Part shown: positions 1 to 64,000 of the stretch, piece after piece
Layout: every line of letters begins with the position of its first letter
Position numbering within the stretch: position 1 is the first letter of the stretch
Origin: Phycisphaerales bacterium
Lineage (GTDB): Bacteria > Planctomycetota > Phycisphaerae > WQYP01
Length of the DNA stretch: 64,000 nt
Assembly (NCBI GenBank): GCA_027451365.1
Contig: DAIDJN010000041.1
Coordinates: 89,679-153,678 of the forward strand
Direction of reading: 5' to 3'
Notes under the pieces: model-generated
The model's database searches: none
What the model was told of the DNA's origin: nothing
What the model saw: only the letters and a program-made list of their open reading frames with translations
Program-made: the position numbers and the translations under genes

Positions 1-2
1 GC

Positions 3-236
3 AAGCCGGGTGAGGTAAAGGGCACCGTTACCAATATTATTAATCCTGGAACCAAACAGGTCCGGTTCATGCCGGGCGGTGGCGGACGGGTTGCCGCCGG
101 ATTTAAGCAGAATCCCTTTAAATCCGGTCCGCTCACGGTTTGGGCTGTCGACCTGGATGACAACAAGCTTGGTATCAGCGACCACGGCAGTTATAAATTG
201 AAAGATACCGCGCTGCCCGCGGTTAAAGGTGTTTAA
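3..236 (+). CDS. C-terminal fragment of an unknown protein; the gene starts upstream of the window
   Basis: Open frame 3 runs from the window edge to TAA at 234-236, in the same orientation as downstream genes. No homology recognised. Confidence 0.3.
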   Translation, partial: KPGEVKGTVTNIINPGTKQVRFMPGGGGRVAAGFKQNPFKSGPLTVWAVDLDDNKLGISDHGSYKLKDTALPAVKGV

Positions 237-413
237 CCAGCCCGGTCAGATGGAATCGGGATATGTTGTACCGGTTTGGGCTTGGTGGTCGGGCGGCGTT
301 CCATTCTTTGGCACGTTGCCGCGAAGAATTGCCGCTGCTCTGGCCGGTTGCCCACTGACCCGCAGGGGGCGTAAAATCCGTCCAGAACGGTGTTTGACTT
401 TTGGAAGTAACTT

Positions 414-2357
414 ATGGCCGCTTCGGAACTTTCCCCCGCCATGCCGGACGGCTTTGAAGCCTGCCCGTTGAGTCCGGAAACAGATTCGAGCGTGCGCTTC
501 TGTTTGGTTGTCCGAACCAGGGCGGATACGGTCGCCGGCTGGTTTCTTCCATTAGGTGAATCATTCGATTCGCGTACCTTTCTCGGCTGCCTGACCGACC
601 AGCGCGGCGCCGTGCTTCAATGGATACAAATTTGCCTGCAAACCACAGATATCGCCCATCAGGGGCCGGAAACCGCCGGTGAACTCTGGTCCAATCATCG
701 TCTGGACCTGCGCTGGCAAAATGACTGCAATGCCGGTGCCGATTCGCTGGCCCTTCGCGGCCAATGGGAATCCGTTCATCCGCTGCCCTTATTCTTTGAT
801 ACGGCGACCCGCAGGCTCACCACCCTTGTGGATGCAGATTCCGGGCAGACCTGGCGGCTTTGCACGAATGATGCCCTTCTTGCCTCTTGCGGCCTGCCAC
901 CGTATGCAACATCCATGTTCAGATATTTATATGTCACATTCAATGATGGCCAATCCCGCTTTCTTGCGGTTCAGGACGACGCCCCGCAGAATGAATCCGT
1001 CGCGCTTTTGCGCGATATAATGACCGCTGCCGGCCGCCGGCCGTGGAACCCTGCTGGCGGTTTGATGCGCGTCAGGCGATGGAACAGCATGGTGACCGAA
1101 GCGTTTCTGGATGTGCTCGCCGGATTGCCTTACTCCGCGAAGTCAGCCGGCAAAGTTCCCGCGGATTTTGACAATCTGGGCCGCATTCTTAAGGACACGG
1201 GCGAAACGCTCTCCGCGGGCACTGTTTTTCTTGGCCGCCATGGTCAGCGCGGGCGTATTATCGAAAGCCTGCACCTGAAACTTAAATTTCTGGCCGACGC
1301 CGTCGATTGCGTCCGCCGCTTTACACGCAGCGCTCACCGGCCACTGTTGAATCTGCGGGCGGAAAGCTTTCAAACGCATCTGGCCGCGCCCTCCGTTGCG
1401 CTGCCATTTCTCTGGACGGCAAGCCTTGAACTGGTTGATTTTGGTCATGCCATTGAACTGGACATTCCCGGTTCAGGCAGCGTGTTTACCGAAGGAACTC
1501 TTGCGTTGCCGGACGTTTACAAACCCGCCTTCGATACTCGGCCGCTGGCTACAGAAAGCGCGGTGCTTCGCCTTAGGTCGGTGACCGGCGAACCTGATGG
1601 AACCTGCATCGTGGATGGCACATTGGCCAACCTTGAAGGAATCGTGCCGCAGCCGTCCGATCTGGTGTGCGTCCGCGTGGCCTTGGCCGACCAGCGTATT
1701 CTGCTGACCGGCTCAGCGGAAACGCAATCCGCCCTGGCTGCCGGCGAAGTGCGCTTTAGATCCAATCGTTTCCCGTTGTCAGGCGAACAATTAACTGCCA
1801 TGCAGGCCGCGCAGGGCACGGCGCTTCAGCCGGTGCGATTGCAATGCCTTCCGCGGAAGGACAGCGCCAGTGATCTTTACGCCCTGACGGTCCTGGCTTT
1901 GCGGGCACTCGTCGTGCATCCCGGCAATCCGCTGCCGGTTGCGGTGGATGAGCTGCGCGGCTTTGTCGCCCAGATTGCCCGTGACTTTTCCGCGGACAAG
2001 TCGCTGCCCCAGCGCATTGCCGAACTGCTTCTGGCTGATGAACGGTGGAACAAGTCTCTTGGTGCCCAGAACGTTTTTCCCGGACTGCCCGGCGACGATT
2101 CCGCCGGCGAATTGATTCCCGCCGTGCTTTGGACGCATGTCCTGGCACTTCTTGTGCGCATGGTGCCTGCGGCCGGCCCTGACAGTTTTTGCCGCGCATA
2201 CGGTATAATGCCGCCCGCCGGAATGGCCGGCGCGCTGGATCCCGTGGTCGATGTGTTATCTCGGCTCTTGATTCAGACCAGAAGCCTGATTGTAATTGAC
2301 TGGCAGGTGAACCGTGAGGTACACGCCGTGATTCGCCGATTTCAGTTGGGATTGTAG
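414..2357 (+). CDS. Hypothetical protein (647 aa), first gene of the pseudokinase/Hsp70 locus
   Basis: Long ORF with coding-like GC3 bias. No recognisable motifs. Antisense ORFs in the track (1756..2199, 1791..2138) are judged spurious. Confidence 0.55.
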   Translation: MAASELSPAMPDGFEACPLSPETDSSVRFCLVVRTRADTVAGWFLPLGESFDSRTFLGCLTDQRGAVLQWIQICLQTTDIAHQGPETAGELWSNHRLDLRWQNDCNAGADSLALRGQWESVHPLPLFFDTATRRLTTLVDADSGQTWRLCTNDALLASCGLPPYATSMFRYLYVTFNDGQSRFLAVQDDAPQNESVALLRDIMTAAGRRPWNPAGGLMRVRRWNSMVTEAFLDVLAGLPYSAKSAGKVPADFDNLGRILKDTGETLSAGTVFLGRHGQRGRIIESLHLKLKFLADAVDCVRRFTRSAHRPLLNLRAESFQTHLAAPSVALPFLWTASLELVDFGHAIELDIPGSGSVFTEGTLALPDVYKPAFDTRPLATESAVLRLRSVTGEPDGTCIVDGTLANLEGIVPQPSDLVCVRVALADQRILLTGSAETQSALAAGEVRFRSNRFPLSGEQLTAMQAAQGTALQPVRLQCLPRKDSASDLYALTVLALRALVVHPGNPLPVAVDELRGFVAQIARDFSADKSLPQRIAELLLADERWNKSLGAQNVFPGLPGDDSAGELIPAVLWTHVLALLVRMVPAAGPDSFCRAYGIMPPAGMAGALDPVVDVLSRLLIQTRSLIVIDWQVNREVHAVIRRFQLGL

Positions 2358-2415
2358 CCCGTCGCGGAAATCCCGCTTGATCCCGCGGCCATCCATAAAT
2401 TGAAAGGTCTGCACT

Positions 2416-2952
2416 ATGAAGTCACTTTTTAGCGTCAACAAACTTGTGTTCGCGCCGACGGCGGCATTTATGCTGCTGCTCGCCGGCTGTTCCCACGGCC
2501 CAATTGACCGCAACATGAGTCTTATGCTCGGAAAAAGTCTGCGGGCCAATCAGCAATCCACCAGCACCATTGCGGTGGATCTGGTCGGCGTGAATGCCAC
2601 CGATTACCAGCGCTGGTTCAACTATTCCATGACCGCCTATTTCACCGCGGGCGACCTTTTACGCGCGGGGGCTGACAAAATTACGCTTAATTTCACCCCT
2701 GGATCGGCTGCCACTATTGTGCTTTCCAAGGATAATCCGGTCTGGAAACAGTGGAGAGCTGATGGAGACACTTATATTTTTGTGCTGGCCCAGTTGCCCG
2801 GTATCCGACAGGATATGCCCGGCCCGCAGGACCCTCGCCGCCTGATTCTGCCACTGAAAAAATCCCGCTGGCCGGATTCCGCCAATCCAATCCGAATTTT
2901 GATAAAAAACAGCGGCGTGGTGTGTGAAACCCCGCCAAAATCCAAGAATTAA
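2416..2952 (+). CDS. Lipoprotein (178 aa)
   Basis: N-terminal signal peptide ending in the lipobox LLAGC|S (MKSLFSVNKLVFAPTAAFMLLLAGCSHG). Confidence 0.65.
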   Translation: MKSLFSVNKLVFAPTAAFMLLLAGCSHGPIDRNMSLMLGKSLRANQQSTSTIAVDLVGVNATDYQRWFNYSMTAYFTAGDLLRAGADKITLNFTPGSAATIVLSKDNPVWKQWRADGDTYIFVLAQLPGIRQDMPGPQDPRRLILPLKKSRWPDSANPIRILIKNSGVVCETPPKSKN

Positions 2953-3002
2953 CCCTCAAAGAACGTAACGGCGCTTCATCGCGCCGGGGCGGGAATGACC
3001 TG

Positions 3003-6000
3003 GTGCCCAACTTCGGTTCATATCAGACCGATCGCGTGACAGGCCGACGGGCCGACGGATCACTGCACACTTTGCCCGACCCTTCCCAGTGCTTGCTGGC
3101 CTTTGAACCGCCCGCTGATTTACTTTCGCCGGTCCGGCTTCACGCCGCCCAGTCAAACTTTATTGCGCGGTTTGATTTGCAGCGTACCGTCGCTGAAGGT
3201 TCGACCCGTTGGGCAAAAGTGTTCGATCTTGAGCCGCTGGAGCCTTCCGGCGCATTTTGTGTTATGGAAAGGCTTGATTGGCCGCTCGTGCGGCTGATCC
3301 GTCTGCGGGTCGCACCGTCACCGGCGGACCTTTACCGGTTGGTCACGGAAGTTCTTGAAGCGCTTCATGACGCGCAGAATCTGGTGGGCCGAAGCCACGG
3401 AAATCTGCGGGCGGAAAATATTTTTGCGTCCAGCGGCACATTGGCCGAAGCTCGCATTGTGCTGGTCGCGCCGCGTGCGTCGGTTTTCAATTCCACTAAA
3501 GCCGCATCAGATGATCTGGCCCAGCTTGGCCGCATCATCTGCGAACTTGTGGCTTCCCGCCGCTGGACTCCCACCACGCCGCTTGATCCGGGAATGGCGG
3601 AATTTCGCCAGCTTGGGGCGATCGGCCGGCGCTGGACTGAATTCTGCCGCTTTCTGCTGAATACCGATATTCACGCGGATCAGCGTTCTATCTTTTCAGC
3701 GCTGACCATGGCCGCAAAACTTAAACCACGAAAAAGTCGCGCGCCGATGGGAATCGGGATTACGGCGGCATTGATGCTTATCGCGGCGGTCGTGGCCGGT
3801 TATATTCACCACCGGCGGACACTTGAAGAAATGTCCCGTTTTAACGGGGCTTATTCCGCTTATAACACTGCCTGGCACGGCTGGTTTAAAGCCTTTACCC
3901 AAAACAAAAAACTTCTGGCCAGCGTGCCGGAATTTTCGCAGGTGAGTGCCGCACTTAAAGGTGGTATTGTCTTAAGCCCGAATAATATTCTTCACGAATT
4001 CACCGGACTTCTTTCGCCCGCCCAGATTCAAAAGGATCTGGCCAGCCATCCACATGAAGCCCAGCGACTGGGGCTGGCTGTGGTGCTGCTTATGCGCACC
4101 GAACGAATTCTCGGCAATATCCACGGAAAATTGATCCATCAGCAAAATCAGTGGAATTCCCGCGGCTGGCGGCGGGCCTCCGCGGACCTTTACGCACGCG
4201 GTGCGGCCCCGGTCCTGCCGGATCAGTCCATGGTTCCATTTTTGCGGCTGCACAGCGCGGCTTGGGCTGTCAATCCAGACCTGCGGAAGCTTCAGCTTAC
4301 GCCGGACGGCGTTTCGGCTGCGCAATGGTTCAGGCAAATTGCCGCCGCCGGCCAGGTGTCCGGAATCTGGTCACAATTATCGCCTGTTCTCAAGAGCTTT
4401 GCCGCCGACTCGCACCGATCTGTCGCTTCATTTGATCCTTACGCGAGCCGGTATCTGGCGTCTGCGTCAACCCCGGATATTCTGCTGATGCGACAGCGGC
4501 AGTTGCTGCGGGTTGCCCGGCGTCAGGCCACAGCGCTGGCCCGCTATGGCGGTTCTATACGCTGGGACCTTGTCGCTGCGCTCCCGCCGCGCAACATGCA
4601 ACTTCCGCCTGATAAGTATTTTCCGAATCTGGCCGACTATCGGGTTTTGGCCGGCAACGACAACGCCTACCTGCGACTTAAGCCGCAATTTACTGCCGAT
4701 GCGGCGCTGGTCCGCAGCGGAATTGCCCATGCCATGCGCCTGCCCAAGCCGCCCACTGTCAATTACCTAGCCGGATTGCGGGTGGCGGAAAGGAATTTCA
4801 GCCGCCTTTCCGACCATAATCTCTGGATATGGAAAAACCGTGCGATATTGGACAAACAAGCCCAATCGGCAATTCAGCGGGTGCAAAATCTGCATCAGTC
4901 CGTGACCGCATTTATCAATTCCCAGATCAATGTGCGGAAATGGGTGGCGCAATTGCTTGGATTGCATCTGGCATCGCAAAACTATCCGGTTAATCCGAAC
5001 GCACTGGTCATTTCCACGATTCCGGCAATTAACGCTGCCTACCTGGCCAAAGTGCGACGGATTCTTTTTGCGCCGGCCCCGCCTCCCGCCATGGCTTTAG
5101 AAGCGAATGTGCAAAGTTATAATCTTCTGGTCAGCTCCCTGCGGCCGCGCCGCTGGCGCATTCCGATTTTAACCGCGCGCATCACCGCTGTTCGCAATGC
5201 CCTCACACACATCCTCAGGAAGGATTTTCCAGCCGGTCTGTCAGATTCCGCCGCTCAACTTTCCCGTCCATGGAACCAGCAGTTGTTGCAGGCGGCGATT
5301 CTGCCCGCCCGTGCTTCAGCCGTCAGGCAGGCCATGCGGACGCTTCACTGGAATGACCTGACGCCCCAAATACAAAGCAGCGCCGTCCAAAGCTGGTTAT
5401 CGCGTCACAAGGCCTTCGAATCGCTGGTCATTAACTTTAACCGTATACAGGATGCGTTGAATGAATGTCGTCTGCTTAACGCATCGCTGCCTGGGGGCGG
5501 ATCCATCGCCCGACTGTATGCCCAGGCACGCGCTAATATTTGGTGGACCAATGCGGCAACCGCGCGAGCCTTGGCCCCTCAGATCGCGCTTTTGCGGCGT
5601 TTGGAACAGATTCATTCCGCCGCAATACCAGCGCTTTCCGTCGCCTGGAACCGTATCATTGCCGCCCATCCGGTCCAGCCTTTGCTGATCCGGGCAATCT
5701 GGCAGCGGCTTGGATTGGTGGCTCCCCAGCCGACCGCGAATTTGATGAACCTGGAGCATTCTCTGCCGGACCGATTGAAAGCCGCAATTGCCGCCGATTC
5801 TCAAATTTCCGCTGCGCGCAAAGCGGCCCTTCAGCACCTGCTGGCCGATCAATATCGTTTGCGCTGGCAACAGCGGATGAACGCTGCGGTGGGTGCAAGC
5901 CAGGTGAATCGAACTCTTGTCGCCGCCGCGGATTATCAGATTACTCTGTCGAAAGCTCCCGGTCTGACGGAATTCTCCACTCTGTCGGAACTTCGTCCGC

Positions 6001-7310
6001 GGGCGCAATTGAATATTCTGGTGCGGCAGTTTGCCGCAGGGGCCCAAGGCATTACCACGCCGGCCGGGGCCAGGGCTGCCGCCGCGCACATGCAGGAGGT
6101 GCTAACGGGCGCTTTTTCCAGACCCGGCTGGGCGAAACTTTCATCCAGTCCGCGATTGATCCAATTTCAGGAGGCCCTCGAAGGCATCTTAAAGGCGAAT
6201 CCGGCGCAAGCCCGCCAGCCGGCCGGGCCGGCTCTTGCCGGATGGAAACAGCAGAAACTTCCCAACCATGCCCGTCTGTTTACCAGTCCGTCCGGCCACC
6301 GGAAGTTGACCTTTGTTTTGCTGACGCCACCAGGACATAAACGATTTTATTTATGTACCACAGAACTAAGCGTGGGAATATTTCTTTCGGTGTTGAATTC
6401 CAGTTCCAGTTTAATCCATCGGCCATCCAATTCATTTTATAATCTGATCAAGCCGAACGGCAATTATTTCGGTCCGCATACCTGGGTATACCATCAAAGC
6501 GTCGGACAGGTTGAAATGGCCAAGTCCTGGTTTACGAACACCAATCAGATTTACAACGCGCCGCGCTATAGTTCGGCGCTGCAAGCCGCCGATGGCAAGC
6601 GTTTAAGCCCCGCCGCCGGTGGTCCGCCCCGGTCTGACGATCCGGTTAATTATCTGCCGCCGCAGGCGGCGGTTTATGTCGCGGCGCTGCTCGGTTGTCG
6701 ATTGCCAACGTCCGCTGAATGGCGGTATGCGTGGCGGGAAAAAGGCTCTGGCTCCCGGCCGCATCTGGCCGGCAAAACATTGGCCGGTTATGTGCAGTAT
6801 CTTAAACGTGTCAATTCATCGAAGGATGCCCGATTGCCCACTCCCCGTTACTGGGACCTTTATAATTATTCCGCCCCGGACCTGGCCGCATCGCTTCACT
6901 CATACGGTCCTTCGGCCAACCCGATTCTCTGGTTTGAACCGGTCAGCGGCGCGGCCCGGTCGCCTGCGTTTATACATTTGACCGGCAATGTGGCTGAATG
7001 GGTGTTTGACGATACCCAGGCATATTCCAAAGCGTTCAAGGGCTGGATCAAAACGCCCAAAGCCCTCAACAGCGGTGCTGTTCAGGCACTTTTCACACCT
7101 GCCGCTCTCAAAATGGTTTATGTGATTGGCGGGTCATGCCTTTCACCGCTGGGAAAAACCGCGCCGGACAAGCCGATCCCGATTAACTGGCACCTGCGGC
7201 GGACGCGAAGAGGCTTCGCGGATGTCGGCATGCGGCTGGCTTATCAACCGCGGGTGCTTACCCCGCAGGAACGCCTGGCGCAGCTGATTGGCGGCGATTG
7301 GTATTTCTAA
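3003..7310 (+). CDS. Large membrane-anchored protein: N-terminal degenerate Ser/Thr protein-kinase-like (pseudokinase) domain, one TM helix, long helical middle region, C-terminal FGE-sulfatase (SUMF1/formylglycine-generating-enzyme-like) domain
   Basis: Kinase catalytic-loop-like 'HGNLRAENIF' with the catalytic Asp replaced by Asn and no DFG motif. Subdomain IX-like 'SDDLAQLGRIICELV'. TM segment 'GIGITAALMLIAAVVAGYIHH'. C-terminal FGE motifs 'LPTSAEWRYAW' and 'HLTGNVAEWVFDD'. GTG start at 3003. Confidence 0.7.
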   Translation: MPNFGSYQTDRVTGRRADGSLHTLPDPSQCLLAFEPPADLLSPVRLHAAQSNFIARFDLQRTVAEGSTRWAKVFDLEPLEPSGAFCVMERLDWPLVRLIRLRVAPSPADLYRLVTEVLEALHDAQNLVGRSHGNLRAENIFASSGTLAEARIVLVAPRASVFNSTKAASDDLAQLGRIICELVASRRWTPTTPLDPGMAEFRQLGAIGRRWTEFCRFLLNTDIHADQRSIFSALTMAAKLKPRKSRAPMGIGITAALMLIAAVVAGYIHHRRTLEEMSRFNGAYSAYNTAWHGWFKAFTQNKKLLASVPEFSQVSAALKGGIVLSPNNILHEFTGLLSPAQIQKDLASHPHEAQRLGLAVVLLMRTERILGNIHGKLIHQQNQWNSRGWRRASADLYARGAAPVLPDQSMVPFLRLHSAAWAVNPDLRKLQLTPDGVSAAQWFRQIAAAGQVSGIWSQLSPVLKSFAADSHRSVASFDPYASRYLASASTPDILLMRQRQLLRVARRQATALARYGGSIRWDLVAALPPRNMQLPPDKYFPNLADYRVLAGNDNAYLRLKPQFTADAALVRSGIAHAMRLPKPPTVNYLAGLRVAERNFSRLSDHNLWIWKNRAILDKQAQSAIQRVQNLHQSVTAFINSQINVRKWVAQLLGLHLASQNYPVNPNALVISTIPAINAAYLAKVRRILFAPAPPPAMALEANVQSYNLLVSSLRPRRWRIPILTARITAVRNALTHILRKDFPAGLSDSAAQLSRPWNQQLLQAAILPARASAVRQAMRTLHWNDLTPQIQSSAVQSWLSRHKAFESLVINFNRIQDALNECRLLNASLPGGGSIARLYAQARANIWWTNAATARALAPQIALLRRLEQIHSAAIPALSVAWNRIIAAHPVQPLLIRAIWQRLGLVAPQPTANLMNLEHSLPDRLKAAIAADSQISAARKAALQHLLADQYRLRWQQRMNAAVGASQVNRTLVAAADYQITLSKAPGLTEFSTLSELRPRAQLNILVRQFAAGAQGITTPAGARAAAAHMQEVLTGAFSRPGWAKLSSSPRLIQFQEALEGILKANPAQARQPAGPALAGWKQQKLPNHARLFTSPSGHRKLTFVLLTPPGHKRFYLCTTELSVGIFLSVLNSSSSLIHRPSNSFYNLIKPNGNYFGPHTWVYHQSVGQVEMAKSWFTNTNQIYNAPRYSSALQAADGKRLSPAAGGPPRSDDPVNYLPPQAAVYVAALLGCRLPTSAEWRYAWREKGSGSRPHLAGKTLAGYVQYLKRVNSSKDARLPTPRYWDLYNYSAPDLAASLHSYGPSANPILWFEPVSGAARSPAFIHLTGNVAEWVFDDTQAYSKAFKGWIKTPKALNSGAVQALFTPAALKMVYVIGGSCLSPLGKTAPDKPIPINWHLRRTRRGFADVGMRLAYQPRVLTPQERLAQLIGGDWYF

Positions 7311-7461
7311 TCGGCGGCTGGCCGCTCTGGCCGACCGCCTGCCAATCTGATGCCCGACGTTCAGCGCGTCATCTTAGGCTTAATCTCGCCGCACGGTCGA
7401 ATAAATCGGTTGGAACCGGCAACCCGCTAATTTCAACGGTTAAATTCAGCTTTTCAGCAAT

Positions 7462-7535
7462 TGCGCCCGGCGGGAGTCGAACCCACAACCGTCCGCTTAG
7501 AAGGCGGATGCTCTATCCAGTTGAGCTACGAGCGC
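7462..7535 (-). tRNA. tRNA-Arg (anticodon TCT); CCA not encoded
   Basis: Reverse complement is GCGCTCGTAGCTCAACTGGATAGAGCATCCGCCTTCTAAGCGGACGGTTGTGGGTTCGACTCCCGCCGGGCGCA. It folds as a cloverleaf: 7-bp acceptor stem, D-arm GCTC..GAGC, anticodon loop CUUCUAA, T-arm GTGGG-TTCGACT-CCCGC. Confidence 0.9.
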
Positions 7536-7894
7536 TTCGGCTGCTTAAAATGTAAACGAAGCGGGGTGGCAAAGCCAATGGCGGGGTGGCGAACGCCGTG
7601 GAGCTATGCAAGCCAACCTCGCCGTTCCCTTTTTTTTGCCGCAGGCCAAAATATACGCCAACTCCGCAAAGCAGGAAAGGATGTGTGATTCGGTCCGCTG
7701 GCGGAACGATTGATCGCAGCTGCGCCGCGCTGCAAATAAAGTCGGTCCATCTGCCCGGAAACGCGATGATGCAATGGACTGGCGGCCCTGAATTTGCATG
7801 GCATTTCCGCTTCCCCACCATTCATTTTTTGTCCGCGTTGAAGTATACTTCTTAAGATTCGCTGGAGCGATATTCATGGCCAGGGAGTTGATAA

Positions 7895-9301
7895 ATGTTA
7901 TTGTCGCTGTCTGAAGATATGCTGGCGAATCCTTACCGAGTGATCGGTTTGCCCGCGGGTGCCGGACAGAATGATATCGACCTTGCCGTGCGGCGGATGC
8001 GAATATGGAAAAGCCCCGCGGACATTCCACCCACCCCATGGGATTTTCCCCAATTCGGTCCTGTTCCCCGCGAAAAGGCGGATTTGGAGCGGGCGGTCGG
8101 ATTGCTGATGAATCCGGCAACGCGGCTGGTGGCGCGAGCCTGGTGGTTTACCGCACTGCCAGGTGAGTTAAATACGGTCGCGGCTAAAACCGCCCCGGCG
8201 GCCGGCGTATCATTGCGTGCCTTGCAGGCCCATGACAAGGCGTTGACGTGTTTATTTGATCTGGCAAAAAAATCGCCGGATGTTTCCCGCAACCATTTAT
8301 CCTGGTGTGCGGCATTGGCCACTTTGGGCGTAAGCCTGCGTGCGGAAGATTATCTGCGCTGGTCGGCAGGCGTTGAGGTGACCGGAGCCGCCGAAGGTTT
8401 TGAAAAGGCCGCCAGTCCACAGGAAATAATGGATATACCCCAGTCATGGGCGTTGGCACTGTTGCCCAAACTGCGCAACTTCTGTCACAACGCGTACGAT
8501 GCCAGCGCGTTTGATCAGTCGGTTGCATTTATCCGTCTGGCCCAACAGACGAGTCGCGACCATCCGGAAGCCATGCATTTGCGGAGCACCATGCTGGAAC
8601 TTATGGAGCGCAATTTGCTAATCAATTGCCCGCGCGTACAGAATTTTATATACCACGGGATTCCATGGAAACGGTGGGAAAAAATTTTTGTTGGGCGAAA
8701 ATCCCGCCAGATATGTCGCCAGGCGGAGCAGGAGATTGAGCAGACGCTTTTACCTTTGTATCGGGCCTTCATCAAGCTTCAGGCACCGGAGTATCACGAC
8801 ACGCGAGCTGTACAAATCGCATTTAACGCGATGGTACGCAATATGGCCGTGGGCTGGTCGCACGTAGGCGCCACTGCCAATGCGCGCCGCTGGGGTGCCT
8901 TATTACAGTCGGAATCGCGACAACCTCTCACCGTGGGACGACGCTTGTTGATGAGTCTGCGGTCAAATCGAGTATCGTGGACAGTGTTAGGTGTCATCAT
9001 CCTGGGCGTTGCATCGAATCTGTTTAATCAATCGCCACGCGACACTTATTTTCCGCCCCGGCCCTATTACAATCCGGCCCTGCCCCATGCGCCGGCTCGT
9101 CAAAACATGCTCTCTGGCAATGCGCCTCAGCCTGCGGTCTCGGATGGCAATAAGGCTGCATTGCCATCTTACATCCGGCCACGCGCCTCACCACCTGACA
9201 TTTATCATCCACCGGTTTACTCTGGCGATACATCCCAATATCACCTGCCGCCAATGGGCGGCTGGGCACCGGCTGGTATATCACGACCTGGTGCCAGATA
9301 A
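7895..9301 (+). CDS. J-domain-like membrane protein with Pro-rich C-terminal tail (468 aa)
   Basis: GGAG RBS 7 nt before the ATG. N-terminus 'NPYRVIGLPAGAGQNDIDLAVRRMRIW' resembles J-domain helices II-III, but the HPD tripeptide is absent. TM segment 'VLGVIILGVASNLF' is followed by a proline-rich tail. It ends 32 nt before the Hsp70 paralogue. Confidence 0.55.
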   Translation: MLLSLSEDMLANPYRVIGLPAGAGQNDIDLAVRRMRIWKSPADIPPTPWDFPQFGPVPREKADLERAVGLLMNPATRLVARAWWFTALPGELNTVAAKTAPAAGVSLRALQAHDKALTCLFDLAKKSPDVSRNHLSWCAALATLGVSLRAEDYLRWSAGVEVTGAAEGFEKAASPQEIMDIPQSWALALLPKLRNFCHNAYDASAFDQSVAFIRLAQQTSRDHPEAMHLRSTMLELMERNLLINCPRVQNFIYHGIPWKRWEKIFVGRKSRQICRQAEQEIEQTLLPLYRAFIKLQAPEYHDTRAVQIAFNAMVRNMAVGWSHVGATANARRWGALLQSESRQPLTVGRRLLMSLRSNRVSWTVLGVIILGVASNLFNQSPRDTYFPPRPYYNPALPHAPARQNMLSGNAPQPAVSDGNKAALPSYIRPRASPPDIYHPPVYSGDTSQYHLPPMGGWAPAGISRPGAR

Positions 9302-9333
9302 TCACCATCGGATTTTTGAAAGGCTGTTCGAAG

Positions 9334-11873
9334 TGAGCGGAAGTGAATATTATTTTGGCATAGACTTAGGCACCACCAATTCCAGTATTTCGCTTTGTCT
9401 GGACGGGCAAGTGCGGGTATTGCCCAACATGGACGGTGATCAAATCACACCTTCGGTGGTCCATGTGGATGAACTTGGCGTTATTCGCATCGGACGTCAG
9501 GCGTATGAATCTTGGGCGGTGGATCCGGCCAATACCCAGGCTGAATTCAAACGTTGGATGGGCTTCTCCGATGAGCTTGCTTTTCCCGCATCCGGGCGCA
9601 GCATTTCCGCGGAGGAACTTTCCGCCGAGGTCCTTAAATCTCTTTTGGCTGATGCCCAGCGGCACACCGGAGTGCGGCCCGAGTCTTCTGTGGTAACCGT
9701 TCCCGCCGCCTTCGGACAGTTGCAATGTGAAGCCACCACCCGTGCCGCCGCCCGTGCGGGACTTAAGATTGCACCACTGCTTCAGGAACCCATTGCCACA
9801 GCGATCGCCTATGGGGCGGATCCAACCGCTGGTGATCAGCGTTGGATGGTGTTTGATCTTGGTGGCGGCACGTTGGATATTGCCATAGTCTCCACGCGCA
9901 ACGGGCGACTGGCGGTGCTGGAACACTGCGGCGATAACCGCCTTGGTGGAAAAGATATGGATCGCGCGATTGCGTCGGATATTTTTATTCCCGCACTTGC
10001 CGGCGGCTTTACACTGCCGGATCAACAAAAGCAGCCAGCGGCCTTTAATCAATTATTTCGCCGGTTGGTGCGGCACGCAGAGATAGCAAAAAAAGTGCTT
10101 TCCACAACCGATTCCGCGAATATTTCCCTGCTTGATCTGGGCGTGGACAAGCAAGGGCGCCCCATGCAGATGTCGCTTACGGTGACACGATCTCAGATGA
10201 CCGCCGCAATTCAGCCACTCCTGGATCGCTGCCTTAGCCTGGCGCAACTGGCACTCACCAAGGCGCGTATGACCGCCAGTGGCCTGACGAGTGTCATTGG
10301 TGTCGGTGGGCCTGCCCGCATGCCCTGCATTCGGGACATGCTGGAGTCCAGCATGGGCATTGCAATGCGCTGCGACCTTGATCCAATGACAGTGGTTTCC
10401 CAGGGTGCGGCCCGATTTGCCGCCGCCAGCGATTGCCTGGGCGCGACTGGATTATCCGAAACGGATCAACCAGCGACCAGTGAAAGTGCTTCCATAAAAG
10501 TTCCTATTTCAATTTCGCATGAACGGTCCAGTGCCACGGTCTTATCGCCGGTAGGTGGCACGGTCCCGTTATCCGCGGGCATTGCAACTATCCGGTTGAA
10601 AAGGCGTGGTGGAAAAGTCGAATGGAACAGCGGCTTGATTCCTATTGTCAGCGGCCAGTTTTCCACCACTTTAAAATTGGATGAAAAAGCGGCCGTCACG
10701 CGGTTTGTTATTGAGGCCTTTGGCAAACAGGGTCAGGCTATTCCCGTTGATCCTTCCGGCTTTTCAGTCGCGTTGGCCATGCCGCTGGCCGCCGCCCCGC
10801 TTCCGCATACCATCGCGGTGGAATTAACCGACGTGCATGGAAATACTGTGTATGAGCCGATTTTTCAACGTGACAGTGCGCTGCCCGCGGAAGTCACCCG
10901 CAGCTATAGGGCGGAGGCGTCGCTGCGGCCCAGTGAGCCGGAAGGTCGTTTGCCGATTAAATTCTGGGAAATAGATGTATCGGAAGATACGTCAGAGCGC
11001 TGGTGGTGCGGCTGTGTGGAAATTTCCGCCACGAATTTAAGCCGTCCTGTTTCCGAAGGTGCGGAAATACAATTGAAAATCCGTATCGATGCATCCCGCA
11101 AGATTCATGTCAATGCCCATATTCCCTCGATTCATCAGACCTTTGCGGAAGATGTCTATCTGCCGGATCCGCCATCGGCAAGTTCTCATTTGCAAACACA
11201 GCTTGATTCCTGTTTTGACCGTTTACGAAGCGCCTGGCAGCGAATCTATTCCTCCGGCAAAGATGATTTGAAACCAACGTTAACCCGGATTCAGGAGGAG
11301 CTTGACGAAATGGCTTTGCAGACCGGATCGGTCATAGGGGCATCGCGCCGCATCGACCCGGATGTATTGTTGCGTCAGGCCGGGCTGCTGCGCGGGATAC
11401 GCATAAAACTGACGCACGTGGAAGAACAGTTGGTTTCAGAAATTGATCATGTGCTGCTGGTTAGAATTCAAGGCATCATGCGATTTACAGAGCAAATATG
11501 CCATGACCACGGCGATGCCGACGAACAAAAGCAATGTGCGGACTTGCGGCGGCGCTTTAACGGCTACAAATCTACCGGAGATTCCCGTGGCGTTCGCTGG
11601 ATTGAAATAGAACTGCGCCAATTGCAAAATCCGATACTCGAACGCATGCCCGAATACTGGACAGAGTGGCTTGAGGCGCTTAATTCGCCGGGGCGGTTTA
11701 ATTTTATTTCGCGACGCGAGGCGGACCAATGGCTGGGCAAAGCCAACGCGGCGGAGAAAGCAGGAGAGCAGACGGAAATGCGCCGGTGTATTCGCGCCTT
11801 ATGGAGCCTTCTACCCGATCGCGATCAGGCGGCACGCAACCGCGATTCGCAAACGGGTTTGCGGGGCGGATAA
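9334..11873 (+). CDS. Atypical Hsp70-family ATPase (846 aa) with non-canonical C-terminal half
   Basis: Hsp70 nucleotide-binding-domain signatures 'YYFGIDLGTTNSSISL' (phosphate-1) and 'VFDLGGGTLDIAIV' (phosphate-2). GTG start at 9334 after AAAGG. The ORF-track start at 8991 is an upstream artefact that overlaps the previous gene. Confidence 0.8.
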
Positions 11874-12332
11874 ATAAATCAGTCACTTGTCTGGCTTTAG
11901 CGGATGACTTTTATGGCTGGTGGCGGACGAACGCGGATTGCCTATGAATAACACCGCGACGCTGGTCCGCGGACCTTCGCGGAATCACCTGACAAATAGA
12001 CAATACATGATTAAATCAAAGGGTTTGTGCAAGTGGAACAATATTGCCGGAATTACGAAATATTTAAATGGTTCTCGCGAAGAATCGTAATACGTGGGTG
12101 GCCTGCGGTCGAGGTATCATTGATTGACAGTGTAGGAAATGGATCGCGACCGGTGTCTGCAAATAGCCCTTTCTGCCTTTCGGCATAAGACAAAGTGGAT
12201 TTTAAGCTCGCCTCGTCGCCGCCCGCGCGTTGACCGCAACCAGAAAAAAGTCTAGTTGAATGCATTGACAGAACCAATAGAATTTGGGTACACTTATCAA
12301 CGTCTTATCTAGTTTCTAGTATATGTTTTGGC

Positions 12333-13493
12333 GTGCGGAGGTGCGGTATGGAAATGCGTTGGTGTGTATTTTCCGGTCTGACTTTGGCTGTCTGGGGCGC
12401 TCAACCGACCTTGGCGGTAACTGCAAAGGCAACAACCGCGGGGCCGAGCGATGCGGCATTTTCCAACAATTCCGGCGGAGTGGTCAATGTGGCCGCTTAT
12501 AGCGAAGCCGCGGGAATTATGAATGCCTCGGTTACGCCGTCGGAAACGCTTGGCGGTGCCACAGTTCCAGTGGCAAGTTCTTCTTACGGCGTCGGCATTA
12601 CGAGCCAGGCAATAGCAGTTCCCGGCCCGATGAAAGTAAACCAGTTCGGATATTTGCGGCAAAGCTATACATTTCAGAAGCCCGTTGCCCAGATTAAACC
12701 TGTGAACAAAAGTTTACTGAGTTTCCCCGGCGATCAGGTTTCCATCACCTCGGAAACGGAGGGTTACACCGGTTTTGCGCAGGTCGAAAATGTCACCAAC
12801 CCTTTAACCGGCCAGGTTACTCCCCGTAATGCCGTGATCGCCGAGGCCAGCGTGCCCGATGGTGAGGTTCCTCCGGGTGATGCCGGCGCGCTTGCTGGCG
12901 ATCCGATTTCCATCCCAACAGGTACCTACAATTACAACCCCACAATTAGTTGCTCAATAACCGACAACACTTCCGGCGATGAGGCTGTGGCGCAGACTTA
13001 TGCGGTTGATGCATCCACGTTCACGTCCGATTCGCTGGACAATTTCGGGCTTGACGGCATGCCCCTGTCCCAAACGCTGTGGTATGTCACGGTGGGGGAG
13101 GCGGGGCCAGTGACCAGCGCCGGTTCGCTGGCGAAACTGGAGATTGATTTCGAGCTTAATCCGCTGGCGCTTAAGGAAATTACACTTCCGCAATCGTTTC
13201 TCAATTCCCTGCCGGCCTTTACAACTACCGCCCAGGAAATCGCGGAAATAAATCAGGCCGTCGACAACGCCATCGCCAATGGGATGGCGTTCAGTGGAAA
13301 TCAGGAAACGCTCAACGGATTCGATCCGTTTCCTGTCGGCACTACCTACAGCCCGCTTTCCAATAACCAGGCTTATGGAGACGGAGCCGCCGCCGAAGTG
13401 GCCGCTCCAGTGCCAGCTTCCATCTGGCTGATGGGATTTGGAACTTTGGTTCTGCTGACGCGGAAATCGCAGACTCGTATAAAGTGTTCCTGA
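12333..13493 (+). CDS. Secreted protein with PEP-CTERM-like sorting tail (variant VPAS)
   Basis: Signal peptide. C-terminus 'APVPASIWLMGFGTLVLLTRKSQTRIK' has a PEP-like motif, a hydrophobic helix and a basic cluster. Confidence 0.55.
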   Translation: MRRCGMEMRWCVFSGLTLAVWGAQPTLAVTAKATTAGPSDAAFSNNSGGVVNVAAYSEAAGIMNASVTPSETLGGATVPVASSSYGVGITSQAIAVPGPMKVNQFGYLRQSYTFQKPVAQIKPVNKSLLSFPGDQVSITSETEGYTGFAQVENVTNPLTGQVTPRNAVIAEASVPDGEVPPGDAGALAGDPISIPTGTYNYNPTISCSITDNTSGDEAVAQTYAVDASTFTSDSLDNFGLDGMPLSQTLWYVTVGEAGPVTSAGSLAKLEIDFELNPLALKEITLPQSFLNSLPAFTTTAQEIAEINQAVDNAIANGMAFSGNQETLNGFDPFPVGTTYSPLSNNQAYGDGAAAEVAAPVPASIWLMGFGTLVLLTRKSQTRIKCS

Positions 13494-14121
13494 TATTTGT
13501 ACCGTAGCGGCAGGTCGCCTGTTCCGCGACGGGCGGCCATAAATGCTTGCCATTGCGTTAGTCATTTGTGTTCTGACGGATCGGGGATTATCGCAGGATC
13601 GCCAAGTGTATTCGCTCGCATTATTCCCTTTCGTGGCACGGTATTGGCAATCACTTCTGTTTACATTTGGTTTTCGTTCGTTGCCATAATTGGCGGCTTT
13701 TGATTATTCGCGATTATTATTCTTTGGCCAAATGTTGAAAATGGGTTGCATAAGCGGCCGGTTTTCCAATTGGCCAAAGAATTGGCGATCCCCATAGTTG
13801 AAACTACGAAGCGCCAACAACAATGGTATTTAACTGCGTTTGGCGTTATAAACAACTGCGGGCAAAGCCATCTGTGGGGCCGCAAAGGCATAATACAGGC
13901 CGCGTTTATCAGGCATTGAAGTTCGTTTTGCACTTCGTTGCCACAGGCTGCAAATACCGTAGCCGATAGGTGAAAAGCCTAATGCCAGGATGGCAATATT
14001 CGGAGTCGGCGTCAGGCAGGAATTCGTAGGGCTTTTATCGAGAAAATTCCAATGGCGTGGATCGCTCCAAACTGGAATAATAACCATCATGGAAGCCGGG
14101 AATGCGAGAAGCGGACGGTTT

Positions 14122-14137
14122 TGTGAATAGTTTCACA
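14122..14137. promoter_or_regulatory. CRP/FNR-family binding-site candidate (TGTGA-N6-TCACA) about 80 bp upstream of the cytochrome c operon
   Basis: Exact match 'TGTGAatagttTCACA' inside the extended palindrome TTGTGAAtagtTTCACAA (14121-14138). It sits in an AT-rich 700-bp intergenic region. Confidence 0.5.
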
Positions 14138-14208
14138 ATATCCGCATAAAACCCGGAACTTTCTGTTTTGTCGTTGTGTACGGCAAAGAAGCTGCTTAAG
14201 GAGAAACC

Positions 14209-14685
14209 ATGTTTGGTCGAAGCTGCGTGAAATCATGCCTTCTTGTTCTGGGCATTGCCGCGGTAACCTGTGGTATCACAGGTTCGCTGGAGGCGGCTTA
14301 TCAGATCGCCGCAACGGGGCGTGTGACGGGCATTTTTCATTTTGATTCTTGGCGAGCGCCCGCCAGGGCGAAAAAAATCACCAATCCAATCCCCCTTACT
14401 CCGGCCTCGGTACAGGCCGGCGAAGTGGTGTACACGCAAAATTGTGTCGCATGCCACGGGGCCAATGCACAGGGAGACGGGCCGACTGGGGCGTTTTTAT
14501 CGCCGCACCCGGCCAATTTGACCAAAGCCAGCTTCTGGGCGCAAGGCGAAGGTGCCATTTTCTGGAAAATCAGCCATGGACACAGCCCGATGCCGGAATT
14601 TGCCGATTCATTAAGCCGCAAACAGCGCTGGAATGTCATCAATTATCTGAAGAAAAATTTTGATCCAGCCGGGGCGGGGAAGTAA
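14209..14685 (+). CDS. Class I c-type cytochrome (mono-haem), secreted
   Basis: Signal peptide. Haem-binding motif CVACH (CxxCH). GGAG RBS. Confidence 0.75.
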   Translation: MFGRSCVKSCLLVLGIAAVTCGITGSLEAAYQIAATGRVTGIFHFDSWRAPARAKKITNPIPLTPASVQAGEVVYTQNCVACHGANAQGDGPTGAFLSPHPANLTKASFWAQGEGAIFWKISHGHSPMPEFADSLSRKQRWNVINYLKKNFDPAGAGK

Positions 14686-14728
14686 CCCGTTTTGACTGAA
14701 TGTCCATTTTCCAGGGAAAGGAACCACC

Positions 14729-16093
14729 ATGAGACGTAGTACCCGAGTCGCGATGTGCCTCGCACTGGGACTGGCGGCATTGCCAGTTGCCGGTCTGCGT
14801 GCGGACCCGACCACCCAGCAGAAGTACGATGCCCTGAAAGCTCAGATGGCCGCCATGGCCCGGCAGATGGCTTCCATGCAGAAGCAAATGGCCGCGATGA
14901 AAAAGCAGCAGGCCGCAATGGCCGCTTCCACTCAATCCACCGATCAGAAAGCCATAGATCGATCTGTTCGCAGGCTCTACAAAAAGGTCATGAAGGAAAG
15001 TCAGAAGATTAGCGCTTTGGAACCTGGAAACATTCAGGTGCTCATTGCCGGCGATGTGAATTTTCAGTTTCAGCATCAGCAGGGCCATGCCTCTACCTTT
15101 TACGCCGATTCCAGCCCGATGATTCAAGTTCGTGTGGATAAGAATATTTTTATCAACACCGCGTTCGATTTCTATACCCAGTCCGGCGGTGCCGGCGGCG
15201 TCAATTCCGACATTGGTGCCGCGAACCTGAATTATGAATTAAATGATAATATAACCCTTGGCGGTGGTCTCATCAGCAGCCCCATCGGCGGGATTGTGGG
15301 TATATATAATCCCGCACCGTGGAACAGGTGGGTTGTGGATGGCTCCTTGGAAGACAATCTGCTTCCCCCAAATGAACTCGGCGTCTGGGCTCGAGGCGGT
15401 GTTCCGGCTCCCAACAATCTCGGCTATCTGACTTATTTTCTATTTGCCAGCAACGGGCCGGCATCTACCTCGACCAACGGAACCGCCAATAGCGCCGGTT
15501 CGTACAACTCTTATACTGGACTTAATTACGGCAATTGGAATCCGGCGGCACAAAACGGCAAGGCCATTGGTGGCCGCGTCAGCTATCTGCCCATTCCCAA
15601 TATCGAAGTCGGATATTCTTTTGAATATGCCCGTCCCAGTGCCGATGGCAGTCCGGTTACCATTAACTCGCTGGTACAGGCCGTGGATTTCAACGCCTAT
15701 TATGTCAACAAAAAAATTGACGGGCTGTTCCGCGTACGGGGTGGCTGGACCTGGGATCAGGTCGGTCAAGGCCTGGTCGTGGCCAATGCTTCGGGCGGAT
15801 TCAGCAGTCTTGGCGGCGATTCCAACGGCGGCCAGATCGAATTTGCCTATCAGCCGTCCATGTGCGGTATTAAATATCTCAATCGTGTCATGGCGGCGTT
15901 CCGTTACGACAGGATTGATGGTCCTGTTTCTCAGGCGCTTAGCGGTTCAGACCACGAACAGCGTTACACCTTCGGCCTGGATTACTGGTTGCATTCCAAC
16001 GCGGTTCTCAAATGCGAGTATGAATTTGATAACCTGTCCGGTGGCCAGCACGGTGCTGACGCCGTATTTATGCAGTTTGCGGTTGGTATCTGA
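14729..16093 (+). CDS. Outer-membrane beta-barrel/porin-like protein with N-terminal coiled-coil (454 aa)
   Basis: Signal peptide. Met/Gln/Ala-rich coiled-coil stretch (QKQMAAMKKQQAAMAAS). Then Gly/Asn/Tyr/Ser-rich alternating pattern typical of beta-barrels. Located between two cytochrome c genes. Confidence 0.5.
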   Translation: MRRSTRVAMCLALGLAALPVAGLRADPTTQQKYDALKAQMAAMARQMASMQKQMAAMKKQQAAMAASTQSTDQKAIDRSVRRLYKKVMKESQKISALEPGNIQVLIAGDVNFQFQHQQGHASTFYADSSPMIQVRVDKNIFINTAFDFYTQSGGAGGVNSDIGAANLNYELNDNITLGGGLISSPIGGIVGIYNPAPWNRWVVDGSLEDNLLPPNELGVWARGGVPAPNNLGYLTYFLFASNGPASTSTNGTANSAGSYNSYTGLNYGNWNPAAQNGKAIGGRVSYLPIPNIEVGYSFEYARPSADGSPVTINSLVQAVDFNAYYVNKKIDGLFRVRGGWTWDQVGQGLVVANASGGFSSLGGDSNGGQIEFAYQPSMCGIKYLNRVMAAFRYDRIDGPVSQALSGSDHEQRYTFGLDYWLHSNAVLKCEYEFDNLSGGQHGADAVFMQFAVGI

Positions 16094-16132
16094 ATCAGTT
16101 GATTTTGACATGATCAATATTAGGAGTTCATC

Positions 16133-16483
16133 ATGAAGATGTTCCCGGCATTTCATTTCGTAAAGGCCGCCACAATCGGTCTTGCAGTCGCGACCGCGGT
16201 AAGTCTGGCGGGTTGCAGCGGATCTTCACCCAAGCAGACCACCGCCGCCAAAAAACCGTTACCGCCTCACCCTATGTTCACGTTCAAGGATCCGGCTGAC
16301 AATGAATCCGGTGCCCAGATATGGTCGCAAAACTGTATGCGATGCCATCAACTTCGCTCTCCGGCTCAATACACGCCCGCTCAATGGGGTGTCATTGTCC
16401 AGTACATGCGGCTAAAGGCTGGCCTTACCGGTGAACAGGCCAAAAAGGTGCTGGCCTTTTTGCAAAGTGCCAGTGCGCATTAA
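16133..16483 (+). CDS. Lipoprotein c-type cytochrome (116 aa)
   Basis: Lipobox 'SLAGC|SGS'. Haem motif CMRCH (CxxCH). Confidence 0.7.
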   Translation: MKMFPAFHFVKAATIGLAVATAVSLAGCSGSSPKQTTAAKKPLPPHPMFTFKDPADNESGAQIWSQNCMRCHQLRSPAQYTPAQWGVIVQYMRLKAGLTGEQAKKVLAFLQSASAH

Positions 16484-16554
16484 CGCCCGCGTGCTTAAGC
16501 CGTATCCGGTTAGTCAATCCGGAGCTTAAGCATTTGCAAACAGTCTTGCCCTCC

Positions 16555-16604
16555 CGTGGCCGGCTGCGGATTGCAGCTTCCGTGGTCGGCCACGATTTTT
16601 TATT
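16555..16604 (+). terminator. Rho-independent terminator after the cytochrome operon
   Basis: GC-rich stem CGTGGCCG...CGGCCACG followed by ATTTTTTATT. Confidence 0.5.
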
Positions 16605-16744
16605 CCGGCAGACTGGTCTGGCCGGGTGTTCTGCAGTTTTCCGGTGCCTTCGGATAAGCGGCAAAAACCGAGTGTGAAAGCTGAAGCCGCAAAATAAGGT
16701 TTTGGAGATGTTTGTTTTCGAGGGCAATCATGCGCCAGCCATTG

Positions 16745-17254
16745 TTATATTCTTTGATCTGTGTCCAGATCGGACCCGGACCACACCGCTCCGGCTGCCG
16801 ATGCGACGCCGGCTCGCAAAGCTGGATCCATTCTTCTTCCACTGATGATTTCCGGTATCAGTTTGCGGGTCGGCAAATCTGCCAGCGGCGTGCGCCGACC
16901 GTGGCCCGGCCGGTGCGAATGCCGCAGCCGGTTGTATTTAGCGTCATTGGCCGCTCGCACCAGAGCTTTTTCGCCAATGTCGGTCACAGCGACCAGCCGC
17001 CCTTCCATAAGAATGGACGCATAGTCGTCAAGTTGGTCGCTGTAGCTGTCAATTTCAAAACAGACCTGATTATTGACCGAAAGAATGTCCCCTTTACGTC
17101 CGGTCATGGGTACCCGAAGATACAGGCACCCATTTACAAAACAGAACGGAAGTGGAATGGCGTATGGCCGGCCATCGGGATGCGCCAAGGCCAGCCTGCC
17201 GATAAGGGTGTTATTCAGCATGTCGGCGATCTGGTCGTGACTCATGGGAATCAT
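16745..17254 (-). CDS. Pyridoxamine 5'-phosphate oxidase-like (PNPOx/FMN-binding split-barrel) family protein
   Basis: 169 aa. Pattern 'LIGRLALAHPDGRPYAIPLPFCFVNGCLYLRVPMTGRKGDIL...VCFEID' is typical of the PNPOx-like fold. Divergent from the radical-SAM pair. Confidence 0.65.
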   Translation of the reverse strand: MIPMSHDQIADMLNNTLIGRLALAHPDGRPYAIPLPFCFVNGCLYLRVPMTGRKGDILSVNNQVCFEIDSYSDQLDDYASILMEGRLVAVTDIGEKALVRAANDAKYNRLRHSHRPGHGRRTPLADLPTRKLIPEIISGRRMDPALRAGVASAAGAVWSGSDLDTDQRI

Positions 17255-17357
17255 AAAATTTTATCCCTTAAAAATTTTGTCTGGAAGCAGAATGCGAGTT
17301 TAGAATCCGGCGCAGCCGGTGTCAATGCCGCCACGTGGAGTCCGCAGGAGTCGCATC

Positions 17358-18485
17358 ATGGTAATGCTTAAAACGGATCGCACGACAATCAGCCCCGGCG
17401 GCCTGAATTATAGCTCCGCCGATTTTGCCCACTCACCGCTGGTGGTATTTTATGAGGTCACCCGAGCCTGCAATCTACTTTGCCGCCATTGTCGCGCCGA
17501 AGCTCAGCCACACCGGCATCCGGAGGAACTTGCGCCCGCCGCATCGTTGCGGTTGCTTGATGCGCTGGCCACGTTTTCCAAGCCGCCGCTGGTGGTGCTT
17601 ACGGGCGGTGACCCGATCAAGCGTGCTGATATATTTGATATTGTGACCCATGGTGTTTCCCTTGGCCTGAAAATGGCCATGACGCCCTCCGCCACCAAGC
17701 TGGTCACGACCGATGCGGTGGGCCGTCTGAAGGTCGCGGGACTGCACCGTCTGGCTGTAAGCCTGGATGGTGCCGATGCGGCGCGTCATGACGATTTCCG
17801 CCGTGTGCCGGGCAGCTTTGCCCGCACACTGGAGATTATGAATGATGCCCGCAGTTGCGGTCTTTCCATGCAGATCAACACTACCATCACGCGGCACAAT
17901 GTGGATCAGATTGATGAAATGGCCGATCTGTTGGACGGCTTTGGCATCGCGCTCTGGTCGGTATTTTTTTTAGTTCCCACGGGCCGGGCGGATATCAGTC
18001 AGCGCATCGCCCCTGAACAATATGAACAGGTATTTGAAAAGTTGCATAATTTTGCGGGCCGGCATCCCTACGCCGTCAAAACCACTGAAGCGCCCCATTA
18101 TCGCCGCTTTGTGCTTGAAAAGCAGCGGCTGGGCGGCACTTCCGCGCCTGGTGGTCAGGGGCTGGCGGCCAATATCGTCGGCACAAATGACGGCAAAGGT
18201 GTCATGTTCATCAGCCACCTCGGTCAAATATTCCCCACCGGCTTTCTGCCCATTGAATGCGGCCGCTTCCCGGCACATTCCCCCGTGGACGTTTACCGGA
18301 ATTCTCCCTTGTTCAAGGACCTGCGCAACCCCAATAAACTGCAGGGCAAATGCGGCTTCTGCCAATACCGCGATATTTGTGGCGGCAGCCGCGCCCGTGC
18401 CTTTGGGGTTACCGGCAATCCGCTTGCCGCCGAGCCAGACTGTGTGTACGTTTCGCCAAACGCGCCATCTCTAAGGAGTGTTTAA
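17358..18485 (+). CDS. Radical SAM enzyme with C-terminal SPASM domain (AhbC/AhbD/NirJ family)
   Basis: CxxxCxxC 'CNLLCRHC' near the N-terminus. Cys-rich SPASM 'CGFCQYRDICGG' at the C-terminus. AGGAG RBS before the ATG at 17358. Confidence 0.8.
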   Translation: MVMLKTDRTTISPGGLNYSSADFAHSPLVVFYEVTRACNLLCRHCRAEAQPHRHPEELAPAASLRLLDALATFSKPPLVVLTGGDPIKRADIFDIVTHGVSLGLKMAMTPSATKLVTTDAVGRLKVAGLHRLAVSLDGADAARHDDFRRVPGSFARTLEIMNDARSCGLSMQINTTITRHNVDQIDEMADLLDGFGIALWSVFFLVPTGRADISQRIAPEQYEQVFEKLHNFAGRHPYAVKTTEAPHYRRFVLEKQRLGGTSAPGGQGLAANIVGTNDGKGVMFISHLGQIFPTGFLPIECGRFPAHSPVDVYRNSPLFKDLRNPNKLQGKCGFCQYRDICGGSRARAFGVTGNPLAAEPDCVYVSPNAPSLRSV

Positions 18486-18486
18486 T

Positions 18487-19696
18487 TATGCTTAGTGTAA
18501 CCAACCTGCTTTGTGATTTCGATGGCGGCAATGAACGTCTGCGGTATGGTCACCGCAATTCCGTCGGCGAAAGTCAGGAGGTGCCGCGGCCTGTGGTGGT
18601 CTGGGCCCTTACCAAAGCCTGTAATCTGCGATGTGTCCATTGTTACGCCTCGGCCAATGCGCGGCCCGCGCCCAATGAACTCACCCTGACGGAAGGCTTA
18701 AACCTTCTGGATGATCTGATAAAGTTCAAGGTTCCCGCGGTGCTTTTCAGCGGTGGCGAGCCGCTGGTGCGTCCGGAGGCGCTGGAATTTATCCGCTATG
18801 CCCGTGCTGGCGGCCTGGCATGTACACTTTCCACCAATGGTCTGCTCATAGATGACTCGATGGCGGAGCGTCTGGCTGACTCGGGATTAAAATATATAGG
18901 TATAAGCATGGATGGACTTCGTGAACGGCACGACAAGCTGCGCGGGCACGCGGGTGCCTTTGACGGCGTGCTTCGCGCCATCACTCACTGTCGGGCACGC
19001 GGCATAAAAGTCGGTTTGCGCTTCACAGTGCACAGCCTGAACATGCAGGATTTGGGCGCGGTGTTTGATATATGTGTTCAGTACGACGTGCAGCGGTTGT
19101 GCATTTATCACCTGGCTTACAGTGGCCGTGGCGGCAACATGCAGAAGGTGGATCTTTCCGCTGCGCAAACCCGCCATGTGGTGGATCGAATATTTGCCCG
19201 CAGCAGGGAATTGCACAAGGCCGGCATTCCCCTTGAAGTTTTGACTGTCGACAACCATGCCGACGCCGCTTATTTGCTGCTGCAGTTGGAGCAGACCGAT
19301 CCCCACCGTGCGCAGAAAGCTCGCCAGCGGCTGGTCGGTACCGGTGGCAATCGTTCCGGCTGCAATATCGCGGCCATTGATCCGGTTGGAAATGTGCATT
19401 ACGACCAGTTCAGTTGGCATTACAATTGCGGCAACATTCGAACTGAACCATTCAGCAAAATCTGGTCCGACGCAAAGGACCCGCGTCTGGCAGTGTTGCG
19501 AAACCGCCATACCCATCTTCCAATGCGCTGTCAGGCGTGCAGATTTCTTTCGGTGTGCAATGGAAATTTGCGTACCCGCGCCGAGGCTGCCACCGGCGAT
19601 TGGCTCGGCTTTGATCCGGGCTGCTATTTAACCGATGAAGAAATTTCCCCGCGCCAGCCCCAGGAATGTGCAGCCGTGGCACTGGTGCGGGACTGA
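18487..19696 (+). CDS. Second radical SAM/SPASM enzyme (AhbC/AhbD/NirJ family), translationally coupled
   Basis: 'CNLRCVHC' radical-SAM motif. SPASM 'CQACRFLSVCNG'. GGAG RBS. Start is 1 nt after the upstream stop. Confidence 0.8.
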
Positions 19697-20017
19697 GCTA
19701 TTCTCGGCGATTGGGAAGCGAGCCGGTGCCTCCTCTATTTCGCGATGCTTTAAACCATACAGTCCACAATATTTCAACTTTGGCATCGGGGATTAATGGC
19801 AATCCTGGTGCATGACAGGCAAAGCTCTGTTTGGCTGAATGGTGCAGATTGTGGCTTTCTAGAATGCGGAGCCATGCGACTCTGTGGCATGGCCGGACGC
19901 GGCAACTGACAGCAGCAGGTCCGCATTTTCACGACTTTATCGGCCCTTCGCGAAGTGGATTGGCACGGCCGGCGAGCCGTACGACGTAATAAATGCTGCT
20001 AAAAAGGCGGCTTTTAT

Positions 20018-20046
20018 TTGACAGCAACTGATTCATGTTGTATACA
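20018..20046 (+). promoter_or_regulatory. Sigma-70-like promoter candidate (TTGACA-17 nt-TATACA)
   Basis: Near-consensus -35/-10 hexamers with 17-nt spacing, about 230 bp upstream of the 20276 gene. Confidence 0.35.
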
Positions 20047-20275
20047 ACTATTGGCTCAAAGCAGGATGGAGCTGTTCGATTGAGCAGATATTGCGCAAAA
20101 GTGGGGCCGTGATATTTGGCGACCATTTGGTCGAGATCGAATTTGTCATTTCACGGACGGATTTAGGTTAGTCGGCCGGATAAGCGGGAACATTGTCGCC
20201 CGAGCCTGTTTGCAGACCGCCATTTTCAAGCGGTCCGGGCTGGGGAACTAATTCTTGGGATGGAGTGGCAATCGT

Positions 20276-21227
20276 GAAAAAAAATCCATTTCTTCAGGTT
20301 GGGCTGTTGCTGGTTGCGGGCGGAATTGTCGGGCTTTCCGGACGGAGCGTCGCTCGGGCTAACTATTTCAATGGATTTGAGTCCTCTGGCAGCACCAGCA
20401 CGGATTTCTCCGGACCAGGTCCGGGGTTCGTGCCAGGCTCGAATAACTATACCCCCGGCGCCGACATTAGTCGCGTACAATCCGGAGGTGGATCGCTTGG
20501 CCTTACCGCCGCGTCGGGCAACTATTATGCGGAAATCACAAATGTCCCCGACACATACCAACCGGGCTATGGCCAGTCAATCGCTACCTCCTTCGGTGGA
20601 TACCAGCAGAACTACACTGGCAGCTTTACCGAGTCGGTGGATATTTATGTAAATGTTGCTGGCTGGGCTGCGAGCACTGGGGCGAGCCAAGGATTCCAGT
20701 TGGATGCATCCCCGAGCAATAATCTAACCGGAAGCGCCGCATACAACACCTATTCCTCCACCCCGAACGGCCCTAATCAGGGCGATGAGACACAATTTTA
20801 TGTAAACGCCACGGGTACAGGTGCTACCGCCCAAGTAAACGTTTCGGGTGAAATTAATGCGTCGAACGGCGGATCGATTGCGACCATCGGTCAATCCGGT
20901 TGGTACAATTTCGCGGTCGATTTTGCCAAGGGCTCGGGCGGCTACGTGCAGAATACCTTTTCTGTATCGACCCTTTCCGGTTCACAACTCGGGTCATATA
21001 CCGCGACATCTTTGTTGCCTAACAACTTGCTCGGTGGAAACAACTATGGGACTTGGTTTGAGGGCTGGATAAACGGCTTTGCTGGAAACACGATTGGCAT
21101 TGATAATGTGCAATTGACTTACGTGACGCCGCTTCCCGCCGCGTTTTGGCCTGCAGCTTTGACCCTTGCCGGGATGGGCATTGCGGCCGGACTCCGGCGG
21201 CGAGCACCGAACAAATGCTCGCAATAG
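20276..21227 (+). CDS. Secreted Gly/Ser/Thr/Asn-rich protein with PEP-CTERM-like tail (variant PLPAA)
   Basis: GTG start. Signal peptide 'VKKNPFLQVGLLLVAGGIVGLSGRSVARA'. C-terminus 'TPLPAAFWPAALTLAGMGIAAGLRRRAP'. Confidence 0.55.
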
Positions 21228-21374
21228 ATATGCTCAATATTTGGCGTCGCATGGAATCTCATGGTAAATCCGGTTTGGCCTGAATCTACCTTAGCCGAAT
21301 TGGAACTGAACAAGGCCCGTTCGTATTAAACCTTCAAGTCCGGCCCGCGCACAGACTGAAGTAGTCTCGCACCG

Positions 21375-21794
21375 TCACAACTTTTTCCGCCGACGGGATG
21401 CTGGCTTGGCGAACGTGTGCATCCATGCCGTTGCGTCCGCTTTGTTCAATTGGCCGTCCGCGACGCCAAGACCAATGGCGATGACATCGTCATCAGTGGC
21501 GATGATGTCGAACCCGTTGTTGTCCAGGAATATCATTGCCGCCAGTACTGCACAACGCTTGTTTCCATCATGAAAGGCGCGCGCCTGGCAGATATGAAAC
21601 AGATAAGCCGCAGCCATGGCCGGAATATCCGAATGCAGATACTGGCTACCGAAGGATGCCTGTGGCATCATAACGGCAGATTCAAGCAGGCCAGGATCGC
21701 GGATGCCCGCCAGTCCGCCGTGGCCGCCCAAGGCATCGTCATGGATCGCCACAACTTCATCGACCGAAAGAAATAAAGGTTCAGTCGCGCTCAT
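21375..21794 (-). CDS. doc: Doc (death-on-curing) / Fic-fold toxin
   Basis: Fic/Doc core motif 'FHDGNKRCAVLAAMIFL' (HxFx(D/N)GNKR). Overlaps the upstream antitoxin gene by 4 nt. Confidence 0.8.
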   Translation of the reverse strand: MSATEPLFLSVDEVVAIHDDALGGHGGLAGIRDPGLLESAVMMPQASFGSQYLHSDIPAMAAAYLFHICQARAFHDGNKRCAVLAAMIFLDNNGFDIIATDDDVIAIGLGVADGQLNKADATAWMHTFAKPASRRRKKL

Positions 21795-22024
21795 TTGGCC
21801 AGTTCCGCCAGGGCGCGACTATAGCGCGTACGAAACTTGGCCAGCGATTTGAGCAGCCGTTCCTTTCCGATTCCCGTCTTCGCCGGCGTGATAATCAGTC
21901 GCGATCCGTCCACCGTTATCTGCACCTGGTCGCCAACCTTCCAGCCGGTAAGGCTCAGGAGTGTGTTGTCCAGCGGAATGCAACTGCCGTTGCCGACTTT
22001 GCGGATTTTTTTGACCAGACTCAT
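21791..22024 (-). CDS. AbrB/MazE/Phd-type antitoxin (SpoVT/AbrB swapped-hairpin domain)
   Basis: 77 aa, 'KKIRKVGNGSCIPLDNTLLSLTGWKVGDQVQITVDGSRLIITP'. Immediately upstream of Doc and overlapping it. Confidence 0.65.
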   Translation of the reverse strand: MSLVKKIRKVGNGSCIPLDNTLLSLTGWKVGDQVQITVDGSRLIITPAKTGIGKERLLKSLAKFRTRYSRALAELAK

Positions 22025-22249
22025 GACTCAACTCCTTGCATAAGGCGAACATTCACCCAATGTGAGTACATTGTAATTACGGCTTTGGTTTAAATCAAGC
22101 AGCAATTTCTGTGCCCCGGCATTGCAATAATCCATCGTTGCCTGTTTAATTCTGCGGGCAGAAATAACGCGAAAAGCTGCCGATTTCTGGCGCACACGGA
22201 TACATACGATTTCAGACACTTTGGCGGCTTTGGGCGCCCAGCAACGCTT

Positions 22250-23026
22250 CTATTGCCCGCGGCGCAGCAGCCGATTCAGCAAAGGCTGCATATGGGTTGC
22301 CCAAATGGTGTAACCGGCTTCGGTCAGATGCAATTGATCCGGTCCCAGCCCCTTCCAACTGTTTCCAACACGCGGCATAAGCGCGAACAGATTGAAATAA
22401 AATATGCTCCGACCATTGGCAAAATGGCGGATGATACGATTCGTGGCGATGATGGTGGCGGTGTTGCGTGATGTCGGAGTCAGGCTTACCAGGATGATTT
22501 TTACACCATGAAAAACCTGCCTGGTTTTAATAATCACGGCCCGCACACCGGCGGCAATTTGCCGTGGCGCGTATTGTGTATCGTTGGTGCCGATCAAAAT
22601 AACCGCCACCTTCGGATGCAGATGATGGATATGAAAATGAATCAGCCGCCACAGAACATGCTCCGTGCCGTCGGCTCCTACGCCAAAGTCGATTGCATGG
22701 CGCGGCGCGTAATATTTGTCCCACACCTTGTATCCGACCGAATACCAGCCGCCACTCGGTCTGGACTCAAAATTCTGTGTGATGGAATCCCCGATAAAAA
22801 TAATATTACACTTACCATGCGCCCGCGCTACCCGCCTTGCACAAAGTGCGTACCATGATGCGAATTGCCGCGAATGCGCCGCACTTGGAATCGTCGTCGG
22901 ATCCGGTGGTCCGTCGGAAGTCGCCCCGGAAACAGTCGGGAAAATAGGGGCCAATGCCCCGGCCGATGCCACAACAAAAAGAAATAGCCACACAATAGGT
23001 CCACGATTGATCATCGCATTCTCCAT
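22250..23026 (-). CDS. Secreted SGNH/GDSL-family hydrolase (esterase)
   Basis: Signal peptide. 'IIFIGDSITQN' block I with the catalytic Ser. 'ILIGTNDT' block III. Confidence 0.65.
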   Translation of the reverse strand: MENAMINRGPIVWLFLFVVASAGALAPIFPTVSGATSDGPPDPTTIPSAAHSRQFASWYALCARRVARAHGKCNIIFIGDSITQNFESRPSGGWYSVGYKVWDKYYAPRHAIDFGVGADGTEHVLWRLIHFHIHHLHPKVAVILIGTNDTQYAPRQIAAGVRAVIIKTRQVFHGVKIILVSLTPTSRNTATIIATNRIIRHFANGRSIFYFNLFALMPRVGNSWKGLGPDQLHLTEAGYTIWATHMQPLLNRLLRRGQ

Positions 23027-23062
23027 AAAAGGTGTCGGGGCGTGTTTCGATATTAATCCGGA

Positions 23063-24046
23063 TTACCGCCGGCCGCTGAAAACTGGCCGCGTCTTGGGCA
23101 CGGGCAGCAAATGCAGGTGGCAATACATGGTATCCGCCATCAATCGTCCCAGGTCCATCTGCCCAAAAGTGCCAAAATGCAGGTGATCCGTGGGCAATGG
23201 CGTGAGCGGATCTTCCGCGCGCTGCTCCAGATCATTGGTATGTACCAGATAGGCACCGCGCACCGCCAGCGGACTGCCGGAATTCCATGCCACCTCACGC
23301 TGCCCAAGACGTACCAGATCCCGCCACCGTTCATTGTTCTTGAACATGCCGGAATCCGGTGGCGGCATGACCAGCCCATAAACAAAGGGAATATTCGGGC
23401 AGTTAAACTGTTGCCGCACGCGGTGAATAAAATGCCGCAAATTACCGGCGTATTCCTCCGCGATTTTCAGGCCTTCAAACGCATCATTTTCACCCTGTTG
23501 CCAGATAATTCCGCGAATTCGCGGCTGGTAACCCAGCTTGCGCAGCGCGGCCATGCCGCCATCCACCGTTTTGACAAACTCCCGAAACTGTTGTCCCCAA
23601 TGCGATGTATCCTGGGCATTGGCACCCGGGTTCCACTGCCGCGCAAGGTCAGTTCCCGACCAGGCATCTTTAATCAGTGCAATATGATGAGTCGGGTAAA
23701 ACATCTGCATCCGGTTGCCGAAGGTAAGCTCCGGTCCAAACCGATCTGGACTTTCTGAAGCCTGCTGCAAAGGAACCCATGTGTCCGGCGAGCAGTTGTC
23801 ATGAATATCGCCCGCCGAATGGTACAGCAGGACGCGGGTGTCAATATGGAAGTTTTTCGGCAGATTTTGCATATATCCCTGGCCGGTCATGTTGGATTGC
23901 CCCGCCACCAGATACAGATCGATCGGCGTGCCCCGAGCAACTGGGGCGATGGTTGCCGCCACTGCCGTGCCGGTGCTCACTAGAAATCCCATCAGCAGCG
24001 CCGCGGCGGCACCGAAATTAAAGCATCGCAAAAATACAGGCATCAC
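23063..24046 (-). CDS. Sialate O-acetylesterase-like (SASA/DUF303) carbohydrate esterase
   Basis: Signal peptide. 'DLYLVAGQSNMTGQG' SASA signature. Confidence 0.7.
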   Translation of the reverse strand: MMPVFLRCFNFGAAAALLMGFLVSTGTAVAATIAPVARGTPIDLYLVAGQSNMTGQGYMQNLPKNFHIDTRVLLYHSAGDIHDNCSPDTWVPLQQASESPDRFGPELTFGNRMQMFYPTHHIALIKDAWSGTDLARQWNPGANAQDTSHWGQQFREFVKTVDGGMAALRKLGYQPRIRGIIWQQGENDAFEGLKIAEEYAGNLRHFIHRVRQQFNCPNIPFVYGLVMPPPDSGMFKNNERWRDLVRLGQREVAWNSGSPLAVRGAYLVHTNDLEQRAEDPLTPLPTDHLHFGTFGQMDLGRLMADTMYCHLHLLPVPKTRPVFSGRR

Positions 24047-24095
24047 GCAATTCTCCTTTTAACGGAACCGTTTTTAGCCAGTGAAAGATTGACGC

Positions 24096-26993
24096 TCATT
24101 GTGCTCGCAGCCGCAGCATCGACCCTTTACGAGTTGTCCATTGGAGGACCTTTCCGGAAATCTGCCGCGTCGGACCGTTGTTTAATCGCACCAGTACGCT
24201 TTTTCCCGGCCACGGATTGGCCACGCGACAAATGCCGCCGCGCTGACTGACAATGTTTACAAAGTCAATTTGGCCCGCCTTTAACCGGCTGGAAACGAGA
24301 AAATCTCCGCAGGCCAGCAAATTCCGGAATGCCGCATCCTGATTCCGCGGCCAATCCGGAAAAATATGAATATCATGTTGATAACTCTGTAGAAACATCG
24401 CGCAAATGGTAGTCGGCACAATGGCAAAATTCTCTGTTCCACCTCCGCCCATCTGAAATACGAAATTGGGATATGAACAATGGTCGATCAGCGTGTGCAG
24501 GTGATGCAGAATTTTATCCGGGTTGTAGCCCACGCAGGCCGCCGCCGGATAATAGCTCGAATCGTTGTTGTAGTCATACCATATCTGAAAAATCTGAACT
24601 GTATTAAGCCCGGCTTTCAAAAGCCGGGGGGAACTTTCCAGGCCAATGGCCCAGCCCGGAAAAATGGCCTGCGACGGATTCATGCCGGCACTGGATCCAT
24701 GAATGCCATGCCAGCCGGGATGTCCCCAATGGCTGCGAATAACCGGCCCACTCCAGGCGGTGCCCTTCTGTGTGTAACGAATCACCAGCTTGTTGTGCAT
24801 GCCCGCCGGGCCGAAAACCTTCGCCGCCGGAAATATCGGAAGCGGTGCCAGATGCCGCAATATTCGCCGCCAGGTGGTGGCCGCCGGGTCGCGCAATTGA
24901 AGTGTCCGATTCATATCCAGCAGGCCCGCATACAGCATCCGCAGAAACGCGATGCTTGTCGCGGGGTTTTCGTCATGGGCGCGGCTTAATTCATCCGCCG
25001 CGTCGTTTTCATCGACATAGACGCCATTCTTAAGCACCAGATAATGATCCCAGAATGCCGCAGTGCCGCGTAAGAATGGATAGATCATCCGTGCGTATTG
25101 GGGGCTGCGCGTGTAACGCCATCGCATCAGGCAATCCACAGCGCCGAACAGCGCATCAGATTTCTGCTGCAATGCCCTGGCGCCGTCGGCCGACCACCCC
25201 GGTGGCGGACTTAGGTGGCAATGGTAATAAAGCCCTTTAAAGCCGCGCAGCTTCGCCAGTCCGCGGCCGCGCGCCATCCAGGCCAGAAGCGGCAGGTCAT
25301 AATTGTCGGCCAGTCCAATGTGATTGGTGGGATAGGCCGCCCAGCAGGGGGCTTCATAATTGTAGTCCAAAGTATAATCGCCGTTCCAGGCCATCCACGG
25401 ACTGGTAATAAAATTGCCCCATAACCCCGGCGCAATGTGTCCCGGCGCACTGCAGCACGCAAATAGATATAAAGATCCATAATAAAACGCCTCAATCCGT
25501 TTGTCCGGAATTTCAACGGTGGATTTATTCCAGAAATGCTTCCACCACATGAGTTCTTTGTGCCTTAGAACAGAAAGCGATTCAAGCCGCATTTGGCCCA
25601 GCAGGCGCAGCGTGGCGGCGCGGTAGTGAAGTGTATCGTGATCATCCAGGGCCGAAATCAGCACTGTGGCGGATTCCCCGGCACCCAGGGAAATGGTTCC
25701 CACCCCTTTGTTCACACGGGCAATCTGTCCGATAATCCGTACCGCCAGCAACCCCTTTGGGCCGCACCCGTCGAATGCCAGTTGTGAATCTCCGGGGTGA
25801 ATGGCGTTCCAGTCCCACACAGGCCCGGCCACCTGCGCCGTTGTGGGAAACGCGCGGCTTGTCGCCACCAACTTTCCCCCCACGTATAAGCCAAGAGATC
25901 GGCCGTTGTAACGCACCGCAAGTTGCGACCAGGCGTTCAGCGGCAATGGTTGCGGGTCGATAATACGCACACGATTGAGCATGGCCGTGACCTTGCCATT
26001 TGCCAGTGACAGAGAAAAGCCGTACGGAATTCGCGGCTGGCCCCCGCCGGGCCAGTGGGTCCATCGCTTGGTGGTCATGGCGCTGAAAATAGCTTGGGTG
26101 CCTGCCGCGGATTTTGGATTGACCGAGGTCTGAATGTCAAAGGCCCTTTGCGGCAGCCGCAAAAAGCCGCAGTCAAATGAAGTTGGGCCAGCTGCGGCAG
26201 ATTTCGAATCGCTCCGCTGGATCAGGAACGAAAACCGTGGCTTGGCCGCGTGCCGCGGCGCGGCGGAGGCGTAAATCCGCATATTCTTTATGGGACCCGA
26301 AAAATGTTTGGAATTTTCGCGTCCCGTCGGCTGCCCAATGCGCGCCTGCACCGTATCCGGTGATACCTTCAGCCACGAAATGCCGCCAGTATTGCCTCCC
26401 ATGCCTTTTGAACCCGGCGTGCCCCAGCCGTCCAGAAGTGCTGAACTTATCGTCAGAGTTCCTTGCCCGGCGTTCCGCAGCTTCACCACCAGCAGATTTT
26501 GCGGTTTGGCTACCCACGCTGTAAACCGCAGCGCGTGGCCATCATGCGACGTAAAATGTCCCGTGACTTCAGCGCGGCCAATACGTTCAACTGTTTTATA
26601 ACTCCCATCATGTAAAGCGGGAATGGAAAGCACGACTCGGCCGAAAGGCATTATGCGGCCGCGAAACAGACTCCAGAAATCTTCTCGCCCAAGAAACAGT
26701 GAAATATGATCAGTATTGCGCCCCTGAATCGCGACGCCCAGGCTGCCATTGCCCAGCAGCGCGCCGTCGGGAAAATTGTTCGCCGGCGCATGCGTGGGAA
26801 CTTGCGTGCGCACGCCGGAAATGTGCTGAACAATATTCCATGTTGACGGAGGTGGATTTCCCGTTATCGCCGCTGCAACAAATGCCGGGCCTCCTGCCAG
26901 CAGATTCACCGCCAGACTGACGGAAGGCAGCGCTATAACGCAAAAAGAACGGACCATCAGACTTTTGGCGGTCAGATTATTTCCATACAGCAT
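24096..26993 (-). CDS. Large secreted glycoside-hydrolase-like protein (GH95-like (alpha/alpha)6 core) with inserted concanavalin/LamG-like domain
   Basis: Signal peptide. 'WMAWNGDYTLDYNYEAPCWAAYPTNH' resembles the GH95 'W.G.YT.N.N.EMNYW' block. LamG-like segment 'LAVRYNGRSLGLYVGGKLVATS'. Family assignment is tentative. Confidence 0.45.
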   Translation of the reverse strand: MLYGNNLTAKSLMVRSFCVIALPSVSLAVNLLAGGPAFVAAAITGNPPPSTWNIVQHISGVRTQVPTHAPANNFPDGALLGNGSLGVAIQGRNTDHISLFLGREDFWSLFRGRIMPFGRVVLSIPALHDGSYKTVERIGRAEVTGHFTSHDGHALRFTAWVAKPQNLLVVKLRNAGQGTLTISSALLDGWGTPGSKGMGGNTGGISWLKVSPDTVQARIGQPTGRENSKHFSGPIKNMRIYASAAPRHAAKPRFSFLIQRSDSKSAAAGPTSFDCGFLRLPQRAFDIQTSVNPKSAAGTQAIFSAMTTKRWTHWPGGGQPRIPYGFSLSLANGKVTAMLNRVRIIDPQPLPLNAWSQLAVRYNGRSLGLYVGGKLVATSRAFPTTAQVAGPVWDWNAIHPGDSQLAFDGCGPKGLLAVRIIGQIARVNKGVGTISLGAGESATVLISALDDHDTLHYRAATLRLLGQMRLESLSVLRHKELMWWKHFWNKSTVEIPDKRIEAFYYGSLYLFACCSAPGHIAPGLWGNFITSPWMAWNGDYTLDYNYEAPCWAAYPTNHIGLADNYDLPLLAWMARGRGLAKLRGFKGLYYHCHLSPPPGWSADGARALQQKSDALFGAVDCLMRWRYTRSPQYARMIYPFLRGTAAFWDHYLVLKNGVYVDENDAADELSRAHDENPATSIAFLRMLYAGLLDMNRTLQLRDPAATTWRRILRHLAPLPIFPAAKVFGPAGMHNKLVIRYTQKGTAWSGPVIRSHWGHPGWHGIHGSSAGMNPSQAIFPGWAIGLESSPRLLKAGLNTVQIFQIWYDYNNDSSYYPAAACVGYNPDKILHHLHTLIDHCSYPNFVFQMGGGGTENFAIVPTTICAMFLQSYQHDIHIFPDWPRNQDAAFRNLLACGDFLVSSRLKAGQIDFVNIVSQRGGICRVANPWPGKSVLVRLNNGPTRQISGKVLQWTTRKGSMLRLRAQ

Positions 26994-27681
26994 TATTCAT
27001 TTTCTCCTTTGGCACCTGCCGCAAATCTGGGTGGACGCCGCTGTCGGTTGTTTCCCTGACCGTTTCCGGTTGGGCAGGCTTGGCGGAATAACCCTTTGGC
27101 GTAACAATCCGATTGATATAACCGGACCACGCCGGATATTGCAATGTATGGAAAGTCGTCCGATTGTTTTCACCTTATCTGTCCCGTCACAAAAGTAGCG
27201 AGAAAGCGTAAATAATGTGGCTGGCAATATAACCAAAGACAGGAATATAGGACGTCATTAATTCGCTCTTTTAACACGATCGCGATCTGATGTCGGGATT
27301 AGGTACCAAATAGACGCAAATTGCTACCGCGAACCGACTTGCAAATGAACGATTCGCCAACCCGTCCGCCAAATTTTTCCACAAGGCTTCCGGTTAAGTT
27401 TGGGTTCGGGGGCCTGGCCAGGCAAATAGTCCGGGTCGGCGGGCGAGTTGGTCCCCGCTCCCCAAATCACCGGCCACGCACCGATCGGCCCAATCCGCCG
27501 TGCATTGCACTATTTCCACGCGGAGCAGCCTCATTGGCGGACACCCGGCAACTGGACCTGCGATTTTGCGTTTACAATAGGTGACCATGGCGACAATGTG
27601 ACCTTCCCGACTGGCTTTTCCCATCACATTGGCCAATAATTCAGCTTGTCGAGCCGCCAATGAAATTGTTAAGGAGCTGCC

Positions 27682-28713
27682 ATGTTGTGTAAATCGCCTG
27701 TACTGTTTCTGCCACGTTGGATTCTGCTTCTTCTTTTTCTGGCTACCTCCCAGGCTGGTTCTTTGCTCTGGCCGGCTCATGCCAGTGCCAAAATGAAAAT
27801 AGCGCTTGTTTGTTCCGGTTCCATTACCGATGGCGGCTGGAACCAGGAGGGCCGCGATGCGATTCTGCGGGTCGGCAAAAAGCTCCATGCCCATGTTTCC
27901 GTGGTGGAACATGTTTCACCTGTGCGGGCTGTTAATGTGATGCGCGATTATGCCATGCGCGGTTATCAGTTGGTCATCGGCCACGGTTATGAATTTCTCG
28001 TGCCCGCCACCCAGGTGGCCGCACAAGGTGTCAAAACCCATTTTGCCATAAGCGGTGCGGACCTGGCGAAGCCGCACATCGCCACTCTGAATTTCGACCT
28101 TTCCGAACCCTCTTACCAACTCGGCGTGCTGGCCGCTATGCTGTCCAAATCAGGAAAAATCGGCTTTATAGGCGGCGAAAAAATTCCCTCCGTGGTAGCC
28201 TGTTACAAGGGCTTTCGTGCCGGTGCCCGCAGTATCCGGCCGCATATTAAAGTTGCCCAGGCCTATACAAGTTGGGACCAGCCCGCACTTTCCAAAAGTC
28301 AGGCGGAGGCATTTATCCAGCAGGGAATCGATGTGATTTATCAGAATGTGGATGCCGCCAGTCGCGGCGTATTTGAAGCCGTTGCCCAGGCCGACCGGCA
28401 CGTGAAAGCCGGTGGCCCTGCGGTTTACGTGTTTGGTGCCAATCGGAATCAGAACAACAATTCCACCTGTGGCATGTACACGCCGGCCAGTGCCGTGATC
28501 CGCCTGGACCGGGCGTTTATGCGGGTGGCACTGGCGGTTAAAAAAGGACATTTCAAGGCCGGCGTTAAACTGGAAAACCTGGACAACGGTGTTTGTGTCG
28601 TGGTTCTGAATTCTAAATTGTTCGGCCGGGTCATAACTCCGAAAATGCGGGCCGCCGTGGCCCGCGCAGGTCGGCGGCTGATCGCCGGAAAGATCGTCGT
28701 GTCACCTCGTTGA
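27682..28713 (+). CDS. BMP-family (BmpA/PnrA/Med-like) ABC substrate-binding protein, probably nucleoside-binding
   Basis: Signal peptide. 'KIALVCSGSITDGGWNQEG' and 'YQLVIGHGYEF' are typical of basic membrane protein / purine nucleoside receptors. Confidence 0.8.
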   Translation: MLCKSPVLFLPRWILLLLFLATSQAGSLLWPAHASAKMKIALVCSGSITDGGWNQEGRDAILRVGKKLHAHVSVVEHVSPVRAVNVMRDYAMRGYQLVIGHGYEFLVPATQVAAQGVKTHFAISGADLAKPHIATLNFDLSEPSYQLGVLAAMLSKSGKIGFIGGEKIPSVVACYKGFRAGARSIRPHIKVAQAYTSWDQPALSKSQAEAFIQQGIDVIYQNVDAASRGVFEAVAQADRHVKAGGPAVYVFGANRNQNNNSTCGMYTPASAVIRLDRAFMRVALAVKKGHFKAGVKLENLDNGVCVVVLNSKLFGRVITPKMRAAVARAGRRLIAGKIVVSPR

Positions 28714-28806
28714 ACAATCGGATGCCGTACGCGCGGCCAAGGATGCGGTCCGCATGTATCTGGGCGGCCTGGTTGGCCGCAGTTCCTTTCAGGGATATTG
28801 TCCGGC

Positions 28807-30318
28807 ATGATTGACATTCAAAATATCAGCAAACACTTTGGTGCGTTCCAGGCATTGAAAAATGTCTCCATGCGCGTCGGTCCGGGCGAAATTCATGCTG
28901 TCCTGGGGGAAAATGGGGCGGGCAAAACCACCCTGATGAATATCTTATTCGGACTCCAGCAGCCCGATTCCGGCACGATCCGCATTCATGAACGCGCTGT
29001 GCGCATTGCCTCGCCAAGAATCGCGCGGCAGTTGGGCATCGGCATGGTGCATCAGCATTTTAAGCTTACGCCGACGTTGACCGTTCTGGAAAATATTGTT
29101 CTGGCGATCGGTTCCGGATATCTTGCCGGCCAGCGTACCGGACTGATTCATCAGGTAGACCAGTGGCTGCGCACACTTCACTGGGAAATTCCACTTTCCG
29201 CGACCATTTCGGATCTAAGCGTGGGCCAGCGCCAGCGGGTGGAAATCATTAAGGCGTTGTGCGCGGGGGGCAAGGTCCTGATTCTGGATGAACCAACCGC
29301 GTCGCTGGCTCCCGCTGAAGTAGAGGACCTTTTTTCCGCGGTCCGTGCCTTGGCTGGCAGAGGAATGACCGTTGTGTTTATAAGTCACAAATTGGCCCAA
29401 GTCGCCGCGCTATGCAGCCGCGTGACCATCCTGCGCCTCGGTGAAGTGGTCTATTCGGATTCGCTTGTCGGCACAACGCTGCCGATGCTGGCGGATAAAA
29501 TGATGGGCGGCGGAATCGTGGCGCGGCAGCCCGAGGTTGGCAAATCATCGCCCGGTCCGGTGCGACTGGAAATTTCCAACTTGAACATTGTGCGCAACGG
29601 CGTCGCGGTTCTTTCCAATGTTTCACTTCGGGTGCACGCTGGGGAAATCCTGGGAATTGCCGGCCTGGAAGGGAATGGCCAGTCCGCACTGGTCGAATGT
29701 ATTTCCAGCGCGCGGTCCGTGAAATCCGCGGCCGGTGGTTTGCGTCTTTCCGTCGATCCGATCGCCGGAAAAAAATGGAATCAGCGGACTTGGCGCCGCC
29801 CCGCGACACAATTTGCCTGCATTCCTGAAGACCGTCGCACCGAAGGGCTCGTCATGTCGCTTTCAGTGGAGGCGAATATCATGCTTAAAGCCCATCGGCA
29901 TTCGCCGTTTGTGCGCTGGGGTCTGCTGCGTTTTGCCCGCTGGCGGAAATGGACGCTCGACCGCGTACACGAGTTTGACATCCGCTGCCCGGATATTCAA
30001 ACCCCCGTGGGCGCGCTGTCGGGCGGCAATCAGCAAAAAGTTGTTCTGGCGCGGGAACTTACCGGATCTCCGGAATTTATTCTCGCGGTTAATCCAACCC
30101 GTGGTCTGGATATTGGCGCGACGGCATTTGTGATGAATCAGTTGCTGCGGGCGCGGGCCGGAGGATCGGCCATCTTGCTGGTGCACGCCGACCTGGATGA
30201 ACTTCTTGCCGTCAGCGACCGCGTGTCCGTTATTTATGCCGGCGGCCTTACGCCCACCGCCTGGCCCGCGACTTCGCGCGAACAAATCGGCCGTCTTATG
30301 CTGGGGGTGCGCTCATGA
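28807..30318 (+). CDS. ABC transporter ATP-binding protein with two fused NBDs (sugar/nucleoside type)
   Basis: Walker A 'GENGAGKTTL' and a second 'GLEGNGQSAL'. ABC signature 'LSVGQRQRVEI' and 'LSGGNQQKV'. Confidence 0.85.
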   Translation: MIDIQNISKHFGAFQALKNVSMRVGPGEIHAVLGENGAGKTTLMNILFGLQQPDSGTIRIHERAVRIASPRIARQLGIGMVHQHFKLTPTLTVLENIVLAIGSGYLAGQRTGLIHQVDQWLRTLHWEIPLSATISDLSVGQRQRVEIIKALCAGGKVLILDEPTASLAPAEVEDLFSAVRALAGRGMTVVFISHKLAQVAALCSRVTILRLGEVVYSDSLVGTTLPMLADKMMGGGIVARQPEVGKSSPGPVRLEISNLNIVRNGVAVLSNVSLRVHAGEILGIAGLEGNGQSALVECISSARSVKSAAGGLRLSVDPIAGKKWNQRTWRRPATQFACIPEDRRTEGLVMSLSVEANIMLKAHRHSPFVRWGLLRFARWRKWTLDRVHEFDIRCPDIQTPVGALSGGNQQKVVLARELTGSPEFILAVNPTRGLDIGATAFVMNQLLRARAGGSAILLVHADLDELLAVSDRVSVIYAGGLTPTAWPATSREQIGRLMLGVRS

Positions 30319-31499
30319 ATCCGATATTGATAAGGCAAATTAAAAATGCAATAGTGTCGATAACTACAACTGTTATGGCGTGCGCCGCGGCATTGGGGCT
30401 GGTGCTGCTGGCGCTCCGGCTGGCCGGGTACCCGCCCCTGGGCATTTTGCATCGCTGGATCATCGGGTCGGTTGGACGCATGTACTATATCAGCAATTCC
30501 CTGGCGGAAACCTGCCCGCTGCTGCTGACCGGTCTGGCCGCGGGCATCGCGTTCCGCTGCGGTGTGCTGAACATTGGTGCTCAGGGGCAGTTTCTGGTTG
30601 GCGCTATGGTCGCCACCGGTCTGGCGACGCGTTGGCGCATTGTCAGCGCGCCGTGGGCCGTCATGATGCTTGCGGTGTTCGGCGGAATCCTGGCGGGGGG
30701 GCTTTGGGCGGCGTTGGCAAGCCTGATGGACCGTCGGCGCGGTGTGCCAATTGTTCTGTCCACCATTCTGCTGAATTTCATCGCGTTATATGCGGTTCAG
30801 ACCATCCTTGACGGACCGTTGCAGGCTCATGGCACTTCCGCGCCGCAAAGTCCGGAAGTTCAGGGGGCGTTCTGGCTGCCGGTGCTGATTAAATTTTCCA
30901 GCCTGCACATTGGAATTATTTTTGCCTTTGCCCTGGCCATCCTCATGTATGTTGTCAATCGACAGACGCCTTTCGGATTCCAGACACTGGTCAGCGGCTT
31001 AAACCCACGGGCCGCCAAACGCGCCGGTATACCCGTGGAATCACGGCAGTTTATGACCATGTTTCTCAGCGGCTGTTTCGCCGGTCTGGGCGGGGCATTT
31101 CAAGTGTTGGGGGTTACGCATTTCATGACCGCCGATTTCGGCAATTACGGTTACGCCGGAATCGCCGTGGCTTTGTTGGGCCGGCTGAACCCGATCGGTA
31201 TCGCCTTTTCCGCCCTGTTTTTCGGACTGCTGGATACCGGCGCTTTGCGCGTGGAAGAAAGCTCCCTTGGCCTGCCGCACAACATCGCCAATGTGGTCAA
31301 GGGCGTGGTGGTGCTGGTAATGCTGCTGCTGATTGCATTTATGCAGCGCCGGCGGCTGGCCTCAATTGTGTCGGACAGCGGTGGCACATCGCGCGGGGCG
31401 GGAAACCTTCCGGAATCGGCGGCAGTTTCCAATGAAACCGCCACTACCTTGCCAGCCCCATTGGATTCGCCGGGGCCGTCCGCGAAAGGGGCTGACTGA
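30315..31499 (+). CDS. ABC transporter permease (Bmp-associated NupB-like)
   Basis: Multi-TM protein. 4-nt overlap with the ATPase gene. Confidence 0.75.
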   Translation: MNPILIRQIKNAIVSITTTVMACAAALGLVLLALRLAGYPPLGILHRWIIGSVGRMYYISNSLAETCPLLLTGLAAGIAFRCGVLNIGAQGQFLVGAMVATGLATRWRIVSAPWAVMMLAVFGGILAGGLWAALASLMDRRRGVPIVLSTILLNFIALYAVQTILDGPLQAHGTSAPQSPEVQGAFWLPVLIKFSSLHIGIIFAFALAILMYVVNRQTPFGFQTLVSGLNPRAAKRAGIPVESRQFMTMFLSGCFAGLGGAFQVLGVTHFMTADFGNYGYAGIAVALLGRLNPIGIAFSALFFGLLDTGALRVEESSLGLPHNIANVVKGVVVLVMLLLIAFMQRRRLASIVSDSGGTSRGAGNLPESAAVSNETATTLPAPLDSPGPSAKGAD

Positions 31500-31502
31500 C
31501 AC

Positions 31503-32495
31503 ATGAACGGATCAGCCGAAAATATCGTGACATTTCTTGCCCAGCAGATGGTGGCCGCCGCCGTGCCGCTGGTCATTGCCGGAATGGGCGAACTTATAGC
31601 CGAACTTGCGGGTGTCATTAATATTGGCATAGAAGGGTTGATGCTGATTGGCTGTATTGCCGCGTATGTGGGTGCCGGCGGCGGCAACGGAAGCGTCGGG
31701 TTGGCGGCCGGTGTGCTCGCTGGCATGGGCATGGCGGCGATATTCGCATTTGTTTCCATTTCCGGCCGGGCGGATCAGATTGTCTGCGGGGCGGCAATTA
31801 ATATTTTTGCCCTGGGTGCCAGCGGCACCGTCTGGACTGTTTACCGGCACTGGCGCGGCAGCCATGATATGTCTGTTTCACTGCCGCACGGCGCGGGCTT
31901 TGATAAATGGCCGTTGCCGTATCTGGCGCATCTGCCGTTTTTCGGCAGAGTTATTTTCGACCAGTATTCCCTTTTTTACGGCGGTGTGCTGCTGGGGTTT
32001 GCAGTCTGGTTCATGTTGCGTTTTACCCGCATGGGATTGATTATCCGTTCACTTGGTGAATCGCCGGAAGCGTGCCAGGCCGCCGGCATCCGGGTGCGTA
32101 CCTGGCGGTGGGGGGCGGTTCTGTTCGCTGGCGGCTGTGCCGGTGCCGCAGGTGCCTATTTAAGTATCATGCGAACCCATGCTTTCGCCTCAGATATGAC
32201 CGGAGGTCAGGGCTTCGTGGTGCTGGCGCTGGTCATTTTCGGCAGATGGAGCCTTGCCGGTCTGACCGTCGGATGCCTTTTCTTCGGTCTGATAAACGCC
32301 ATTCAACAAGTGCTGCAAACCGCTCGCTATACAGCCCACAACCCGCTGATTGAGTCGCTGCGGCATATTCCATTTCAACTATTTCAAATGCTGCCTTATC
32401 TGGCGGCTCTGGTGGCGCTTGCGGTTTTATCCCGCAATCGCCCGGGCCCGCAGGCTTTAGGTCAACCGTGGCCGCCAGTATCGCCGGGGGAGTAA
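31503..32495 (+). CDS. ABC transporter permease (NupC-like)
   Basis: Multi-TM protein. 3-nt gap after the previous permease. Completes the BmpA-type four-gene transporter. Confidence 0.75.
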   Translation: MNGSAENIVTFLAQQMVAAAVPLVIAGMGELIAELAGVINIGIEGLMLIGCIAAYVGAGGGNGSVGLAAGVLAGMGMAAIFAFVSISGRADQIVCGAAINIFALGASGTVWTVYRHWRGSHDMSVSLPHGAGFDKWPLPYLAHLPFFGRVIFDQYSLFYGGVLLGFAVWFMLRFTRMGLIIRSLGESPEACQAAGIRVRTWRWGAVLFAGGCAGAAGAYLSIMRTHAFASDMTGGQGFVVLALVIFGRWSLAGLTVGCLFFGLINAIQQVLQTARYTAHNPLIESLRHIPFQLFQMLPYLAALVALAVLSRNRPGPQALGQPWPPVSPGE

Positions 32496-32558
32496 TCAGC
32501 CTTCAGATTCTGAGCCTCCGCCTGGCGGCGCGGCGGCAAACGATCGGCCCTGCTGGCG

Positions 32559-33683
32559 TTAGCGTACTTTCCTGCGATTGGCGGTCAGCAGTGCGAGTGC
32601 CAGACCGGCCGTTCCGGTAAACAAAAGCGGCAGCGATCCGGGCAGCGGTGCCGCGTCCCCGGCTGGAATCGGTGTCAGCAGAAATCCAAACCCCGATGAA
32701 TCCGGACCTGAATTGCCGAATCCCACAATATCCCCATTGTTGTTGATCGCGTTGGCTTGCACCAGCGAGTCGCCTGAAGGCAGACCCGATACCAGCGAAT
32801 TTAAATTGGAAAGTACGCCATTTGAGTAAACAAAAGCAATCGGCAATGTACCGCTGATTGGTCCCGCACCGGCGTAGCCCACAATCGTGCCGCTGTTGTT
32901 AATGGCCGTGGCGACGCTCATCGCATAGGCCTGGGAACTGTCCAGGGAGGTTATGGTTCCGTTGGCGTCACTTATGGCATGCGCGTATCCATTTGAATCG
33001 GTGTAATCCCCTACAATAACACCGGAATCGTTGATGGCGTTGGCATAGCCGCTGACGCCGCCAAACGTTCCCAGGTCTATCAGGCCACCAGAAGATGTAT
33101 AACTGAATGCATGGGTTGCGTTTGAATTTGAAACGGAGGTATAACCCACAATCGTCCCGCCAATGTTAATTGCCCTGGCCGAGCTGTTTGCAGTGTCAAT
33201 AATGATAGGACTCGTTCCCGGCGTGGCGGAAAAAATCGCCGCGTTATAGCCGCCGGTGGAATTTCCCGTGGTGCCGACGATTTCCCCGCCGGAATTAATG
33301 GCTGCCGCTTCGCTGTTGTATGTACCGGTGCCCAAAAATGTGGTCGTGGATGGAGTAAAAATAGCTGCCTGCGCCAAGGTTCCATTCGAGGCCTGACCCA
33401 CCACTGTGCCACCGCTGTTAATGCCGTCGGCCGAGCTGAAGCCAACCGAATTATTCGCCCCGATATTTATTGTGGTGCCGCCGTTGTAACTGAACGCAGC
33501 ATCATTTGAACCCACCACTGTGCCGGAATCGTTAATGCCATTTGCGCTGGAGGAATTGGGAATAATAGTAAGGCTGTATTGCGCGGCATGGGCGGTTGAA
33601 GACATGTTAAGGCCAATGGTCATCGCGCCAAGAAAGGCCGCCGAGGCGGTAATATGTGCAAGCCGACGGGAATGAATTTTCAT
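32559..33683 (-). CDS. HAF-repeat extracellular protein with PEP-CTERM tail
   Basis: Signal peptide. At least 8 HAF-type repeats (INDSGTVVGS / INSGGTVVGQ / INIGGTIVGY / INNSGTIVGY ...). C-terminus 'PLPGSLPLLFTGTAGLALALLTANRRKVR'. Confidence 0.75.
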   Translation of the reverse strand: MKIHSRRLAHITASAAFLGAMTIGLNMSSTAHAAQYSLTIIPNSSSANGINDSGTVVGSNDAAFSYNGGTTINIGANNSVGFSSADGINSGGTVVGQASNGTLAQAAIFTPSTTTFLGTGTYNSEAAAINSGGEIVGTTGNSTGGYNAAIFSATPGTSPIIIDTANSSARAINIGGTIVGYTSVSNSNATHAFSYTSSGGLIDLGTFGGVSGYANAINDSGVIVGDYTDSNGYAHAISDANGTITSLDSSQAYAMSVATAINNSGTIVGYAGAGPISGTLPIAFVYSNGVLSNLNSLVSGLPSGDSLVQANAINNNGDIVGFGNSGPDSSGFGFLLTPIPAGDAAPLPGSLPLLFTGTAGLALALLTANRRKVR

Positions 33684-34065
33684 GAGGTGCTCTCCATAAG
33701 GGCGCGGCTCAGGCCGGAAAGTTATCCGCCGCGCAATTGCCGTAATAAATGGGAGAGCTACTCACTCAAAATCTCTCCCGATCCGCAGTGAACGGATCAT
33801 AATGGAAAAAAAATGATTTACAAGAAAAATATCAGGATATGCAGCGTCTGATAATCCATCGCGCTATTTGTTGCCAGCCGGGCTTCGTCGACATGGCGAA
33901 TGGCGATGGTTGCTTTTCGCATATCCAGTTTTTACTTTTTGTCGGCGACAGTTGTTCAGGATTCAGGCCCTGATCGCGTCTGATATATAAGGATCGGATA
34001 TTTGAAAAAGCCACGTTCCAATGCGGAATATAGGTATAATATATATATATATGGTTATGTGAATG

Positions 34066-35004
34066 TTAACCTGGCGGACGCCAGCCGTCGGTTTTAAGTC
34101 GATCCACCACATCACGGGCGACCCAGCTCATGGCGTCCATGGCACCTTGCGTGCGCGCGGCCAGATGGGGGGCCAGAATCAGGTTCTTGACACCCCAAAG
34201 CGGATATTCCGCCGGTGGGGGTTCGGGCTCGTGCACATCCAAAGCCGCGCCGGCCAGACGACCGCCTTGCAGGGCGACTGCCAGTGCCGCCGCGTCAATG
34301 ACTTCCCCACGGGAAGTGTTAATTAAATATGCGGTCTGACGCATGCGCTCAAGGGCGGCGGCGGAAATTAAATTCCGGTTGCCTTCCACATGGCTGACGT
34401 GCACCGTCAGGATATCCGATTCCGCGTAAAGCTCGGGTTTGGTTACGCTTCGGGCGGGAAAATCCACATGTGCCGCCACGTCCAGAAGGTCGTTGTAAAT
34501 GACCCTCATGCCGAACGCGTAGGCCACCCGCCCCACCGCCCGGCCGATTCGCCCCATGCCCAGAATGCCCATGGTTTTGCCGTGCAGTTCCAGCCCGCGT
34601 ATGGTTTTCCGGTAGGCGTGAAACGCCTCGGCGGAAATCGAATCCGGAACGTGCACCAGCGGCCGCCCCAAATGAAATATCATATTAAATACATATTCAC
34701 ATACTGCGTGCATGTTGGCGCCCGGAGTGGAAATAACCGCGACGCCCCGGCGGGCGCAGGCGGCTTGATCAATATTTTCCAGGCCCACGCCGGCCCGTCC
34801 GACCACGCGGAGTTTGGGGGCCGCGGAAAGCAGCTCATCGTTTACCTGGGTGTAGGTACGCACAATCAGGCCATCGGCCAACGCCAGGTCCTTGCGCAAC
34901 TGTTGTGGATTTTTCCAGCTTGATTCAATGACGTCCACCTGGCCTTTCAGCCAGGCGAAGGGAATTGCTTCGAGTCCTTCCGTTACAACCACACAGAATG
35001 CCAT
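34066..35004 (-). CDS. D-isomer-specific 2-hydroxyacid dehydrogenase (phosphoglycerate dehydrogenase-like), NAD-binding
   Basis: 'GKTMGILGMGRIGRAVGRVAYAFGMRVIYND' Rossmann GxGxxG. 'VGRAGVGLENID' catalytic-domain block. Confidence 0.8.
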   Translation of the reverse strand: MAFCVVVTEGLEAIPFAWLKGQVDVIESSWKNPQQLRKDLALADGLIVRTYTQVNDELLSAAPKLRVVGRAGVGLENIDQAACARRGVAVISTPGANMHAVCEYVFNMIFHLGRPLVHVPDSISAEAFHAYRKTIRGLELHGKTMGILGMGRIGRAVGRVAYAFGMRVIYNDLLDVAAHVDFPARSVTKPELYAESDILTVHVSHVEGNRNLISAAALERMRQTAYLINTSRGEVIDAAALAVALQGGRLAGAALDVHEPEPPPAEYPLWGVKNLILAPHLAARTQGAMDAMSWVARDVVDRLKTDGWRPPG

Positions 35005-35070
35005 AAGAATAATGCCTTCATGCTTATCGGTTACAAATGTTAGATTCCGAATATTGCGGACAAAAGCCAG

Positions 35071-36246
35071 TTATGGAGAGGCGTTGTCCGGGGCACGCAT
35101 GTCATCCGGGTTCAGACCCACGCCGCGGCACCATTCCTGGTAGGCCGCGGGGGCAATTTCGCTGGGTTTTATTTCGCTTCGCCCGCCCCAGAACACATTG
35201 GTGTATGCGATTGGAATGCCCGTGGATTCAAGGTGCCGGTCAATGGCCGCCTTGTGGGCCAGGATAAGGTTTTTGTCTTTGCCATGGGCGACTCCCATGA
35301 CGTTGACATTTCCGAATTCCGGTCCGCCTTCACGCCAGTAGGCATGTGTCATTATATGGAAACGTCCCACTTCGCATCCAGCTTCAATTTCCCGTCCGGC
35401 GGGAACCGCCCAGTGAAACAGAGCGTTGTATTGCGTGACCTTGTCGCCGGTGGGAAGCGTTTTGACATGTTCCAGAAATGTGGAAAAGCGGCCAATCACG
35501 CCGAGCGTATGGAGGTCGGCCGCGACTTGAAAAAAATGATCCAATGACATGCCGATTTCAGCGGCGCGCGGCAGCCAGATATTTTGACAAATTTCAGCCG
35601 GCGCAAATTCACGCTTCAATGCCACCAGCACCTGCCATTGTTCATCGGTCAATGTGACCACCGTCGTGGGGATGGCTTCGGCCGGAACGTCCGCTTTGCT
35701 GCCGGGTTCAAGCCCGCGCCGGCGGACATGGCCCACGCCCAGCGCGAACAGCCGTTTGGCCGGCATTAACTTGAAGGAAACCGCGCCGATTCGCTGCTGC
35801 AGGTAACGGCAATGCTTTTCCAGTGAATATCCCTGCGGAACCTTCAGTGTTGTCCAGAGCCGGTATTTTGATCCTGTGGTCTGGCCATCGGTACTGCGAA
35901 TGACCACATGACCGGAAAACGGGTCCTGTTGAAAAAGGTAATCAAAAGCCGCGTTGAGTTTTTCCGCCGGCACTTCCCACGCCACCAGGCAGCCTTCCGC
36001 AAGGCTGGTGGCCAGCAGCGTCTGTCGCACGCGGCGCACCACGCCGCCGCGCAGCATGGCGGTAATGCGCTCGATAACCGTATTGGTTTCCAACCCAGCC
36101 ATGTTGGCGATTGCGCTGATCGGGTCGGTTTGAAAGCCCTGGATTTTGTCCTCTGAAACGGCAAGGATTCGGGCATTGATCGCATCGTGAATGTCGATGG
36201 GAATCTGCGCCTCAGAGGCCGGCGATGGAATGGTTGAACTGGTCAT
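35071..36246 (-). CDS. Candidate siroheme decarboxylase (fused AhbA/AhbB or NirD/NirL-like; tandem Lrp/AsnC-like halves), tentative
   Basis: Two AsnC-type HTH-like halves ('DAINARILAVSEDKIQ...VIERITAMLRGGVVRRV' and 'LTDEQWQVLVALKREF...'). 'YRLWTTL' resembles the NirD/AhbA 'NLWF(V/T)L' block. Start trimmed to the ATG at 36246 to avoid overlap with the next gene. Confidence 0.35.
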   Translation of the reverse strand: MTSSTIPSPASEAQIPIDIHDAINARILAVSEDKIQGFQTDPISAIANMAGLETNTVIERITAMLRGGVVRRVRQTLLATSLAEGCLVAWEVPAEKLNAAFDYLFQQDPFSGHVVIRSTDGQTTGSKYRLWTTLKVPQGYSLEKHCRYLQQRIGAVSFKLMPAKRLFALGVGHVRRRGLEPGSKADVPAEAIPTTVVTLTDEQWQVLVALKREFAPAEICQNIWLPRAAEIGMSLDHFFQVAADLHTLGVIGRFSTFLEHVKTLPTGDKVTQYNALFHWAVPAGREIEAGCEVGRFHIMTHAYWREGGPEFGNVNVMGVAHGKDKNLILAHKAAIDRHLESTGIPIAYTNVFWGGRSEIKPSEIAPAAYQEWCRGVGLNPDDMRAPDNASP

Positions 36247-36292
36247 GGAAGCACCCAAAAAATACCGGCGGCGCGATTGCCGCCATTCTACC

Positions 36293-36835
36293 TTAATAAT
36301 TGGAACCATCATGACGAATATGCACCACGGGGCGGGCGTTGTCGTCATCACACAGGCCGCCCTGTATGGCGGTGCCGATTATCAGCTCATGGTCGGTTTT
36401 GAAATTCACACGCTGGTGCATGTCGCACCATATCCAGGCGCAGGCTTCGGTCAAAATCATTCCGCCGTTGTCCAGTCGGCGCGTTTTAACACCTTCAAAC
36501 GCGGAATCACCGGTCAGGCGCTGTCGGGCATATTTTCGCATCAGGCTTTTATCCCCGGCATGACAGACGTTTAACGCGAATCCACCTGTGTGTTGAATAA
36601 CATCCGCAATTTCGCGATCGCGGTGAATGGCGACCCCAATACAGATCGGCTCGCGGCTGAGCTGCTGAACGAATGAAACCAGCATGGCCGAGGCGTCGGG
36701 TCCGTGGCCGGTGGTGAGAATAAAAATACCACTGGGAATTTTACCAACCGCTCGGAAAAGCGGCAAAATAGGTTCAACGGTGCTGTCAATAATCACTGAA
36801 TACTCCAAAACAGTTCCGCCGCAACAGGCTTCCAA
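36293..36835 (-). CDS. Flavin reductase-like (FMN-binding split-barrel, HpaC/NtaB family) protein
   Basis: 'IFILTTGHGPDASAMLVSFVQQLSREPICIGVAIH' matches the flavin reductase domain pattern. Confidence 0.55.
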   Translation of the reverse strand: MEACCGGTVLEYSVIIDSTVEPILPLFRAVGKIPSGIFILTTGHGPDASAMLVSFVQQLSREPICIGVAIHRDREIADVIQHTGGFALNVCHAGDKSLMRKYARQRLTGDSAFEGVKTRRLDNGGMILTEACAWIWCDMHQRVNFKTDHELIIGTAIQGGLCDDDNARPVVHIRHDGSNY

Positions 36836-36942
36836 TCCTTATTATAGGGAAATGGGGAATACAGGCCAGCGAAAGCCTGCGGCGCTGTCACGTCCTGATA
36901 TAGGTTGTCACTGTTGGCAATGGAAATATCAGGAATTATGGT

Positions 36943-37245
36943 ATGCGTGGACGGGTAATAAAGCGGTTTAGTGAGTATTTCAAACTGGGTGTGGTGGAGG
37001 AGTTTGAGCAGGGAAGATCCGGGTCGATTACGGAGGCGCGACTGCACCACGGGATTACGGGCGGAACGACGATTCAGACCTGGTTAAAAAAATATGGAAG
37101 GAATCATTAGATGGCGAAGGTGGTACGAGTGGAAAAGCCAGGCGAACAAGATCGGATACAGGAGTACAAAAAGCGTATAGCGCAGTTGGAGCGGGCGTTG
37201 GGGACACCGCCGGCGGAGAATGTGTTGAAGCCGCGGCGTTTTTAG
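36943..37245 (+). mobile_element. IS3-family transposase OrfA remnant (HTH plus leucine-zipper part) interrupted by an in-frame TAG; no OrfB/DDE, no inverted repeats. Pseudogene.
   Basis: Translation 'MRGRVIKRFSEYFKLGVVEEFEQGRSGSITEARLHHGITGGTTIQTWLKKYGRNH*MAKVVRVEKPGEQDRIQEYKKRIAQLERALG...' resembles IS3/IS150 OrfA (..FKLQVV..Y..G.S..EVA...GI....I..W.KKY ...). Both parts are in the same frame, split by TAG at 37108-37110. Confidence 0.5.
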
Positions 37246-37910
37246 ATGATGTTAATCGCCCGACTGGCCACCAGCGCCACAAGTCCCAATGAAATCATTG
37301 ATTGGAGCATAATTAGTACTTTTGCCCAGCGCGAAAGTATGGCGGTGTCGGTGGGTGAAAATGCCGTGCTGGTGTTGAACGCCAGAAATAAATAATCTAA
37401 AAACCGCGGCGACCAGGCCTGTCTTTTGGCGGTAGGCAGCAGCATTTGCGGAAACAGAAAGCAGCCTTCATCATGACTGCCGCGGAGGGACCGCGCGTGC
37501 GGACCCCCGGCATCCAGCCGCCAGTACCAGAGTGCGAAAACCACGATATTCGTCGCCCAGAGTATCGCCGCCGACGCCAGCATAACGCCCGCGGATTGCG
37601 AATGTTTGGGAATTGAATACACCAATACCGCCAGTGCGGATGCCACAAACGCCGTTAAGACGCCGGTTACAAAATGACCGACGATATGTGTGGGTCCGTA
37701 CAACTGGCGGTAGTATAAAACGATCCATAACACCAGAAGCGGCATTAAAATAGTCGGCAACAGCCATTTGGCACCCAGCAGGAGGTTCGGCGGCAGCAGC
37801 ATGTAAATGCCACATGCAAAAAGTGTCGCACTTACCGGCACCCATAACGGTTCAGGACGCGGAAAAGTCGCACCGGATCGGTTCGAGGAATTGGTTGTGG
37901 CATCTACCAT
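37242..37910 (-). CDS. Integral membrane protein (about 5 TM), function unknown
   Basis: Hydrophobic helices (LFACGIYMLLPPNLLLG, LMPLLVLWIVLYY, VTGVLTAFVASALAVLVY, AAILWATNIVVFALWYW, ISLGLVALVASRAINII). Confidence 0.5.
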   Translation of the reverse strand: MVDATTNSSNRSGATFPRPEPLWVPVSATLFACGIYMLLPPNLLLGAKWLLPTILMPLLVLWIVLYYRQLYGPTHIVGHFVTGVLTAFVASALAVLVYSIPKHSQSAGVMLASAAILWATNIVVFALWYWRLDAGGPHARSLRGSHDEGCFLFPQMLLPTAKRQAWSPRFLDYLFLAFNTSTAFSPTDTAILSRWAKVLIMLQSMISLGLVALVASRAINII

Positions 37911-37985
37911 GTCTGTTTCCCGTTTTCCTATGACACGCGGTCCGGTCTGTCCGGCGAAGATATTTTGCCCACTCCATACGCGCGT

Positions 37986-39707
37986 TCATCGCCGGGCAAA
38001 CCGGCCAATGACAGGAGCCTGCCGCAGTTCTTCCATATTCAGCATACGGGCAGTTACGGCGAACACAAGTACTGCGGCCAGCAGCACCAGCGGCAGCCGC
38101 ACGGCGACCGCCGGCAGGCTGTAAACCGGTCCAAGCAGGGTGATACCGCCAACGGCAAAATTCATGAGCAGCGCCGCGGCGGCCATGGCGGCTGTTACCA
38201 CCAGCGTTTTGAAAATATGGGTCGACAACTGTTTTAGTCCAAGCAGGCCGACGCGCCGGCGCAGCAACTGTAAAAGAATGAGGCATTGAATCGCCGCCGA
38301 TATGCTGGTGCTTGCGGCAATTCCCCCTTCCTGCATCGGCCAGATCAAAATAAGATTCAGGGTCACGTTCAACGCGACCATGGCGGCGGCAATTTTCATG
38401 GGGGTTATCGCGTCGTCCAGGGCGTAAAAAACCCGCACCAGAATCATCTGAAGTTCAAAGGCCCATATCCCGGCACAAAACCAGCGTGCCGCCCAGACGG
38501 CACGGACCACATCGGCCGCGTTCACACGGCCGCCAAGGTAAATGGCGCAGATCAGCATATGGCAGATGATAATCATGCCGACTGCCGCGGGCAGGCTCAA
38601 AAAAAGGCTTTTGGCGATGGCCGCGCGGGTCAGGCGTTTAATTTCCGGCATATCGTTGGCCACCGCGGCCCGCGAAAGCTGCGGAAAAACCGCAGTGGCC
38701 GTGGCCACGCCGAAAATGCCCACCGGCAATAAATAAATGCGCTGCGCTACTGAAAGCTTGCCCAGCGCTCCGGCCAGCATGGGAGTTGCTATCAAATGAC
38801 CGAGTAGATGAAAATGCGGCACACCACCATGACCATCCGGCGAAAGCCACCAAGCTATCTGAGAATCCAGAAAAGTGTTTAGCTGCACTGCGGAAAGGCC
38901 CAGCACCATCGGCATCATGCGGCGGGTAATCAGCCGCACCGCCGGGCCGACAATTTCCGCGTGGACCGCATGTGTGGCATTTCGCATGCCGTTCAGATGC
39001 ACGCCCGCGCGCCGCACATTCAACAGCATAATCGCCAATTGCACGATGCCGGACGCCAGAACCGCCCCAGCAACCCATACAATTCGGCAGTCCAGCGGAT
39101 AATGGCGCGTCCAGATCGCGACCGGAATTGCCGCCGCCAGAATCATGGCACCATTGGCCACAATTGGCATCAGTGACTGTGCGGCGAATCGTTCATGGGC
39201 CGCTGCCATCGCGCTAAGCAACGCCACCAGGCAGATCGCAATGCAATAGGGGAGCATAATGGCCACCATAGCCGCCGCCAGGCGATTGTTTGCCAGCACT
39301 GCATGGGACAGGGCAATGGGGATGGCCACGGCCTCACCAGCGACGACAAGCACCAGCAGCACCAGCGAAAGAATTGCCAGCACCCGACTGGCCAGCGCAT
39401 TGGCCGCATCGGGGCCGGATTCGGCACGTACCCGCGTGTAAACGGGTAGAAATATGGCGGTCAGCGCGCCTTCGCCAAAAATTCGGCGGAACAGATTGGG
39501 AAACTGAAAACCTATCCAGAACGCGGACCAGGTGGTTCCGACGCCCAGGAAATAGCTGCAGGCTTTGTCGCGGGCCAGGCCCGACAACCGTGACAAAAAT
39601 GTCAACTTGGACATTAGATTGGCATGGCGCACGAACCGTTCGGCACCCTGCCGGGGAGGCGTGGGTGCTGGATTCTCGGGCATATTTTCAATCTGCTTGT
39701 CCGCCAT
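37986..39707 (-). CDS. murJ: Lipid II flippase MurJ (MviN)
   Basis: 'FLSRLSGLARDKACSYFLGVGTTWSAFWIGFQFPNLFRRIFGEGALTAIFLPVY' matches the conserved MurJ N-terminal block. About 14 TM segments. The true start may be the internal Met at about 39614. Confidence 0.8.
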   Translation of the reverse strand: MADKQIENMPENPAPTPPRQGAERFVRHANLMSKLTFLSRLSGLARDKACSYFLGVGTTWSAFWIGFQFPNLFRRIFGEGALTAIFLPVYTRVRAESGPDAANALASRVLAILSLVLLVLVVAGEAVAIPIALSHAVLANNRLAAAMVAIMLPYCIAICLVALLSAMAAAHERFAAQSLMPIVANGAMILAAAIPVAIWTRHYPLDCRIVWVAGAVLASGIVQLAIMLLNVRRAGVHLNGMRNATHAVHAEIVGPAVRLITRRMMPMVLGLSAVQLNTFLDSQIAWWLSPDGHGGVPHFHLLGHLIATPMLAGALGKLSVAQRIYLLPVGIFGVATATAVFPQLSRAAVANDMPEIKRLTRAAIAKSLFLSLPAAVGMIIICHMLICAIYLGGRVNAADVVRAVWAARWFCAGIWAFELQMILVRVFYALDDAITPMKIAAAMVALNVTLNLILIWPMQEGGIAASTSISAAIQCLILLQLLRRRVGLLGLKQLSTHIFKTLVVTAAMAAAALLMNFAVGGITLLGPVYSLPAVAVRLPLVLLAAVLVFAVTARMLNMEELRQAPVIGRFARR

Positions 39708-40131
39708 GGGCCGGATATCCTTAACCCAAATCAGGGGAAATCCAATTCGTTAATGGGAATCATAATTGCAGGCCGGCTGCAGGCCAAACCGGGTCAAATG
39801 TGCCAGCGCCTTCTGGCGCCCGCAAATGGGGATTGATTGGCCTGCTTGCGGGTCGGCCTTACCGGCGGGGGGGCATGCAGGCTTTGGCGATCGTCGTCAA
39901 TGCAGGCTCTCCAGCTGTGCTTGCCACAGCCGTTGGCTGGTAGGGTACTGTCCGCCAAGGCGGGCTGCCGTCTGTTGCACCGTTTGGTGGGGGCCTGTGG
40001 CATGATTGACGCATTCATGGACGGCAACTAGCATACGTTGACGGAAAAAGGGAGGGGCCTGGGCCGGATTTACAGGCCCGCTCCGTCGCGGATTTTGGCG
40101 ATTTTTAAACTGGTATTTAACTGGAATCAGC

Positions 40132-41043
40132 ATGGCAGATACGCATAACCCCACACCACACGACGACGCGGACGGTATTGTTCCTTTGTCCAGTGTGCGC
40201 AACGCCCATCAGGCGGCAACTGTGGCTGCGGCCGAGCCGACGGACCCCGTTGCCCAGGAATCGCAGTCGGAGGAATCAAATCCCCAGGACGTGCCCTTGG
40301 CAATTATTTCCGATATTCACGCCAATTACGAAGCGCTGCAGGCGGTCATGGCGGAAATTCGGTCCAGGAATATTGAACACATCTGCTGCCTGGGGGATGT
40401 GATCGGCTATGGCCCCAATCCACTGGAATGCCTGGATGCCGTCATTGAAAATTGTGAATTCACGATTATGGGCAACCATGATTTCGCCATTTTTTACGAG
40501 CCATTCAATTTCAATACGGCGGCGGAAAACGCCGCGTATTGGACCCGCGGCCAGTTTGAAGCCGACGCCGACCGTGCCCGTCGCAACCGTCGTTGGCGTT
40601 ATCTCGGAAATATGCAGACGCGCATGAACCACAAGCGATTCCTTGCGGTGCACGGTTCGCCGCGGCGCCCGATAAATGAATACATTTTCCCTGACGATAT
40701 TTATTCGGCCACGGTCAAAATTCAAAGCATTTTTGACCGTATTACGCACCTTTGCTTTGTCGGCCATACGCACGTGCCGGGCGTTTTTGTGCAGCAGCCG
40801 GATTTCTATTCGCCGGAAGACTTAAACAATGAATATCGCATAAGCGATGAAAAGGCGATCATCAATGTCGGGTCGGTGGGTCAGCCGCGCGACCACGATC
40901 CGCGCGCCAGTTTTGCGATTCTGCATTCTGATCGCGTGGAATTTCTGCGGGTCGCTTACGATATCAATACAACAGTGGATAAAGTACGGTCTATCGACGC
41001 ATTGGATAATTTTCTCGGGCAGCGCCTGCTGGAGGGAACGTAA
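40132..41043 (+). CDS. Calcineurin-like metallophosphoesterase (PP2B/ApaH/PrpE-like phosphatase)
   Basis: Motifs 'ISDIHAN', 'GDVIGYGP', 'GNHD', 'VGHTH'. Confidence 0.8.
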   Translation: MADTHNPTPHDDADGIVPLSSVRNAHQAATVAAAEPTDPVAQESQSEESNPQDVPLAIISDIHANYEALQAVMAEIRSRNIEHICCLGDVIGYGPNPLECLDAVIENCEFTIMGNHDFAIFYEPFNFNTAAENAAYWTRGQFEADADRARRNRRWRYLGNMQTRMNHKRFLAVHGSPRRPINEYIFPDDIYSATVKIQSIFDRITHLCFVGHTHVPGVFVQQPDFYSPEDLNNEYRISDEKAIINVGSVGQPRDHDPRASFAILHSDRVEFLRVAYDINTTVDKVRSIDALDNFLGQRLLEGT

Positions 41044-41241
41044 CAATTCGGTGTCACACTGATGAAGCCGGATTACAACGACGAATTTCTGATGCGGACC
41101 TTGTTCGGCGGACGGCCAGCGGGGTGTTGGGCTGGCGGAAAATCGGTTTCCACCCAGCTGCCGCAGATGCCCGTGTGGTTCCAGAAAAATATTCCAGATG
41201 AGGTTTGCGCCAGCCGCCAGCCCGCTTAAAACAGGAAAATC

Positions 41242-43170
41242 ATGGACTTAAAAAAATTATTTCGACTGATGCTCATTGTGCTTATTGCGGTGCTGGGCAC
41301 GAATCTGGTCATGAAAGAGTTCTTTGCGCCCAAAGCGAAGCCCGCGGTTGGTAGCACCGCCGCCCCGAAGGCATCGGCCGGTCATTTGCCGATGGTCGTG
41401 ATTAACCCATCGGCGGTGAAGCATGTGACGCTTGGAGACAGCAAAGCCGGTTCTCCGTTTCATCTGGAGGTGGTGCTTAGCAACGTCGGGGCGGGCGTGG
41501 CGAAGGTGGAAATTAATTCGTCGCTGTATCGGGCCGCGCTGGATTCATCCAAACCGCTGGTGCTGCTGAAGCATCGCAAGGGATTTCCGCTGGCGTTTGC
41601 TTCGCGTTCGGCCATTATTCCCGGCCAAGGCATGTTTAATCTCAAAACCCCGTGGACGGTGACCCGGGTAATAGATCACACCACAGCCATTCTGAAGTGG
41701 CAATTGCTGGATACCAAAGAAAAGCCGCTGGCGCTGCTGGAAAAAATTTACCAGTTGAATCCAAACACGTGGAATTTGCATGTCACGCAGCGCATCATCA
41801 ATGAGACTGCTCATCCATTGCGGATTGCCTTGAACCTTTTTGGCAGCACCAGCTTGCCACTGGGCCACGAAGAAACGGACCTTCGCACGGTTCAAAGTGC
41901 GACCTACCACAGTGCCAGCAAATATCTGGACATCAGCGGATCGCCCGAAGCCTATCAGGCCAAAATGCTGGGGGCCGATACCGCTCCGGTGATTCTGGGA
42001 AGTTTTGCCGGCAAAAACAGACTTCTCTGGATTGCCTCCTCCAATCGGTTTTTCGTTACCATTTTCCGACCGCTGCCGGCGGGTCCGCCCGAATATGAAA
42101 TGCTGGACAGCGGCGTGAAAATTCCCCGGATCAATTATCTGGGCAATGCCACAGTTAAAAGGGTCGGGGAAAAAGCCGCCCAAGCCGACCCGCGCGGCGT
42201 TCTGGCGGTGGAGCTTGCCGGCCAGACGTTGGATATTCCCGCCCATGGTCAGGCGGATATGCCTTTTACCGTCTATTGCGGCCCGAAAAAGAGAGCCATC
42301 CTGGCCGGTTCCAGCCACGCCAAGCCTGGCTCTGCCGCCTGGGATTACCGCGTCTATAACTATCTGTCCGTCATTCAGTTTAACCAGGGAAGCTGGTGTT
42401 CGTTTATCACGTTCTCCTGGCTTTCGCTGGCAATTCTAAAACTGTTGGACTGGATCCACGCGGTGGTCGGAAATTATGGCGTGGCCATCATGATTCTTGT
42501 TCTGTTTGTGCGCCTGCTGCTTCACCCGCTTACGCGCTGGGGACAGGTGAATATGAGCACGATGCAGCGTAAAATGGCCAAACTTCAGCCTGATATTGAG
42601 CGCATTAAAACCAAATATGCCAAAGACAAACAGCGCCAGCAGCAGGAAACCATGCAGCTTTATAAGGAAAAAAATGTCAATCCGGCCGCCGGCATTCTCG
42701 GTTGTCTCCCCATGCTGCTGCAAATGCCCATCTGGATCGCTCTGTATTCCGGACTGCAGGTGGATATTGATCTGCGGCAGGCGAGTTTCATTCCCGGCTG
42801 GATTACGGATCTTTCCAGTCCGGATACCCTGGCGCGGTTTCATACATCGTTTCAGGTTCCGATAATCGGCTATTCCCATCATGGGCAAGATTTTATCGCC
42901 TTTAATCTTCTGCCCCTGCTGCTGGGGGTTGTGTTCTATCTGCAAATGCAGTTTCAAATGCGGCTTTCGCCAACGCCGACAGATCCGCAGCAGAAACAGA
43001 TGCAGAAAATGTCGCAATTCATGGTGCTGGTGTTCCCTCTGTTTCTGTATAACGCTCCGTCAGGCCTTAACCTGTATATTTGTGCCAGTACCCTTGGCGG
43101 CCTGATTGACATGACCTTCATCCGGCGTCATCTGAAAAAACTTGAGGCCCGTGAGGCCGCCACTGCCTGA
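41242..43170 (+). CDS. yidC: Membrane protein insertase YidC (Gram-negative type with large periplasmic domain)
   Basis: N-terminal TM. About 330-aa periplasmic domain. Conserved C-terminal core 'LYKEKNVNPAAGILGCLPMLLQMPIWIALY'. Confidence 0.8.
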   Translation: MDLKKLFRLMLIVLIAVLGTNLVMKEFFAPKAKPAVGSTAAPKASAGHLPMVVINPSAVKHVTLGDSKAGSPFHLEVVLSNVGAGVAKVEINSSLYRAALDSSKPLVLLKHRKGFPLAFASRSAIIPGQGMFNLKTPWTVTRVIDHTTAILKWQLLDTKEKPLALLEKIYQLNPNTWNLHVTQRIINETAHPLRIALNLFGSTSLPLGHEETDLRTVQSATYHSASKYLDISGSPEAYQAKMLGADTAPVILGSFAGKNRLLWIASSNRFFVTIFRPLPAGPPEYEMLDSGVKIPRINYLGNATVKRVGEKAAQADPRGVLAVELAGQTLDIPAHGQADMPFTVYCGPKKRAILAGSSHAKPGSAAWDYRVYNYLSVIQFNQGSWCSFITFSWLSLAILKLLDWIHAVVGNYGVAIMILVLFVRLLLHPLTRWGQVNMSTMQRKMAKLQPDIERIKTKYAKDKQRQQQETMQLYKEKNVNPAAGILGCLPMLLQMPIWIALYSGLQVDIDLRQASFIPGWITDLSSPDTLARFHTSFQVPIIGYSHHGQDFIAFNLLPLLLGVVFYLQMQFQMRLSPTPTDPQQKQMQKMSQFMVLVFPLFLYNAPSGLNLYICASTLGGLIDMTFIRRHLKKLEAREAATA

Positions 43171-43194
43171 GGCCCGACGCCCATAGGCACCTGC

Positions 43195-43800
43195 GTGCGG
43201 CGTCCGGCAAGGATCATTTGCGTGCCCAAACTATTTGCCAAAAAGCATTTACGCCGGCATCCTGGCCGGTCCGCTGTTCCGCGTGGGGGTAATCCCCGGC
43301 CGCCAAAGCCGCGTTCCATGGTGTCGGTCAATCCGCGACCTGTGGCCATCAATATGCCTGGCGGGAAACGCCTTGTTACAACTTTGGTGCGCCCAAAGGG
43401 CGAGTCGCGATCGGTGCCGGCCCATTCGGTTATTGTGCTGGTGGGGAAATCCGGTCGGCGGATTCCTTGGAAGCCCGGCACGCAATATACCGGCGGCGCA
43501 ATGTGGCATTCAGATGTCCGCGGTAATCTGTTTGGCTATGATTTCCGCCACCCCGGGCAGGTTTATATCTGCCGGCTGAACGGCGAACATGTGGCCAAAT
43601 TGTACCTGAGCCTGTTGCGCAAGAATATACTTAAGCCCGTGTTTTTCCGCACCAGTTCGCGCGGCATCCGGTACATTGCCGCCAATGGTCTGCGCAAGAC
43701 GCTGACCTGGAGCGCTGTGGAAAGAAACCTGCGGCGGCGGCGTGGGACGCCCTACGCCCGCAATGCCATGCGCTGGCTGACGGGCGGCCAAAGCCGTTAA
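43195..43800 (+). CDS. Hypothetical Arg-rich ORF; coding status doubtful
   Basis: ORF of 201 aa between yidC and recN. No motif found. An overlapping antisense ORF of similar size exists. Confidence 0.2.
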   Translation: MRRPARIICVPKLFAKKHLRRHPGRSAVPRGGNPRPPKPRSMVSVNPRPVAINMPGGKRLVTTLVRPKGESRSVPAHSVIVLVGKSGRRIPWKPGTQYTGGAMWHSDVRGNLFGYDFRHPGQVYICRLNGEHVAKLYLSLLRKNILKPVFFRTSSRGIRYIAANGLRKTLTWSAVERNLRRRRGTPYARNAMRWLTGGQSR

Positions 43801-43923
43801 TTTTTCTTCAGTTCCAATGTTCCCGGCTAAGCGGCCCTATGCGTTTGGTCAAACCCCGGTAGAATACCCTTCCCGGGCAAGGGGCGGCTTTGTCCGGCTG
43901 TGAAACGTGTTCCATGGTGCGCC

Positions 43924-45750
43924 ATGCTGCGTGAACTCCATATTTCCAATCTGGCCGTTATTGCCGATGCCAATGTGGAATTAAGTCCCGGATTGAATTG
44001 TTTCACCGGCCAGACCGGCGCGGGAAAATCCCTGGTTCTGGGCGCATTGGAATTGCTGCTGGCCTTGCGTTCGCCACAGAATATGCTGCGCAGCGGCAGC
44101 CAGGAGGCTCGCGTGACCGGCGTGTTCCATCTGGCCAGCCCGAAATTACGTCAGACCGTGGCCGATCTTACTGATCTTCCTCTGGCCGATGAACCGGACA
44201 TGATTCTCGCACGCCGAATTCATGACAGCGGCCGCACCAGCGCATCGGTCAATGGGCATCCATTAAACGGGGCGATGCTTAAAAGCATTGGCGAAACACT
44301 CGCGGACATCCACGGCCAGCACGATGCGCAGTATCTGTTGAAGCCGGGCAATCAGTTGGCCATGCTCGATGATTTTGCCGGCTGCTCTGATTTGGCGGAT
44401 AACTTCCGCGCGCTTCACCGCCAGCGCCGGGAAATTCAGGACCGGTTGCATCAATTGGCCGCTTCGGAATCTCTGCGTCGTCAGCAGTTGGATCTTTTTG
44501 AATTTCAGGCGGCCGAAATTGATGAAGCCGCATTCACCATTGGCGAACAGGAGAATCTGGAGAATCGACACCGGCTTTTGTCCAACATGGAAAAAATAAA
44601 GCGACAGGCCGCTGCCGCCTATGAAGCCCTGTACGATCAGGAAGGCGCTGTGGTGGGGCGGTTAAAGGCAATAACCGGCATTCTGCTGGACGCTGCCGAG
44701 CTAGCCGGCGAAATTTCTCCCATCGCCGCGCAGGTGCGTGATGCCGCCGTAAGCCTGGACGACGCCGCCTTCGCCCTTCGGCACATGATGGACCGTCTGG
44801 AACTGGATCCTGATGAACTGGCACGGGTGGCTGAGCGGTTGAATCTGCTGAATCGGCTTCTGAATAAATACTGCGGTTCCGGCGGGTCCCTGACCGACCT
44901 GATGCAGTATCGTGTCGCGATCGGCGAAGATATTTCCCGCCTGCAGGCCGCCGATCAGGATTCGACCCAGAATCGCCAGCAGGTGGTCGAACTGGAACAC
45001 CAACTAAGCGCAGTGGGGGCGCGGCTTGCCGCCAAAAGGCGTGCCGGTGCGGACAAGCTTGTCGGGCTGGTGCAGGGCCACCTGACCGAATTGGGTATGA
45101 AGGAAGCCCGCCTGCAACTGCATTTCCAGCCTGCGGCAAACGATGCCGCGCGGCTCGCGGCGAGCGATGGCGTTCTGGACAGTTTTCCCCTGCCCACCGG
45201 CTTGGAAATTGTGGATATTCTTATTGCTCCCAACCCTGGCCAGGAGCCAAGGCCGCTGCGTAAAATAGCCAGCGGCGGTGAGCTTTCCCGCGTCATGCTT
45301 GCCATTAAATCCATTATGGCCCAGCCCGACCGCGTCAGTGTGCTGGTCTTTGACGAAATTGACGCCAATGTCGGCGGCCGCATGGGCACCGTGCTTGGTG
45401 AGAAACTGCGGGCCTTGGCCCGGCATCATCAGGTATTGTGCATCACCCATTTACCGCAAATTGCTGCATTTGCCGACCGACATATCCGTATTCGTAAAAT
45501 TGTTGAAAATGGAGAAAGCTTCACCACTGTTGAACCCTTGGAGGGAGAAGACCGCATTCATGAACTCGCGGAAATGATTTCCGGCAAGCAGATCACGGAA
45601 ACATCGCTGGCCCAGGCCCGTGAACTGCTGGCCGTGGCGGGCAACGTTCCAGCCGGGGTCGCCAGCAGGCCGGCGAGCGCAGTAAAGACCGCGACTTCTC
45701 CCAATATCGGGCACCGCAAAAAGGCCGCCAGCCGCCGCGGCTCGCATTAA
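43924..45750 (+). CDS. recN: DNA repair protein RecN (SMC-like ATPase)
   Basis: 'MLRELHISNLAVIADANVELSPGLNCFTGQTGAGKSLVLGAL' N-terminal Walker A. Coiled-coil middle. C-terminal 'SGGELSRVMLA' signature and 'VLVFDEIDANVGG' Walker B. Confidence 0.85.
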   Translation: MLRELHISNLAVIADANVELSPGLNCFTGQTGAGKSLVLGALELLLALRSPQNMLRSGSQEARVTGVFHLASPKLRQTVADLTDLPLADEPDMILARRIHDSGRTSASVNGHPLNGAMLKSIGETLADIHGQHDAQYLLKPGNQLAMLDDFAGCSDLADNFRALHRQRREIQDRLHQLAASESLRRQQLDLFEFQAAEIDEAAFTIGEQENLENRHRLLSNMEKIKRQAAAAYEALYDQEGAVVGRLKAITGILLDAAELAGEISPIAAQVRDAAVSLDDAAFALRHMMDRLELDPDELARVAERLNLLNRLLNKYCGSGGSLTDLMQYRVAIGEDISRLQAADQDSTQNRQQVVELEHQLSAVGARLAAKRRAGADKLVGLVQGHLTELGMKEARLQLHFQPAANDAARLAASDGVLDSFPLPTGLEIVDILIAPNPGQEPRPLRKIASGGELSRVMLAIKSIMAQPDRVSVLVFDEIDANVGGRMGTVLGEKLRALARHHQVLCITHLPQIAAFADRHIRIRKIVENGESFTTVEPLEGEDRIHELAEMISGKQITETSLAQARELLAVAGNVPAGVASRPASAVKTATSPNIGHRKKAASRRGSH

Positions 45751-45875
45751 ATGTGGCTGGCGCGGTCTTGAATTCGTGAGCAATTGGCGCTTGGCATTTT
45801 ACCTGCCATAAGCCGCCCAATTCGGGCGGTAGGGCATCTCCAAAGGAACACTGGCCTCTGTCTGAGTTGTGCGGC

Positions 45876-46586
45876 TTATGGGCGCGGTGGATTGGATTTA
45901 ATCTTATTCGTATCAAGTGTGACCGCGCCATGCCGGGCCAGGGCGCCGCCATCCTGAATTGACGCACTGTTCATTATGATAATATCCGTGGTGGCAAGAA
46001 TGGTGCCTTCAAATGCGCTGTCCGCCCCAAGGGTGGCCGAACTTCCCACCTGCCAGAACACAAAATTCCTTGGCTCAGATCCATTGCCACGGTTAATGGA
46101 AATAACGGCTGATTTGGTGCCGGTGGTCAGAGTTGTCCCGATCTGAAATACAAACTGGGCTTTTTTATTGCCTTGGCAGTCAAGTGTGAGTATCCCGTTG
46201 AGAGTTGCCAACGACGAAAAATAATATACCCCGGGCAGCAGCGTTAACCCGCCCAGGTCCTGGCCGCTTAAATCGTGGGTCGGTTTCATCCCCTGAACCG
46301 CTTTGTAAGCGGCGGTAAGATCAATATGCGCTTTGCGGGCGACATCATCGGCCATTCGCTTGGCATGGGGCGATAAGACAATACCCGGCGGGAAGCCGGT
46401 GATATCCTCGCTGTGACTGGTTCCCACATGGCCTCCATGCACCGCGGTATCGCCGGTATTCGTGACCGCGGTACCGCCCAACACCGCAAAATTGGCGGCG
46501 GAATCTAAAATAAATTGAACCGGCGCGTGCAGCGGAAGCGTGCCCAACGGTGCAACCACCAGCATAACAAGTGTTTTATTTACCAT
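45876..46586 (-). CDS. DUF3494 (ice-binding-protein-like beta-helix) secreted protein
   Basis: AAGGAG RBS. Signal peptide. 'AANFAVLGGTAVTNTGDTAVHGGHVGTS...ITGFPPG' matches the DUF3494/IBP family start. Confidence 0.7.
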   Translation of the reverse strand: MVNKTLVMLVVAPLGTLPLHAPVQFILDSAANFAVLGGTAVTNTGDTAVHGGHVGTSHSEDITGFPPGIVLSPHAKRMADDVARKAHIDLTAAYKAVQGMKPTHDLSGQDLGGLTLLPGVYYFSSLATLNGILTLDCQGNKKAQFVFQIGTTLTTGTKSAVISINRGNGSEPRNFVFWQVGSSATLGADSAFEGTILATTDIIIMNSASIQDGGALARHGAVTLDTNKIKSNPPRP

Positions 46587-46978
46587 GGCCAATTCTCCTT
46601 TTTCACACACCGCCGCGTGGGGATGTGCGAATATGGCGCGACTGATCTTCGGTTGGGCATCGTGGAGAACGAGCTAAAGGAAAGCTGGATTCCGGGTGGG
46701 CGTCGGGGCGACTCATGCCAAGGTTTCTAAACCAACCCGCGCGAGCCGTGCGACTTCAAGCGGCCATGCTCTAGCACACTTGAATTATCAGTATAGCAGC
46801 AATTGGCGTACCGTGGTGGATTTGGTTAATTATTTTTAAAGATAGGCGGGCGGCTATCACACAGCCGGACACATAAACCGGTCAATATCAGGAAAGTCCG
46901 GATATACCTGACTTTAGTTTCTGCAAAGCCGGGGTGCTTATTGTCCGGGAATCGTCAATTTTGCCCAATTCATTCGAA

Positions 46979-47797
46979 TTATGTCCGGCGGCTGCGCCAG
47001 CGTGTCGTAAGTGTGTAAATTCCCACCAGGCCCGCCCCGGCCAACACAAGTGTTGCTGTGGCTGGCTGGCCAACTGCCGCCGGCCCGGTATTGATATTGC
47101 TGCTGGCGCAGTTACTGATGGTGTTGGCATCCAGTGTTACCGCGCCATTGCGTGCCAGAGCGCTGCCGTCGGTAATTGTGGCACCAGTATTCAACGTAAT
47201 GCTGGTTAGCGCAAGAATATGTCCTTCAAATGCGGTTCCTGTGCCCAGCGTGGCGGAACTACCCACCTGCCAGAACACATTGCAATCTGGTGTTGAACCG
47301 GAATTCAGAACCACAACCGAAGCGTTGCTGGCCGTGGTCAGCGTGCTGCCTATCTGAAAAACAAACTGCGCGGCCGAATTGCCCTGGTCATTAAGCGTCA
47401 GTGTTCCAGTAAGGCCCGCAGACGAAGAGAAAAAGTAGGTGCCCGCCGTTAGTGTTAATCCGCCCAGGTTCGTTCCTGTCAGATTCTGCGTGGGGGCTAA
47501 ACCTGCGCATGCATTGTAGGCCGTTGTTAAATCACTCTGAGCCTGACTGGCGACTGCATTGGCGGAGTCCAGTGTGTATGGAGATGTCACACTTCCCGGC
47601 GGAAAGCCGGTAATCGCCGTGCCCGGACTTACTCCCACATTTCCCCCATCTATAACCGTGTTACCTGTATTGGTCACGGTTGATCCGGCCAATACCGCGA
47701 AATTTCCCGCCGTGCCCAGCACCACGGCGGCTGGTACCGCCGCCGGGGAAACTGTTAATATCACCAACGCGGAAAAAATGATAGTCTTGGTAAACAT
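46979..47797 (-). CDS. DUF3494 (ice-binding-like) paralogue with C-terminal PEP-CTERM-like anchor
   Basis: GGAGG RBS. 'AGNFAVLAGSTVTNTGNTVIDGGNVGVSPGTAITGFPPGS' is collinear with the upstream paralogue. Tail 'GQPATATLVLAGAGLVGIYTLTTRWRSRR'. Confidence 0.7.
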   Translation of the reverse strand: MFTKTIIFSALVILTVSPAAVPAAVVLGTAGNFAVLAGSTVTNTGNTVIDGGNVGVSPGTAITGFPPGSVTSPYTLDSANAVASQAQSDLTTAYNACAGLAPTQNLTGTNLGGLTLTAGTYFFSSSAGLTGTLTLNDQGNSAAQFVFQIGSTLTTASNASVVVLNSGSTPDCNVFWQVGSSATLGTGTAFEGHILALTSITLNTGATITDGSALARNGAVTLDANTISNCASSNINTGPAAVGQPATATLVLAGAGLVGIYTLTTRWRSRRT

Positions 47798-48342
47798 TGG
47801 TCGCCTCCATTTACTTTTGTCGCCGGGTGGCGATACCAAAAGGTCGCATTTAAATAAAAAGCTGGAAGCCCTATAATTAGCCCGCCCCGCTTTTATATGT
47901 CCCAGCCATCCCGTTGAGATTGCCGAAATGATGACTAATCTCGATTACTATGTGTATGCAAACCATGTGCCGTGTTGGGTAAATCATTAAGTTGACTGAA
48001 TTCATAAAAGTTCTTGCGATCTTGGGGCTGCTTGCCGAGATTCAGTTACAGATGCGACGCAGAGGGGGCGGCAATAACGCCGCCGCCGGACATAATGTCG
48101 CGGACATTTTGTCCCAGTCGGTTGGCGAATTGCGTAAACAGGCAGAAAATTGCTGGCCAAATAATATTATTGCCAAAGGTATGGATATTGCATGGTAGTA
48201 CGTGGGGTTGTTCACGATTTTATTAATTGCGTCCCATTTTTTACCTGCGCAGAGCGTTCGGGTTGGGCGTCAGCCGCGTTCGCCAAGTCTCATTGGCTTG
48301 CTTGTAGGTGCAAAAAGACAAGATTGACCGCGGCTCGGTTGG

Positions 48343-48388
48343 CCAAAAAAGGGACAGGGACGTTCCGCCCTTTCGGTCGGAACGTCCC
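48343..48388 (-). terminator. Rho-independent terminator for the 48453..48875 gene
   Basis: Minus-strand stem GGGACGTTCCG / CGGAACGTCCC (11 bp, 10-nt loop) followed by UGUCCCUUUUUU. Confidence 0.5.
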
Positions 48389-48452
48389 CGTTTACACCTG
48401 TGCCCCACTCGTGCTGCCCCACTGGCATTTGCCGCCCCACACCACGGACACT

Positions 48453-48875
48453 TTACCACTTTTTTAACAGGTATCTACGATCTATGCGATTCCAGGAATC
48501 GCGCACGGCCTGTCTGGCCGTATCCCAGTTTAATGTGGATTTACCCCTATGTGCCGCCCAGTCCCGTATCAAAATCAGTTCAACTTCCGCGAATAGGCGG
48601 GGATCATAAAACACCCGCGCTTCCCAGCCATATTGGTAGGCCGGGGCGTATTCTTCGTACGACACACCGGCCCTGACGTATGGACGTGAGTAATATGTCG
48701 ACCGCCAGAACCCATGTTCTACGACCGGGTCAAGTTCATTTATCGGGTCTTCGTTCATCTGGTCACCGCCTCGGTTTGGATGTTGCGCCTCGTCGGTTGT
48801 CTTAGGTACTGATAGCGGATCGGCTGAACTGAATTTCGGAATGGCTCTCTCAAAATTGACATCATGCAGCGTCAT
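48453..48875 (-). CDS. Hypothetical protein (140 aa)
   Basis: ORF with a downstream terminator. Tyr/Trp/Arg-rich. No family recognised. Confidence 0.4.
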   Translation of the reverse strand: MTLHDVNFERAIPKFSSADPLSVPKTTDEAQHPNRGGDQMNEDPINELDPVVEHGFWRSTYYSRPYVRAGVSYEEYAPAYQYGWEARVFYDPRLFAEVELILIRDWAAHRGKSTLNWDTARQAVRDSWNRIDRRYLLKKW

Positions 48876-49251
48876 GGTTCGACTTCTCCAATCATTCCTG
48901 CGGCATATCCATTGGCTGCCCGCCTAGTGCAGCAACACAGAATTCACTGAAGAAATTTCGGGAAACTTCCTCATGCCGGTTGTTGTATGCAATTGGTGTG
49001 CCGCTTTTCAAATCAAGTGCGTACCAAGGCCAATTTTCATGGCATGCTGGCGGCGCGAAATGGCTCATGTGGTGCATAAATCTGGCCGCAAACGATCGCA
49101 TGGCATATTTATGCCCGATTGTGCCGTTGGGCAGTTCGCCTGTAGCAGATCACATGCTGCCGTTGCCTGTCAGCCCGTTCTGACCGAACAACTCGCCAAA
49201 ATGTCGCGGACATTTTGGCATTGCCGGCGCGTTTTGGATTAAGAAAGCCGA

Positions 49252-49286
49252 AAAATGGCCTGTTTGGCTGATAAACAGGCCATTTT
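49252..49286. promoter_or_regulatory. Perfect 14-bp-arm palindrome (AAAATGGCCTGTTT-N7-AAACAGGCCATTTT) in a divergent promoter region; operator candidate
   Basis: Seen directly in the sequence. Lies between the divergently transcribed 48453..48875 (minus) and GGDEF (plus) genes, so it is unlikely to be a terminator. Confidence 0.4.
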
Positions 49287-49410
49287 CCCGTCGGCATTGC
49301 AATTGCAATAACAATAGTGCGCCTGCAGGTGGCAGGTATGTTGCCTTGCTTTGCGCTGGGGCGCGGAAGGCCATGCTGGCATTTGTCGAATGACTTATCG
49401 GGGATTCAAT

Positions 49411-50316
49411 ATGCCTGAACCAATGCGGCAATCGGAAAGCGGGTCGGCCGTCCCGGCTATTTTATCTCCGACTGGTGATCACGCCGTGAAAACGCTTGAA
49501 TCGCTGCACCGGTATATGTTGCTTGTCGCACAACATCTGGAGGAAAATGTGCACCGCATATCCATGCCGGCCCGCGGCCGGGAAGGGCCGCCTTTCGGCG
49601 AGACGCTGGACCGCATTATCCGCAAATGTGTTCATGACCTGCAATCCCTGACGCATTCCATGGCGGGAGAACTCGCGCAACGCGCGGCTCTTGAACAGCA
49701 GTTGCTGGCCACCCAGACCGTTGCCGAGCAATATCGGCAGATGGCCTTTCATGATCCGGTGACCGCGTTGCCCAACCGCATTCTGCTGCACGACCGGCTG
49801 GATATCGCCCTGGCCCAGGCCAGGCGACATAAACGTTCGTTTGCGGTTCTATTTATAGACATTGATAAATTCAAATATATAAATGATACGTTCGGACATG
49901 CCGCCGGCGATACCATTCTGCGGCTGATTGCCGACAAGCTGCGGGGCTGTATGCGAACCGAGGACACCGTAAGCCGCGCCGGCGGGGATGAATTTCTCTG
50001 CCTCCTGATGGAAGTCAAAAACCAAGACGCGGTAAAATCTGTCGCCGAGTGCATGTTCGCCCAAATCGCCCAGGCTGCGGGTACCGTTGGCTTTAATATC
50101 GCGGTGAAACTCAGTGTTGGCTGTGCCATGTGCCCGCTGGATGGCGTAACCCCCGAAATCCTTTTGCGAAACGCCGACAAGGCCATGTACCGCGCTAAGA
50201 GGGCCGGGACAGGCCTGGCCTTTTGTGATGACCATGCCGCGGATATTGATAACACATGGAAGGACAACTCCATCTCTTCGTCAGCCATGAGAATGCCCAC
50301 AAGTTATCGCTGTTGA
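49411..50316 (+). CDS. GGDEF-domain diguanylate cyclase with N-terminal coiled-coil
   Basis: 'FHDPVTALPNRILLHDRL', 'FIDIDKFKYINDTFGHAAGD', 'SRAGGDEFLCLL' (intact GGDEF). Confidence 0.8.
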   Translation: MPEPMRQSESGSAVPAILSPTGDHAVKTLESLHRYMLLVAQHLEENVHRISMPARGREGPPFGETLDRIIRKCVHDLQSLTHSMAGELAQRAALEQQLLATQTVAEQYRQMAFHDPVTALPNRILLHDRLDIALAQARRHKRSFAVLFIDIDKFKYINDTFGHAAGDTILRLIADKLRGCMRTEDTVSRAGGDEFLCLLMEVKNQDAVKSVAECMFAQIAQAAGTVGFNIAVKLSVGCAMCPLDGVTPEILLRNADKAMYRAKRAGTGLAFCDDHAADIDNTWKDNSISSSAMRMPTSYRC

Positions 50317-50339
50317 AAAGCCGGGGCGCCCAAACTGCG

Positions 50340-51490
50340 GTCCTTAAACTGATGTGCGTAAGCTGACGTGCATAAACTGGGGGTCGGGCGTCTCGCCCGA
50401 TATCGCAATTGAATAAGGAGACCTTAATTTGAGGTCCTTAAACTGATATGTTTAAACTGATATGTTTAAACTGATGTGTTGAAGCTGATGTGCTTAAGCT
50501 GGGGGTCGGGCGTCTCGCCCGACATGTCATCCCCACCGGCGGCCAGGATGGCCGCCCCCCACGAAGACTGTTTACAATCCGCAAGCAAATGGCGACAAGG
50601 CGCGCCACCAGATCGCCCTCACCCACGCCAAGATTTACCTCTCGCCCGATATCGCAATTGAATAATGAGACGTTAATTTGAGGACCTTAAACTGATGTGC
50701 CTAAGCGGATGTGTTTAAGCTGATGTTCTTAAGCTGATGTGTTTAAGCGGATGTGTTTAAATTGGGGGTCGTGCGTCTCGCCCGACACGTCATCCTCACC
50801 GGCGGCCAGGATGGCCGCCCCCCACGAAGACTGTTTACAATCCGCAAGCAAATGGCGACAAGTCGCGCCACCAGATCGCCCTCACCCACGCCAAGATGAA
50901 GTCTCGCCCGATATCGCAATTGAATAAGGAGACGTTAATTTGAGGTCCTTAAACTGATATGTCTAAACTGATGTGCGTAAACTGATATGCTTAAACTGAT
51001 GTGTTTAATCTGGGGGTCGGGCGTCTCGCCCGACACGTCATCCCCACCGGCGGCCAGGATGGCCGCCCCCCAGGAAGACTGTTTACAATCCGCAAGCAAA
51101 TGGCGACAAGTCGCGCCACCAGATCGACCTCACCCACGCCAAGATGTACATCTCGTCCGATATCGCAATTGAATAATGAGACGTTAATTTGAGGTCCTTA
51201 AACTGATGTGCCTAAGCGGATGTGTTTAAGCTGATGTTCTTAAGCTGATGTGTTTAAGCTGATGTGCTTAAGCTGGGGGTCGGGCGTCTCGCCCGACATG
51301 TCATCCCCACCGGCGGCCAGGATGGCCGCCCCCCAGGAAGACTGTTTACAATCCGCAAGCAAATGGCGACAAGTCGCGCCACCAGATCGCCCTCACCCAC
51401 GCCAAGATGGACACCTCGCCCGACATGTCATCCCCACCGGCGGCCAGGATGGCCGCCCCCCACGAAGACTGTTTACAATCCGCAAGCAAA
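50340..51490. repeat. Modular nested tandem-repeat array (about 4.5 units of roughly 250 bp). Each unit has four modules: M3 (37 bp, 'tatcgcaattgaataaggagacgttaatttgaggtcc'); M4 (4-5 tandem 14-bp direct repeats 'TTAARCTGATGTGY'); M1 (palindromic hairpin 'gggggTCGGGCGtctCGCCCGA'); M2 (about 127 bp, containing the hairpin 'GGCGGCCaggatGGCCGCC' and ending with a second 'tctcgcccga').
   Basis: Direct inspection. Units at about 50401-50649, 50650-50912, 50913-51160, 51161-51423, plus an extra M2 copy to 51490. Copies are more than 95% identical. The first unit (50380-50401) lacks M2 ('empty site'). No ORF is conserved across units in a fixed frame, because the 14-bp period shifts frame. Confidence 0.9.
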
Positions 51491-51606
51491 GCGCGATAAA
51501 AAGCGTCATCGCGTCGCAAGTCGCCACTTTGACCCGGCCATTATGGCCCGGCCGTCAGGCGCGGCCCGCCGCTTAACAAAAAACGCCGCTTTGGCCCAAA
51601 AAATAT

Positions 51607-51623
51607 GTGGCACATGAATTGCT
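51607..51623 (+). promoter_or_regulatory. Sigma-54 (-24/-12) promoter: TGGCAC-N5-TTGCT
   Basis: 'gTGGCACatgaaTTGCTt' has the GG and GC dinucleotides separated by exactly 10 nt, as in the RpoN consensus (TGGCACG-N4-TTGCW). It is 64 bp upstream of the DUF3309 start. Confidence 0.6.
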
Positions 51624-51686
51624 TAATATACTGGCGTGGTTTTAAATTGACCACGGGTGGGGAACAAAACTGAAAGGCGTGTACTC

Positions 51687-51851
51687 ATGGGTTTGATTTT
51701 GCTTGTTGTATTGGTCCTGATCATGCTTAGTGTGCTTCCCACGTGGGGTTACAGTCGTCAATGGGGTTATGGCCCGACTGGTGGTCTGGGTGTCATTCTT
51801 CTAATCGTCATTGTGCTGGTATTAATGGGTGTTATTCCCGGTAGATTTTAA
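51687..51851 (+). CDS. DUF3309-family small membrane protein (about 54 aa)
   Basis: 'MGLILLVVLVLIMLSVLPTWGYSRQWGYGPTGGLGVILLIVIVLVLMGVI' has two TM helices and the conserved 'PTWPYSR.WGY.P.GGLG' core of DUF3309. The ORF-track start at 51657 is probably too long. Confidence 0.6.
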   Translation: MGLILLVVLVLIMLSVLPTWGYSRQWGYGPTGGLGVILLIVIVLVLMGVIPGRF

Positions 51852-52124
51852 ATATCATCGCGCGTCGCCTTCAAGAAATAGCCGTATTTAGTGTCGGAAC
51901 GCATTAAAAAGCGCGGAGTGTGGAACAAAATATTCCCGAGGTTTCTCTCATGCGGGCGGGCGGTGCACCCCGCGCACATGGGCTGGATGTCGGCGAATTT
52001 CCCGGAAAATTGCCCGGTTTCAATTGGTCTGTCCAATAACGGGCGAATTTTCCAAAGTGGTTTGATGTGCGTGGCCTTCAGATTAATCTGACCTGCCGCG
52101 ATATCAAATAGTATTTAAGGAGAC

Positions 52125-52919
52125 ATGAAAATGTTTCGTAAAAACATCACAACGTGGTTGTCCGCCGGAGCTGTCGCTTCGCTGGCCTTATCCGGCGCCG
52201 TTTCCGCGGTGCAGGCTCAGCCGGTTATTGAGTACAGCCTGAACAATGGCGCCACCTTCACCAGTCTGGCTAATCCCAGCGCCATCAACACCATCGTGGA
52301 TGGTTCGATCGGCGCATTTACCGTCACCAGTCTTTCGGCCCTGGCGGTGAACAACAGCAGTCTTGCTAATTTGAATCTCGGAATGGCCAGCATCAGTTTT
52401 GCCGCCACTCCTGGTTCAACCGTCAGCAATGTCAATATTCTGTTCCAGGCCAGCGCTACCGGATTCACTTATGATCCCGTCGGCGTGAATTTCCTGGAAT
52501 CAGCGGGTTCGGCCACCCTGCTTCATGTGGCGTCATCCACTGGCGATTCCCTTTCACTTAAGGGTGGGTCGGACACGGGTAATAATCTCTTTACCTTCAC
52601 CACCACATCCAACCCGGTCGGGAGTCCGTTTGTATTCGCTGGTTCCACCTCTTCAGGAACCGAAAGTTCCAGTTTTGGAATTGACCCTGTGCCGAATCCA
52701 AGCATTAATTCCACGGGCTATTCGCTGACCACCACATTGGATTTTACCAGCTTTTACGTGGGTGATATTTATAACAATCCGTCATCCACAGTCACCGTCT
52801 CCAATACCGAGCCGCTTTCGGCAGGCGCCGCGCCACTGCCCGCGACCGGTCTTCTGACCCTGGTGGGGGGAATCGCCATGATTGGCGGAGTGGCGATCCG
52901 TCGCCGCCTGAAGGTCTAA
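52125..52919 (+). CDS. Secreted Ser/Thr/Asn-rich protein with PEP-CTERM-like tail (variant PLPAT)
   Basis: GGAG RBS. Signal peptide 'AVASLALSGAVSAVQA'. C-terminus 'AAPLPATGLLTLVGGIAMIGGVAIRRRLKV'. Confidence 0.6.
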   Translation: MKMFRKNITTWLSAGAVASLALSGAVSAVQAQPVIEYSLNNGATFTSLANPSAINTIVDGSIGAFTVTSLSALAVNNSSLANLNLGMASISFAATPGSTVSNVNILFQASATGFTYDPVGVNFLESAGSATLLHVASSTGDSLSLKGGSDTGNNLFTFTTTSNPVGSPFVFAGSTSSGTESSSFGIDPVPNPSINSTGYSLTTTLDFTSFYVGDIYNNPSSTVTVSNTEPLSAGAAPLPATGLLTLVGGIAMIGGVAIRRRLKV

Positions 52920-52956
52920 GCCTCTTAGGCCCTGTTAAACAAACTGTCTCTTCCCC

Positions 52957-52996
52957 AAGGCGGGGTGGCCACTGTGGGGCTCCCCGCCTTTTTTTC
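52957..52996 (+). terminator. Rho-independent terminator
   Basis: Stem AAGGCGGGG...CCCCGCCTT followed by TTTTTTT. Confidence 0.6.
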
Positions 52997-53165
52997 GCGC
53001 CGATAAAGCACTGCGCACTCTTGGTTCAGGAATCCCGGCTGAACGTCCGCAAAAATTGCGCCCCGCCAATAGCCGCCCGCAAACCGCCAACCCCATTCCA
53101 GGCTCAATTATGCAGACTGGCGTAAATTAAGGGTGGCCCGCGCGAAAAACGGCTCATGCGCAAAC

Positions 53166-53282
53166 CGGGTGTCGGGCGTCTGGCCCGACGAATTGTTCCC
53201 ACCGGCGGCCAGGATGGCCGCTCCCGTCAAGACTGTTTACAACCCGCAAGCAAATAATGACAAGACGCGCCACCAGCTCAAC
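53166..53282. repeat. Diverged solo copy (about 80% identity) of the M1 hairpin plus M2 module from the 50.3-51.5 kb array
   Basis: 'ggtgTCGGGCGtctGGCCCGAcgaattgttcccaccGGCGGCCaggatGGCCGCtcccgtcaagactgtttacaacccgcaagcaaataatgacaagacgcgccaccagctca' aligns collinearly with the M1-M2 consensus. Confidence 0.7.
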
Positions 53283-53468
53283 AGCGTTCACACATTAACC
53301 TACGCCTTCCCCGACGGTTGCAATTCAATTGGCCAGGCATCAACTCCGGCGGCTACGAATGGCCGCCCGTCAAGAATATTTGCCGTCAGCAAGTGGTTTG
53401 TGATATGACACGTCTGGTGATCAAACCCAGTGCGCTTTGCCATGAAATTGTTCAGTCAATAAGTCCGG

Positions 53469-54980
53469 TTATGCGGGGGAATGCGGCGTTCGGGAATCTG
53501 CGGCGGTGGCACGGTTTATATCCGTGCGAAGCAGCACCAACGAAGGTGTTTCCTGGCGTCCCAGCTTGCGCTGCAACGTTCGCACGCTGATGCCAATTGC
53601 GTGGGCCGCGCGCGTTTTATTATTGTGGTGCCGCTGCATGGCCGCTTGTATGGCCAATTGTTCAAGTTGCGCCAGTGTCAGAAGTGGCTCATCTTCGTTC
53701 GTGGAAATATAACTGGAAATTATCGTCGGCGGGACAACCGGTGCAAGGCCCCGCTGTGTCGGGGCTATCGCCAGCGCCCCGGATGCGTCTTGTATGGCCG
53801 GCGGCAGGTCCTTCAGACTGATGACCGTATTGTCGCGGTCTGACAGCACCATTGCGCGCTCTATCACGTTCAGCAGTTCTCTTACGTTTCCGGGCCAGTG
53901 ATAGCGTTGCAGGGCCTCCATCGCCGGGATGGAGATGGAATCAATCGGTGTGGCGATATTCCGCAGATTCACATGCTCAATAAAATAGCGCACCAGCAGT
54001 GGTATATCATCAAGGCGAGCCCGCAGGGGCGGTACACGGATGGTGATGATGTTCAGGCGATAATATAAATCTTCACGAAATAAGCCTTCCCGTACCATAT
54101 TTGGCAAATCTCGGCTCGTGGCCGCAATCACGCGCGTATTTACCTTGATCTCGCGATGGCCGCCCAGCGGGGTGACAATTCTATTTTCCAGAATTCGCAG
54201 AAGCTTCGCCTGAAGAGACAATGCGCAATCGCCAATCTCATCAATAAAAAGTGTGCCGCCGCTGGCCGCCTCAAACCGCCCGATTCGCGAACCGACCGAT
54301 CCGGAAAAGGCCCCCTTGTCGTATCCGAATAATTCACTTTCCACCAGCGTTTCCGGCATGGCCGCACAGTTTAAAGCAATAAACGGTCCCGTTTTTCTCT
54401 GCGAATTCCGGTGAATGGCCTGCGCCACCAGGTCCTTACCTGTGCCCGATTCGCCAAGAATAAGGACTGTGCTGAACGCCCGTGAAGACCGGGCAATCAA
54501 ATCAAAAACATCCCGCATGAGCTGGGATTGACCAATGATATGGTCATTGACACCATCGCCAATTTCCGGCGTGGGGGGCTTCTGTTCGTTCTGGCACGCA
54601 TGAATCAGGTCCATCAGGCGGGACAGCATCAGCTTTGCATCGGTTACATTTTGCAGATCATCAAATGTGCCCGTGTTAATGGTTTCAATCAGGGATTTCA
54701 CGGATTCGGTTTCATGAATAACCGGCAAAGGTGTGTTCGGAAAATAATTTCGCCAGTGCTTAATCAGGTCCAGACGCGATATGTCTCCGGATATAACCCC
54801 AGCCACAACGCAATCAATGCCCTCGCCCACAAAACTCAGCGCCTTTTCCGCGGAATCCGTGGTTTTGACAACATAACCCGCGTTGGTCAGCAACTGTTCC
54901 AGCGCGGCACGCTGGCTCGGATTGTCTTCAATCACCAGTATTTCATATTGATCAGTTTGATCACTTTTTTGAGAAGTCAT
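53469..54980 (-). CDS. Sigma-54-dependent transcriptional activator (NtrC-family bEBP): receiver-like domain, AAA+ domain, Fis-type HTH
   Basis: Walker A 'GESGTGKDLVAQAIH'. GAFTGA-equivalent 'YDKGAFSGS'. 'ESELFGY'. C-terminal 'RAAHAIGISVRTLQRKL' HTH. The N-terminal receiver-like domain appears to lack the canonical phospho-acceptor Asp. Confidence 0.85.
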   Translation of the reverse strand: MTSQKSDQTDQYEILVIEDNPSQRAALEQLLTNAGYVVKTTDSAEKALSFVGEGIDCVVAGVISGDISRLDLIKHWRNYFPNTPLPVIHETESVKSLIETINTGTFDDLQNVTDAKLMLSRLMDLIHACQNEQKPPTPEIGDGVNDHIIGQSQLMRDVFDLIARSSRAFSTVLILGESGTGKDLVAQAIHRNSQRKTGPFIALNCAAMPETLVESELFGYDKGAFSGSVGSRIGRFEAASGGTLFIDEIGDCALSLQAKLLRILENRIVTPLGGHREIKVNTRVIAATSRDLPNMVREGLFREDLYYRLNIITIRVPPLRARLDDIPLLVRYFIEHVNLRNIATPIDSISIPAMEALQRYHWPGNVRELLNVIERAMVLSDRDNTVISLKDLPPAIQDASGALAIAPTQRGLAPVVPPTIISSYISTNEDEPLLTLAQLEQLAIQAAMQRHHNNKTRAAHAIGISVRTLQRKLGRQETPSLVLLRTDINRATAADSRTPHSPA

Positions 54981-55506
54981 TCCAATGGCTCCAAATCCGG
55001 ACGCCAGCGCCCACTTATTTCCTGGGAGTCGGCCAACTGTGCCCCCCCATCGCAGAATTTGCCACCTGCCAGCCTGTTCTTAACCACAACTAAGGATAGC
55101 GGTATGCGCCTGGTAAAGCAAACCAAAATCGGGCCAGTCCCATGCCGCTGCCGCGCGACCGCGGCCGCCAATGCGCATGACCTTGCGAGCCAAGCCAATC
55201 CCGTCCGCTCTGTCGTGCCCGATTCCCCTTCGTTGCTGACCGGGTCTGGTAAAGAAATTGTCGCCGTCCTGGCCGCCGGGCAGAAGGCACGCGCATATGC
55301 AACTCACGCCGATGCGCTGGGCATGTTATTTGGCGAGGGGGCTTGAATCCGGCCTGGGGGAGGGTGGAGCGGAATCTGTGGTGCAGGATTGACAGGATTG
55401 CCACGATAGCGTGAAGGCGGCCCATGTCCGACGGAAAAGGAATGCCCATGTTTAGGAACGCTTCAGCAAATGCGACCCCTGTTTTCGGCCCCTGGCCCGA
55501 CCACCT

Positions 55507-56118
55507 TTAAATGCCTATGCCGACGACCACCATCGGTACCGCCGGACTGCTTCTCCCCTGACGAATAAGATCGTAAAGGCCGCCTTCGTAATATCCGACG
55601 CCCGAGGACATCTGTGATTGAAAGTGTTTTATTGGAAGTATTTCGATGCCTACATCAATGACGTCGCCCACGAAAAAAGCCATATGCTTTACAAACATGT
55701 CGTAAGCCACAAAAGAATATTTGCCAAATTGTATTTCCAGGGCGATGCGATCCTTCACGAAATCGGTCTGATTGTAGGATTTAATAGGTGTTTTGCTGGC
55801 CTTCTCGATCTCGTGTTTTTGCTGATCCGGCTGTAAAGTCAACGTCCGGCGAATAAGCTGATGATCAGATGTGACCCAATAATAAGTGCGGGATTCCTTC
55901 CAGCCAAGCGGGCCGAGTGCTCTTGTAAAAGCGCTGTTCATGGCGACGGGGCTGTAAAGCGTTCGCCCTCTCATGGTTTTCTCACGGGAGATTTTCGTAC
56001 GGCATTTCTCGGCGTCAATACCTTCGATGACCTCTTCAACTTCTTTCCACAATTCCGGTTTGTGAACCAAGATATGTTCATGACCGTTAAGATGCGAATA
56101 AAGCGCGTGAATCTTCAC
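55507..56118 (-). CDS. Type II restriction endonuclease, BglII/BstYI-like
   Basis: 'HILVHKPELWKEVEEVI' and 'FVKDRIALEIQFGKYSF' parallel BglII ('EILNPQLWKEILETL', 'DFGKRDTLVEVQFSNYPF'). Overlaps the methyltransferase stop by 4 nt. Local GC is lower than in flanking DNA. Confidence 0.55.
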   Translation of the reverse strand: MKIHALYSHLNGHEHILVHKPELWKEVEEVIEGIDAEKCRTKISREKTMRGRTLYSPVAMNSAFTRALGPLGWKESRTYYWVTSDHQLIRRTLTLQPDQQKHEIEKASKTPIKSYNQTDFVKDRIALEIQFGKYSFVAYDMFVKHMAFFVGDVIDVGIEILPIKHFQSQMSSGVGYYEGGLYDLIRQGRSSPAVPMVVVGIGI

Positions 56119-57098
56119 GATTGGCCCCCGCTGGGCAAGGTGGGGTCGTAAATCGGCCTGTCCATCGGACGAGTTTTAAGCAGACCGGCACGCAGAGACT
56201 CAACGCGGTTCTGGGCAATTTGAACATAACGCGGATCAATATCGCACCCCACGCCATCGCGGCCGTTTTTAATTGCCGCTATTACGCTGGTTCCCGCGCC
56301 CATATAAGGGTCGAAGACCGTTTGGCCCGCCCTGGTCATGGAAAGCACCAATCGTTCCACCAGTTCAACCGGAAATTGGCACGGGTGTGCGGTTTTTTCC
56401 ACATGGTTTGCCTTTACATTTGGTATCAACCACACATCTCCCGGATTTTTACCCAACGGATTGCAGGAGAACTGCCCGGCCCGCGGACCTTTGAAATATT
56501 TCTTTCCCGGATATTTCGACGGTACCCGAATCGGATCCAGATCGAATACATAATCATCCGATTTGGTGAACCACAGGATCACTTCGTAGCGTCCGGAAAA
56601 TCGCTTGGTGCAATGCAATCCGTGCGCAAAATGCCAGACAATGCGATTTCGCAGCATCAGGCCATGTTTTTTGAAAATTGGGTATAGCACAACGTCCAGC
56701 GGAACAACTTCGCGTTCCAGACTGATGTGATTGCCGACCTGCCAGCAAATTGAGCCATTCGGACGCAGGAGGCGAACGCATTCCGCGATAACTTGTTCCT
56801 GCGATTGAATATAGCCGCCCAGACTGTTGCGCCGCTCATATTCTTTGCCAATATTATACGGTGGTGAGGTAATGATTAACTGTGCCAGGGCATCGGGCAG
56901 AGTCGCCATAAATTTAAGGTTATCCTGACAGGCGATGGTTGCGTCGCCTAATTTCAGGGAATCGGCGGAGGGGTTATGGTCGTACGAAGAGAAGAGTGTA
57001 GGCGTCATAATACGAACCGCTCCATTGTATGACTTGATTGAAATATACCATAGAGGACCAATTTTCGCACCAGTCGCTGATTTTCCGCGGACCGGCAA
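56115..57098 (-). CDS. DNA methyltransferase (beta-class N4-cytosine/N6-adenine, 'SPPY' type); cognate of the BglII-like REase
   Basis: Catalytic motif IV 'ITSPPYNIG'. AdoMet motif I 'VFDPYMGAGTSVIAA'. ParB-less small MTase architecture typical of Type II systems. Confidence 0.8.
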   Translation of the reverse strand: MPVRGKSATGAKIGPLWYISIKSYNGAVRIMTPTLFSSYDHNPSADSLKLGDATIACQDNLKFMATLPDALAQLIITSPPYNIGKEYERRNSLGGYIQSQEQVIAECVRLLRPNGSICWQVGNHISLEREVVPLDVVLYPIFKKHGLMLRNRIVWHFAHGLHCTKRFSGRYEVILWFTKSDDYVFDLDPIRVPSKYPGKKYFKGPRAGQFSCNPLGKNPGDVWLIPNVKANHVEKTAHPCQFPVELVERLVLSMTRAGQTVFDPYMGAGTSVIAAIKNGRDGVGCDIDPRYVQIAQNRVESLRAGLLKTRPMDRPIYDPTLPSGGQS

Positions 57099-57281
57099 GA
57101 AATTATATGCAAACGTCAGGCGACGCGCTGCGAAAAGAGAAGCAATGCCCGATACATCAAAGGGCAGGCTGATTTATAAGTCCGCCGCCAGTGGCCGCTC
57201 CAGAAATTGCACAAGCCGGGTCGTATGGCAAATAAGAGGCTGCCGCGCAAAACGGCTGATCAAATCGCCGCAGGCGTCAAA

Positions 57282-57974
57282 TTATTTTTTTCCTATTCCG
57301 TCCACTAGCGTTTGCACGATGTCGCGGGCAATTTCCAGTGGATCGCGCTCCCCGGCGCAGGGCCGGCCGTGCGAAAAGTTCAGCACCTTGTTGGCATAAC
57401 CATTCACCAGGCACCACCAGGCCAGCACCAGCATATCGGAGTCTCCCGCACGGATTTCGCCGGCCTTCTGGCCCTGCCGGACGGTTTCCAGAAGCAGCAT
57501 ACGGCCATTGGCGGATGCCGCCTCCACCGGGGACGTCGGCGTTCCGCCACAGCAGCCATCGCGGGATTTCCGCAATTCCGGCCGGTGCATCAGACGGAAT
57601 TCCGCCGGGTGTTCAATCGCAAAGCGAACAAATTCCACCCCCATGGCAATTAATTTATCCAGAGAATTGCCGCGCGTTTTATGCTGCTGAAGGCGCATTG
57701 CGTCTATCATCGCGGTGATGCAGGAAACAGTGGCGGCTTCCAGAATCGCGCCTTTGTCGCGGAAATGGTGGTATGGCGCGTTGTGGCTTACTCCCGCCTG
57801 CTGGGCCACACGGCGAATGGTCAGGCCATCCGGACCGCGTTTGTCCACGATTTTAATCGCGGCTGAAACCAGCTCGGCGCGCAGGTTTCCATGGTGATAG
57901 CCGCGGGCAATTTCCGGCGATTTGCGGGCCTTGGATCGCCGGGAGTGCTTAGGCATAACTGTTAATCTTGACAT
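57282..57974 (-). CDS. TetR/AcrR-family transcriptional repressor
   Basis: N-terminal HTH 'GLTIRRVAQQAGVSHNAPYHHFRDKGAIL'. Divergent from the RND efflux operon. Confidence 0.8.
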   Translation of the reverse strand: MSRLTVMPKHSRRSKARKSPEIARGYHHGNLRAELVSAAIKIVDKRGPDGLTIRRVAQQAGVSHNAPYHHFRDKGAILEAATVSCITAMIDAMRLQQHKTRGNSLDKLIAMGVEFVRFAIEHPAEFRLMHRPELRKSRDGCCGGTPTSPVEAASANGRMLLLETVRQGQKAGEIRAGDSDMLVLAWWCLVNGYANKVLNFSHGRPCAGERDPLEIARDIVQTLVDGIGKK

Positions 57975-57994
57975 AGTCTAAATTGTAGCCTATC

Positions 57995-58007
57995 TTGACA
58001 GTGTCAA
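57995..58007. promoter_or_regulatory. Operator candidate: palindrome TTGACA-G-TGTCAA overlapping a -35-like hexamer
   Basis: Perfect 6-1-6 inverted repeat. The preceding direct repeat 'ATCTTGACA' occurs twice (57965-57973 and 57992-58000). Lies in the TetR / efflux divergent region. Confidence 0.45.
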
Positions 58008-58146
58008 CAAGGATGGTCGTCGCGGAAAGCCGTGAAATGTGTTTGCCGGCTGCGTCGATCAATCCGGTTACGGCGATGCCCAACCGGATTGCCTGGCGGG
58101 GTGTTGAACCCGACCCCGACATGTTGTCCCCGAGATCAGGACAGTT

Positions 58147-59757
58147 ATGGAAAATGTTTCCCTATCGCCCCAATGCCGACCAGAAAATCCGGATCGTCAA
58201 CCGGGCCGCGCCTTTTGGCGGGGCTTGGTTCCCTGCGCCCTGCTGATTGGTCTGGGGATGGCCGGTTGTTCCTTTGAACCGCCATTGCATGTCCCCCCCG
58301 CGCCGCAAGTGCATGCCTATACCGCCGGCAAACCCGTCCGCGGAACTGTCGCGGTCAAGGGCGTGGGCCAGGCCGGTGCGGGGCAGCGGTTCGCCTATGG
58401 AAAAAAAATCCGGCGCACCTGGTGGAGACTTCTGAAATCAAAACAGATAAACGCATTAATCAAACGGGCGGTCGCCCACAGCCCCACCATCACTCAGGCA
58501 CTGGCCACCCTGCAAGAGGCGCACCAGAACACGAAAGCCATTGATGGTGAAGGCTGGCCGCAGGTGTCGCTGACCGGAGGCGGCGACCGTCAGCGATTCA
58601 GCGGCGCGCAATTCGGTGGTCCGACCCGCAGCTTCAGTCTGTACACCGGGCAGGTGAATGTCAGTTACACGCCGGACCTGTTCGGTTTGAACAAACTTGC
58701 CCGTCATCAGACCCGCGCCCTGGAGGATGCCCAGCGGTTTAATCTGCAGGAGGCATATCTAACGCTGGAGGGAAACACTGTTTCCGATGCCATATTAATG
58801 GCCTCGTATGAAGCGCAAATACGGACCACCCGCAAGCTTGTTACGATTCAGCGGAATATTCTCAAGTTGATTGCGCAACAGTACAAGCTTGGCGCAGTAA
58901 CATATTTAGACGTGTTAAATCAACGGACATTGCTGGAAACCACAAAAGCCAGGTTGCCCCCGTTGAAACAATCGCTTGCCGCAGTGCGCCATGCTCTGGC
59001 GGTTCTGGTGGGAACGATCCCTTCCCAGGCCGGATTGCCCTCCATTCGCCTGAAATCATTGAAACTGCCGATGATGATCCCCGTCTCGCTGCCGTCGGTT
59101 CTGACGCGCAATCGGCCGGATATTAAACTTGCCGAGGCCGAGCTTCGCGCTGACAACGCCTCCATCGGCGTGGCCATTGCCAAAATGTACCCCACCGTTC
59201 AACTCACCGGCGACCTGGGGTTTGAAAATGGACGCATTCCCGACTTTTTCAATGCCTCAAGCCTGATCTGGGATGTTGCCGCCAATGCCAGCGTGACGCT
59301 GTTTGACGGCGGCACACTTATTGCCAACAAGCGGGCGGCCCAGGCGGCCCTTCGGGCGCAGATTGCCGCCTATCAATCCACTGTCCTGGCCGCTTTTCAA
59401 CAGGTTGCCGATGCGCTGCGGGCGATACAGAATGATGCAACGTCGCTGAAGTTCAATCAGTCCGCATATATCAGCGCGGGCCAGGCATTCGTTCTGGCCC
59501 GCAGACAATACCGCGCCGGTGCCATTGATTATCTTTCCCTGCTTAACACCCAGACGCAATTCCAACAGTCCGAACTTGGCGTTGTAACCGCCGAAGCTCA
59601 GCGCTATCGGGATACCGCCGCGCTGTTTGTGGCGTTGGGCGGTGGCTGGTGGCCGAAGCAATATTCCCGCCAAAAGCAGGCCGTTGCGCCGGCGCGGACC
59701 CGCCCCGCAGCGGCAAAGCCGACGAATAAGTCCAATCAAGTGAATGCGATTCCATAA
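58147..59757 (+). CDS. RND efflux outer-membrane factor lipoprotein (NodT/OprM/TolC family)
   Basis: Lipobox 'LIGLGMAGC|SF'. Two repeated halves with 'LLD...T' patterns typical of OMF. The exact start is uncertain. Confidence 0.75.
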   Translation: MENVSLSPQCRPENPDRQPGRAFWRGLVPCALLIGLGMAGCSFEPPLHVPPAPQVHAYTAGKPVRGTVAVKGVGQAGAGQRFAYGKKIRRTWWRLLKSKQINALIKRAVAHSPTITQALATLQEAHQNTKAIDGEGWPQVSLTGGGDRQRFSGAQFGGPTRSFSLYTGQVNVSYTPDLFGLNKLARHQTRALEDAQRFNLQEAYLTLEGNTVSDAILMASYEAQIRTTRKLVTIQRNILKLIAQQYKLGAVTYLDVLNQRTLLETTKARLPPLKQSLAAVRHALAVLVGTIPSQAGLPSIRLKSLKLPMMIPVSLPSVLTRNRPDIKLAEAELRADNASIGVAIAKMYPTVQLTGDLGFENGRIPDFFNASSLIWDVAANASVTLFDGGTLIANKRAAQAALRAQIAAYQSTVLAAFQQVADALRAIQNDATSLKFNQSAYISAGQAFVLARRQYRAGAIDYLSLLNTQTQFQQSELGVVTAEAQRYRDTAALFVALGGGWWPKQYSRQKQAVAPARTRPAAAKPTNKSNQVNAIP

Positions 59758-59785
59758 AGCCTCACCCATTTAAGGATTTGTCATC

Positions 59786-60886
59786 ATGTTCAAACGTCTG
59801 TTTCTTGCCATATTTCTGCTGGTTATAATTGGCGGATTGCTGGTGGCTATTTTTGGTTTTAAGGCATTTATAAACCGGAAAATAGCCAACGTCATGGCGC
59901 ATCTGCCGGTGCCCCCCGTGACGGTTTCCACCGCCAAGGCCGGTAATGCTTCCTGGCCGGTGAATCTGTCTGCGGTAGGTTCACTAACCGCGGTGCAAAG
60001 TGTGGATTTAACCGCACAAATATCGGGCAATGTGACGGGAATCTATTTTCATTCCGGCAAGGAAGTCAAGCCGGGGCAATTGCTTCTGCAAATTGATAAT
60101 TCAACCCAATTGGCTCAACTTCGTGTGGACCAGGCGAATCTGGCCCTGGCAAGAACCAATTTGGCCAGAACGATTAAGCTGATCAAGGTTCGCGCCGCTG
60201 CGCAATCACAACTTGATACCTATCGGGCCAATGTGGCTACAGCGTTGGCGCAGGTTCAATCGGACAATGCCACTCTGGCCAAACTGGCCATTCGCGCCCC
60301 GTTTGCCGGCTATCTGGGGCTGCGGCAAGTCAGTCTGGGGCAGTTTGTCGCACCGGGAACATCCATTGTGACGCTGAATTCGTGGCAGCCGATTTACGCG
60401 GTGTTTTCTATTCCGCAGAATAATATTGCCGCTCTGGCAATGGGCCGTAAAGTGACGTTGCGCGTCAACAGTTTTCCCGGACGCGTATTCACGGGAACCA
60501 TATCAGCGATTTCTTCACAGGTGGATGTGAATTCGCGGAATGTTCAGGTGCAGGCGACGTTTCCCAATAAAATGGAATTGCTTAAACCCGGCATGTTCGG
60601 TGATATTTCCGTGGCGACGGGCAAGGTGCTGCACGTGACTGTTGTCCCGGCGCTTGCCGTCGCCTACAGCACATTTGGGGATTATGTCTATGTGGTAAAA
60701 AAGACCGGCAAGGGAAAAAAGGTTGTCCTGACCGCCAAACAGATTCTCGTGCATCCTGGATTGCAACGTGGAGATATGGTGGCCATTACTTCCGGCATTA
60801 AGGCCGGCCAGACCGTTATAACCGTCGGGCAGATCAAACTTCATCCTGGCGCTGTCATTTTAATTAATAATTCAGTCAAGCCCTGA
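59786..60886 (+). CDS. RND efflux periplasmic adaptor (membrane fusion protein, AcrA/HlyD family)
   Basis: N-terminal TM anchor. Coiled-coil hairpin. Lipoyl/beta-barrel motifs ('AIRAPFAGYLG'). Confidence 0.8.
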   Translation: MFKRLFLAIFLLVIIGGLLVAIFGFKAFINRKIANVMAHLPVPPVTVSTAKAGNASWPVNLSAVGSLTAVQSVDLTAQISGNVTGIYFHSGKEVKPGQLLLQIDNSTQLAQLRVDQANLALARTNLARTIKLIKVRAAAQSQLDTYRANVATALAQVQSDNATLAKLAIRAPFAGYLGLRQVSLGQFVAPGTSIVTLNSWQPIYAVFSIPQNNIAALAMGRKVTLRVNSFPGRVFTGTISAISSQVDVNSRNVQVQATFPNKMELLKPGMFGDISVATGKVLHVTVVPALAVAYSTFGDYVYVVKKTGKGKKVVLTAKQILVHPGLQRGDMVAITSGIKAGQTVITVGQIKLHPGAVILINNSVKP

Positions 60887-60901
60887 GCAGGAACAGTTTT
60901 C

Positions 60902-63900
60902 ATGAAATTTACCGATATATTTGTCAAACGCTGGGTACTGGCCAGTGCCATTAATCTGATTATTCTCATCATGGGGGTGCGGTCGTGGCTGGGCATGACC
61001 GTGCGGGAATACCCGAATATCGTCAATGCGGTCGTCACCGTCACGACGTCTTATCCTGGAGCCAGTCCGGAAATTGTGCAGGGGTTTATTACCGCCCGTC
61101 TGGAACAGGCCATCGCGCAGGCGCCGGACATTGACTACATGACCGCGACCAGCGCTGAAAGCACCTCCGCGATAAGCGTGTACATGAAGCTCAATACCAA
61201 TCCAAGTTCCGCCGTGGCGCAGATTCTGGCCAAGGTTAAACAGGTGGCCAGTCAGTTGCCACCGGAAAGTCAGTCACCGGTCATAAACGAAACCGTGGGA
61301 GATTCCCGCGCTCTGATGTATCTGGCGTTTTACAGCAAAACCATGAACCAGCAGCAGATTGTGGATTATCTTCTGCGTGTGGTTCAGCCACAGGTTCAGG
61401 CGATTCCGGGCGTAAGCCAGGCGCAAATTCTGCCTCCCGGCACCGGCTCCAGCGGCAACAGCTATGCGGTACGCGTCTGGCTGCATCCAAATAAAATGGC
61501 GGCGCTGGGCATTACGGCCGCCGATGTTTCAACCGCCCTGGCCGAAAACAACTATATTTCCGCGGTAGGCCGCATCAAAGGCAAAAACATCGCCAAGGTT
61601 ATTACCGCGACAACATCGCTGAATAACATAGACCAGTTCCAGAAACTGATTGTCAGCTATGTGAATGGCGCGCCGATTTACCTCAAAGATGTCGCCCGTG
61701 TGGAACTTGGTGCCCAAAGCTATAATTCCGCGGTTTATCTTAACGGCATTCCGGCAACCTTCATCGGCATAACTCCCACGCCCGATGCCAACGACTTGAC
61801 CGTGGCCCACCTGGCCCATGTGCTGTTCCGCCATATTCAAAAATCCGTTCCCAGCGGCATGCACGCAACGATTGGTTACGATGGCAGCATTTACATTACC
61901 AAGGCAATTCAGGAAGTGTACCATACCGTGGGCATTACGCTGGGCATTGTGGTGCTGGTGGTGTTCCTGTTTTTAGGCTCGTTGCGCTCCCTGTTGATTC
62001 CGATGGTGGCCATACCCCTGTCGGTGTTGGGGGGCGGCATATTCATGGTGGCCGCCGGGTTTTCCGTCAACCTGCTGACCATGCTGGCCGTTATTCTGGC
62101 GATCGGTCTGGTGGTGGATGACGCGATTATCATGGTGGAAAACATTCACAGGCATATAGATGAAGGACTGACTCCATTTAATGCGGCCATCAAGGGCGCT
62201 CGTGAACTGGCCGGTCCTATTGTGGTTATGTCCACCACTTTGGCGGCGGTGTTTGCGCCCATTGGCTTTATGGGCGGTTTGACCGGCAGTCTGTTTACGG
62301 AATTTGCCTTCACGCTGGTTTTCACCGTGCTGGTTTCCATGGTCGTGGCGCTGACGCTTTCTCCCATGATGGGCAGCAAACTGCTTAGACCCAGCAAGGA
62401 CCACGGGCTGGTGCACACCTTGGACATGCTGTTCGCCGGGCTGCGCCGCATGTACGACGCCTCGCTTGAACTTGTTCTGGAAATTCGCCCCGTGGTTCTG
62501 CTTATCGCCGTCGCGATTTTCGTCAGCATTCCGTTCCTGGTGATGGGCGCAAAAAGCGAACTGGCACCCACGGAAGACCAGGGCATTCTCTTCTTCACCG
62601 CCACCGGCCCACCCACGGCGACACTGCATTATATGAACGCGTATGCCAAACAGATTCGAAATATCTGCCGCAGCTTTCCGCAGTCGGATAACATATTTCA
62701 GGTCAACGGCTTTTCGCCCATCGGGCCGGGGCAAAATGCCCTGATCGGCGGCATGTTGCTCAAACCCTGGGACCAGCGCACAATGACTCAGATGCAGCTT
62801 CAGCCCGAACTGCAGAAGAAACTCGCCGGTGTGGCCGGATTGCAGGTCACCTCTTTTGCGCTGCCTTCACTGCCGGGGACGCCTTTGGGATTGCCGATTC
62901 AGTTTGTGCTTACTTCCACCAAAGGCTACAAAGACCTCGATCTGGCGGCCAATCATTTAATAGCGAGCGCTTATAAAAGTGGTCAGTTCCTTTTTGTGAC
63001 CAAAGATCTGCGTTACGATAATCCGCAGATTAAACTGATTATCCATCGCAATATCGCCGCCGCCCTGGGCTTAAACATGACGCAAATCGGCCTGAACCTG
63101 GAACCGCTGCTGGGGGGAAACTTTGTCAACCGTTTTGACCTTCAGGGCCGAAGTTACAAGGTCATTCCACAACTTGCCGATCCGCGACGGGCCACATCTC
63201 AAATGCTGAACAACTATTACGCCCGCACCGCGTCCGGTGCCATGGTGCCATTTTCGACATTCATTACCATTGACCATGTGGTGCGCCCCGAATTTCTGCC
63301 ACAGTTTCAACAGCAGAATGCCGTCACGATTCAGGCTTTGCCCAAGCCTGGTGTAAGCATGGGACAGGCGCTGACCTTTCTGAAAAATGAAAAGCAGAAA
63401 CTTTACCCCACCGGCTACGGAATTGATTACGGTGCGGCTTCCCGGCAATTCATTCAGGAAGGCAGCGGTATTTATATTACCTTCCTGCTGGCTGTGGTGC
63501 TGGTATTTCTGCTGATGGCTGCACAGTTTGAAAGCTTCCGTGATCCTCTGATCGTTCTGTTTACGGTTCCCATGTCCATTTTCGGAGCCATTACATTCCT
63601 GTTTCTGGGTATCAGCACGCTCAATATTTATACAGAAGTCGGTCTGATTACCCTGATCGGCCTTATTACCAAGCAGGGAATCCTGATTGTTGAATTTGCC
63701 AATCGCGTGCAGGAAGAAGAAGGTCTGGACCGTAAGGCGGCGGTTATTAAAGCCTCCAGTGTGCGACTGCGGCCGATTCTGATGACCACCGGGGCCATGG
63801 TTTTTGGCGTAGTGCCTCTGCTTATTGCCAGCGGTGCCGGCGCGGTCAGCCGTTTCGACATGGGCCTGATGATTGCCTCGGGGCTTTCCATTGGTTGTCT

Positions 63901-63982
63901 GTTTTCACTTTATATTATTCCCGTGGCCTACACCTACATTGCCAGTGTCAAGCCGCGCATAACGACGGCCGTAAAGGAATAG
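60902..63982 (+). CDS. RND multidrug efflux permease (HAE1, AcrB/AcrD family), 1026 aa
   Basis: 12-TM architecture with two large periplasmic loops. Conserved 'AIGLVVDDAIIMVENI' TM4 motif. Confidence 0.85.
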   Translation: MKFTDIFVKRWVLASAINLIILIMGVRSWLGMTVREYPNIVNAVVTVTTSYPGASPEIVQGFITARLEQAIAQAPDIDYMTATSAESTSAISVYMKLNTNPSSAVAQILAKVKQVASQLPPESQSPVINETVGDSRALMYLAFYSKTMNQQQIVDYLLRVVQPQVQAIPGVSQAQILPPGTGSSGNSYAVRVWLHPNKMAALGITAADVSTALAENNYISAVGRIKGKNIAKVITATTSLNNIDQFQKLIVSYVNGAPIYLKDVARVELGAQSYNSAVYLNGIPATFIGITPTPDANDLTVAHLAHVLFRHIQKSVPSGMHATIGYDGSIYITKAIQEVYHTVGITLGIVVLVVFLFLGSLRSLLIPMVAIPLSVLGGGIFMVAAGFSVNLLTMLAVILAIGLVVDDAIIMVENIHRHIDEGLTPFNAAIKGARELAGPIVVMSTTLAAVFAPIGFMGGLTGSLFTEFAFTLVFTVLVSMVVALTLSPMMGSKLLRPSKDHGLVHTLDMLFAGLRRMYDASLELVLEIRPVVLLIAVAIFVSIPFLVMGAKSELAPTEDQGILFFTATGPPTATLHYMNAYAKQIRNICRSFPQSDNIFQVNGFSPIGPGQNALIGGMLLKPWDQRTMTQMQLQPELQKKLAGVAGLQVTSFALPSLPGTPLGLPIQFVLTSTKGYKDLDLAANHLIASAYKSGQFLFVTKDLRYDNPQIKLIIHRNIAAALGLNMTQIGLNLEPLLGGNFVNRFDLQGRSYKVIPQLADPRRATSQMLNNYYARTASGAMVPFSTFITIDHVVRPEFLPQFQQQNAVTIQALPKPGVSMGQALTFLKNEKQKLYPTGYGIDYGAASRQFIQEGSGIYITFLLAVVLVFLLMAAQFESFRDPLIVLFTVPMSIFGAITFLFLGISTLNIYTEVGLITLIGLITKQGILIVEFANRVQEEEGLDRKAAVIKASSVRLRPILMTTGAMVFGVVPLLIASGAGAVSRFDMGLMIASGLSIGCLFSLYIIPVAYTYIASVKPRITTAVKE

Positions 63983-64000
63983 TTCGGAGAAAATCGGGCT

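Follow-up and report, generated by a model that had tools for sequence, protein, structure and literature searches.

The region at positions 414–11873 of the window, the 64,000-nucleotide stretch of Phycisphaerales DNA that was analysed, probably consists of two unrelated cassettes which abut at a tRNA-Arg gene in this lineage only, the second of them (cassette B) encoding an Hsp70 machine which would be tethered to the membrane and contact its cochaperone through a rewired interface. An earlier note on this DNA had described five co-oriented genes and an antisense tRNA, and all of them were recovered where it had placed them (Table 1).

Table 1. Features of the two cassettes, in window coordinates.
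Feature	Position	Strand	Description
Cassette A	414-7310	+	647-aa protein, lipoprotein, 1435-aa giant protein
647-aa hypothetical protein	414-2357	+	ORF; loosely attached to cassette A
178-aa lipoprotein	2416-2952	+	lipobox FMLLLAGC (LLLAG/C, cleavage before C)
1435-aa giant protein	3003-7310	+	putative pseudokinase, TM, long helical region, C-terminal FGE-sulfatase-like domain
Giant protein domains			putative pseudokinase aa 1-245; TM aa 246-270; FGE-sulfatase Pfam stretch aa 1191-1338
tRNA-Arg(TCT)	7462-7535	-	ARAGORN; Rfam tRNA 67.8 bits; between cassettes A and B
Cassette B	7895-11873	+	J-like membrane protein, Hsp70
J-like protein, 468 aa	7895-9301	+	J-like domain, helical region, TM, Pro-rich tail
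J-like domain (aa 8-86)	7916-8152	+	without HPD; long helix II-III loop, conserved D50, G55
All-alpha region (aa 87-318)	8153-8848	+	conserved; H113 invariant, D114 near-invariant
J-like TM segment (aa 360-378)	8972-9028	+	hydropathy window
Pro/Tyr-rich tail (aa 379-468)	9029-9298	+	variable module of the J-like protein
Hsp70 NBD (aa 1-364)	9333-10424	+	all ATPase residues kept; changed J-docking surface
Extra beta domain (aa 393-481)	10509-10775	+	between NBD and SBD; AF2 strands, high pLDDT
SBD beta-sandwich (aa 493-609)	10809-11159	+	AF2, Foldseek
Extended helical lid and C-terminal helical domain (aa 615-840)	11175-11852	+	AF2 helices, pLDDT mostly >90

The first gene of cassette B encodes the J-like membrane protein. 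A profile of 29 homologues yielded 38 matches in the PDB at E<=10, almost all of them J-domain proteins, the best being 2cug (2.6e-5) and Thermus thermophilus DnaJ2 (5.4e-5) with alignments covering helices I–III. These profile values of about 1e-5 suggest J-domain homology. Pfam DnaJ (PF00226) gave no match to the window protein (E<=0.1) or to 10 homologues (E<=1). In the AF2 model (mean pLDDT 61) the helices of the domain (13–17, 25–37, 61–72, and 74–86; pLDDT 60–80) fit the J topology, and Foldseek returned J domains as local, non-significant matches (2dmx, probability 0.94, E=1.4). The HPD tripeptide is missing, as the earlier note had observed: the loop between helices II and III reads WKSPADIPPTPWDFPQFGPVPRE in the window protein, the family consensus of this loop is LG-x7-D-x-P-x-LG, and HPD was absent in the 29 to 75 homologues inspected. 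The family HMM spans about 300 aa in 69 homologues and takes in the all-alpha region, which is all helices in the AF2 model (aa 85–220 with low confidence) and in relatives gives weak matches to TPR_10. The TM segment and the Pro-rich tail which had been noticed before were confirmed as well, a TM-like segment being found at the equivalent place in 64 of the 69 homologues and 19 Pro among the C-terminal 93 residues of the window protein. In relatives a rhodanese, a coiled coil or a GYF module takes the position of the tail. An Arg cluster before the TM segment points to an N-in orientation, and the tail is probably located outside the cytoplasm.

The Hsp70 gene starts with GTG at position 9333, which is 31 nt after the J-like gene and not 32 as first counted, and encodes a protein of 846 aa. 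Its NBD is complete, as had been claimed: it matches Pfam HSP70 (PF00012) with 2.5e-64 over aa 8–363 and DnaK NBD structures in the PDB with 2.8e-51, and all 113 family sequences aligned with E. coli DnaK keep the catalytic residues D8, K70, E171, D194, T199, and D201. The J-docking surface has changed. Arginine 167 is replaced by proline in 110 of the 113 sequences, and the further changes compared to E. coli DnaK are N170Q, T173I, E206S, D208R, a deletion of 209–212 by which D211 is lost, and E217A/N; the canonical list of J-domain contacts comprises R167, N170, and T173 as well as E206, D211, and E217 (PMC8215388). The DVLLLD interdomain linker is also missing, the aligned positions being variable and Ala/Pro/Ser-rich and leading into an inserted beta domain. 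The loss of J-docking residues and of the VLLLD linker in the Hsp70 is in keeping with the missing HPD of the J-like protein. Its scores lie far below the curated NCBIfam cut-offs for an orthologue of DnaK (TIGR02350, 233.1 versus 822.55) or HscA (TIGR01991, 219.3 versus 708.55).

The C-terminal part of the Hsp70, which the earlier note had called non-canonical and put at roughly 450 aa, measures about 480 aa. The description stands as regards the extra beta domain, which has no detectable similarity to the adjoining SBD-beta (hhalign probability 0.9%), but not for the remainder, where the AF2 model (mean pLDDT 85.8) predicts a genuine SBD-beta and helical lid fold. With this model Foldseek found the SBDs of DnaK, Hsp70, and HscA with E-values down to 6e-9 and a probability of 1.00 (121 matches at E<=1e-3). 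The motifs PLPHTIAVE, LPAE, and LPIKFWE of the SBD are conserved, and the lid with the C-terminal helical domain is conserved in 112 Hsp70 homologues.

The neighbourhood of the two genes was examined in 85 sources, namely the window and 84 loci which had been fetched by relatives of the Hsp70 or the J-like protein, mostly MAG contigs with ORFs from our own simple calling. In 75 of these the gene directly upstream of the Hsp70, in the same orientation, is a J-like homologue, and eight of the ten sources which do not have it are truncated by contig ends. Gene order and the shared TM segment support the view that the J-like protein and the Hsp70 form a dedicated membrane-associated pair. This part of the specialised Hsp70 machine at the membrane proposed before could be retained; its link to the genes of cassette A could not. 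The relatives are also found beyond the several PVC genomes first supposed to carry them, spanning at least eight bacterial phyla (Planctomycetota, Acidobacteriota, Cyanobacteriota [Melainabacteria], Myxococcota, Pseudomonadota, Elusimicrobiota, Armatimonadota, and Bacillota) and one archaeon (Methanoculleus). In 71 of the 85 sources a third small gene is present, and the usual order is J-like membrane protein, small protein of about 125 aa, and Hsp70 of about 840 aa. A single PDB match (GrpE 4ani, E=0.032) and weak Pfam GrpE matches in two of eight members hint that this small protein is GrpE-like. A six-frame search with hmmsearch --max did not find the gene in the window, in its closest relative (L001), or in L002 and L006. 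To judge from homology and gene order, cassette B is a two-gene member of a widespread, usually three-gene, operon family. In agreement with the earlier note, no description of this J-like/Hsp70 machine was found in the literature searched.

In the mechanism which we propose the J-like protein would reside in the inner membrane, with its J-like domain and the helical domain of about 230 aa in the cytoplasm and the variable tail outside, and would recruit its cognate Hsp70 to the membrane via a rewired interface which substitutes for the HPD–R167 contact and for the contact of basic helix and acidic patch. From the gene order and the matching sequence changes we infer that the two proteins interact physically. 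The Hsp70 would be an active ATPase that binds peptides through its SBD and serves a limited range of clients near the membrane. The mini-GrpE-like factor may reset its cycle in most lineages, and in the clade of the window, which has lost this gene, nucleotide exchange is presumably intrinsic, as is thought for HscA and HscC.

Membrane-associated proteins with an HPD-less J-fold are known from mitochondria (Pam16/Tim16) and plastids (ARC6), where their role is thought to be regulatory or tethering and not stimulation of the ATPase, and they either work alongside a partner which bears HPD (Pam18) or do not depend on a dedicated Hsp70. The J-like protein shares with them the membrane association and the missing HPD, and could similarly be a passive membrane anchor or regulator, or else the main client of the Hsp70. 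The lack of HPD in the whole family fits such a role, as does the lack in the operon of a second J protein bearing HPD, and HPD mutations ended ATPase stimulation in every system tested (PMC8215388). Unlike Pam16 and ARC6, however, the J-like protein is the sole J-type protein of its operon and the Hsp70 has changed in step. As R167 and the acidic patch are lost in the Hsp70 too, canonical J proteins are unlikely to dock in trans, and the strong conservation of the J-like helices, of D50 and G55, and of the H113-D114 motif suggests a specific functional surface. An anchor, regulator, or client role is considered unlikely.

For a J-like protein which recruits its Hsp70 through a rewired interface, a close parallel in layout is the HscC-DjlB/DjlC system of E. 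coli, also a specialised non-heat-shock Hsp70 paralogue whose gene adjoins that of its own dedicated class-C J protein, DjlB and DjlC being membrane-associated. HscC is likely to work on membrane proteins and to do so without GrpE (PMC8215388), whereas a GrpE-like gene is present in most members of the cassette B family. HscC has 556 aa (550–580 aa for its type) as compared to 846 aa in the window Hsp70 with its extra beta domain and long lid; DjlB and DjlC carry the HPD which the J-like protein lacks, and no significant match of the J-like protein to either was found. The window NBD does not resemble HscC (32% identity) more than DnaK (33%). Membership in the HscC-DjlB/DjlC system was rejected on Hsp70 size, NBD identity, and the missing match to DjlB/DjlC. 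With the KJE system (DnaK-DnaJ-GrpE) the family has in common that in most relatives a single operon supplies all three roles, and also the catalytic residues of the NBD and the SBD fold. It differs in the score against the DnaK equivalog (233 bits versus a cut-off of 822.55), in the absence of HPD, of R167, E206, D211, and E217, and of the VLLLD linker, in a J partner which is a TM protein without Zn-finger or client-binding beta domains, and in a NEF of only about 125 aa that is missing in the clade of the window. A conserved NBD with altered linker and C-terminus is also found in the bacterial 'DnaK derivates' such as the non-canonical Hsp70s of Myxococcus xanthus, deletion of which had mild phenotypes in sporulation and oxidative resistance (PMC8265645). 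Neither a J-like/GrpE-like/Hsp70 operon nor a rewired interface is contained in the reviews of this group.

Cassette B might alternatively be a stress-triggered or anti-invader (conflict) system with the Hsp70 as a switch. The lineage-dependent C-terminal modules of the J-like protein (Pro-rich, rhodanese, coiled coil, GYF) and the patchy taxonomic distribution which includes one archaeon would suit this, and GAP1-N2 GTPase-centric conflict systems have themes of Hsp70, GrpE, and DnaJ fusions (PMC7159879). However, PADLOC gave no match for any of the five proteins of the region (E<=0.1), GTPase, vWA, or effector genes did not emerge as conserved neighbours when the loci were clustered, and the housekeeping chromosomal context around cassette B is kept in relatives, so that such a role appears very improbable.

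The separateness of the membrane-tethered Hsp70 machine from cassette A is seen at the tRNA-Arg gene. In L001, where the J-like protein is 73% identical and the DNA of the pair about 83% identical to the window, the same tRNA precedes the J-like gene, which is itself kept together with the Hsp70 gene and the genes downstream; the far, upstream side of the tRNA is occupied by an unrelated gene of 806 aa. DNA homology between the two (blastn) sets in precisely at position 7462, where the tRNA has its 3' end, and the tRNA-Arg gene marks the synteny breakpoint between the cassettes. Homologues of the 647-aa, lipoprotein, and giant genes were not found by BLASTP and family HMM within 10 kb on either side of the Hsp70 in the 84 related loci, nor was a J-like or Hsp70 gene found in the available flanks of the three contigs with giant homologues (L088, L089, and L090). 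Scattered instead of syntenic orthologues had been named beforehand as the finding that speaks against the five-gene system of the earlier note, and that system was rejected because this is what the neighbourhoods revealed. That all five genes are one system, in which a membrane complex of the 647-aa, lipoprotein, and giant gene products recruits the chaperone pair, is scarcely credible in view of the absent co-occurrence (0 of 84 Hsp70-centred and 0 of 3 giant-centred loci), the approximately 585 nt and the antisense tRNA between the two groups, the breakpoint, and the different neighbour in the closest relative, even though the genes are adjacent and co-oriented in the window and the giant and J-like proteins are both single-pass membrane proteins. 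A functional link of the two cassettes specific to this lineage is possible in the window organism.

The giant protein of cassette A is best described as a putative pseudokinase fused to an FGE-like domain, with a single TM segment following the kinase-type part. The N-terminal profile of its family, which comprises 388 representative clusters at E<=1e-3, matches 512 solved kinases (best StkP, E=5.5e-9), and Pfam Pkinase was found in 3 of 32 members. The fold had been called degenerate before, and inspection of the motifs bears this out: none of the three catalytic motifs is preserved in the window protein, the beta3 lysine being replaced by phenylalanine (LLAFEPP), HRD by HGN, and DFG by LVAPRA, and HGN replaces HRD throughout the family. 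The window protein matches FGE-sulfatase (PF03781) weakly (E=2.9e-4; 21.0 bits with a gathering cut-off of 23.3), and 27 of the 32 members match it with a best value of 6.5e-14. The non-catalytic look ascribed to this domain also held, as the family consensus has no conserved Cys pair in what we take, from the position of the catalytic pair in human FGE, to be the equivalent region (VIGGSALSPP...SDVG.RLAF).

Fusions of a kinase-type domain with an FGS domain occur in Planctomycetes and Cyanobacteria, the kinase-type domain always being N-terminal and preceding the C-terminal FGS domain, which is regarded as a non-enzymatic, ligand-binding module (PMC7159879). The giant protein has this order of domains. 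It differs from such fusions in the HGN of its family, in the loss of all three catalytic motifs in the window protein, and in having a small lipoprotein as its partner. Components of the vWA, MoxR, GTPase, or DGR kind were not found near the giant genes.

Synteny of cassette A was read from the three contigs with giant homologues, two of which are short. In each of them a homologue of the lipoprotein, whose lipobox confirms its identity, lies directly upstream of the giant homologue (79% identity in L088, 63% in L089, and 44% in L090), a gene order by which it appears to be a conserved partner of the giant protein. The 647-aa protein had no match in Pfam, NCBIfam, PADLOC, and PDB sequence searches; only in L088 does a homologue (60% identical) precede the genes for the lipoprotein and the giant protein, and an unrelated gene of 746 aa takes its place in L089. 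By this distribution it appears to be lineage-specific, loosely tied to cassette A, and outside the chaperone module. Cassette A itself probably serves in sensing or scaffolding at the cell envelope.

The region consists of five co-oriented genes interrupted by an antisense tRNA, as the earlier note had described it, and this description needed only minor corrections when the reading frames, the tRNA, the transmembrane segments and the lipobox were located. Pfam and NCBIfam profiles recognised in the five proteins only the nucleotide-binding domain of the Hsp70 (aa 8-363, E=2.5e-64) and, below threshold, an FGE-sulfatase domain in the 1435-aa protein. Promoter and terminator scans yielded nothing above shuffled controls, and Rfam matched nothing besides the tRNA. 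The J-like and Hsp70 genes are directly consecutive as had been stated, but with the most plausible Hsp70 start the gap between them is 31 nt, not 32 nt.

Genes of the region, with coordinates in the window
Feature	Coordinates	Strand	Remarks
ORF, 647-aa protein	414-2357	+	
ORF, 178-aa lipoprotein	2416-2952	+	lipobox by simple sequence analysis
ORF, 1435-aa giant protein	3003-7310	+	one transmembrane segment, aa 246-270
tRNA-Arg(TCT)	7462-7535	-	antisense to the five ORFs
ORF, J-like protein	7895-9301	+	one transmembrane segment, aa 360-378
ORF, Hsp70	9333-11873	+	GTG at 9333 the most plausible start, GAAAGG ahead of it

Whether these genes form one system was judged from their neighbourhoods in other genomes. 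Seventy-nine loci were fetched from species-representative genomes with the paralogue-specific C-terminal half of the Hsp70, five more were added by looking up the contigs of two Hsp70 homologues and of a J-like relative of 73% identity, and the reading frames called in all of them were searched with the five window proteins. By BLASTP, 50 loci have a J-like homologue, which with the window makes 51 sources. With iterated hidden Markov models the J-like gene was located on the same strand directly upstream of the Hsp70 in 75 of the 85 sources, and in eight of the ten others the Hsp70 lies at a contig edge. The 647-aa protein, the lipoprotein and the giant protein had no BLASTP homologue in the 84 loci, where models of the giant-protein family matched a single ordinary-sized kinase reading frame and nothing else. 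Three contigs with homologues of the giant protein all carry a small lipoprotein gene immediately upstream (79%, 63% and 44% identity). The 647-aa gene is kept in a single contig of the three, and downstream of the giant homologues unrelated genes are found instead of chaperones (PEGA, a secreted protein, an integrase island). As neither the Hsp70 side nor the giant-protein side reveals a shared neighbourhood, the five genes fall into two cassettes that meet at a variable site: the 647-aa, lipoprotein and giant-protein genes (cassette A) and the J-like/Hsp70 pair (cassette B). The check proposed in the earlier note, whether J-like, Hsp70 and FGE-pseudokinase genes co-occur, thus goes against a common system: as a set their orthologues are scattered, not syntenic. 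By the refuting condition given in the note itself the five genes make up no real unit, and what survives of the original interpretation is the pair.

The boundary can be placed by comparison with L001, the pair's closest relative, in which the J-like protein is 73% identical and the DNA about 83% identical across both genes. There the same tRNA-Arg lies upstream of the J-like gene, and the far side of the tRNA carries, among other genes, an unrelated one of 806 aa and a GH35 gene. Homology by blastn between the window and L001 starts exactly at 7462 (L001 9325), the 3' end of the tRNA, and takes in both genes of the pair as well as the cytochrome c and radical-SAM genes downstream of them; everything left of 7462, which is cassette A, is lineage-specific. 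The 3' end of a tRNA is the usual position of island insertions. Neither an integrase nor an att repeat is visible inside the window. The tRNA 3' end occurs there only once, so that an island att repeat could not be demonstrated; the other end of such an island would fall to the left of coordinate 1. A 99% identical contig (L086, GCA_021852225.1) begins at window 7839, 56 nt upstream of the J-like gene, and this assembly break between the tRNA and the J-like gene is consistent with variability there. On the other flank, window 11875-13846 is an insertion compared with L001, yet is present in L086. It contains a reading frame (12333-13493) for a 386-aa Ser/Thr/Ala-rich protein without Pfam match, which has a signal-like N-terminus and a PEP-CTERM-like C-terminus made of a hydrophobic helix and a basic tail.

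More than 110 full-length homologues of the Hsp70 (about 835-890 aa, 38-87% identity) occur among the matches listed. In an alignment of 113 sequences with DnaK of E. coli, the numbering of which is used here, D8, K70, E171, D194, T199 and D201 are invariant. R167 is replaced by proline in 110 of the 113 sequences. N170 is changed to Gln, T173 to Ile, E206 to Ser, D208 to Arg, R151 to Cys and E217 to Ala or Asn, residues 209-212 are deleted, and the VLLLD linker is missing from the family alignment. The C-terminal 492 aa were modelled by AF2 from 66 sequences with a mean pLDDT of 85.8. The model contains two beta structures, an extra domain at aa 393-481 and a sandwich at aa 493-609, together with a disordered connector and about 225 aa of helices. 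Foldseek matched this model to the substrate-binding domains of DnaK, Hsp70 and HscA with E values down to 6e-9, and no duplication was detectable between the extra beta domain and the substrate-binding beta domain. The complete nucleotide-binding domain noticed earlier is therefore borne out together with an unusual C-terminal region, but that region does contain the substrate-binding fold. Orthology to DnaK, HscA or HscC was ruled out by comparison with each. In an alphaproteobacterial MAG (L063 4436-8506) an Hsp70 of canonical type and full length (Pfam HSP70 positions 1-599, 886 bits) is fused with the J-like region in one uninterrupted reading frame; this is followed by a GrpE-like gene and an 840-aa-type Hsp70, so that this operon has two Hsp70s.

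The J-like protein is, as first described, a protein without HPD, with a transmembrane segment and with a Pro-rich tail (19 prolines among 93 residues). Its N-terminal 85 or so amino acids follow the family pattern N-A-Y-R-v-L-G-L..A.q.eI..AA..mRR...LG-x7-D-x-P-x-LG, continued by ...R.E.d.r.A.gRL..P..R...RLFWF. A profile of 29 sequences yielded 38 matches to solved structures, almost exclusively J domains (best 2.6e-5 and 5.4e-5), with alignments spanning helices I-III; the Pfam DnaJ model gave no match to this domain. HPD is missing throughout the family, and the loop between helices II and III has about 23 residues, with D50 and G55 (window protein numbering) near-invariant. Some 30 residues past the domain, at aa 113-114 (HDxAL, window 8231-8236), H113 is invariant and D114 nearly so in 33 aligned J-like proteins; this candidate functional motif might compensate for the missing HPD. 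An AF2 model from 24 sequences, mediocre overall (pLDDT 61), shows a helix pattern compatible with a J fold (pLDDT 60-80); the rest of the model is all-alpha but of low confidence. Foldseek with this model returned J domains as local, non-significant matches only.

A transmembrane segment follows the conserved region of about 300 aa in 64 of 69 J-like homologues, and because an Arg cluster precedes it the sequence suggests a cytoplasmic location of the J-like part. A Pro-rich portion follows the segment in the window's clade, as it does in other loci of Phycisphaerae type; many Pyrinomonadaceae have a rhodanese there (with "rhodanese-like" as its sole annotation), and elsewhere a coiled coil is found. 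When the single J-like protein was the query of a word-indexed homologue search, the only matches were the protein itself and a relative of 73% identity. A 33-sequence profile raised the yield to 26 proteins, of which 24 were of Pyrinomonadaceae type and the remaining two were the window's cluster and the 73% relative. Because this direct search returned so few, the size of the family was taken from the Hsp70-centred loci. In some lineages the protein is much larger: in an Obscuribacterales MAG (L054 2882-8347) it reaches 1821 aa and starts with a GYF domain, and in a 1136-aa version from a Bacillota MAG (L046 3285-6695) the N-terminal J-like segment matches the reading frame at two places.

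A third gene of about 115-135 aa (L013 8426-8794 and L004 9619-9975 are examples) accompanies the pair in 71 of the 85 sources and as a rule separates its two members. Its profile had GrpE (4ani, E=0.032) as the sole PDB match, over the region ahead of and including the beta domain, and Pfam GrpE matched two of eight members weakly in the same part of the model. With low confidence, we take the gene to encode a probable mini nucleotide-exchange factor. The window, L001, L002 and L006 lack this gene, and in them the Hsp70 follows directly on the J-like gene. In the archaeon Methanoculleus chikugoensis (L077 7198-11431) the GrpE-like gene stands with an 846-aa Hsp70; no J-like gene was detected and the upstream reading frame resembles another sugar-kinase/actin-fold protein. 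This archaeal copy suggests horizontal transfer.

In the canonical complex D35 of HPD bonds to R167 and Q378, H33 bonds to the backbone of L391, and E206, D211 and E217 form the docking site for the basic helix II; mutations of HPD abolished ATPase stimulation in every system tested (PMC8215388). With HPD lost on one partner and R167 and the acidic-patch residues on the other, both sides of this interface have changed together, which is the main argument that the pairing may be co-evolved and non-canonical. Established for the pair are a gene order kept across phyla, intact ATPase residues and the substrate-binding fold, as well as J-type homology without HPD, a membrane anchor and an altered docking surface. 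The J-like protein would then tether and regulate its own Hsp70 at the cytoplasmic membrane face through a rewired interface; its helical domain or external tail could select clients or sense conditions, and the window's clade might manage without a dedicated exchange factor, as is thought for HscA and HscC. Less probably, the J-like protein is a passive anchor or a client of the Hsp70. A conflict system is an improbable reading of cassette B; PADLOC gave no match for any of the five proteins. A natural HPD-independent control of Hsp70, amounting to a transmembrane-controlled chaperone switch, is a tentative reading whose parts we propose jointly and regard as rather doubtful in combination: a co-evolved interface would replace a contact regarded as universal; this new interface would comprise, on the J-like side, the lengthened loop between helices II and III, carrying D50 and G55, and the invariant H113-D114, and on the Hsp70 side R167P and the loss of the acidic patch and the VLLLD linker, while the single-pass J-like protein would couple a variable extracytoplasmic module (Pro-rich tail, rhodanese or coiled coil) to cytoplasmic Hsp70 activity.

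Among known systems HscC with DjlB/DjlC comes closest in its logic, but none of the defining features of that system is found, and membership of the window Hsp70 was rejected on comparison. Bacterial Hsp70 paralogues besides DnaK, HscA and HscC ("DnaK derivates") are called unexplored in reviews (PMC13580251), and experiments on non-canonical Hsp70s of M. xanthus gave only mild phenotypes (PMC8265645). Open-access papers and bioRxiv yielded no description of this J-like/Hsp70 operon or its HPD-less partner, so that an earlier account may exist elsewhere; cassette B is classified as a specialised Hsp70 system, a variant without a description in the literature searched. The family offers a concrete, widely conserved operon for work on these paralogues, with a dedicated membrane-anchored cofactor lacking HPD and an Hsp70 lacking the matching docking residues. 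If the two work together, they would represent a second way to couple a J-type cofactor to Hsp70 and indicate a membrane-proximal task for these paralogues.

Outside the chaperone system, "pseudokinase-TM-FGE-like" is a correct description of the giant protein. An exhaustive HMMER search found relatives in 388 representative clusters, mostly of about 1400 aa; an exact look-up of the protein gave no record. When the first 245 aa of the family served as a profile, 512 solved protein kinases matched (best StkP, 5.5e-9), and among 32 members FGE-sulfatase was recognised in 27 and Pkinase in three. In the family the catalytic loop HRDLKPxN reads HGNLKPSNVL, with the catalytic Asp gone, the beta3 Lys is usually present (VK) and DFG is LTDPA; the window protein has HGNLRAENIF, Phe (LLAFEPP) and LVAPRA, respectively. 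It thus lacks beta3 Lys, HRD Asp and DFG and is not an ordinary STK. A conserved Cys pair is absent from the consensus of the FGE-like domain, no DGR-type template repeat was found for this domain, and searches of PDB sequences found no relatives of the 647-aa protein or the lipoprotein. The conserved partner of the giant protein is the lipoprotein, not the chaperones; a false lead is thereby removed, and the lipoprotein is the partner with which to study the pseudokinase-FGE cassette. In a JGI soil contig (L089 7464-13100) the giant homologue is followed by a tRNA-Leu and an integrase/Prim-Pol/HTH element, so that cassette A is tRNA-adjacent there too, with a mobile element beside it.

Follow-up and report, generated by a model that had tools for sequence, protein, structure and literature searches.

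Several types of bacterial systems pair cytochromes c with barrels of the outer membrane. In Geobacter pcc clusters, the gene for a periplasmic cytochrome comes first, followed by those for a porin-like protein and a lipoprotein cytochrome. In the case of Cyc2, the model implies that a solute enters the pore and meets a small cytochrome at its periplasmic mouth, from which soluble cytochromes or cupredoxins of the periplasm would take over the electrons (PMC8406198; PMC10654088). Cyc2 proteins carry a PXFAR[Q/K][T/Y] motif upstream of their CXXCH, and a PXL motif four residues downstream of it (PMC8406198).

The operon described here falls outside both the Cyc2 and the Mtr/Pcc families. It maps to a 64 kb stretch of DNA, which was analyzed as a whole (the window), and is a tightly conserved trio of genes of an uncultured acid-mine planctomycete, without any existing annotation. 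This module probably serves to pass electrons to a small solute, perhaps iron, or to take them from it, at the outer membrane.

Organization of the operon

The operon spans 14209-16483 (+ strand). Its three genes encode a periplasmic mono-haem cytochrome (gene 1), an outer-membrane protein with a coiled coil and a beta-barrel (gene 2) and a lipoprotein mono-haem cytochrome (gene 3), all of them mapping where the original prediction had placed them. The genes are separated by gaps of 43 and 39 nt, and their ribosome-binding sites are of the AGGA type. The terminator proposed to close the operon is real: a terminator scan together with folding energies locates a strong intrinsic terminator at 16555..16604 (+ strand), as a stem-loop (16555-16594) with a 16-bp GC-rich stem and an 8-nt loop followed by a T-run, with a folding energy of -33.7 kcal/mol (z = -4.65) that none of 200 shuffled sequences could match.

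The two cytochromes

Gene 1 (14209-14685, + strand) encodes a secreted class I mono-haem cytochrome c of 158 aa, with a Sec signal peptide and a CVACH haem site (..VVYTQNCVACHGANAQG..). Its classification as a class I c-type cytochrome follows from Pfam matches above cut-off (Cytochrome_CBB3, 1.4e-13, 51.4 bits versus a cut-off of 27; Cytochrom_C, 6.6e-11). The nearest relatives of solved structure are the c552 of Thioalkalivibrio (7o9u, 2e-17) and then the ActE subunits of alternative complex III (6lod, 6f0k and 6btm, 2e-7 to 4e-4), and the gene 1 product would be a soluble or tetherable electron shuttle.

The product of gene 3 (16133-16483, + strand) is a lipoprotein of 116 aa, a mono-haem cytochrome c with a lipobox (LAG/C28) and a CMRCH haem site (..AQIWSQNCMRCHQLRSPAQ..). 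The protein is made up of a flexible Ala/Pro/Ser/Thr/Lys-rich tether of 20-35 residues and a haem domain of ~57-60 residues, a size comparable to that of the cytochrome 'plug' of Cyc2 (PMC8406198). The spacing between the lipid-bearing Cys and the CxxCH is of 31-44 residues in 52 gene 3 orthologues, and the CxxCH itself, two Trp, the Met of an HMR motif and an Arg are invariant in the 30 that were aligned; the haem would presumably have His/Met ligation. The Pfam score of 20.9 bits lies just below the cut-off of 21.3, with weak matches to Cytochrom_C, c551 and SorB, and also to cytochrome cy. Both gene 1 and gene 3 contain one CxxCH, as do their orthologues, so there is no multihaem chain.

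The stalked porin

Gene 2 (14729-16093, + strand) encodes an outer-membrane protein of 454 aa, which was characterized through AlphaFold2, Foldseek and conservation. Its sequence starts with a signal peptide (residues 1-25), followed by a Met/Ala/Gln-rich coiled-coil stalk (residues ~27-96, nt ~14807-15016), predicted by AlphaFold2 as a helix of 70 residues, and by the modelled beta-barrel (residues ~103-453, nt ~15035-16087), all on the + strand. The MxxM repeats of this Met-rich stalk are restricted to one clade, that of acid mines. Searches of Pfam and NCBIfam with gene 2 returned no family, MtrB_PioB included, nor any of the curated porin families (Porin_1/4, Porin_O_P, OprB and similar), and neither an SLH nor any other wall-binding domain was found in the protein. 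The only, weak, PDB profile match was to OmpM (E 0.003-0.007), over the coiled coil and the first strands.

A beta-barrel fold of this protein had been set beforehand as a test of the original prediction, and AlphaFold2 and Foldseek agree on it. The single-chain model (pLDDT 73.7) retrieves the 16-strand trimeric porins OmpU, OmpC, OmpK36, OmpF and OmpM1 (E ~1e-11); 16 strands were counted in the model of a fused relative (P0114), a number that the model of the window protein fits. In these models, an inward helical loop, a trait of general porins, lies between strands 5 and 6. This L3-like loop (residues ~184-214, + strand; PWNRW..D..L..P), delimited from conservation and the model, harbours the most conserved and acidic motif of the porin family. 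No CxxCH was found in any of 33 aligned porins. According to the models, the barrel is a solute channel with an L3-like constriction rather than a sheath of the Mtr type around a haem wire.

A putative operator

A palindrome lies at 14121..14138 (TTGTGAA-TAGT-TTCACAA, no strand assigned). Its core is an exact TGTGA-N6-TCACA (TGTGAATAGTTTCACA, 14122-14137), the centre of which precedes the ATG of gene 1 (14209) by 79.5 nt, in line with the ~80 bp originally reported. This exact motif occurs once in the window, with 0.01 expected from shuffled sequences (1 of 100 shuffles had one). When one mismatch is allowed, 1.25 sites are expected in the window, and by that test alone the palindrome would not be significant. 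Its preservation upstream of orthologous operons, another test set in advance, was examined within the acid-mine clade, in 13 lineages that carry gene 1 (porin identity 43-100%). The form T(T/C)GTGAA-N4-TTCAC(A/G)A was found in 10 of them, 67-92 nt upstream of gene 1. The flanking sequences have diverged, whereas the site is kept with a symmetric change of T/A to C/G that preserves its dyad symmetry. In one related locus (L025), the same operator also appears upstream of a different coiled-coil porin gene.

CRP-like sites have been reported for HcpR and similar regulators of the CRP/FNR superfamily, and two consensus sequences can be compared with the palindrome: that of E. coli CRP (TGTGA-N6-TCACA) and the FNR box. 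The operator fits the former but departs from the FNR box (TTGAT-N4-ATCAA), so that control by oxygen or redox state is not implied by the site alone. The search for a CRP/FNR-family regulator was negative: no gene for a cNMP-binding/HTH_Crp protein is encoded within the 64 kb of the window, nor near the operon in related loci. The conserved motif is probably a CRP-type operator that controls the operon, which in acid-mine Phycisphaerae would be switched by the binding of a dimeric regulator of the CRP/FNR superfamily.

Distribution and genomic context

The porin family comprises 494 cluster representatives (clusters at 50% identity, E<=1e-30) and reaches the abundant soil genus Udaeobacter. 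Synteny was analyzed in a set of 84 non-redundant related loci, whose hosts are Phycisphaerae, Tepidisphaerales, soil Verrucomicrobia, Methylomirabilota and Acidobacteria. The porin is immediately followed by a cytochrome of the gene 3 type in 79 of the 80 loci with room for it, gene 1 is found either upstream of the porin or fused to it in 67/74 loci, and the trio is complete in 63 out of 70. Gene 1 is missing from a clade of close relatives (L008, L024, L026, L029 and L035), which counts against reading the trio as a module. On the other hand, about 15 of the best 150 representatives are natural fusions of a class I cytochrome c, an Ala/Pro linker, the coiled coil and the barrel, where the gene 1 domain joins the N-terminus of the porin stalk through a disordered linker. 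The two fusions examined are each followed by a lipoprotein cytochrome of the gene 3 type, and such fused two-gene versions stand alone. The near-universal synteny and the natural cytochrome-porin fusions indicate that the grouping of the three genes is no coincidence.

The closest relatives are found in metagenome-assembled genomes (MAGs) from acid mine drainage. Two of the loci, L028 and L039, correspond to MAG 18 and MAG 19 of a previous study, in which both were scored as lacking Cyc2 (PMC8357290). Other members of the family inhabit soil, peat, lakes and the deep sea, habitats not obviously driven by iron, which counts against this metal as the substrate.

Downstream of the operon, the window contains a gene for a PNPOx-like (Pyridox_ox_2) protein of 169 aa (16745..17254, - strand; Pfam 2.9e-13), found at the same position in L001-L007, followed by two radical SAM/SPASM genes on the + strand. 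NCBIfam profiles identify the first one (17319..18485, with a start in the MAG annotation corresponding to 17358) as TIGR04053/AhbD-like, that is, haem b synthase-like (TIGR04053, 433 bits, cut-off 395; AhbD, 323 bits, cut-off 500). It is linked to the trio in 18 loci, even after rearrangement (L009). The second one (18488..19696, as in the MAG gene call of L001, with the mechanical open reading frame running from 18350) is NirJ1/AhbC-like, with 444 bits for NirJ1 and 423 for AhbC, both below cut-offs. More peripherally, a fused AhbA/AhbB-like siroheme decarboxylase (35071..36351, - strand; Pfam AsnC_trans_reg2; AhbB, 1.4e-17, and AhbA, 2.8e-12, both below cut-offs) would be in keeping with a role of the radical SAM pair in siroheme-dependent haem synthesis. 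The operon of acid-mine Phycisphaerae is kept beside AhbC/AhbD-like haem-synthesis genes, but this linkage occurs in one clade only, which also counts against the module reading.

More distant versions of the trio reside in operons with Rieske proteins and cytochrome b/c fusions (L044, L051, L052, L089 and L059), or with Fer4_11 and NrfD proteins whose best matches are DsrO/DsrP and QrcC/D (L012, L014, L043, L046, L079 and L085), both kinds of operon encoding complexes that interact with quinones. In about 20 Verrucomicrobia loci a cupredoxin gene lies directly upstream of the trio. Verrucomicrobia loci also contain an OmpR-type regulator and a kinase, best assigned by NCBIfam, below cut-off, to the heavy-metal CopR/CopS subfamily, and genes for MMPL/RND and Tat-type ferritin-like proteins adjoin the trio in some loci. 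Terminal oxidase genes were found next to it in none of the loci inspected.

Possible functions

Cooperation between the cytochromes and the porin is strongly reinforced by synteny and fusions, and it is quite possible, if somewhat short of probable, that the trio is an outer-membrane redox module with the working type of Cyc2, in a split version. The gene 3 lipoprotein cytochrome would be kept in place at the barrel's periplasmic mouth, where a small redox-active solute, having crossed the acidic constriction of the pore, would swap an electron with its haem. For the acid-mine clade Fe2+/Fe3+ would be the best guess for this solute, but iron as the substrate seems rather unlikely. The gene 1 cytochrome, either in free form or on a tether like that of cytochrome cy, would then shuttle the electron between the outer membrane and quinol/quinone complexes or oxidases of the inner membrane. 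The flow may go either way, so that the module would either oxidize an external donor or reduce an external acceptor.

Ordinary aerobic chains have His/Met class I cytochromes and bc/ACIII-like neighbours just as typically, which counts against such a module. The two cytochromes could be ordinary respiratory carriers that link a bc/ACIII-type complex to a terminal oxidase, like c552, lipid-anchored c551 or cytochrome cy, and that happen to be co-transcribed with a housekeeping porin serving as a general or nutrient channel. The resemblance of gene 1 to soluble c552 and ActE, the weak matches of gene 3 to lipoprotein c551, SorB and cytochrome cy, the neighbouring complex-III-type modules and the presence of caa3 and bd oxidases in the acid-mine MAGs would all be in line with this explanation. 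However, a chance operon would not keep the adjacency of porin and gene 3 in all but one of 80 loci across phyla, and neither the repeated cytochrome-porin fusions, the fused two-gene versions that stand alone nor the lack of terminal oxidase genes beside the trio in the loci inspected fit with it, so we regard it as unlikely. Defence against metals, or their homeostasis, is still less probable: the pore would admit Cu(I), Fe(II) or Mn(II), to be oxidized at the envelope by the cytochromes, together with the cupredoxins of Verrucomicrobia, and the purpose would be a lower toxicity or an aided uptake instead of energy conservation. The cupredoxin genes directly upstream, the CopR/CopS-like pairs of Verrucomicrobia, the MMPL/RND and ferritin-like neighbours, the MxxM repeats of the acid-mine stalks and the metal-rich habitat would speak for it. 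Nevertheless, the heavy-metal CopR/CopS assignments fall below curated cut-offs, the Met-rich stalk is not kept outside one clade, no multicopper oxidase or P-type ATPase adjoins the trio, and its planctomycete versions sit in quinone-complex operons and not in resistance clusters.

A structural or regulatory role, with the coiled-coil porin as a tether or as a channel gated by the redox state of the cytochromes, appears highly improbable. Both profile and fold of gene 2 resemble the coiled-coil tether porins of the OmpM1 type, and the operator of L025 upstream of another coiled-coil porin gene would agree with such a role, but the protein has no wall-binding domain, the embedding of the trio in quinone-complex operons speaks for electron flux and, to our knowledge, cytochrome-gated porins are without precedent. 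The original prediction had likened the trio to porin-cytochrome conduits, and its gene order is indeed that of Geobacter pcc clusters. The cooperation of cytochromes and porin contained in that idea gains strong support, but a haem wire through the outer membrane, as in MtrCAB or OmaB/OmbB/OmcB (Pcc), is hardly credible. Two haems, one per cytochrome, cannot bridge the outer membrane, and gene 2 matches neither MtrB_PioB nor any other Pfam family. Moreover, nothing can span a 16-strand barrel that is narrowed by a conserved L3-like loop, as opposed to the sheaths of 20-26 strands of Mtr/Pcc systems. Haem count and barrel size thus contradict a haem-chain conduit of the Geobacter/Shewanella type.

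A split redox module that works like Cyc2 may even represent an independently evolved and unrecognized class of single-haem porin-cytochrome systems in Planctomycetota and Verrucomicrobiota, with members in Methylomirabilota and Acidobacteria, although this seems less likely than not. If true, organisms regarded as 'ordinary heterotrophs' could give electrons to iron or some other metal, or receive them from it, at their outer membrane, and marker-gene surveys built on Cyc2, Mto and Mtr would miss the class entirely.

Comparison with known systems

At the regulatory level, the operator shares with CRP-type sites the exact consensus half-site and its spacing, and differs from the FNR box. The proteins resemble Cyc2/Cyt572 of Acidithiobacillus, Mariprofundus and Leptospirillum in the pairing of one haem with a 16-strand porin-like barrel and in the acid-mine setting. 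However, the cytochrome of Cyc2 is fused directly to the barrel, whereas the trio consists of separate genes, with two cytochromes and a coiled-coil stalk, and even the fused relatives of the trio differ from Cyc2 in their larger class I, c552/ActE-like domain, long linker and coiled coil. No sequence similarity to Cyc2 was detected in the trio, and neither the PXFAR[Q/K][T/Y] nor the PXL motif is present in gene 1 or gene 3. As these defining motifs are absent, any likeness to Cyc2 would be convergent.

As in MtrCAB and OmaB/OmbB/OmcB, three genes of the trio combine a barrel with a periplasmic and a lipoprotein cytochrome, and some loci are likewise linked to inner-membrane quinol/quinone modules, but those systems combine cytochromes of 8-12 haems with 20-26-strand sheaths, and the trio a single haem in each cytochrome with a constricted 16-strand pore. 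With OmpM1 of diderm Firmicutes (8bym and 8bys, Foldseek E ~1e-10), gene 2 has in common a coiled-coil stalk at the N-terminus and, after it, a barrel of 16 strands like that of general porins. In contrast with OmpM1 and the SLH-porins, gene 2 has no SLH domain, and the end of its stalk is either free or cytochrome c-bearing; the partner of OmpM1 is peptidoglycan, whereas those of gene 2 are cytochromes. As with cytochrome cy and ActE, a class I mono-haem domain is carried on a flexible tether or lipid anchor and would act as a captive shuttle. Those carriers, however, have their anchor in the inner membrane and work with bc1/ACIII complexes and oxidases, whereas the anchor in the trio is either the stalk of an outer-membrane porin, as in the fusions, or a lipobox encoded beside the porin gene.

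Operon structure and conservation

The operon spans positions 14121-16604 of the window, where three ORFs lie on one strand with gaps of 43 and 39 nt, each preceded by an AGGA-type ribosome-binding site. Gene 1 (14209-14685, 158 aa) encodes a signal peptide and one CVACH motif, gene 2 (14729-16093, 454 aa) matched no Pfam or NCBIfam model, and gene 3 (16133-16483, 116 aa) carries a lipobox (LAG↓C) and one CMRCH motif. The unit is closed by a terminator at 16555-16604, a 16-bp GC-rich hairpin followed by a T-run (-33.7 kcal/mol, z -4.65), and is preceded by the palindrome TGTGAATAGTTTCACA (14122-14137), centred 79.5 nt 5′ of the first ATG, for which 0.01 exact matches are expected per window. 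Every detail of the three-gene operon, palindrome and terminator originally predicted was thus borne out by the ORFs, Pfam, hairpin folding and the palindrome count; the finding is real, and its support is stronger than could be known from the sequence of the window. A non-coding gap of about 715 nt (13494-14208) lies 5′ of the operon, in which no gene is called in the annotation of the metagenome-assembled genome (MAG) and the operator, at its 3′ end, is the sole explained element; an Rfam scan of 13400-17400 gave no match, leaving the gap without known RNAs.

Relatives of the porin encoded by gene 2 are numerous: a word index returned 45 homologues and a scan of one genome per species 194 (loci were retrieved for 80 of these). 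Against 1.84 billion cluster representatives, an exhaustive HMMER run gave 494 matches with E ≤ 1e-30, and 1280 when the limit was relaxed to E ≤ 1e-10. When HMMs of genes 1 and 3 were run on the six-frame ORFs of 84 non-redundant loci, gene 3 was found directly 3′ of the porin in 79 of the 80 loci with room on the contig, gene 1 directly 5′ of it or fused to it in 67/74, and the complete trio in 63/70. The hosts include Phycisphaerae, Tepidisphaerales, Chthoniobacterales, Udaeobacter and other Verrucomicrobiota, together with one Methylomirabilota MAG, one Thermoanaerobaculia MAG and one isolate (Planctomycetales bacterium ZRK34). In the Verrucomicrobia MAG AV111, two porin paralogues are present (fetched loci L074 and L080), one with the full trio; the other, in L080, lacks both cytochromes and is the sole locus with room that misses gene 3.

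About 15 of the top 150 porin representatives are cytochrome::porin fusions of 515-626 aa, in which the signal peptide leads into a gene-1-type cytochrome c domain, and an Ala/Pro-rich linker then connects this to the coiled coil and the C-terminal barrel. For one of them, AlphaFold gives a confident cytochrome domain (35-140) and barrel, joined by a disordered linker (145-184). A gene-3-type lipoprotein cytochrome follows the fused gene in both contigs viewed, and one of the two fused-gene loci stands alone amid unrelated genes. As Rosetta-stone proteins, these fusions point strongly to the porin as the place where the soluble cytochrome acts.

The two cytochromes

Gene 1 scores far over the cut-offs of Pfam Cytochrome_CBB3 and Cytochrom_C, and its nearest solved relative is a soluble periplasmic cytochrome c552 (7o9u, 2e-17), identified as that of Thioalkalivibrio paradoxus (PMC9456337); the other nearest are the mono-haem ActE subunits of alternative complex III. 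In one sub-clade (L005, L021, L022 and L036), a second, divergently transcribed gene-1-type cytochrome c gene is found about 440 nt 5′ of the operon (6517-6951 (-) in L005).

Gene 3, on the other hand, is borderline in Pfam (20.9 bits against a cut-off of 21.3) and matches the NCBIfam c551 and SorB models weakly. The residues that never vary among 30 aligned orthologues are the CxxCH, two Trp and the Met-Arg pair within an HMR motif, suggesting His/Met ligation of the haem. In 52 of 84 orthologues the lipobox Cys could be aligned, at a distance of 31-44 residues from the CxxCH. The tether is enriched in Ala, Pro, Ser, Thr and Lys, and the fold itself takes up just 57-60 residues or so, a size near that of the cytochrome 'plug' of about 20 x 20 x 10 Å modelled for Cyc2 (PMC8406198). 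The protein may lie at the periplasmic mouth of the pore, be threaded into it or face the cell surface. The word-indexed search with gene 3 yielded close relatives only, and more distant members were taken from synteny.

A stalked porin with an L3-like loop

The AlphaFold2 model of gene 2 (33 homologues, pLDDT 73.7) shows a long helix over residues 27-96, then a beta-barrel from 103 to 453. Foldseek matched it in the PDB to the 16-strand trimeric porins OmpU, OmpT, OmpC, OmpK36 and OmpF as well as to the coiled-coil tether porin OmpM1 (all at E about 1e-11 to 1e-10, target TM about 0.6-0.66), and a profile search of PDB sequences returned a weak OmpM match alone, across the coiled coil and first strands. 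OprP-type phosphate porins were discarded, as they show a general likeness of fold with no sequence link in Pfam or the PDB profile search.

A fused relative was modelled with 16 clean strands (pLDDT 75.1), in which a loop of about 30 residues with two short helices joins strands 5 and 6. This is the site of the constriction loop L3 in classical OmpF-type porins. The L3-like loop is rich in acidic residues, and its motif is the best conserved one across the family, reading PWNRW..D..L..P for the clade of acid-mine relatives closest to the window and PPWINKLPD.PL elsewhere. The barrel is probably a narrow, selective, cation-preferring solute channel rather than an empty sheath. The stalk of the acid-mine clade (window 14807-15016, residues about 27-96) is unusually Met-rich, with repeated MxxM (QMAAMARQMASMQKQMAAMKK) resembling Cu(I)-binding Met motifs, a feature not conserved in distant relatives.

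Operator and regulation

The window, L002/L037, L005 with its relatives, L025 (twice) and L039-41 all carry an exact or near-exact operator 67 to 92 nt 5′ of gene 1; in L039-41 the porin is just 43% identical. A symmetric variant, TCGTGAAA.GTTTCACGA, takes the same position in five more lineages (L016, L018, L021, L022 and L036). In the aligned promoters only T(T/C)GTGAA-N4-TTCAC(A/G)A is conserved, among unrelated flanks. The palindrome is therefore kept before the orthologous operons, as expected from the original prediction, in 10 of the 13 lineages that bear gene 1, and forms a clear phylogenetic footprint of what would be a dimeric DNA-binding protein.

The site matches the CRP consensus rather than the FNR box, so that oxygen control is not implied. 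Neither phmmer nor Pfam revealed a Crp/Fnr-type gene in the window or beside related operons. With E. coli CRP and FNR sequences as queries against all ORFs of the window and the 95 fetched loci, phmmer gave weak matches in L095 alone, none near the operon, and a Pfam scan of the 30 largest other window ORFs showed TetR, sigma-54 activator and GGDEF proteins and no Crp-type protein. Hexamers resembling a -10 box lie at inconsistent distances from the operator in the window, L002 and L005, allowing no class I/II assignment. In L025, two more operator copies (845-860 and 943-958) precede a different coiled-coil porin gene (1055-2761), whose barrel ends in ..VSFGF and which is followed by two YceI-like genes, suggesting that the regulon may be oriented towards the envelope and its outer-membrane proteins.

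Genomic neighbourhoods

In four Tepidisphaerales and Phycisphaerales loci (L044, L051, L052 and L089), the trio is the tail of an operon for a Rieske protein and a cytochrome b/c fusion, and in L059 such an operon accompanies the trio in inverted order. In six others (L012, L014, L043, L046, L079 and L085), it comes after or before genes for a periplasmic 4Fe-4S protein and an NrfD-type membrane subunit, with best NCBIfam matches to DsrO/DsrP and QrcC/QrcD, and for a conserved anchored protein of about 200 residues. Finally, some 20 Verrucomicrobia loci have a cupredoxin of the plastocyanin/azurin type, with FG-GAP or other repeats fused to it, directly 5′ of gene 1. It is often accompanied by a second porin-like gene, an MMPL transporter, a ferritin-like protein and an OmpR-type two-component pair, for which the heavy-metal CopR/CopS subfamily scores best, below threshold. 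No terminal oxidase adjoins the trio at any locus inspected.

Through these neighbours the trio is linked to the quinone pool as well as to high-potential carriers of the periplasm, in a manner compatible with electron flow in either direction. Quinol oxidation is the usual role of Rieske/b complexes and quinone reduction the presumed one of Qrc/DsrOP-type modules, and Acidithiobacillus is known to run bc1 in reverse during iron oxidation.

Host lineage and haem synthesis

A contig of the MAG GCA_021852225.1 is identical to the window, the nearest relatives being MAGs assigned to Planctomycetota and Phycisphaerae. The acid mine drainage site of Cabin Branch is the source of two of them, MAG 18 (L028) and MAG 19 (L039), for which caa3 or bd oxidases were reported and, by Cyc2 BLAST, no Fe(II) oxidation genes (PMC8357290).

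Behind the operon, members of this acid-mine clade carry a PNPOx-like gene and then a pair of radical SAM/SPASM genes (window 17319-19696 (+)), the first of which passes TIGR04053 and is AhbD-like, the second being NirJ1/AhbC-like. The linkage occurs in 18 loci and outlasts rearrangement in L009. A fused AhbA/B-like siroheme decarboxylase gene is encoded at 35071-36351 (-). The simplest reading would be that a siroheme-dependent route of haem synthesis is kept beside a haem-protein operon, and the AhbD-, AhbC- and AhbA/B-like genes point to use of that route by the acidophilic Phycisphaerae lineage of the window; the radical SAM pair could alternatively serve haem modification.

Other genes of the window deserve mention. 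Three successive ORFs at 414-7310 (+), of 647, 178 and 1435 aa, match no Pfam family at E ≤ 1e-4, and at 7895-11873 (+) an unannotated 468-aa protein precedes a large HSP70/DnaK-like ATPase (960 aa by ORF, 846 aa in the MAG) with no match to the normal substrate-binding region. Tandem secreted Ice_binding-like (PF11999) genes lie at 45876-47839 (-); this domain family also occurs in L014/L015 and flanks the trio in the distant locus L014, probably by coincidence. A type II restriction-modification pair, a BglII-like endonuclease with an N6/N4 DNA methylase, is found at 55507-57098 (-), adjoining, at 57282-63982, a TetR regulator and an RND efflux operon for an OEP, an HlyD-type adaptor and a 1026-aa pump.

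Discussion

The trio is a conserved, self-contained and sometimes fused unit. We propose the following mechanism. The pore of gene 2 would admit a small redox-active solute, with which the lipid-tethered mini-cytochrome of gene 3 could exchange an electron at the barrel, and gene 1, as a free protein or bound to the stalk much like cytochrome cy, would connect to inner-membrane complexes. In the acid-mine clade iron would be the favoured substrate because of the habitat, the acidic constriction and the parallel with the rus operon, which likewise combines a cupredoxin, a cytochrome and a porin; the wide ecological range of the porin family counsels caution over iron.

Three other explanations compete with this one. 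The cytochromes could be ordinary respiratory carriers with a co-transcribed porin, a reading to be weighed with the quinone-linked neighbours on one side and the fusions on the other. Metal defence would find its place among the CopR/CopS-like pairs of the cupredoxin loci, and the barrel could also be a redox-gated or structural porin.

No coiled-coil cytochrome-porin, nor a planctomycete outer-membrane cytochrome system of this kind, was found described in the open-access literature. Iron and metal redox cycling is assigned to organisms through a few markers, namely Cyc2, MtoAB/PioAB and MtrCAB. On such a marker basis, acid-mine Phycisphaerae that carry the trio operon were scored as devoid of Fe(II) oxidation genes (PMC8357290). 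If electron exchange is indeed its role, the trio would offer a testable marker for the PVC superphylum, dominant soil Verrucomicrobia included, and a natural experiment on how cytochromes are tethered to porins, by stalk fusion or by lipid anchor. In any case, an outer-membrane family of about 450 residues and several hundred clusters that lacks a Pfam/NCBIfam model is worth defining even if its substrate proves mundane, and the conserved operator provides a first entry point to how uncultured acidophilic planctomycetes control transcription.

With regard to known systems, the resemblance to Mtr/Pcc-like conduits put forward originally does not stand, as both the multihaem chains and the large sheath barrel are absent; haem count and barrel size argue strongly against a haem wire. 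The nearest working analogue is Cyc2, the fused cytochrome-porin of iron oxidisers, in which a single haem is paired with a 16-strand pore, the solute has to enter that pore and electrons pass to periplasmic carriers. In contrast to the Cyc2 family, the trio shows no direct fusion of that type, lacks the PXFAR and PXL motifs and has no detected sequence similarity. Since neither Cyc2 membership nor the Mtr/Pcc features apply, we propose that the trio is a split single-haem porin-cytochrome unit of convergent or independent design, which, if true, would represent a third porin-cytochrome architecture.

Follow-up and report, generated by a model that had tools for sequence, protein, structure and literature searches.

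Gene organization of the locus

The window, that is, the whole 64,000-nucleotide stretch of Phycisphaerales DNA analysed here, carries two radical-SAM genes, rSAM1 (17358..18485) and rSAM2 (18488..19696), arranged head to tail on the forward strand with the AhbD-like gene first and the AhbC-like gene second. The original prediction had placed two adjacent, translationally coupled radical-SAM genes at this position; the adjacency holds, but the order is the reverse of the ahbC-ahbD arrangement that it named. The rSAM1 open reading frame opens at GTG 17319 and ends at 18485. Its true start is likely ATG 17358, which gives a protein of 375 aa, follows an AGGAG at 17346-17350 and agrees with the 375-aa gene call on a near-identical NCBI contig (L097). 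The reading frame listed for rSAM2 opens at 18350, but translation starts at ATG 18488 and yields a protein of 402 aa, the gene ending at 19696. Since the TAA stop codon of rSAM1 occupies 18483-18485, the two genes are separated by 2 nt, and a Shine-Dalgarno sequence for rSAM2 (AAGGAG, 18472..18477 on the forward strand, read from the sequence) lies within the 3' end of rSAM1, making translational coupling of the pair plausible, as had been proposed. Profile searches and tBLASTn detected neither a canonical AhbAB nor a sirohaem synthase or any further hem gene in the 64-kb window, and no ChdC was seen in it.

A gene encoding a PNPOx-fold flavoprotein (16745..17254, reverse strand; Pyridox_ox_2, Pfam PF12900, 50 bits) lies divergently beside the pair, as predicted. 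The same divergent neighbour was found in 12 of 75 related loci, all from Planctomycetota; in another planctomycetotal locus (L077) it is located approximately 6 kb downstream of the pair, and in L073 it points in the same direction as NnrS and Rrf2 genes. The protein matched uncharacterised FMN-binding proteins (2hq9, 3u0i and Rv2991) and a Nim-like protein in the PDB, and its weak NCBIfam matches are Nim reductases. The speculation that it is a HugZ/HutZ-type protein, a class of haem-degrading PNPOx-fold proteins that includes ChuZ, found no support in the Pfam search, and no HugZ or HutZ appeared in the PDB search at E values up to 1.

Upstream of the pair, a cassette on the forward strand encodes a mono-haem c-type cytochrome (14209..14685; CVACH; Pfam Cytochrome_CBB3 and Cytochrom_C), an outer-membrane porin with an N-terminal coiled coil (14729..16093) and a small c-type cytochrome (16133..16483; CMRCH), the last with a lipobox-like LAGC signal in its sequence and weak cytochrome c551 and Cytochrom_C matches. 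The porin has no Pfam or NCBIfam match and was assigned from its AF2 model (pLDDT 74), for which Foldseek returned OmpC, OmpU, OmpM1 and OprP at E values of about 1e-11. A strong intrinsic-terminator-like hairpin (16555..16594, forward strand; 16-bp stem followed by a T-run) closes the cassette and separates it from the genes for the PNPOx-fold and rSAM proteins. In 9 of the 75 related loci, the pair has the complete cassette or some of it as a neighbour, in either orientation. The c-type cytochromes expected near the pair are real, though the terminator intervenes, and the proposal that the pair feeds them with haem comes down to neighbourhood only.

rSAM1 is a candidate AhbD-type haem synthase

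In the NCBIfam profile search, rSAM1 matched TIGR04053 with 433.4 bits, above the cut-off of 395, with residues 35-378 aligning to model positions 2-365 of 366. The second-best match was AhbD (TIGR04545; 323.2 bits, under the equivalog cut-off of 500), and the NirJ2 model gave 194 bits. Relatives of rSAM1 from loci L001, L002 and L004 scored 440-459 bits against TIGR04053, a family that, unlike AhbD, has been given no function name by NCBI. In a neighbour-joining tree, which holds no characterised AhbC or AhbD sequence, the rSAM1 clade is sister to the reference TIGR04053 proteins (87% bootstrap).

The radical-SAM motif CX3CX2C of rSAM1 (C51/C55/C58) is kept in 97-98% of 63 aligned sequences (the window protein and 62 relatives), and all four cysteines of its C-terminal cluster, C345-X2-C348-X5-C354-X20-C375, are present in 100% of them. 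An invariant serine, Ser357, replaces the fourth cysteine of CX2CX5CX2C (C345-X2-C348-X5-C354-X2-S357-X17-C375), and C314 is the only further conserved cysteine (94%). These features agree with the published AhbD motifs, CX3CX2C and a C-terminal CX2CX5CX20-38C (PMC10452713), shared with AhbD of Methanosarcina barkeri (Mbar_A1458), Desulfovibrio vulgaris and Haloferax volcanii (HVO_2144). A serine in place of an AuxI cysteine, as in rSAM1, has been reported for the AhbDs of non-methanogenic archaea (PMC10452713). In contrast to the M. barkeri and D. vulgaris enzymes, rSAM1 lacks the full eight-cysteine SPASM motif (AuxI and AuxII), and Pfam SPASM gave no match to it.

The TIGR04053 family appears to represent the AhbD type found in haloarchaea, in Thermus and in Bacillus. 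On Halogeometricum pHBOR02, the gene order is nirK - norB - HTH - two DUF2249 genes - TIGR04053 - halocyanin; in H. volcanii, ahbD (HVO_2144) has nirK (HVO_2141), halocyanin (HVO_2145) and norB (HVO_2147) genes as neighbours, and its deletion abolishes anaerobic growth, which is rescued by protohaem (PMC5746218). From this synteny, rather than from the sequence of HVO_2144 itself, we infer that HVO_2144 is orthologous to TIGR04053, and the rSAM1 type shares with H. volcanii ahbD a location among anaerobic and denitrification genes. Reference TIGR04053 genes are found in the order Rrf2 ... norB - nirS - TIGR04053 in Thermus and are accompanied by nrdDG in Bacillus mycoides. With the haloarchaeal synteny as indirect support, rSAM1 is regarded as a candidate for the conversion of Fe-coproporphyrin III to haem b.

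rSAM2 is an AhbC/NirJ1-like protein forming its own clade

rSAM2 gave full-length matches to four models, each below the respective cut-off: NirJ1 (TIGR04054; 444.8 bits, cut-off 650), AhbC (TIGR04546; 423.7 bits, cut-off 650), TIGR04347 (400 bits, cut-off 525) and NirJ (TIGR04051; 377.8 bits, cut-off 515). Its orthologue in L004 behaves similarly, with 418 bits for AhbC and 429 bits for NirJ1, and a reference NirJ scores 606 bits against the NirJ model. The family matches of rSAM1 and rSAM2 have E values of 1e-127 to 1e-133, which excludes chance. In the neighbour-joining tree, rSAM2 and its relatives form a clade of their own (95% bootstrap) within the AhbC/NirJ1/NirJ group, while three PGAP-named NirJ proteins form a clade without rSAM2 (100% bootstrap); the deep branching order carries bootstraps of 13-32 only. 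rSAM2 is about as distant from NirJ1-like proteins as from TIGR04347 and NirJ (38-46% identity), sharing 42-46% with firmicute NirJ1-like and haloarchaeal TIGR04347 proteins and about 39-42% with the PGAP-named NirJ proteins. Its relatives are approximately 70% identical across three phyla, with 111 of 402 residues conserved in at least 97%, and some of them are named Fe-coproporphyrin III synthase in the JGI annotation.

The radical-SAM motif of rSAM2 is C45/C49/C52 and its C-terminal cluster C348/351/357/379, Asn360 replacing the fourth cysteine of CX2CX5CX2C; 97-100% of 62-69 relatives retain the motif cysteines of the two proteins. The Pfam SPASM match to rSAM2 is just below threshold. The C-terminal SPASM clusters predicted earlier are present in both proteins, in a reduced form. 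In length, N-terminal extension, radical-SAM motif and C-terminal cluster, rSAM2 resembles AhbC (Mbar_A1793 and the D. vulgaris enzyme) and firmicute 'NirJ1', differing from them in its scores well under both 650 cut-offs and in its separate clade. It also belongs to the same superfamily as NirJ, for which the CX2CX5CX21C motif found in rSAM2 has been described (PMC10548856), and presumably shares the NirJ substrate didecarboxysirohaem. No structure of AhbC, AhbD or NirJ came up in a PDB search.

Taken together, these comparisons support the placement of rSAM1 and rSAM2 in the tetrapyrrole-modifying AhbD/NirJ2 and AhbC/NirJ1/NirJ branches rather than among the peptide maturases. The AhbC/AhbD identity suggested by the original prediction stands at the level of these branches, but not at that of the AhbC and AhbD cut-offs, and the tree places rSAM1 beside TIGR04053 and rSAM2 outside NirJ, in a separate clade. 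rSAM2 is a candidate for converting 12,18-didecarboxysirohaem to Fe-coproporphyrin III.

A divergent NirDL-fold protein in the window

A gene on the reverse strand, 15 kb from the pair (35071..36246), had been proposed to encode a fused AhbAB/NirDL-like sirohaem decarboxylase. Against the sirohaem decarboxylase models (AhbA/AhbB, NF040708 and NF040707), its product scored 46.6 bits for AhbA (cut-off 140) and 63.8 bits for AhbB (cut-off 125), failing both, whereas canonical fused AhbAB proteins score 225-270 bits; tBLASTn with canonical AhbAB and NirDL queries did not detect it. The fold part of the proposal fared better. phmmer matched the protein to NirDL (4ch7) with an E value of 1.6e-12, and Foldseek with its AF2 model (pLDDT 81) returned 4ch7 (E 1.2e-17) and 4czc (E 2.7e-17) with a TM score of 0.76 over 361 aligned columns, followed by AhbA/B chains. 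The protein is accordingly modelled with the two-lobed fold of HTH and ferredoxin-like barrel of AhbA/AhbB and NirDL (4ch7, 4czc, 4czd and 4un1), from which it differs in family-specific insertions and a conserved C-terminal extension (NVFWGGRSEIKPSEI). One histidine in each lobe, His113 and His301, shows no variation among 40 family members, and the two fall at the histidines of the canonical GVSHNY and VSHCY motifs (SHNY / SHCY). They may correspond to the barrel-cavity histidines of sirohaem decarboxylase, reportedly the 'two essential histidines' of Haufschildt et al. 2014.

A split-barrel Flavin_Reduct gene (36293..36835, reverse strand; Pfam PF01613, 97 bits) lies directly upstream of the NirDL-like gene, and L085 and L086 show this arrangement of the two genes as well; in general, the NirDL-like gene is solitary or preceded by a flavin reductase. 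The top matches of the NirDL-like family include Verrucomicrobiota and Methylomirabilota, both absent among the best 120 rSAM2 matches, so the phyletic patterns of the two families overlap only partly and the NirDL-like family may have another role. The protein is at most a candidate for a sirohaem decarboxylase of this genome.

Conservation and context of the pair in related bacteria

Among 75 related loci from GTDB, 69 were evaluable for pairing, and in 66 of these an rSAM1-like gene lies directly upstream of an rSAM2-like gene (median gap 30 nt). The hosts are Phycisphaerae and Tepidisphaerales, Chthonomonadales and Capsulimonadaceae of the Armatimonadota, and Ardenticatenaceae of the Chloroflexota; rSAM1 stands apart from known AhbD in being tightly paired with an AhbC-like gene that follows it, across Planctomycetota, Armatimonadota and Chloroflexota. 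The pair adjoins a canonical AhbAB in 2 of the 75 loci only. In L004 (Ardenticatenaceae), the order is hemA - hemC - cobA/hemD - hemB ... [ChdC-Rieske-AhbA-AhbB fusion] - rSAM1 - rSAM2, and in L058 (Planctomycetota) a fused AhbAB is located directly downstream of the pair; these decarboxylases score 270/263 and 254/232 bits, respectively, above the cut-offs of 140/125. A limited literature search found no published description of the ChdC-Rieske-AhbA-AhbB fusion. In addition, L053 has the order hemA - rSAM1 - rSAM2, and hemA is also near the pair in L032. Like rSAM2, AhbC/NirJ1 is paired with an AhbD/NirJ2-type gene, and a Paenibacillus polymyxa plasmid carries the same three functions in the order NirJ1-like - NirJ2-like - AhbAB, that is, with the C-like gene before the D-like gene, in contrast to the D-like then C-like order here.

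Anaerobic or NO-related genes also recur beside the pair in relatives, a context matched by that of the reference TIGR04053 genes: RIC/ScdA and NnrS (7 loci each), Rrf2 (6 loci), a Nar-like Mo-enzyme accompanied by a NarJ-like chaperone (4 loci) and hemerythrin (3 loci). Using NirS, NirF and NirN queries taken from L088, tBLASTn found no nirS, nirF or nirN in the window or within 10 kb on either side of the pair in the fetched loci, whereas all three are adjacent in the reference nir cluster. Across the loci, the pair has no conserved small ORF as a companion.

Proposed function of the rSAM1-rSAM2 pair

Based on family placement and gene context, the pair probably constitutes an AhbD-type and AhbC-type module for the final two oxygen-independent steps of sirohaem-dependent (Ahb) haem b synthesis, self-contained and probably co-translated. 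rSAM2 would convert 12,18-didecarboxysirohaem to Fe-coproporphyrin III (coprohaem) by taking off both acetate side chains, and rSAM1 would turn two propionates of coprohaem into vinyl groups by oxidative decarboxylation, which yields haem b. In each enzyme, the [4Fe-4S]/SAM cluster bound by CX3CX2C would generate the 5'-deoxyadenosyl radical, and a single C-terminal auxiliary [4Fe-4S] cluster (CX2CX5CX20-21C) would carry off the electron.

Three other explanations were weighed. That rSAM1 and rSAM2 have nothing to do with tetrapyrroles and act as SPASM-type maturases of peptides (RiPPs) or cofactors is extremely improbable: both have SPASM/Twitch-like C-termini, and NCBI annotates a 'candidate RiPP' partner beside related haloarchaeal TIGR04347 pseudo-SAM proteins, but the peptide-maturase models reach only 80-135 bits (MftC 119-135 against a cut-off of 265, PqqE 89-104 against 381), as expected from the earlier assignment to AhbC/D-type rather than peptide SPASM families. 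Moreover, the 2-nt gap leaves no room for a precursor gene, and the recurring contexts are hem and AhbAB genes rather than a conserved small ORF. A role in haem d1 synthesis, in which rSAM2 would be a NirJ orthologue that strips didecarboxysirohaem of propionates to serve a cd1 nitrite reductase whose gene lies elsewhere in the genome, is very unlikely. The full-length NirJ match of rSAM2 (378 bits), the identity of about 39-42% to PGAP-named NirJ proteins, the nitrate-reductase-like and NO-response genes near the pair in relatives, and the TIGR04053 gene after nirS in Thermus favour this role; nevertheless, the score is below the NirJ cut-off, the NirJ clade excludes rSAM2, the nirS, nirF, nirN, nirE and nirDLGH context of NirJ is missing, and the AhbD-type partner has no role in d1 synthesis, while in L004 the pair lies beside hemA/C/D/B and ChdC.

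The pair may instead be a mixed module, which we consider unlikely. rSAM1 would then be an oxygen-independent coprohaem decarboxylase (AhbD-type) backing up ChdC in the coproporphyrin-dependent pathway, as proposed for Gram-positive bacteria, and rSAM2 a third type of the AhbC/NirJ superfamily that performs a different tetrapyrrole side-chain reaction, possibly with the NirDL-like protein and split-barrel flavoproteins. The failure of rSAM2 to reach any equivalog cut-off, its own well-supported clade and its extreme conservation across phyla are in line with this, as are the TIGR04053 genes of Thermus and Bacillus, which stand alone and lack an AhbC-like partner, the AhbD noted in organisms without other AHB enzymes (2026 review, PMC13564367), and the recurrence of PNPOx beside the rSAM pair and of Flavin_Reduct beside the NirDL-like gene. 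On the other hand, members of the rSAM2 clade adjoin canonical AhbAB in L004 and L058, as expected of a consumer of didecarboxysirohaem, the tight pairing with an AhbD-type gene fits a coprohaem producer, and JGI already calls some members Fe-coproporphyrin III synthase. A bolder and distinctly unlikely version is that rSAM2 and its approximately 70%-identical relatives are not AhbC orthologues but a third functional type that works with the NirDL-fold decarboxylase and the split-barrel flavoproteins (PNPOx and Flavin_Reduct) on an undescribed side-chain chemistry or substrate; NO or anoxia would induce this bacterial variant of the sirohaem branch, which would end in AhbD- or ChdC-type enzymes.

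Returning to the Ahb module, the fusion of ChdC to AhbAB beside the pair in L004 implies a trunk from sirohaem to coprohaem with two alternative last enzymes. This recalls the dual terminal route of H. volcanii, with AhbD under anaerobic and ChdC/PitA under aerobic conditions, although the pair is bacterial, not archaeal. The contexts of the pair in relatives suggest that the module serves as the haem synthesis route under anoxic or nitrosative conditions. The sirohaem-dependent pathway is already known, and the pair described here would extend the list of bacterial groups that carry it.

Organization of the radical-SAM locus

The window has a GC content of approximately 55%, and Planctomycetota MAGs are its best relatives; MAG ZJ4.bin39 (L006) encodes an rSAM2 counterpart with 80% identity, and GCA_021852225.1 carries a contig near-identical to the window (L097, JAJZOA010000269.1). 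As noted in the original prediction, the locus comprises a radical-SAM pair, a divergent PNPOx-fold gene and neighbouring c-type cytochromes. The upstream radical-SAM gene, rSAM1, occupies a plus-strand ORF at 17319-18485, whose likely start is the ATG at 17358; this codon is preceded by AGGAG and agrees with a 375-aa gene call on L097. The second gene, rSAM2 (18488-19696, plus strand), starts 2 nt after the rSAM1 stop codon, with an AAGGAG sequence inside the rSAM1 3' end. The two-gene arrangement expected of a classic ahbC-ahbD locus is thus present in reverse order, with the AhbD-like gene first and the AhbC-like gene second.

The PNPOx gene (16745-17254, minus strand) encodes a Pyridox_ox_2 protein. 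Further upstream, a plus-strand cassette contains genes for a mono-haem cytochrome c (14209-14685), a 454-aa porin with an N-terminal coiled coil of about 70 aa (14729-16093) and a small lipoprotein-like cytochrome c (16133-16483), and is closed by a strong terminator with a 16-bp stem (16555-16594). The porin had no match in Pfam or NCBIfam, and its AF2 model matches OmpC, OmpU, OmpM1 and OprP. A conserved regulator site in the intergenic region between the PNPOx gene and rSAM1 was considered and rejected, a CCTTGATATCCAGAATATA-like stretch being found in some relatives and absent from the window. Rfam and tRNA scans of the window detected only a tRNA-Arg, distant from the locus. The greedy longest-ORF gene caller yielded antisense artefacts in the GC-rich DNA analysed here, and three neighbour clusters of this kind were disregarded.

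Other features were also observed in the window. Two proteins without a family match (12333-13493 and 20193-21227), which flank the cytochrome/rSAM region, each have a C-terminal hydrophobic stretch and basic tail resembling PEP-CTERM sorting signals. Just downstream of the haem module, a Fic/Doc-family gene (21375-22024, minus strand) and a 77-aa ORF overlapping its start are likely a toxin-antitoxin pair. Two neighbouring paralogues encode secreted Ice_binding-like (PF11999) proteins (45876-47839, minus strand), and a BglII-type restriction endonuclease beside an N6/N4 DNA methylase forms a type II restriction-modification pair (55507-57098, minus strand).

Family placement of rSAM1 and rSAM2

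With 433 bits, rSAM1 clears the cut-off of 395 for the NCBIfam equivalog TIGR04053; AhbD (323 bits, cut-off 500) and NirJ2 (194 bits) come next. rSAM2 covers four models at full length and misses every cut-off, namely NirJ1 (445 bits, cut-off 650), AhbC (424, 650), TIGR04347 (400, 525) and NirJ (378, 515). The original prediction named, as grounds against itself, matches to peptide-modifying SPASM families together with a complete classical protoporphyrin pathway; in the same profile comparison, the peptide/cofactor maturases (MftC, PqqE, sactisynthases) scored at most 135 bits, and this objection therefore falls. A PDB search retrieved no sufficiently close AhbC, AhbD or NirJ chain, the best matches being BlsE, PqqE and SkfB (E ~1e-15).

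The predicted C-terminal cysteine clusters are present in both proteins, in a reduced, one-cluster form rather than as full SPASM motifs. The rSAM1 motif, C345-X2-C348-X5-C354-X2-S357-X17-C375, is that of AhbD with the AuxI cysteine replaced by serine, a change reported for the AhbDs of non-methanogenic archaea (PMC10452713). The rSAM2 motif, CX2CX5CX21C, is the one described for NirJ (PMC10548856).

In a neighbour-joining tree whose references are all PGAP-named, plasmid-borne proteins, the rSAM1 clade pairs with the TIGR04053 proteins from Thermus, Bacillus and Halogeometricum (87% bootstrap), and the nearest branch to this group is a firmicute NirJ2-like protein (84%). A separate clade (95%), outside the NirJ clade (100%), unites rSAM2 with its relatives. 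The deep order among NirJ, firmicute NirJ1-like proteins, haloarchaeal TIGR04347 and the rSAM2 clade is not resolved in this tree. The closest archaeal relative of rSAM2 is a TIGR04347 'pseudo-SAM/SPASM' protein on Haloferax gibbonsii plasmid pHGLR1 (L091, 4624-8958), with an annotated 'Htur_1727 family rSAM-partnered candidate RiPP' upstream, and with ric and a norB-like gene after it; the protein may be either a haem enzyme or a peptide maturase.

TIGR04053 carries no functional name at NCBI, and a literature search on it found nothing. Plasmid-borne members occur in haloarchaea, Thermus, Deinococcus and Bacillus. In Halogeometricum borinquense, the gene order nirK, norB, HTH, two DUF2249 genes, TIGR04053 and halocyanin reproduces the neighbourhood published for Haloferax volcanii ahbD (HVO_2144), which sits between nirK (HVO_2141) and norB (HVO_2147) and whose deletion abolishes anaerobic growth, growth being restored by protohaem (PMC5746218). 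In Thermus, the TIGR04053 gene comes after nirS and norB, with an Rrf2 regulator upstream of them; in Bacillus mycoides, it adjoins anaerobic ribonucleotide reductase genes. On a Thermus thermophilus JL-18 plasmid (L090, 7297-10556), it lies between cd1 nitrite reductase and cytochrome c genes, alone, without an AhbC-like partner and with nirDLGH, nirF and nirN absent nearby. Facultative Gram-positive bacteria lacking the other AHB enzymes have AhbD (2026 review, PMC13564367). Judging from synteny, TIGR04053 appears to be this AhbD type, and the cysteine motif of rSAM1 agrees with that.

Conservation and neighbourhood of the pair

At approximately 70% identity, relatives of rSAM2 extend over Phycisphaerae, Armatimonadota and Ardenticatenaceae, and some bear the JGI label Fe-coproporphyrin III synthase. 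Genomes with the pair include those of Poriferisphaera sp. WC338 (NZ_CP194516) and strain ZRK32 (CP066225), and the Ardenticatenaceae MAG JAOSJS01. An rSAM2 relative is present at 75 GTDB loci, of which 69 offer sufficient upstream DNA for judging; in 66 of these, the gene immediately upstream, in the same orientation, is rSAM1-like (median gap, 30 nt). The neighbourhood outside the pair differs among loci, and the pair therefore behaves as a self-contained module.

Several of these loci carry haem biosynthesis genes. An Ardenticatenaceae locus (L004) has hemA, hemC, cobA/hemD and hemB and, further along, a single 737-aa protein (6641-8854) fusing ChdC/HemQ-like, Rieske, AhbA and AhbB domains, followed by rSAM1 and rSAM2; this arrangement suggests one sirohaem-to-coprohaem trunk with two last enzymes, one aerobic and one anaerobic. 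In a Planctomycetota MAG (L058), the pair is followed by a fused AhbAB, and the decarboxylases of both loci comfortably pass the AhbA and AhbB cut-offs. Moreover, hemA adjoins the pair in L053 and lies nearby in L032, and a Paenibacillus plasmid has the order NirJ1-like, NirJ2-like, AhbAB. NirS, NirF and NirN, all adjacent in the reference nir cluster, were not found by tBLASTn in any locus.

Recurrent neighbours of the pair are RIC/ScdA (7 loci), NnrS-DUF1858 (7), Rrf2 (6), a Nar-like molybdoenzyme together with its NarJ-like chaperone (4) and hemerythrin (3), matching the anaerobic or NO-related flavour around reference TIGR04053 genes. Genes for Nar-like Mo-enzymes lie near the pair in L041, L068, L069 and L077. 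In L073 (4602-12294), Rrf2, NnrS/DUF1858 and PNPOx genes are divergent from RIC(ScdA), rSAM1, rSAM2 and hemerythrin; the pair also lies inside clusters of this NO/anaerobiosis type in L041, L042, L045, L024, L034 and L077.

The PNPOx gene and the cytochrome/porin cassette

The PNPOx protein had been proposed to be of the haem-binding HugZ/HutZ type; among solved structures, however, it is closest to FMN-binding proteins of uncharacterised function and to a Nim-like protein, neither HugZ nor HutZ. Twelve Planctomycetota loci have its gene next to the pair in divergent orientation, and in a thirteenth (L077) it lies about 6 kb downstream. This recurrence, together with its shared orientation with NnrS and Rrf2 in L073, points to a common stress or anaerobic regulon rather than to haem degradation. 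The pair had further been suggested to feed the adjacent cytochromes. The adjacency is real; the cassette, whole or in part, lies beside the pair in nine Planctomycetota loci, in either orientation, and in the window it has its own terminator, so the link is one of neighbourhood only.

A divergent NirDL-fold protein

The AhbAB/NirDL-like candidate proposed in the window (35071-36246, minus strand) is real and has the NirDL fold: phmmer links the protein to NirDL 4ch7 (E 1.6e-12), and its AF2 model (pLDDT 81) aligns with NirDL over 361 columns (E 1.2e-17, TM 0.76). It is divergent, failing the cut-offs of AhbA (47 bits, cut-off 140) and AhbB (64 bits, cut-off 125), and tBLASTn with canonical AhbAB and NirDL did not detect its gene. 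Its family (~376 aa, ~70% identity across Verrucomicrobiota, Phycisphaerae and Methylomirabilota) has one invariant histidine per lobe, aligned with the canonical histidine. Members are mostly solitary; in the window and close relatives, a Flavin_Reduct gene precedes (35071-36835 for the two genes), and the same two-gene order occurs in the related loci L085 and L086. The protein may be the sirohaem decarboxylase of the window's lineage; the family's taxonomic spread overlaps that of the pair only partly.

In addition, tBLASTn with canonical AhbAB, NirDL, hemB, hemC, cobA/hemD, NirS, NirF and NirN gave no match in the window, and none of its large ORFs proved to be a further haem gene in Pfam and NCBIfam scans.

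Proposed pathway and significance

The family, motifs and pairing of the two enzymes, and the adjacency of hem and AhbAB genes in relatives, are established. On these sequence grounds, we regard it as likely that the pair is an AhbC-type and AhbD-type module making haem b via sirohaem, with predicted substrates. Sirohaem would be decarboxylated to 12,18-didecarboxysirohaem, whose source in the window's genome is itself a prediction; rSAM2 would remove two acetates to give coprohaem, and rSAM1 would convert two coprohaem propionates to vinyls, yielding haem b. Neither radical-SAM step would require oxygen. Under its predicted regulation, the module would probably work in anoxic or nitrosative settings; RIC and hemerythrin neighbours make sense because each enzyme is predicted to carry two [4Fe-4S] clusters.

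According to current reviews, the sirohaem-dependent (AHB) haem pathway belongs to archaea and sulfate reducers, with AhbD alone reported from some Gram-positive bacteria (PMC13564367, PMC11306076). The window locus, with the 66 relatives that have the pair, suggests a broader distribution: the complete AhbC-type and AhbD-type module appears widespread and strongly conserved in Phycisphaerae, Tepidisphaerales, Armatimonadota and Ardenticatenaceae, where the pair often lies amid nitrate- and NO-related genes. A literature search combining AhbC, AhbD and Planctomycetes found nothing, and the text of a haem-auxotrophy survey holds no per-phylum statement for these groups. The pathway and its chemistry are already known, and automated KO annotation labels some members; modestly new are the breadth and conservation of the complete module across Planctomycetota, Armatimonadota and Chloroflexota, the connection drawn from TIGR04053 to AhbD function, and the escape of both rSAM1 and rSAM2 from curated AhbC/AhbD thresholds.

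In summary, TIGR04053 would gain a concrete function as an AhbD-type haem synthase. The finding bears on the scoring of 'haem auxotrophy' in genome surveys, since rSAM1 and rSAM2 lie below or outside the curated thresholds, and on oxygen-free haem making by the facultative or anaerobic heterotrophs that carry the pair.
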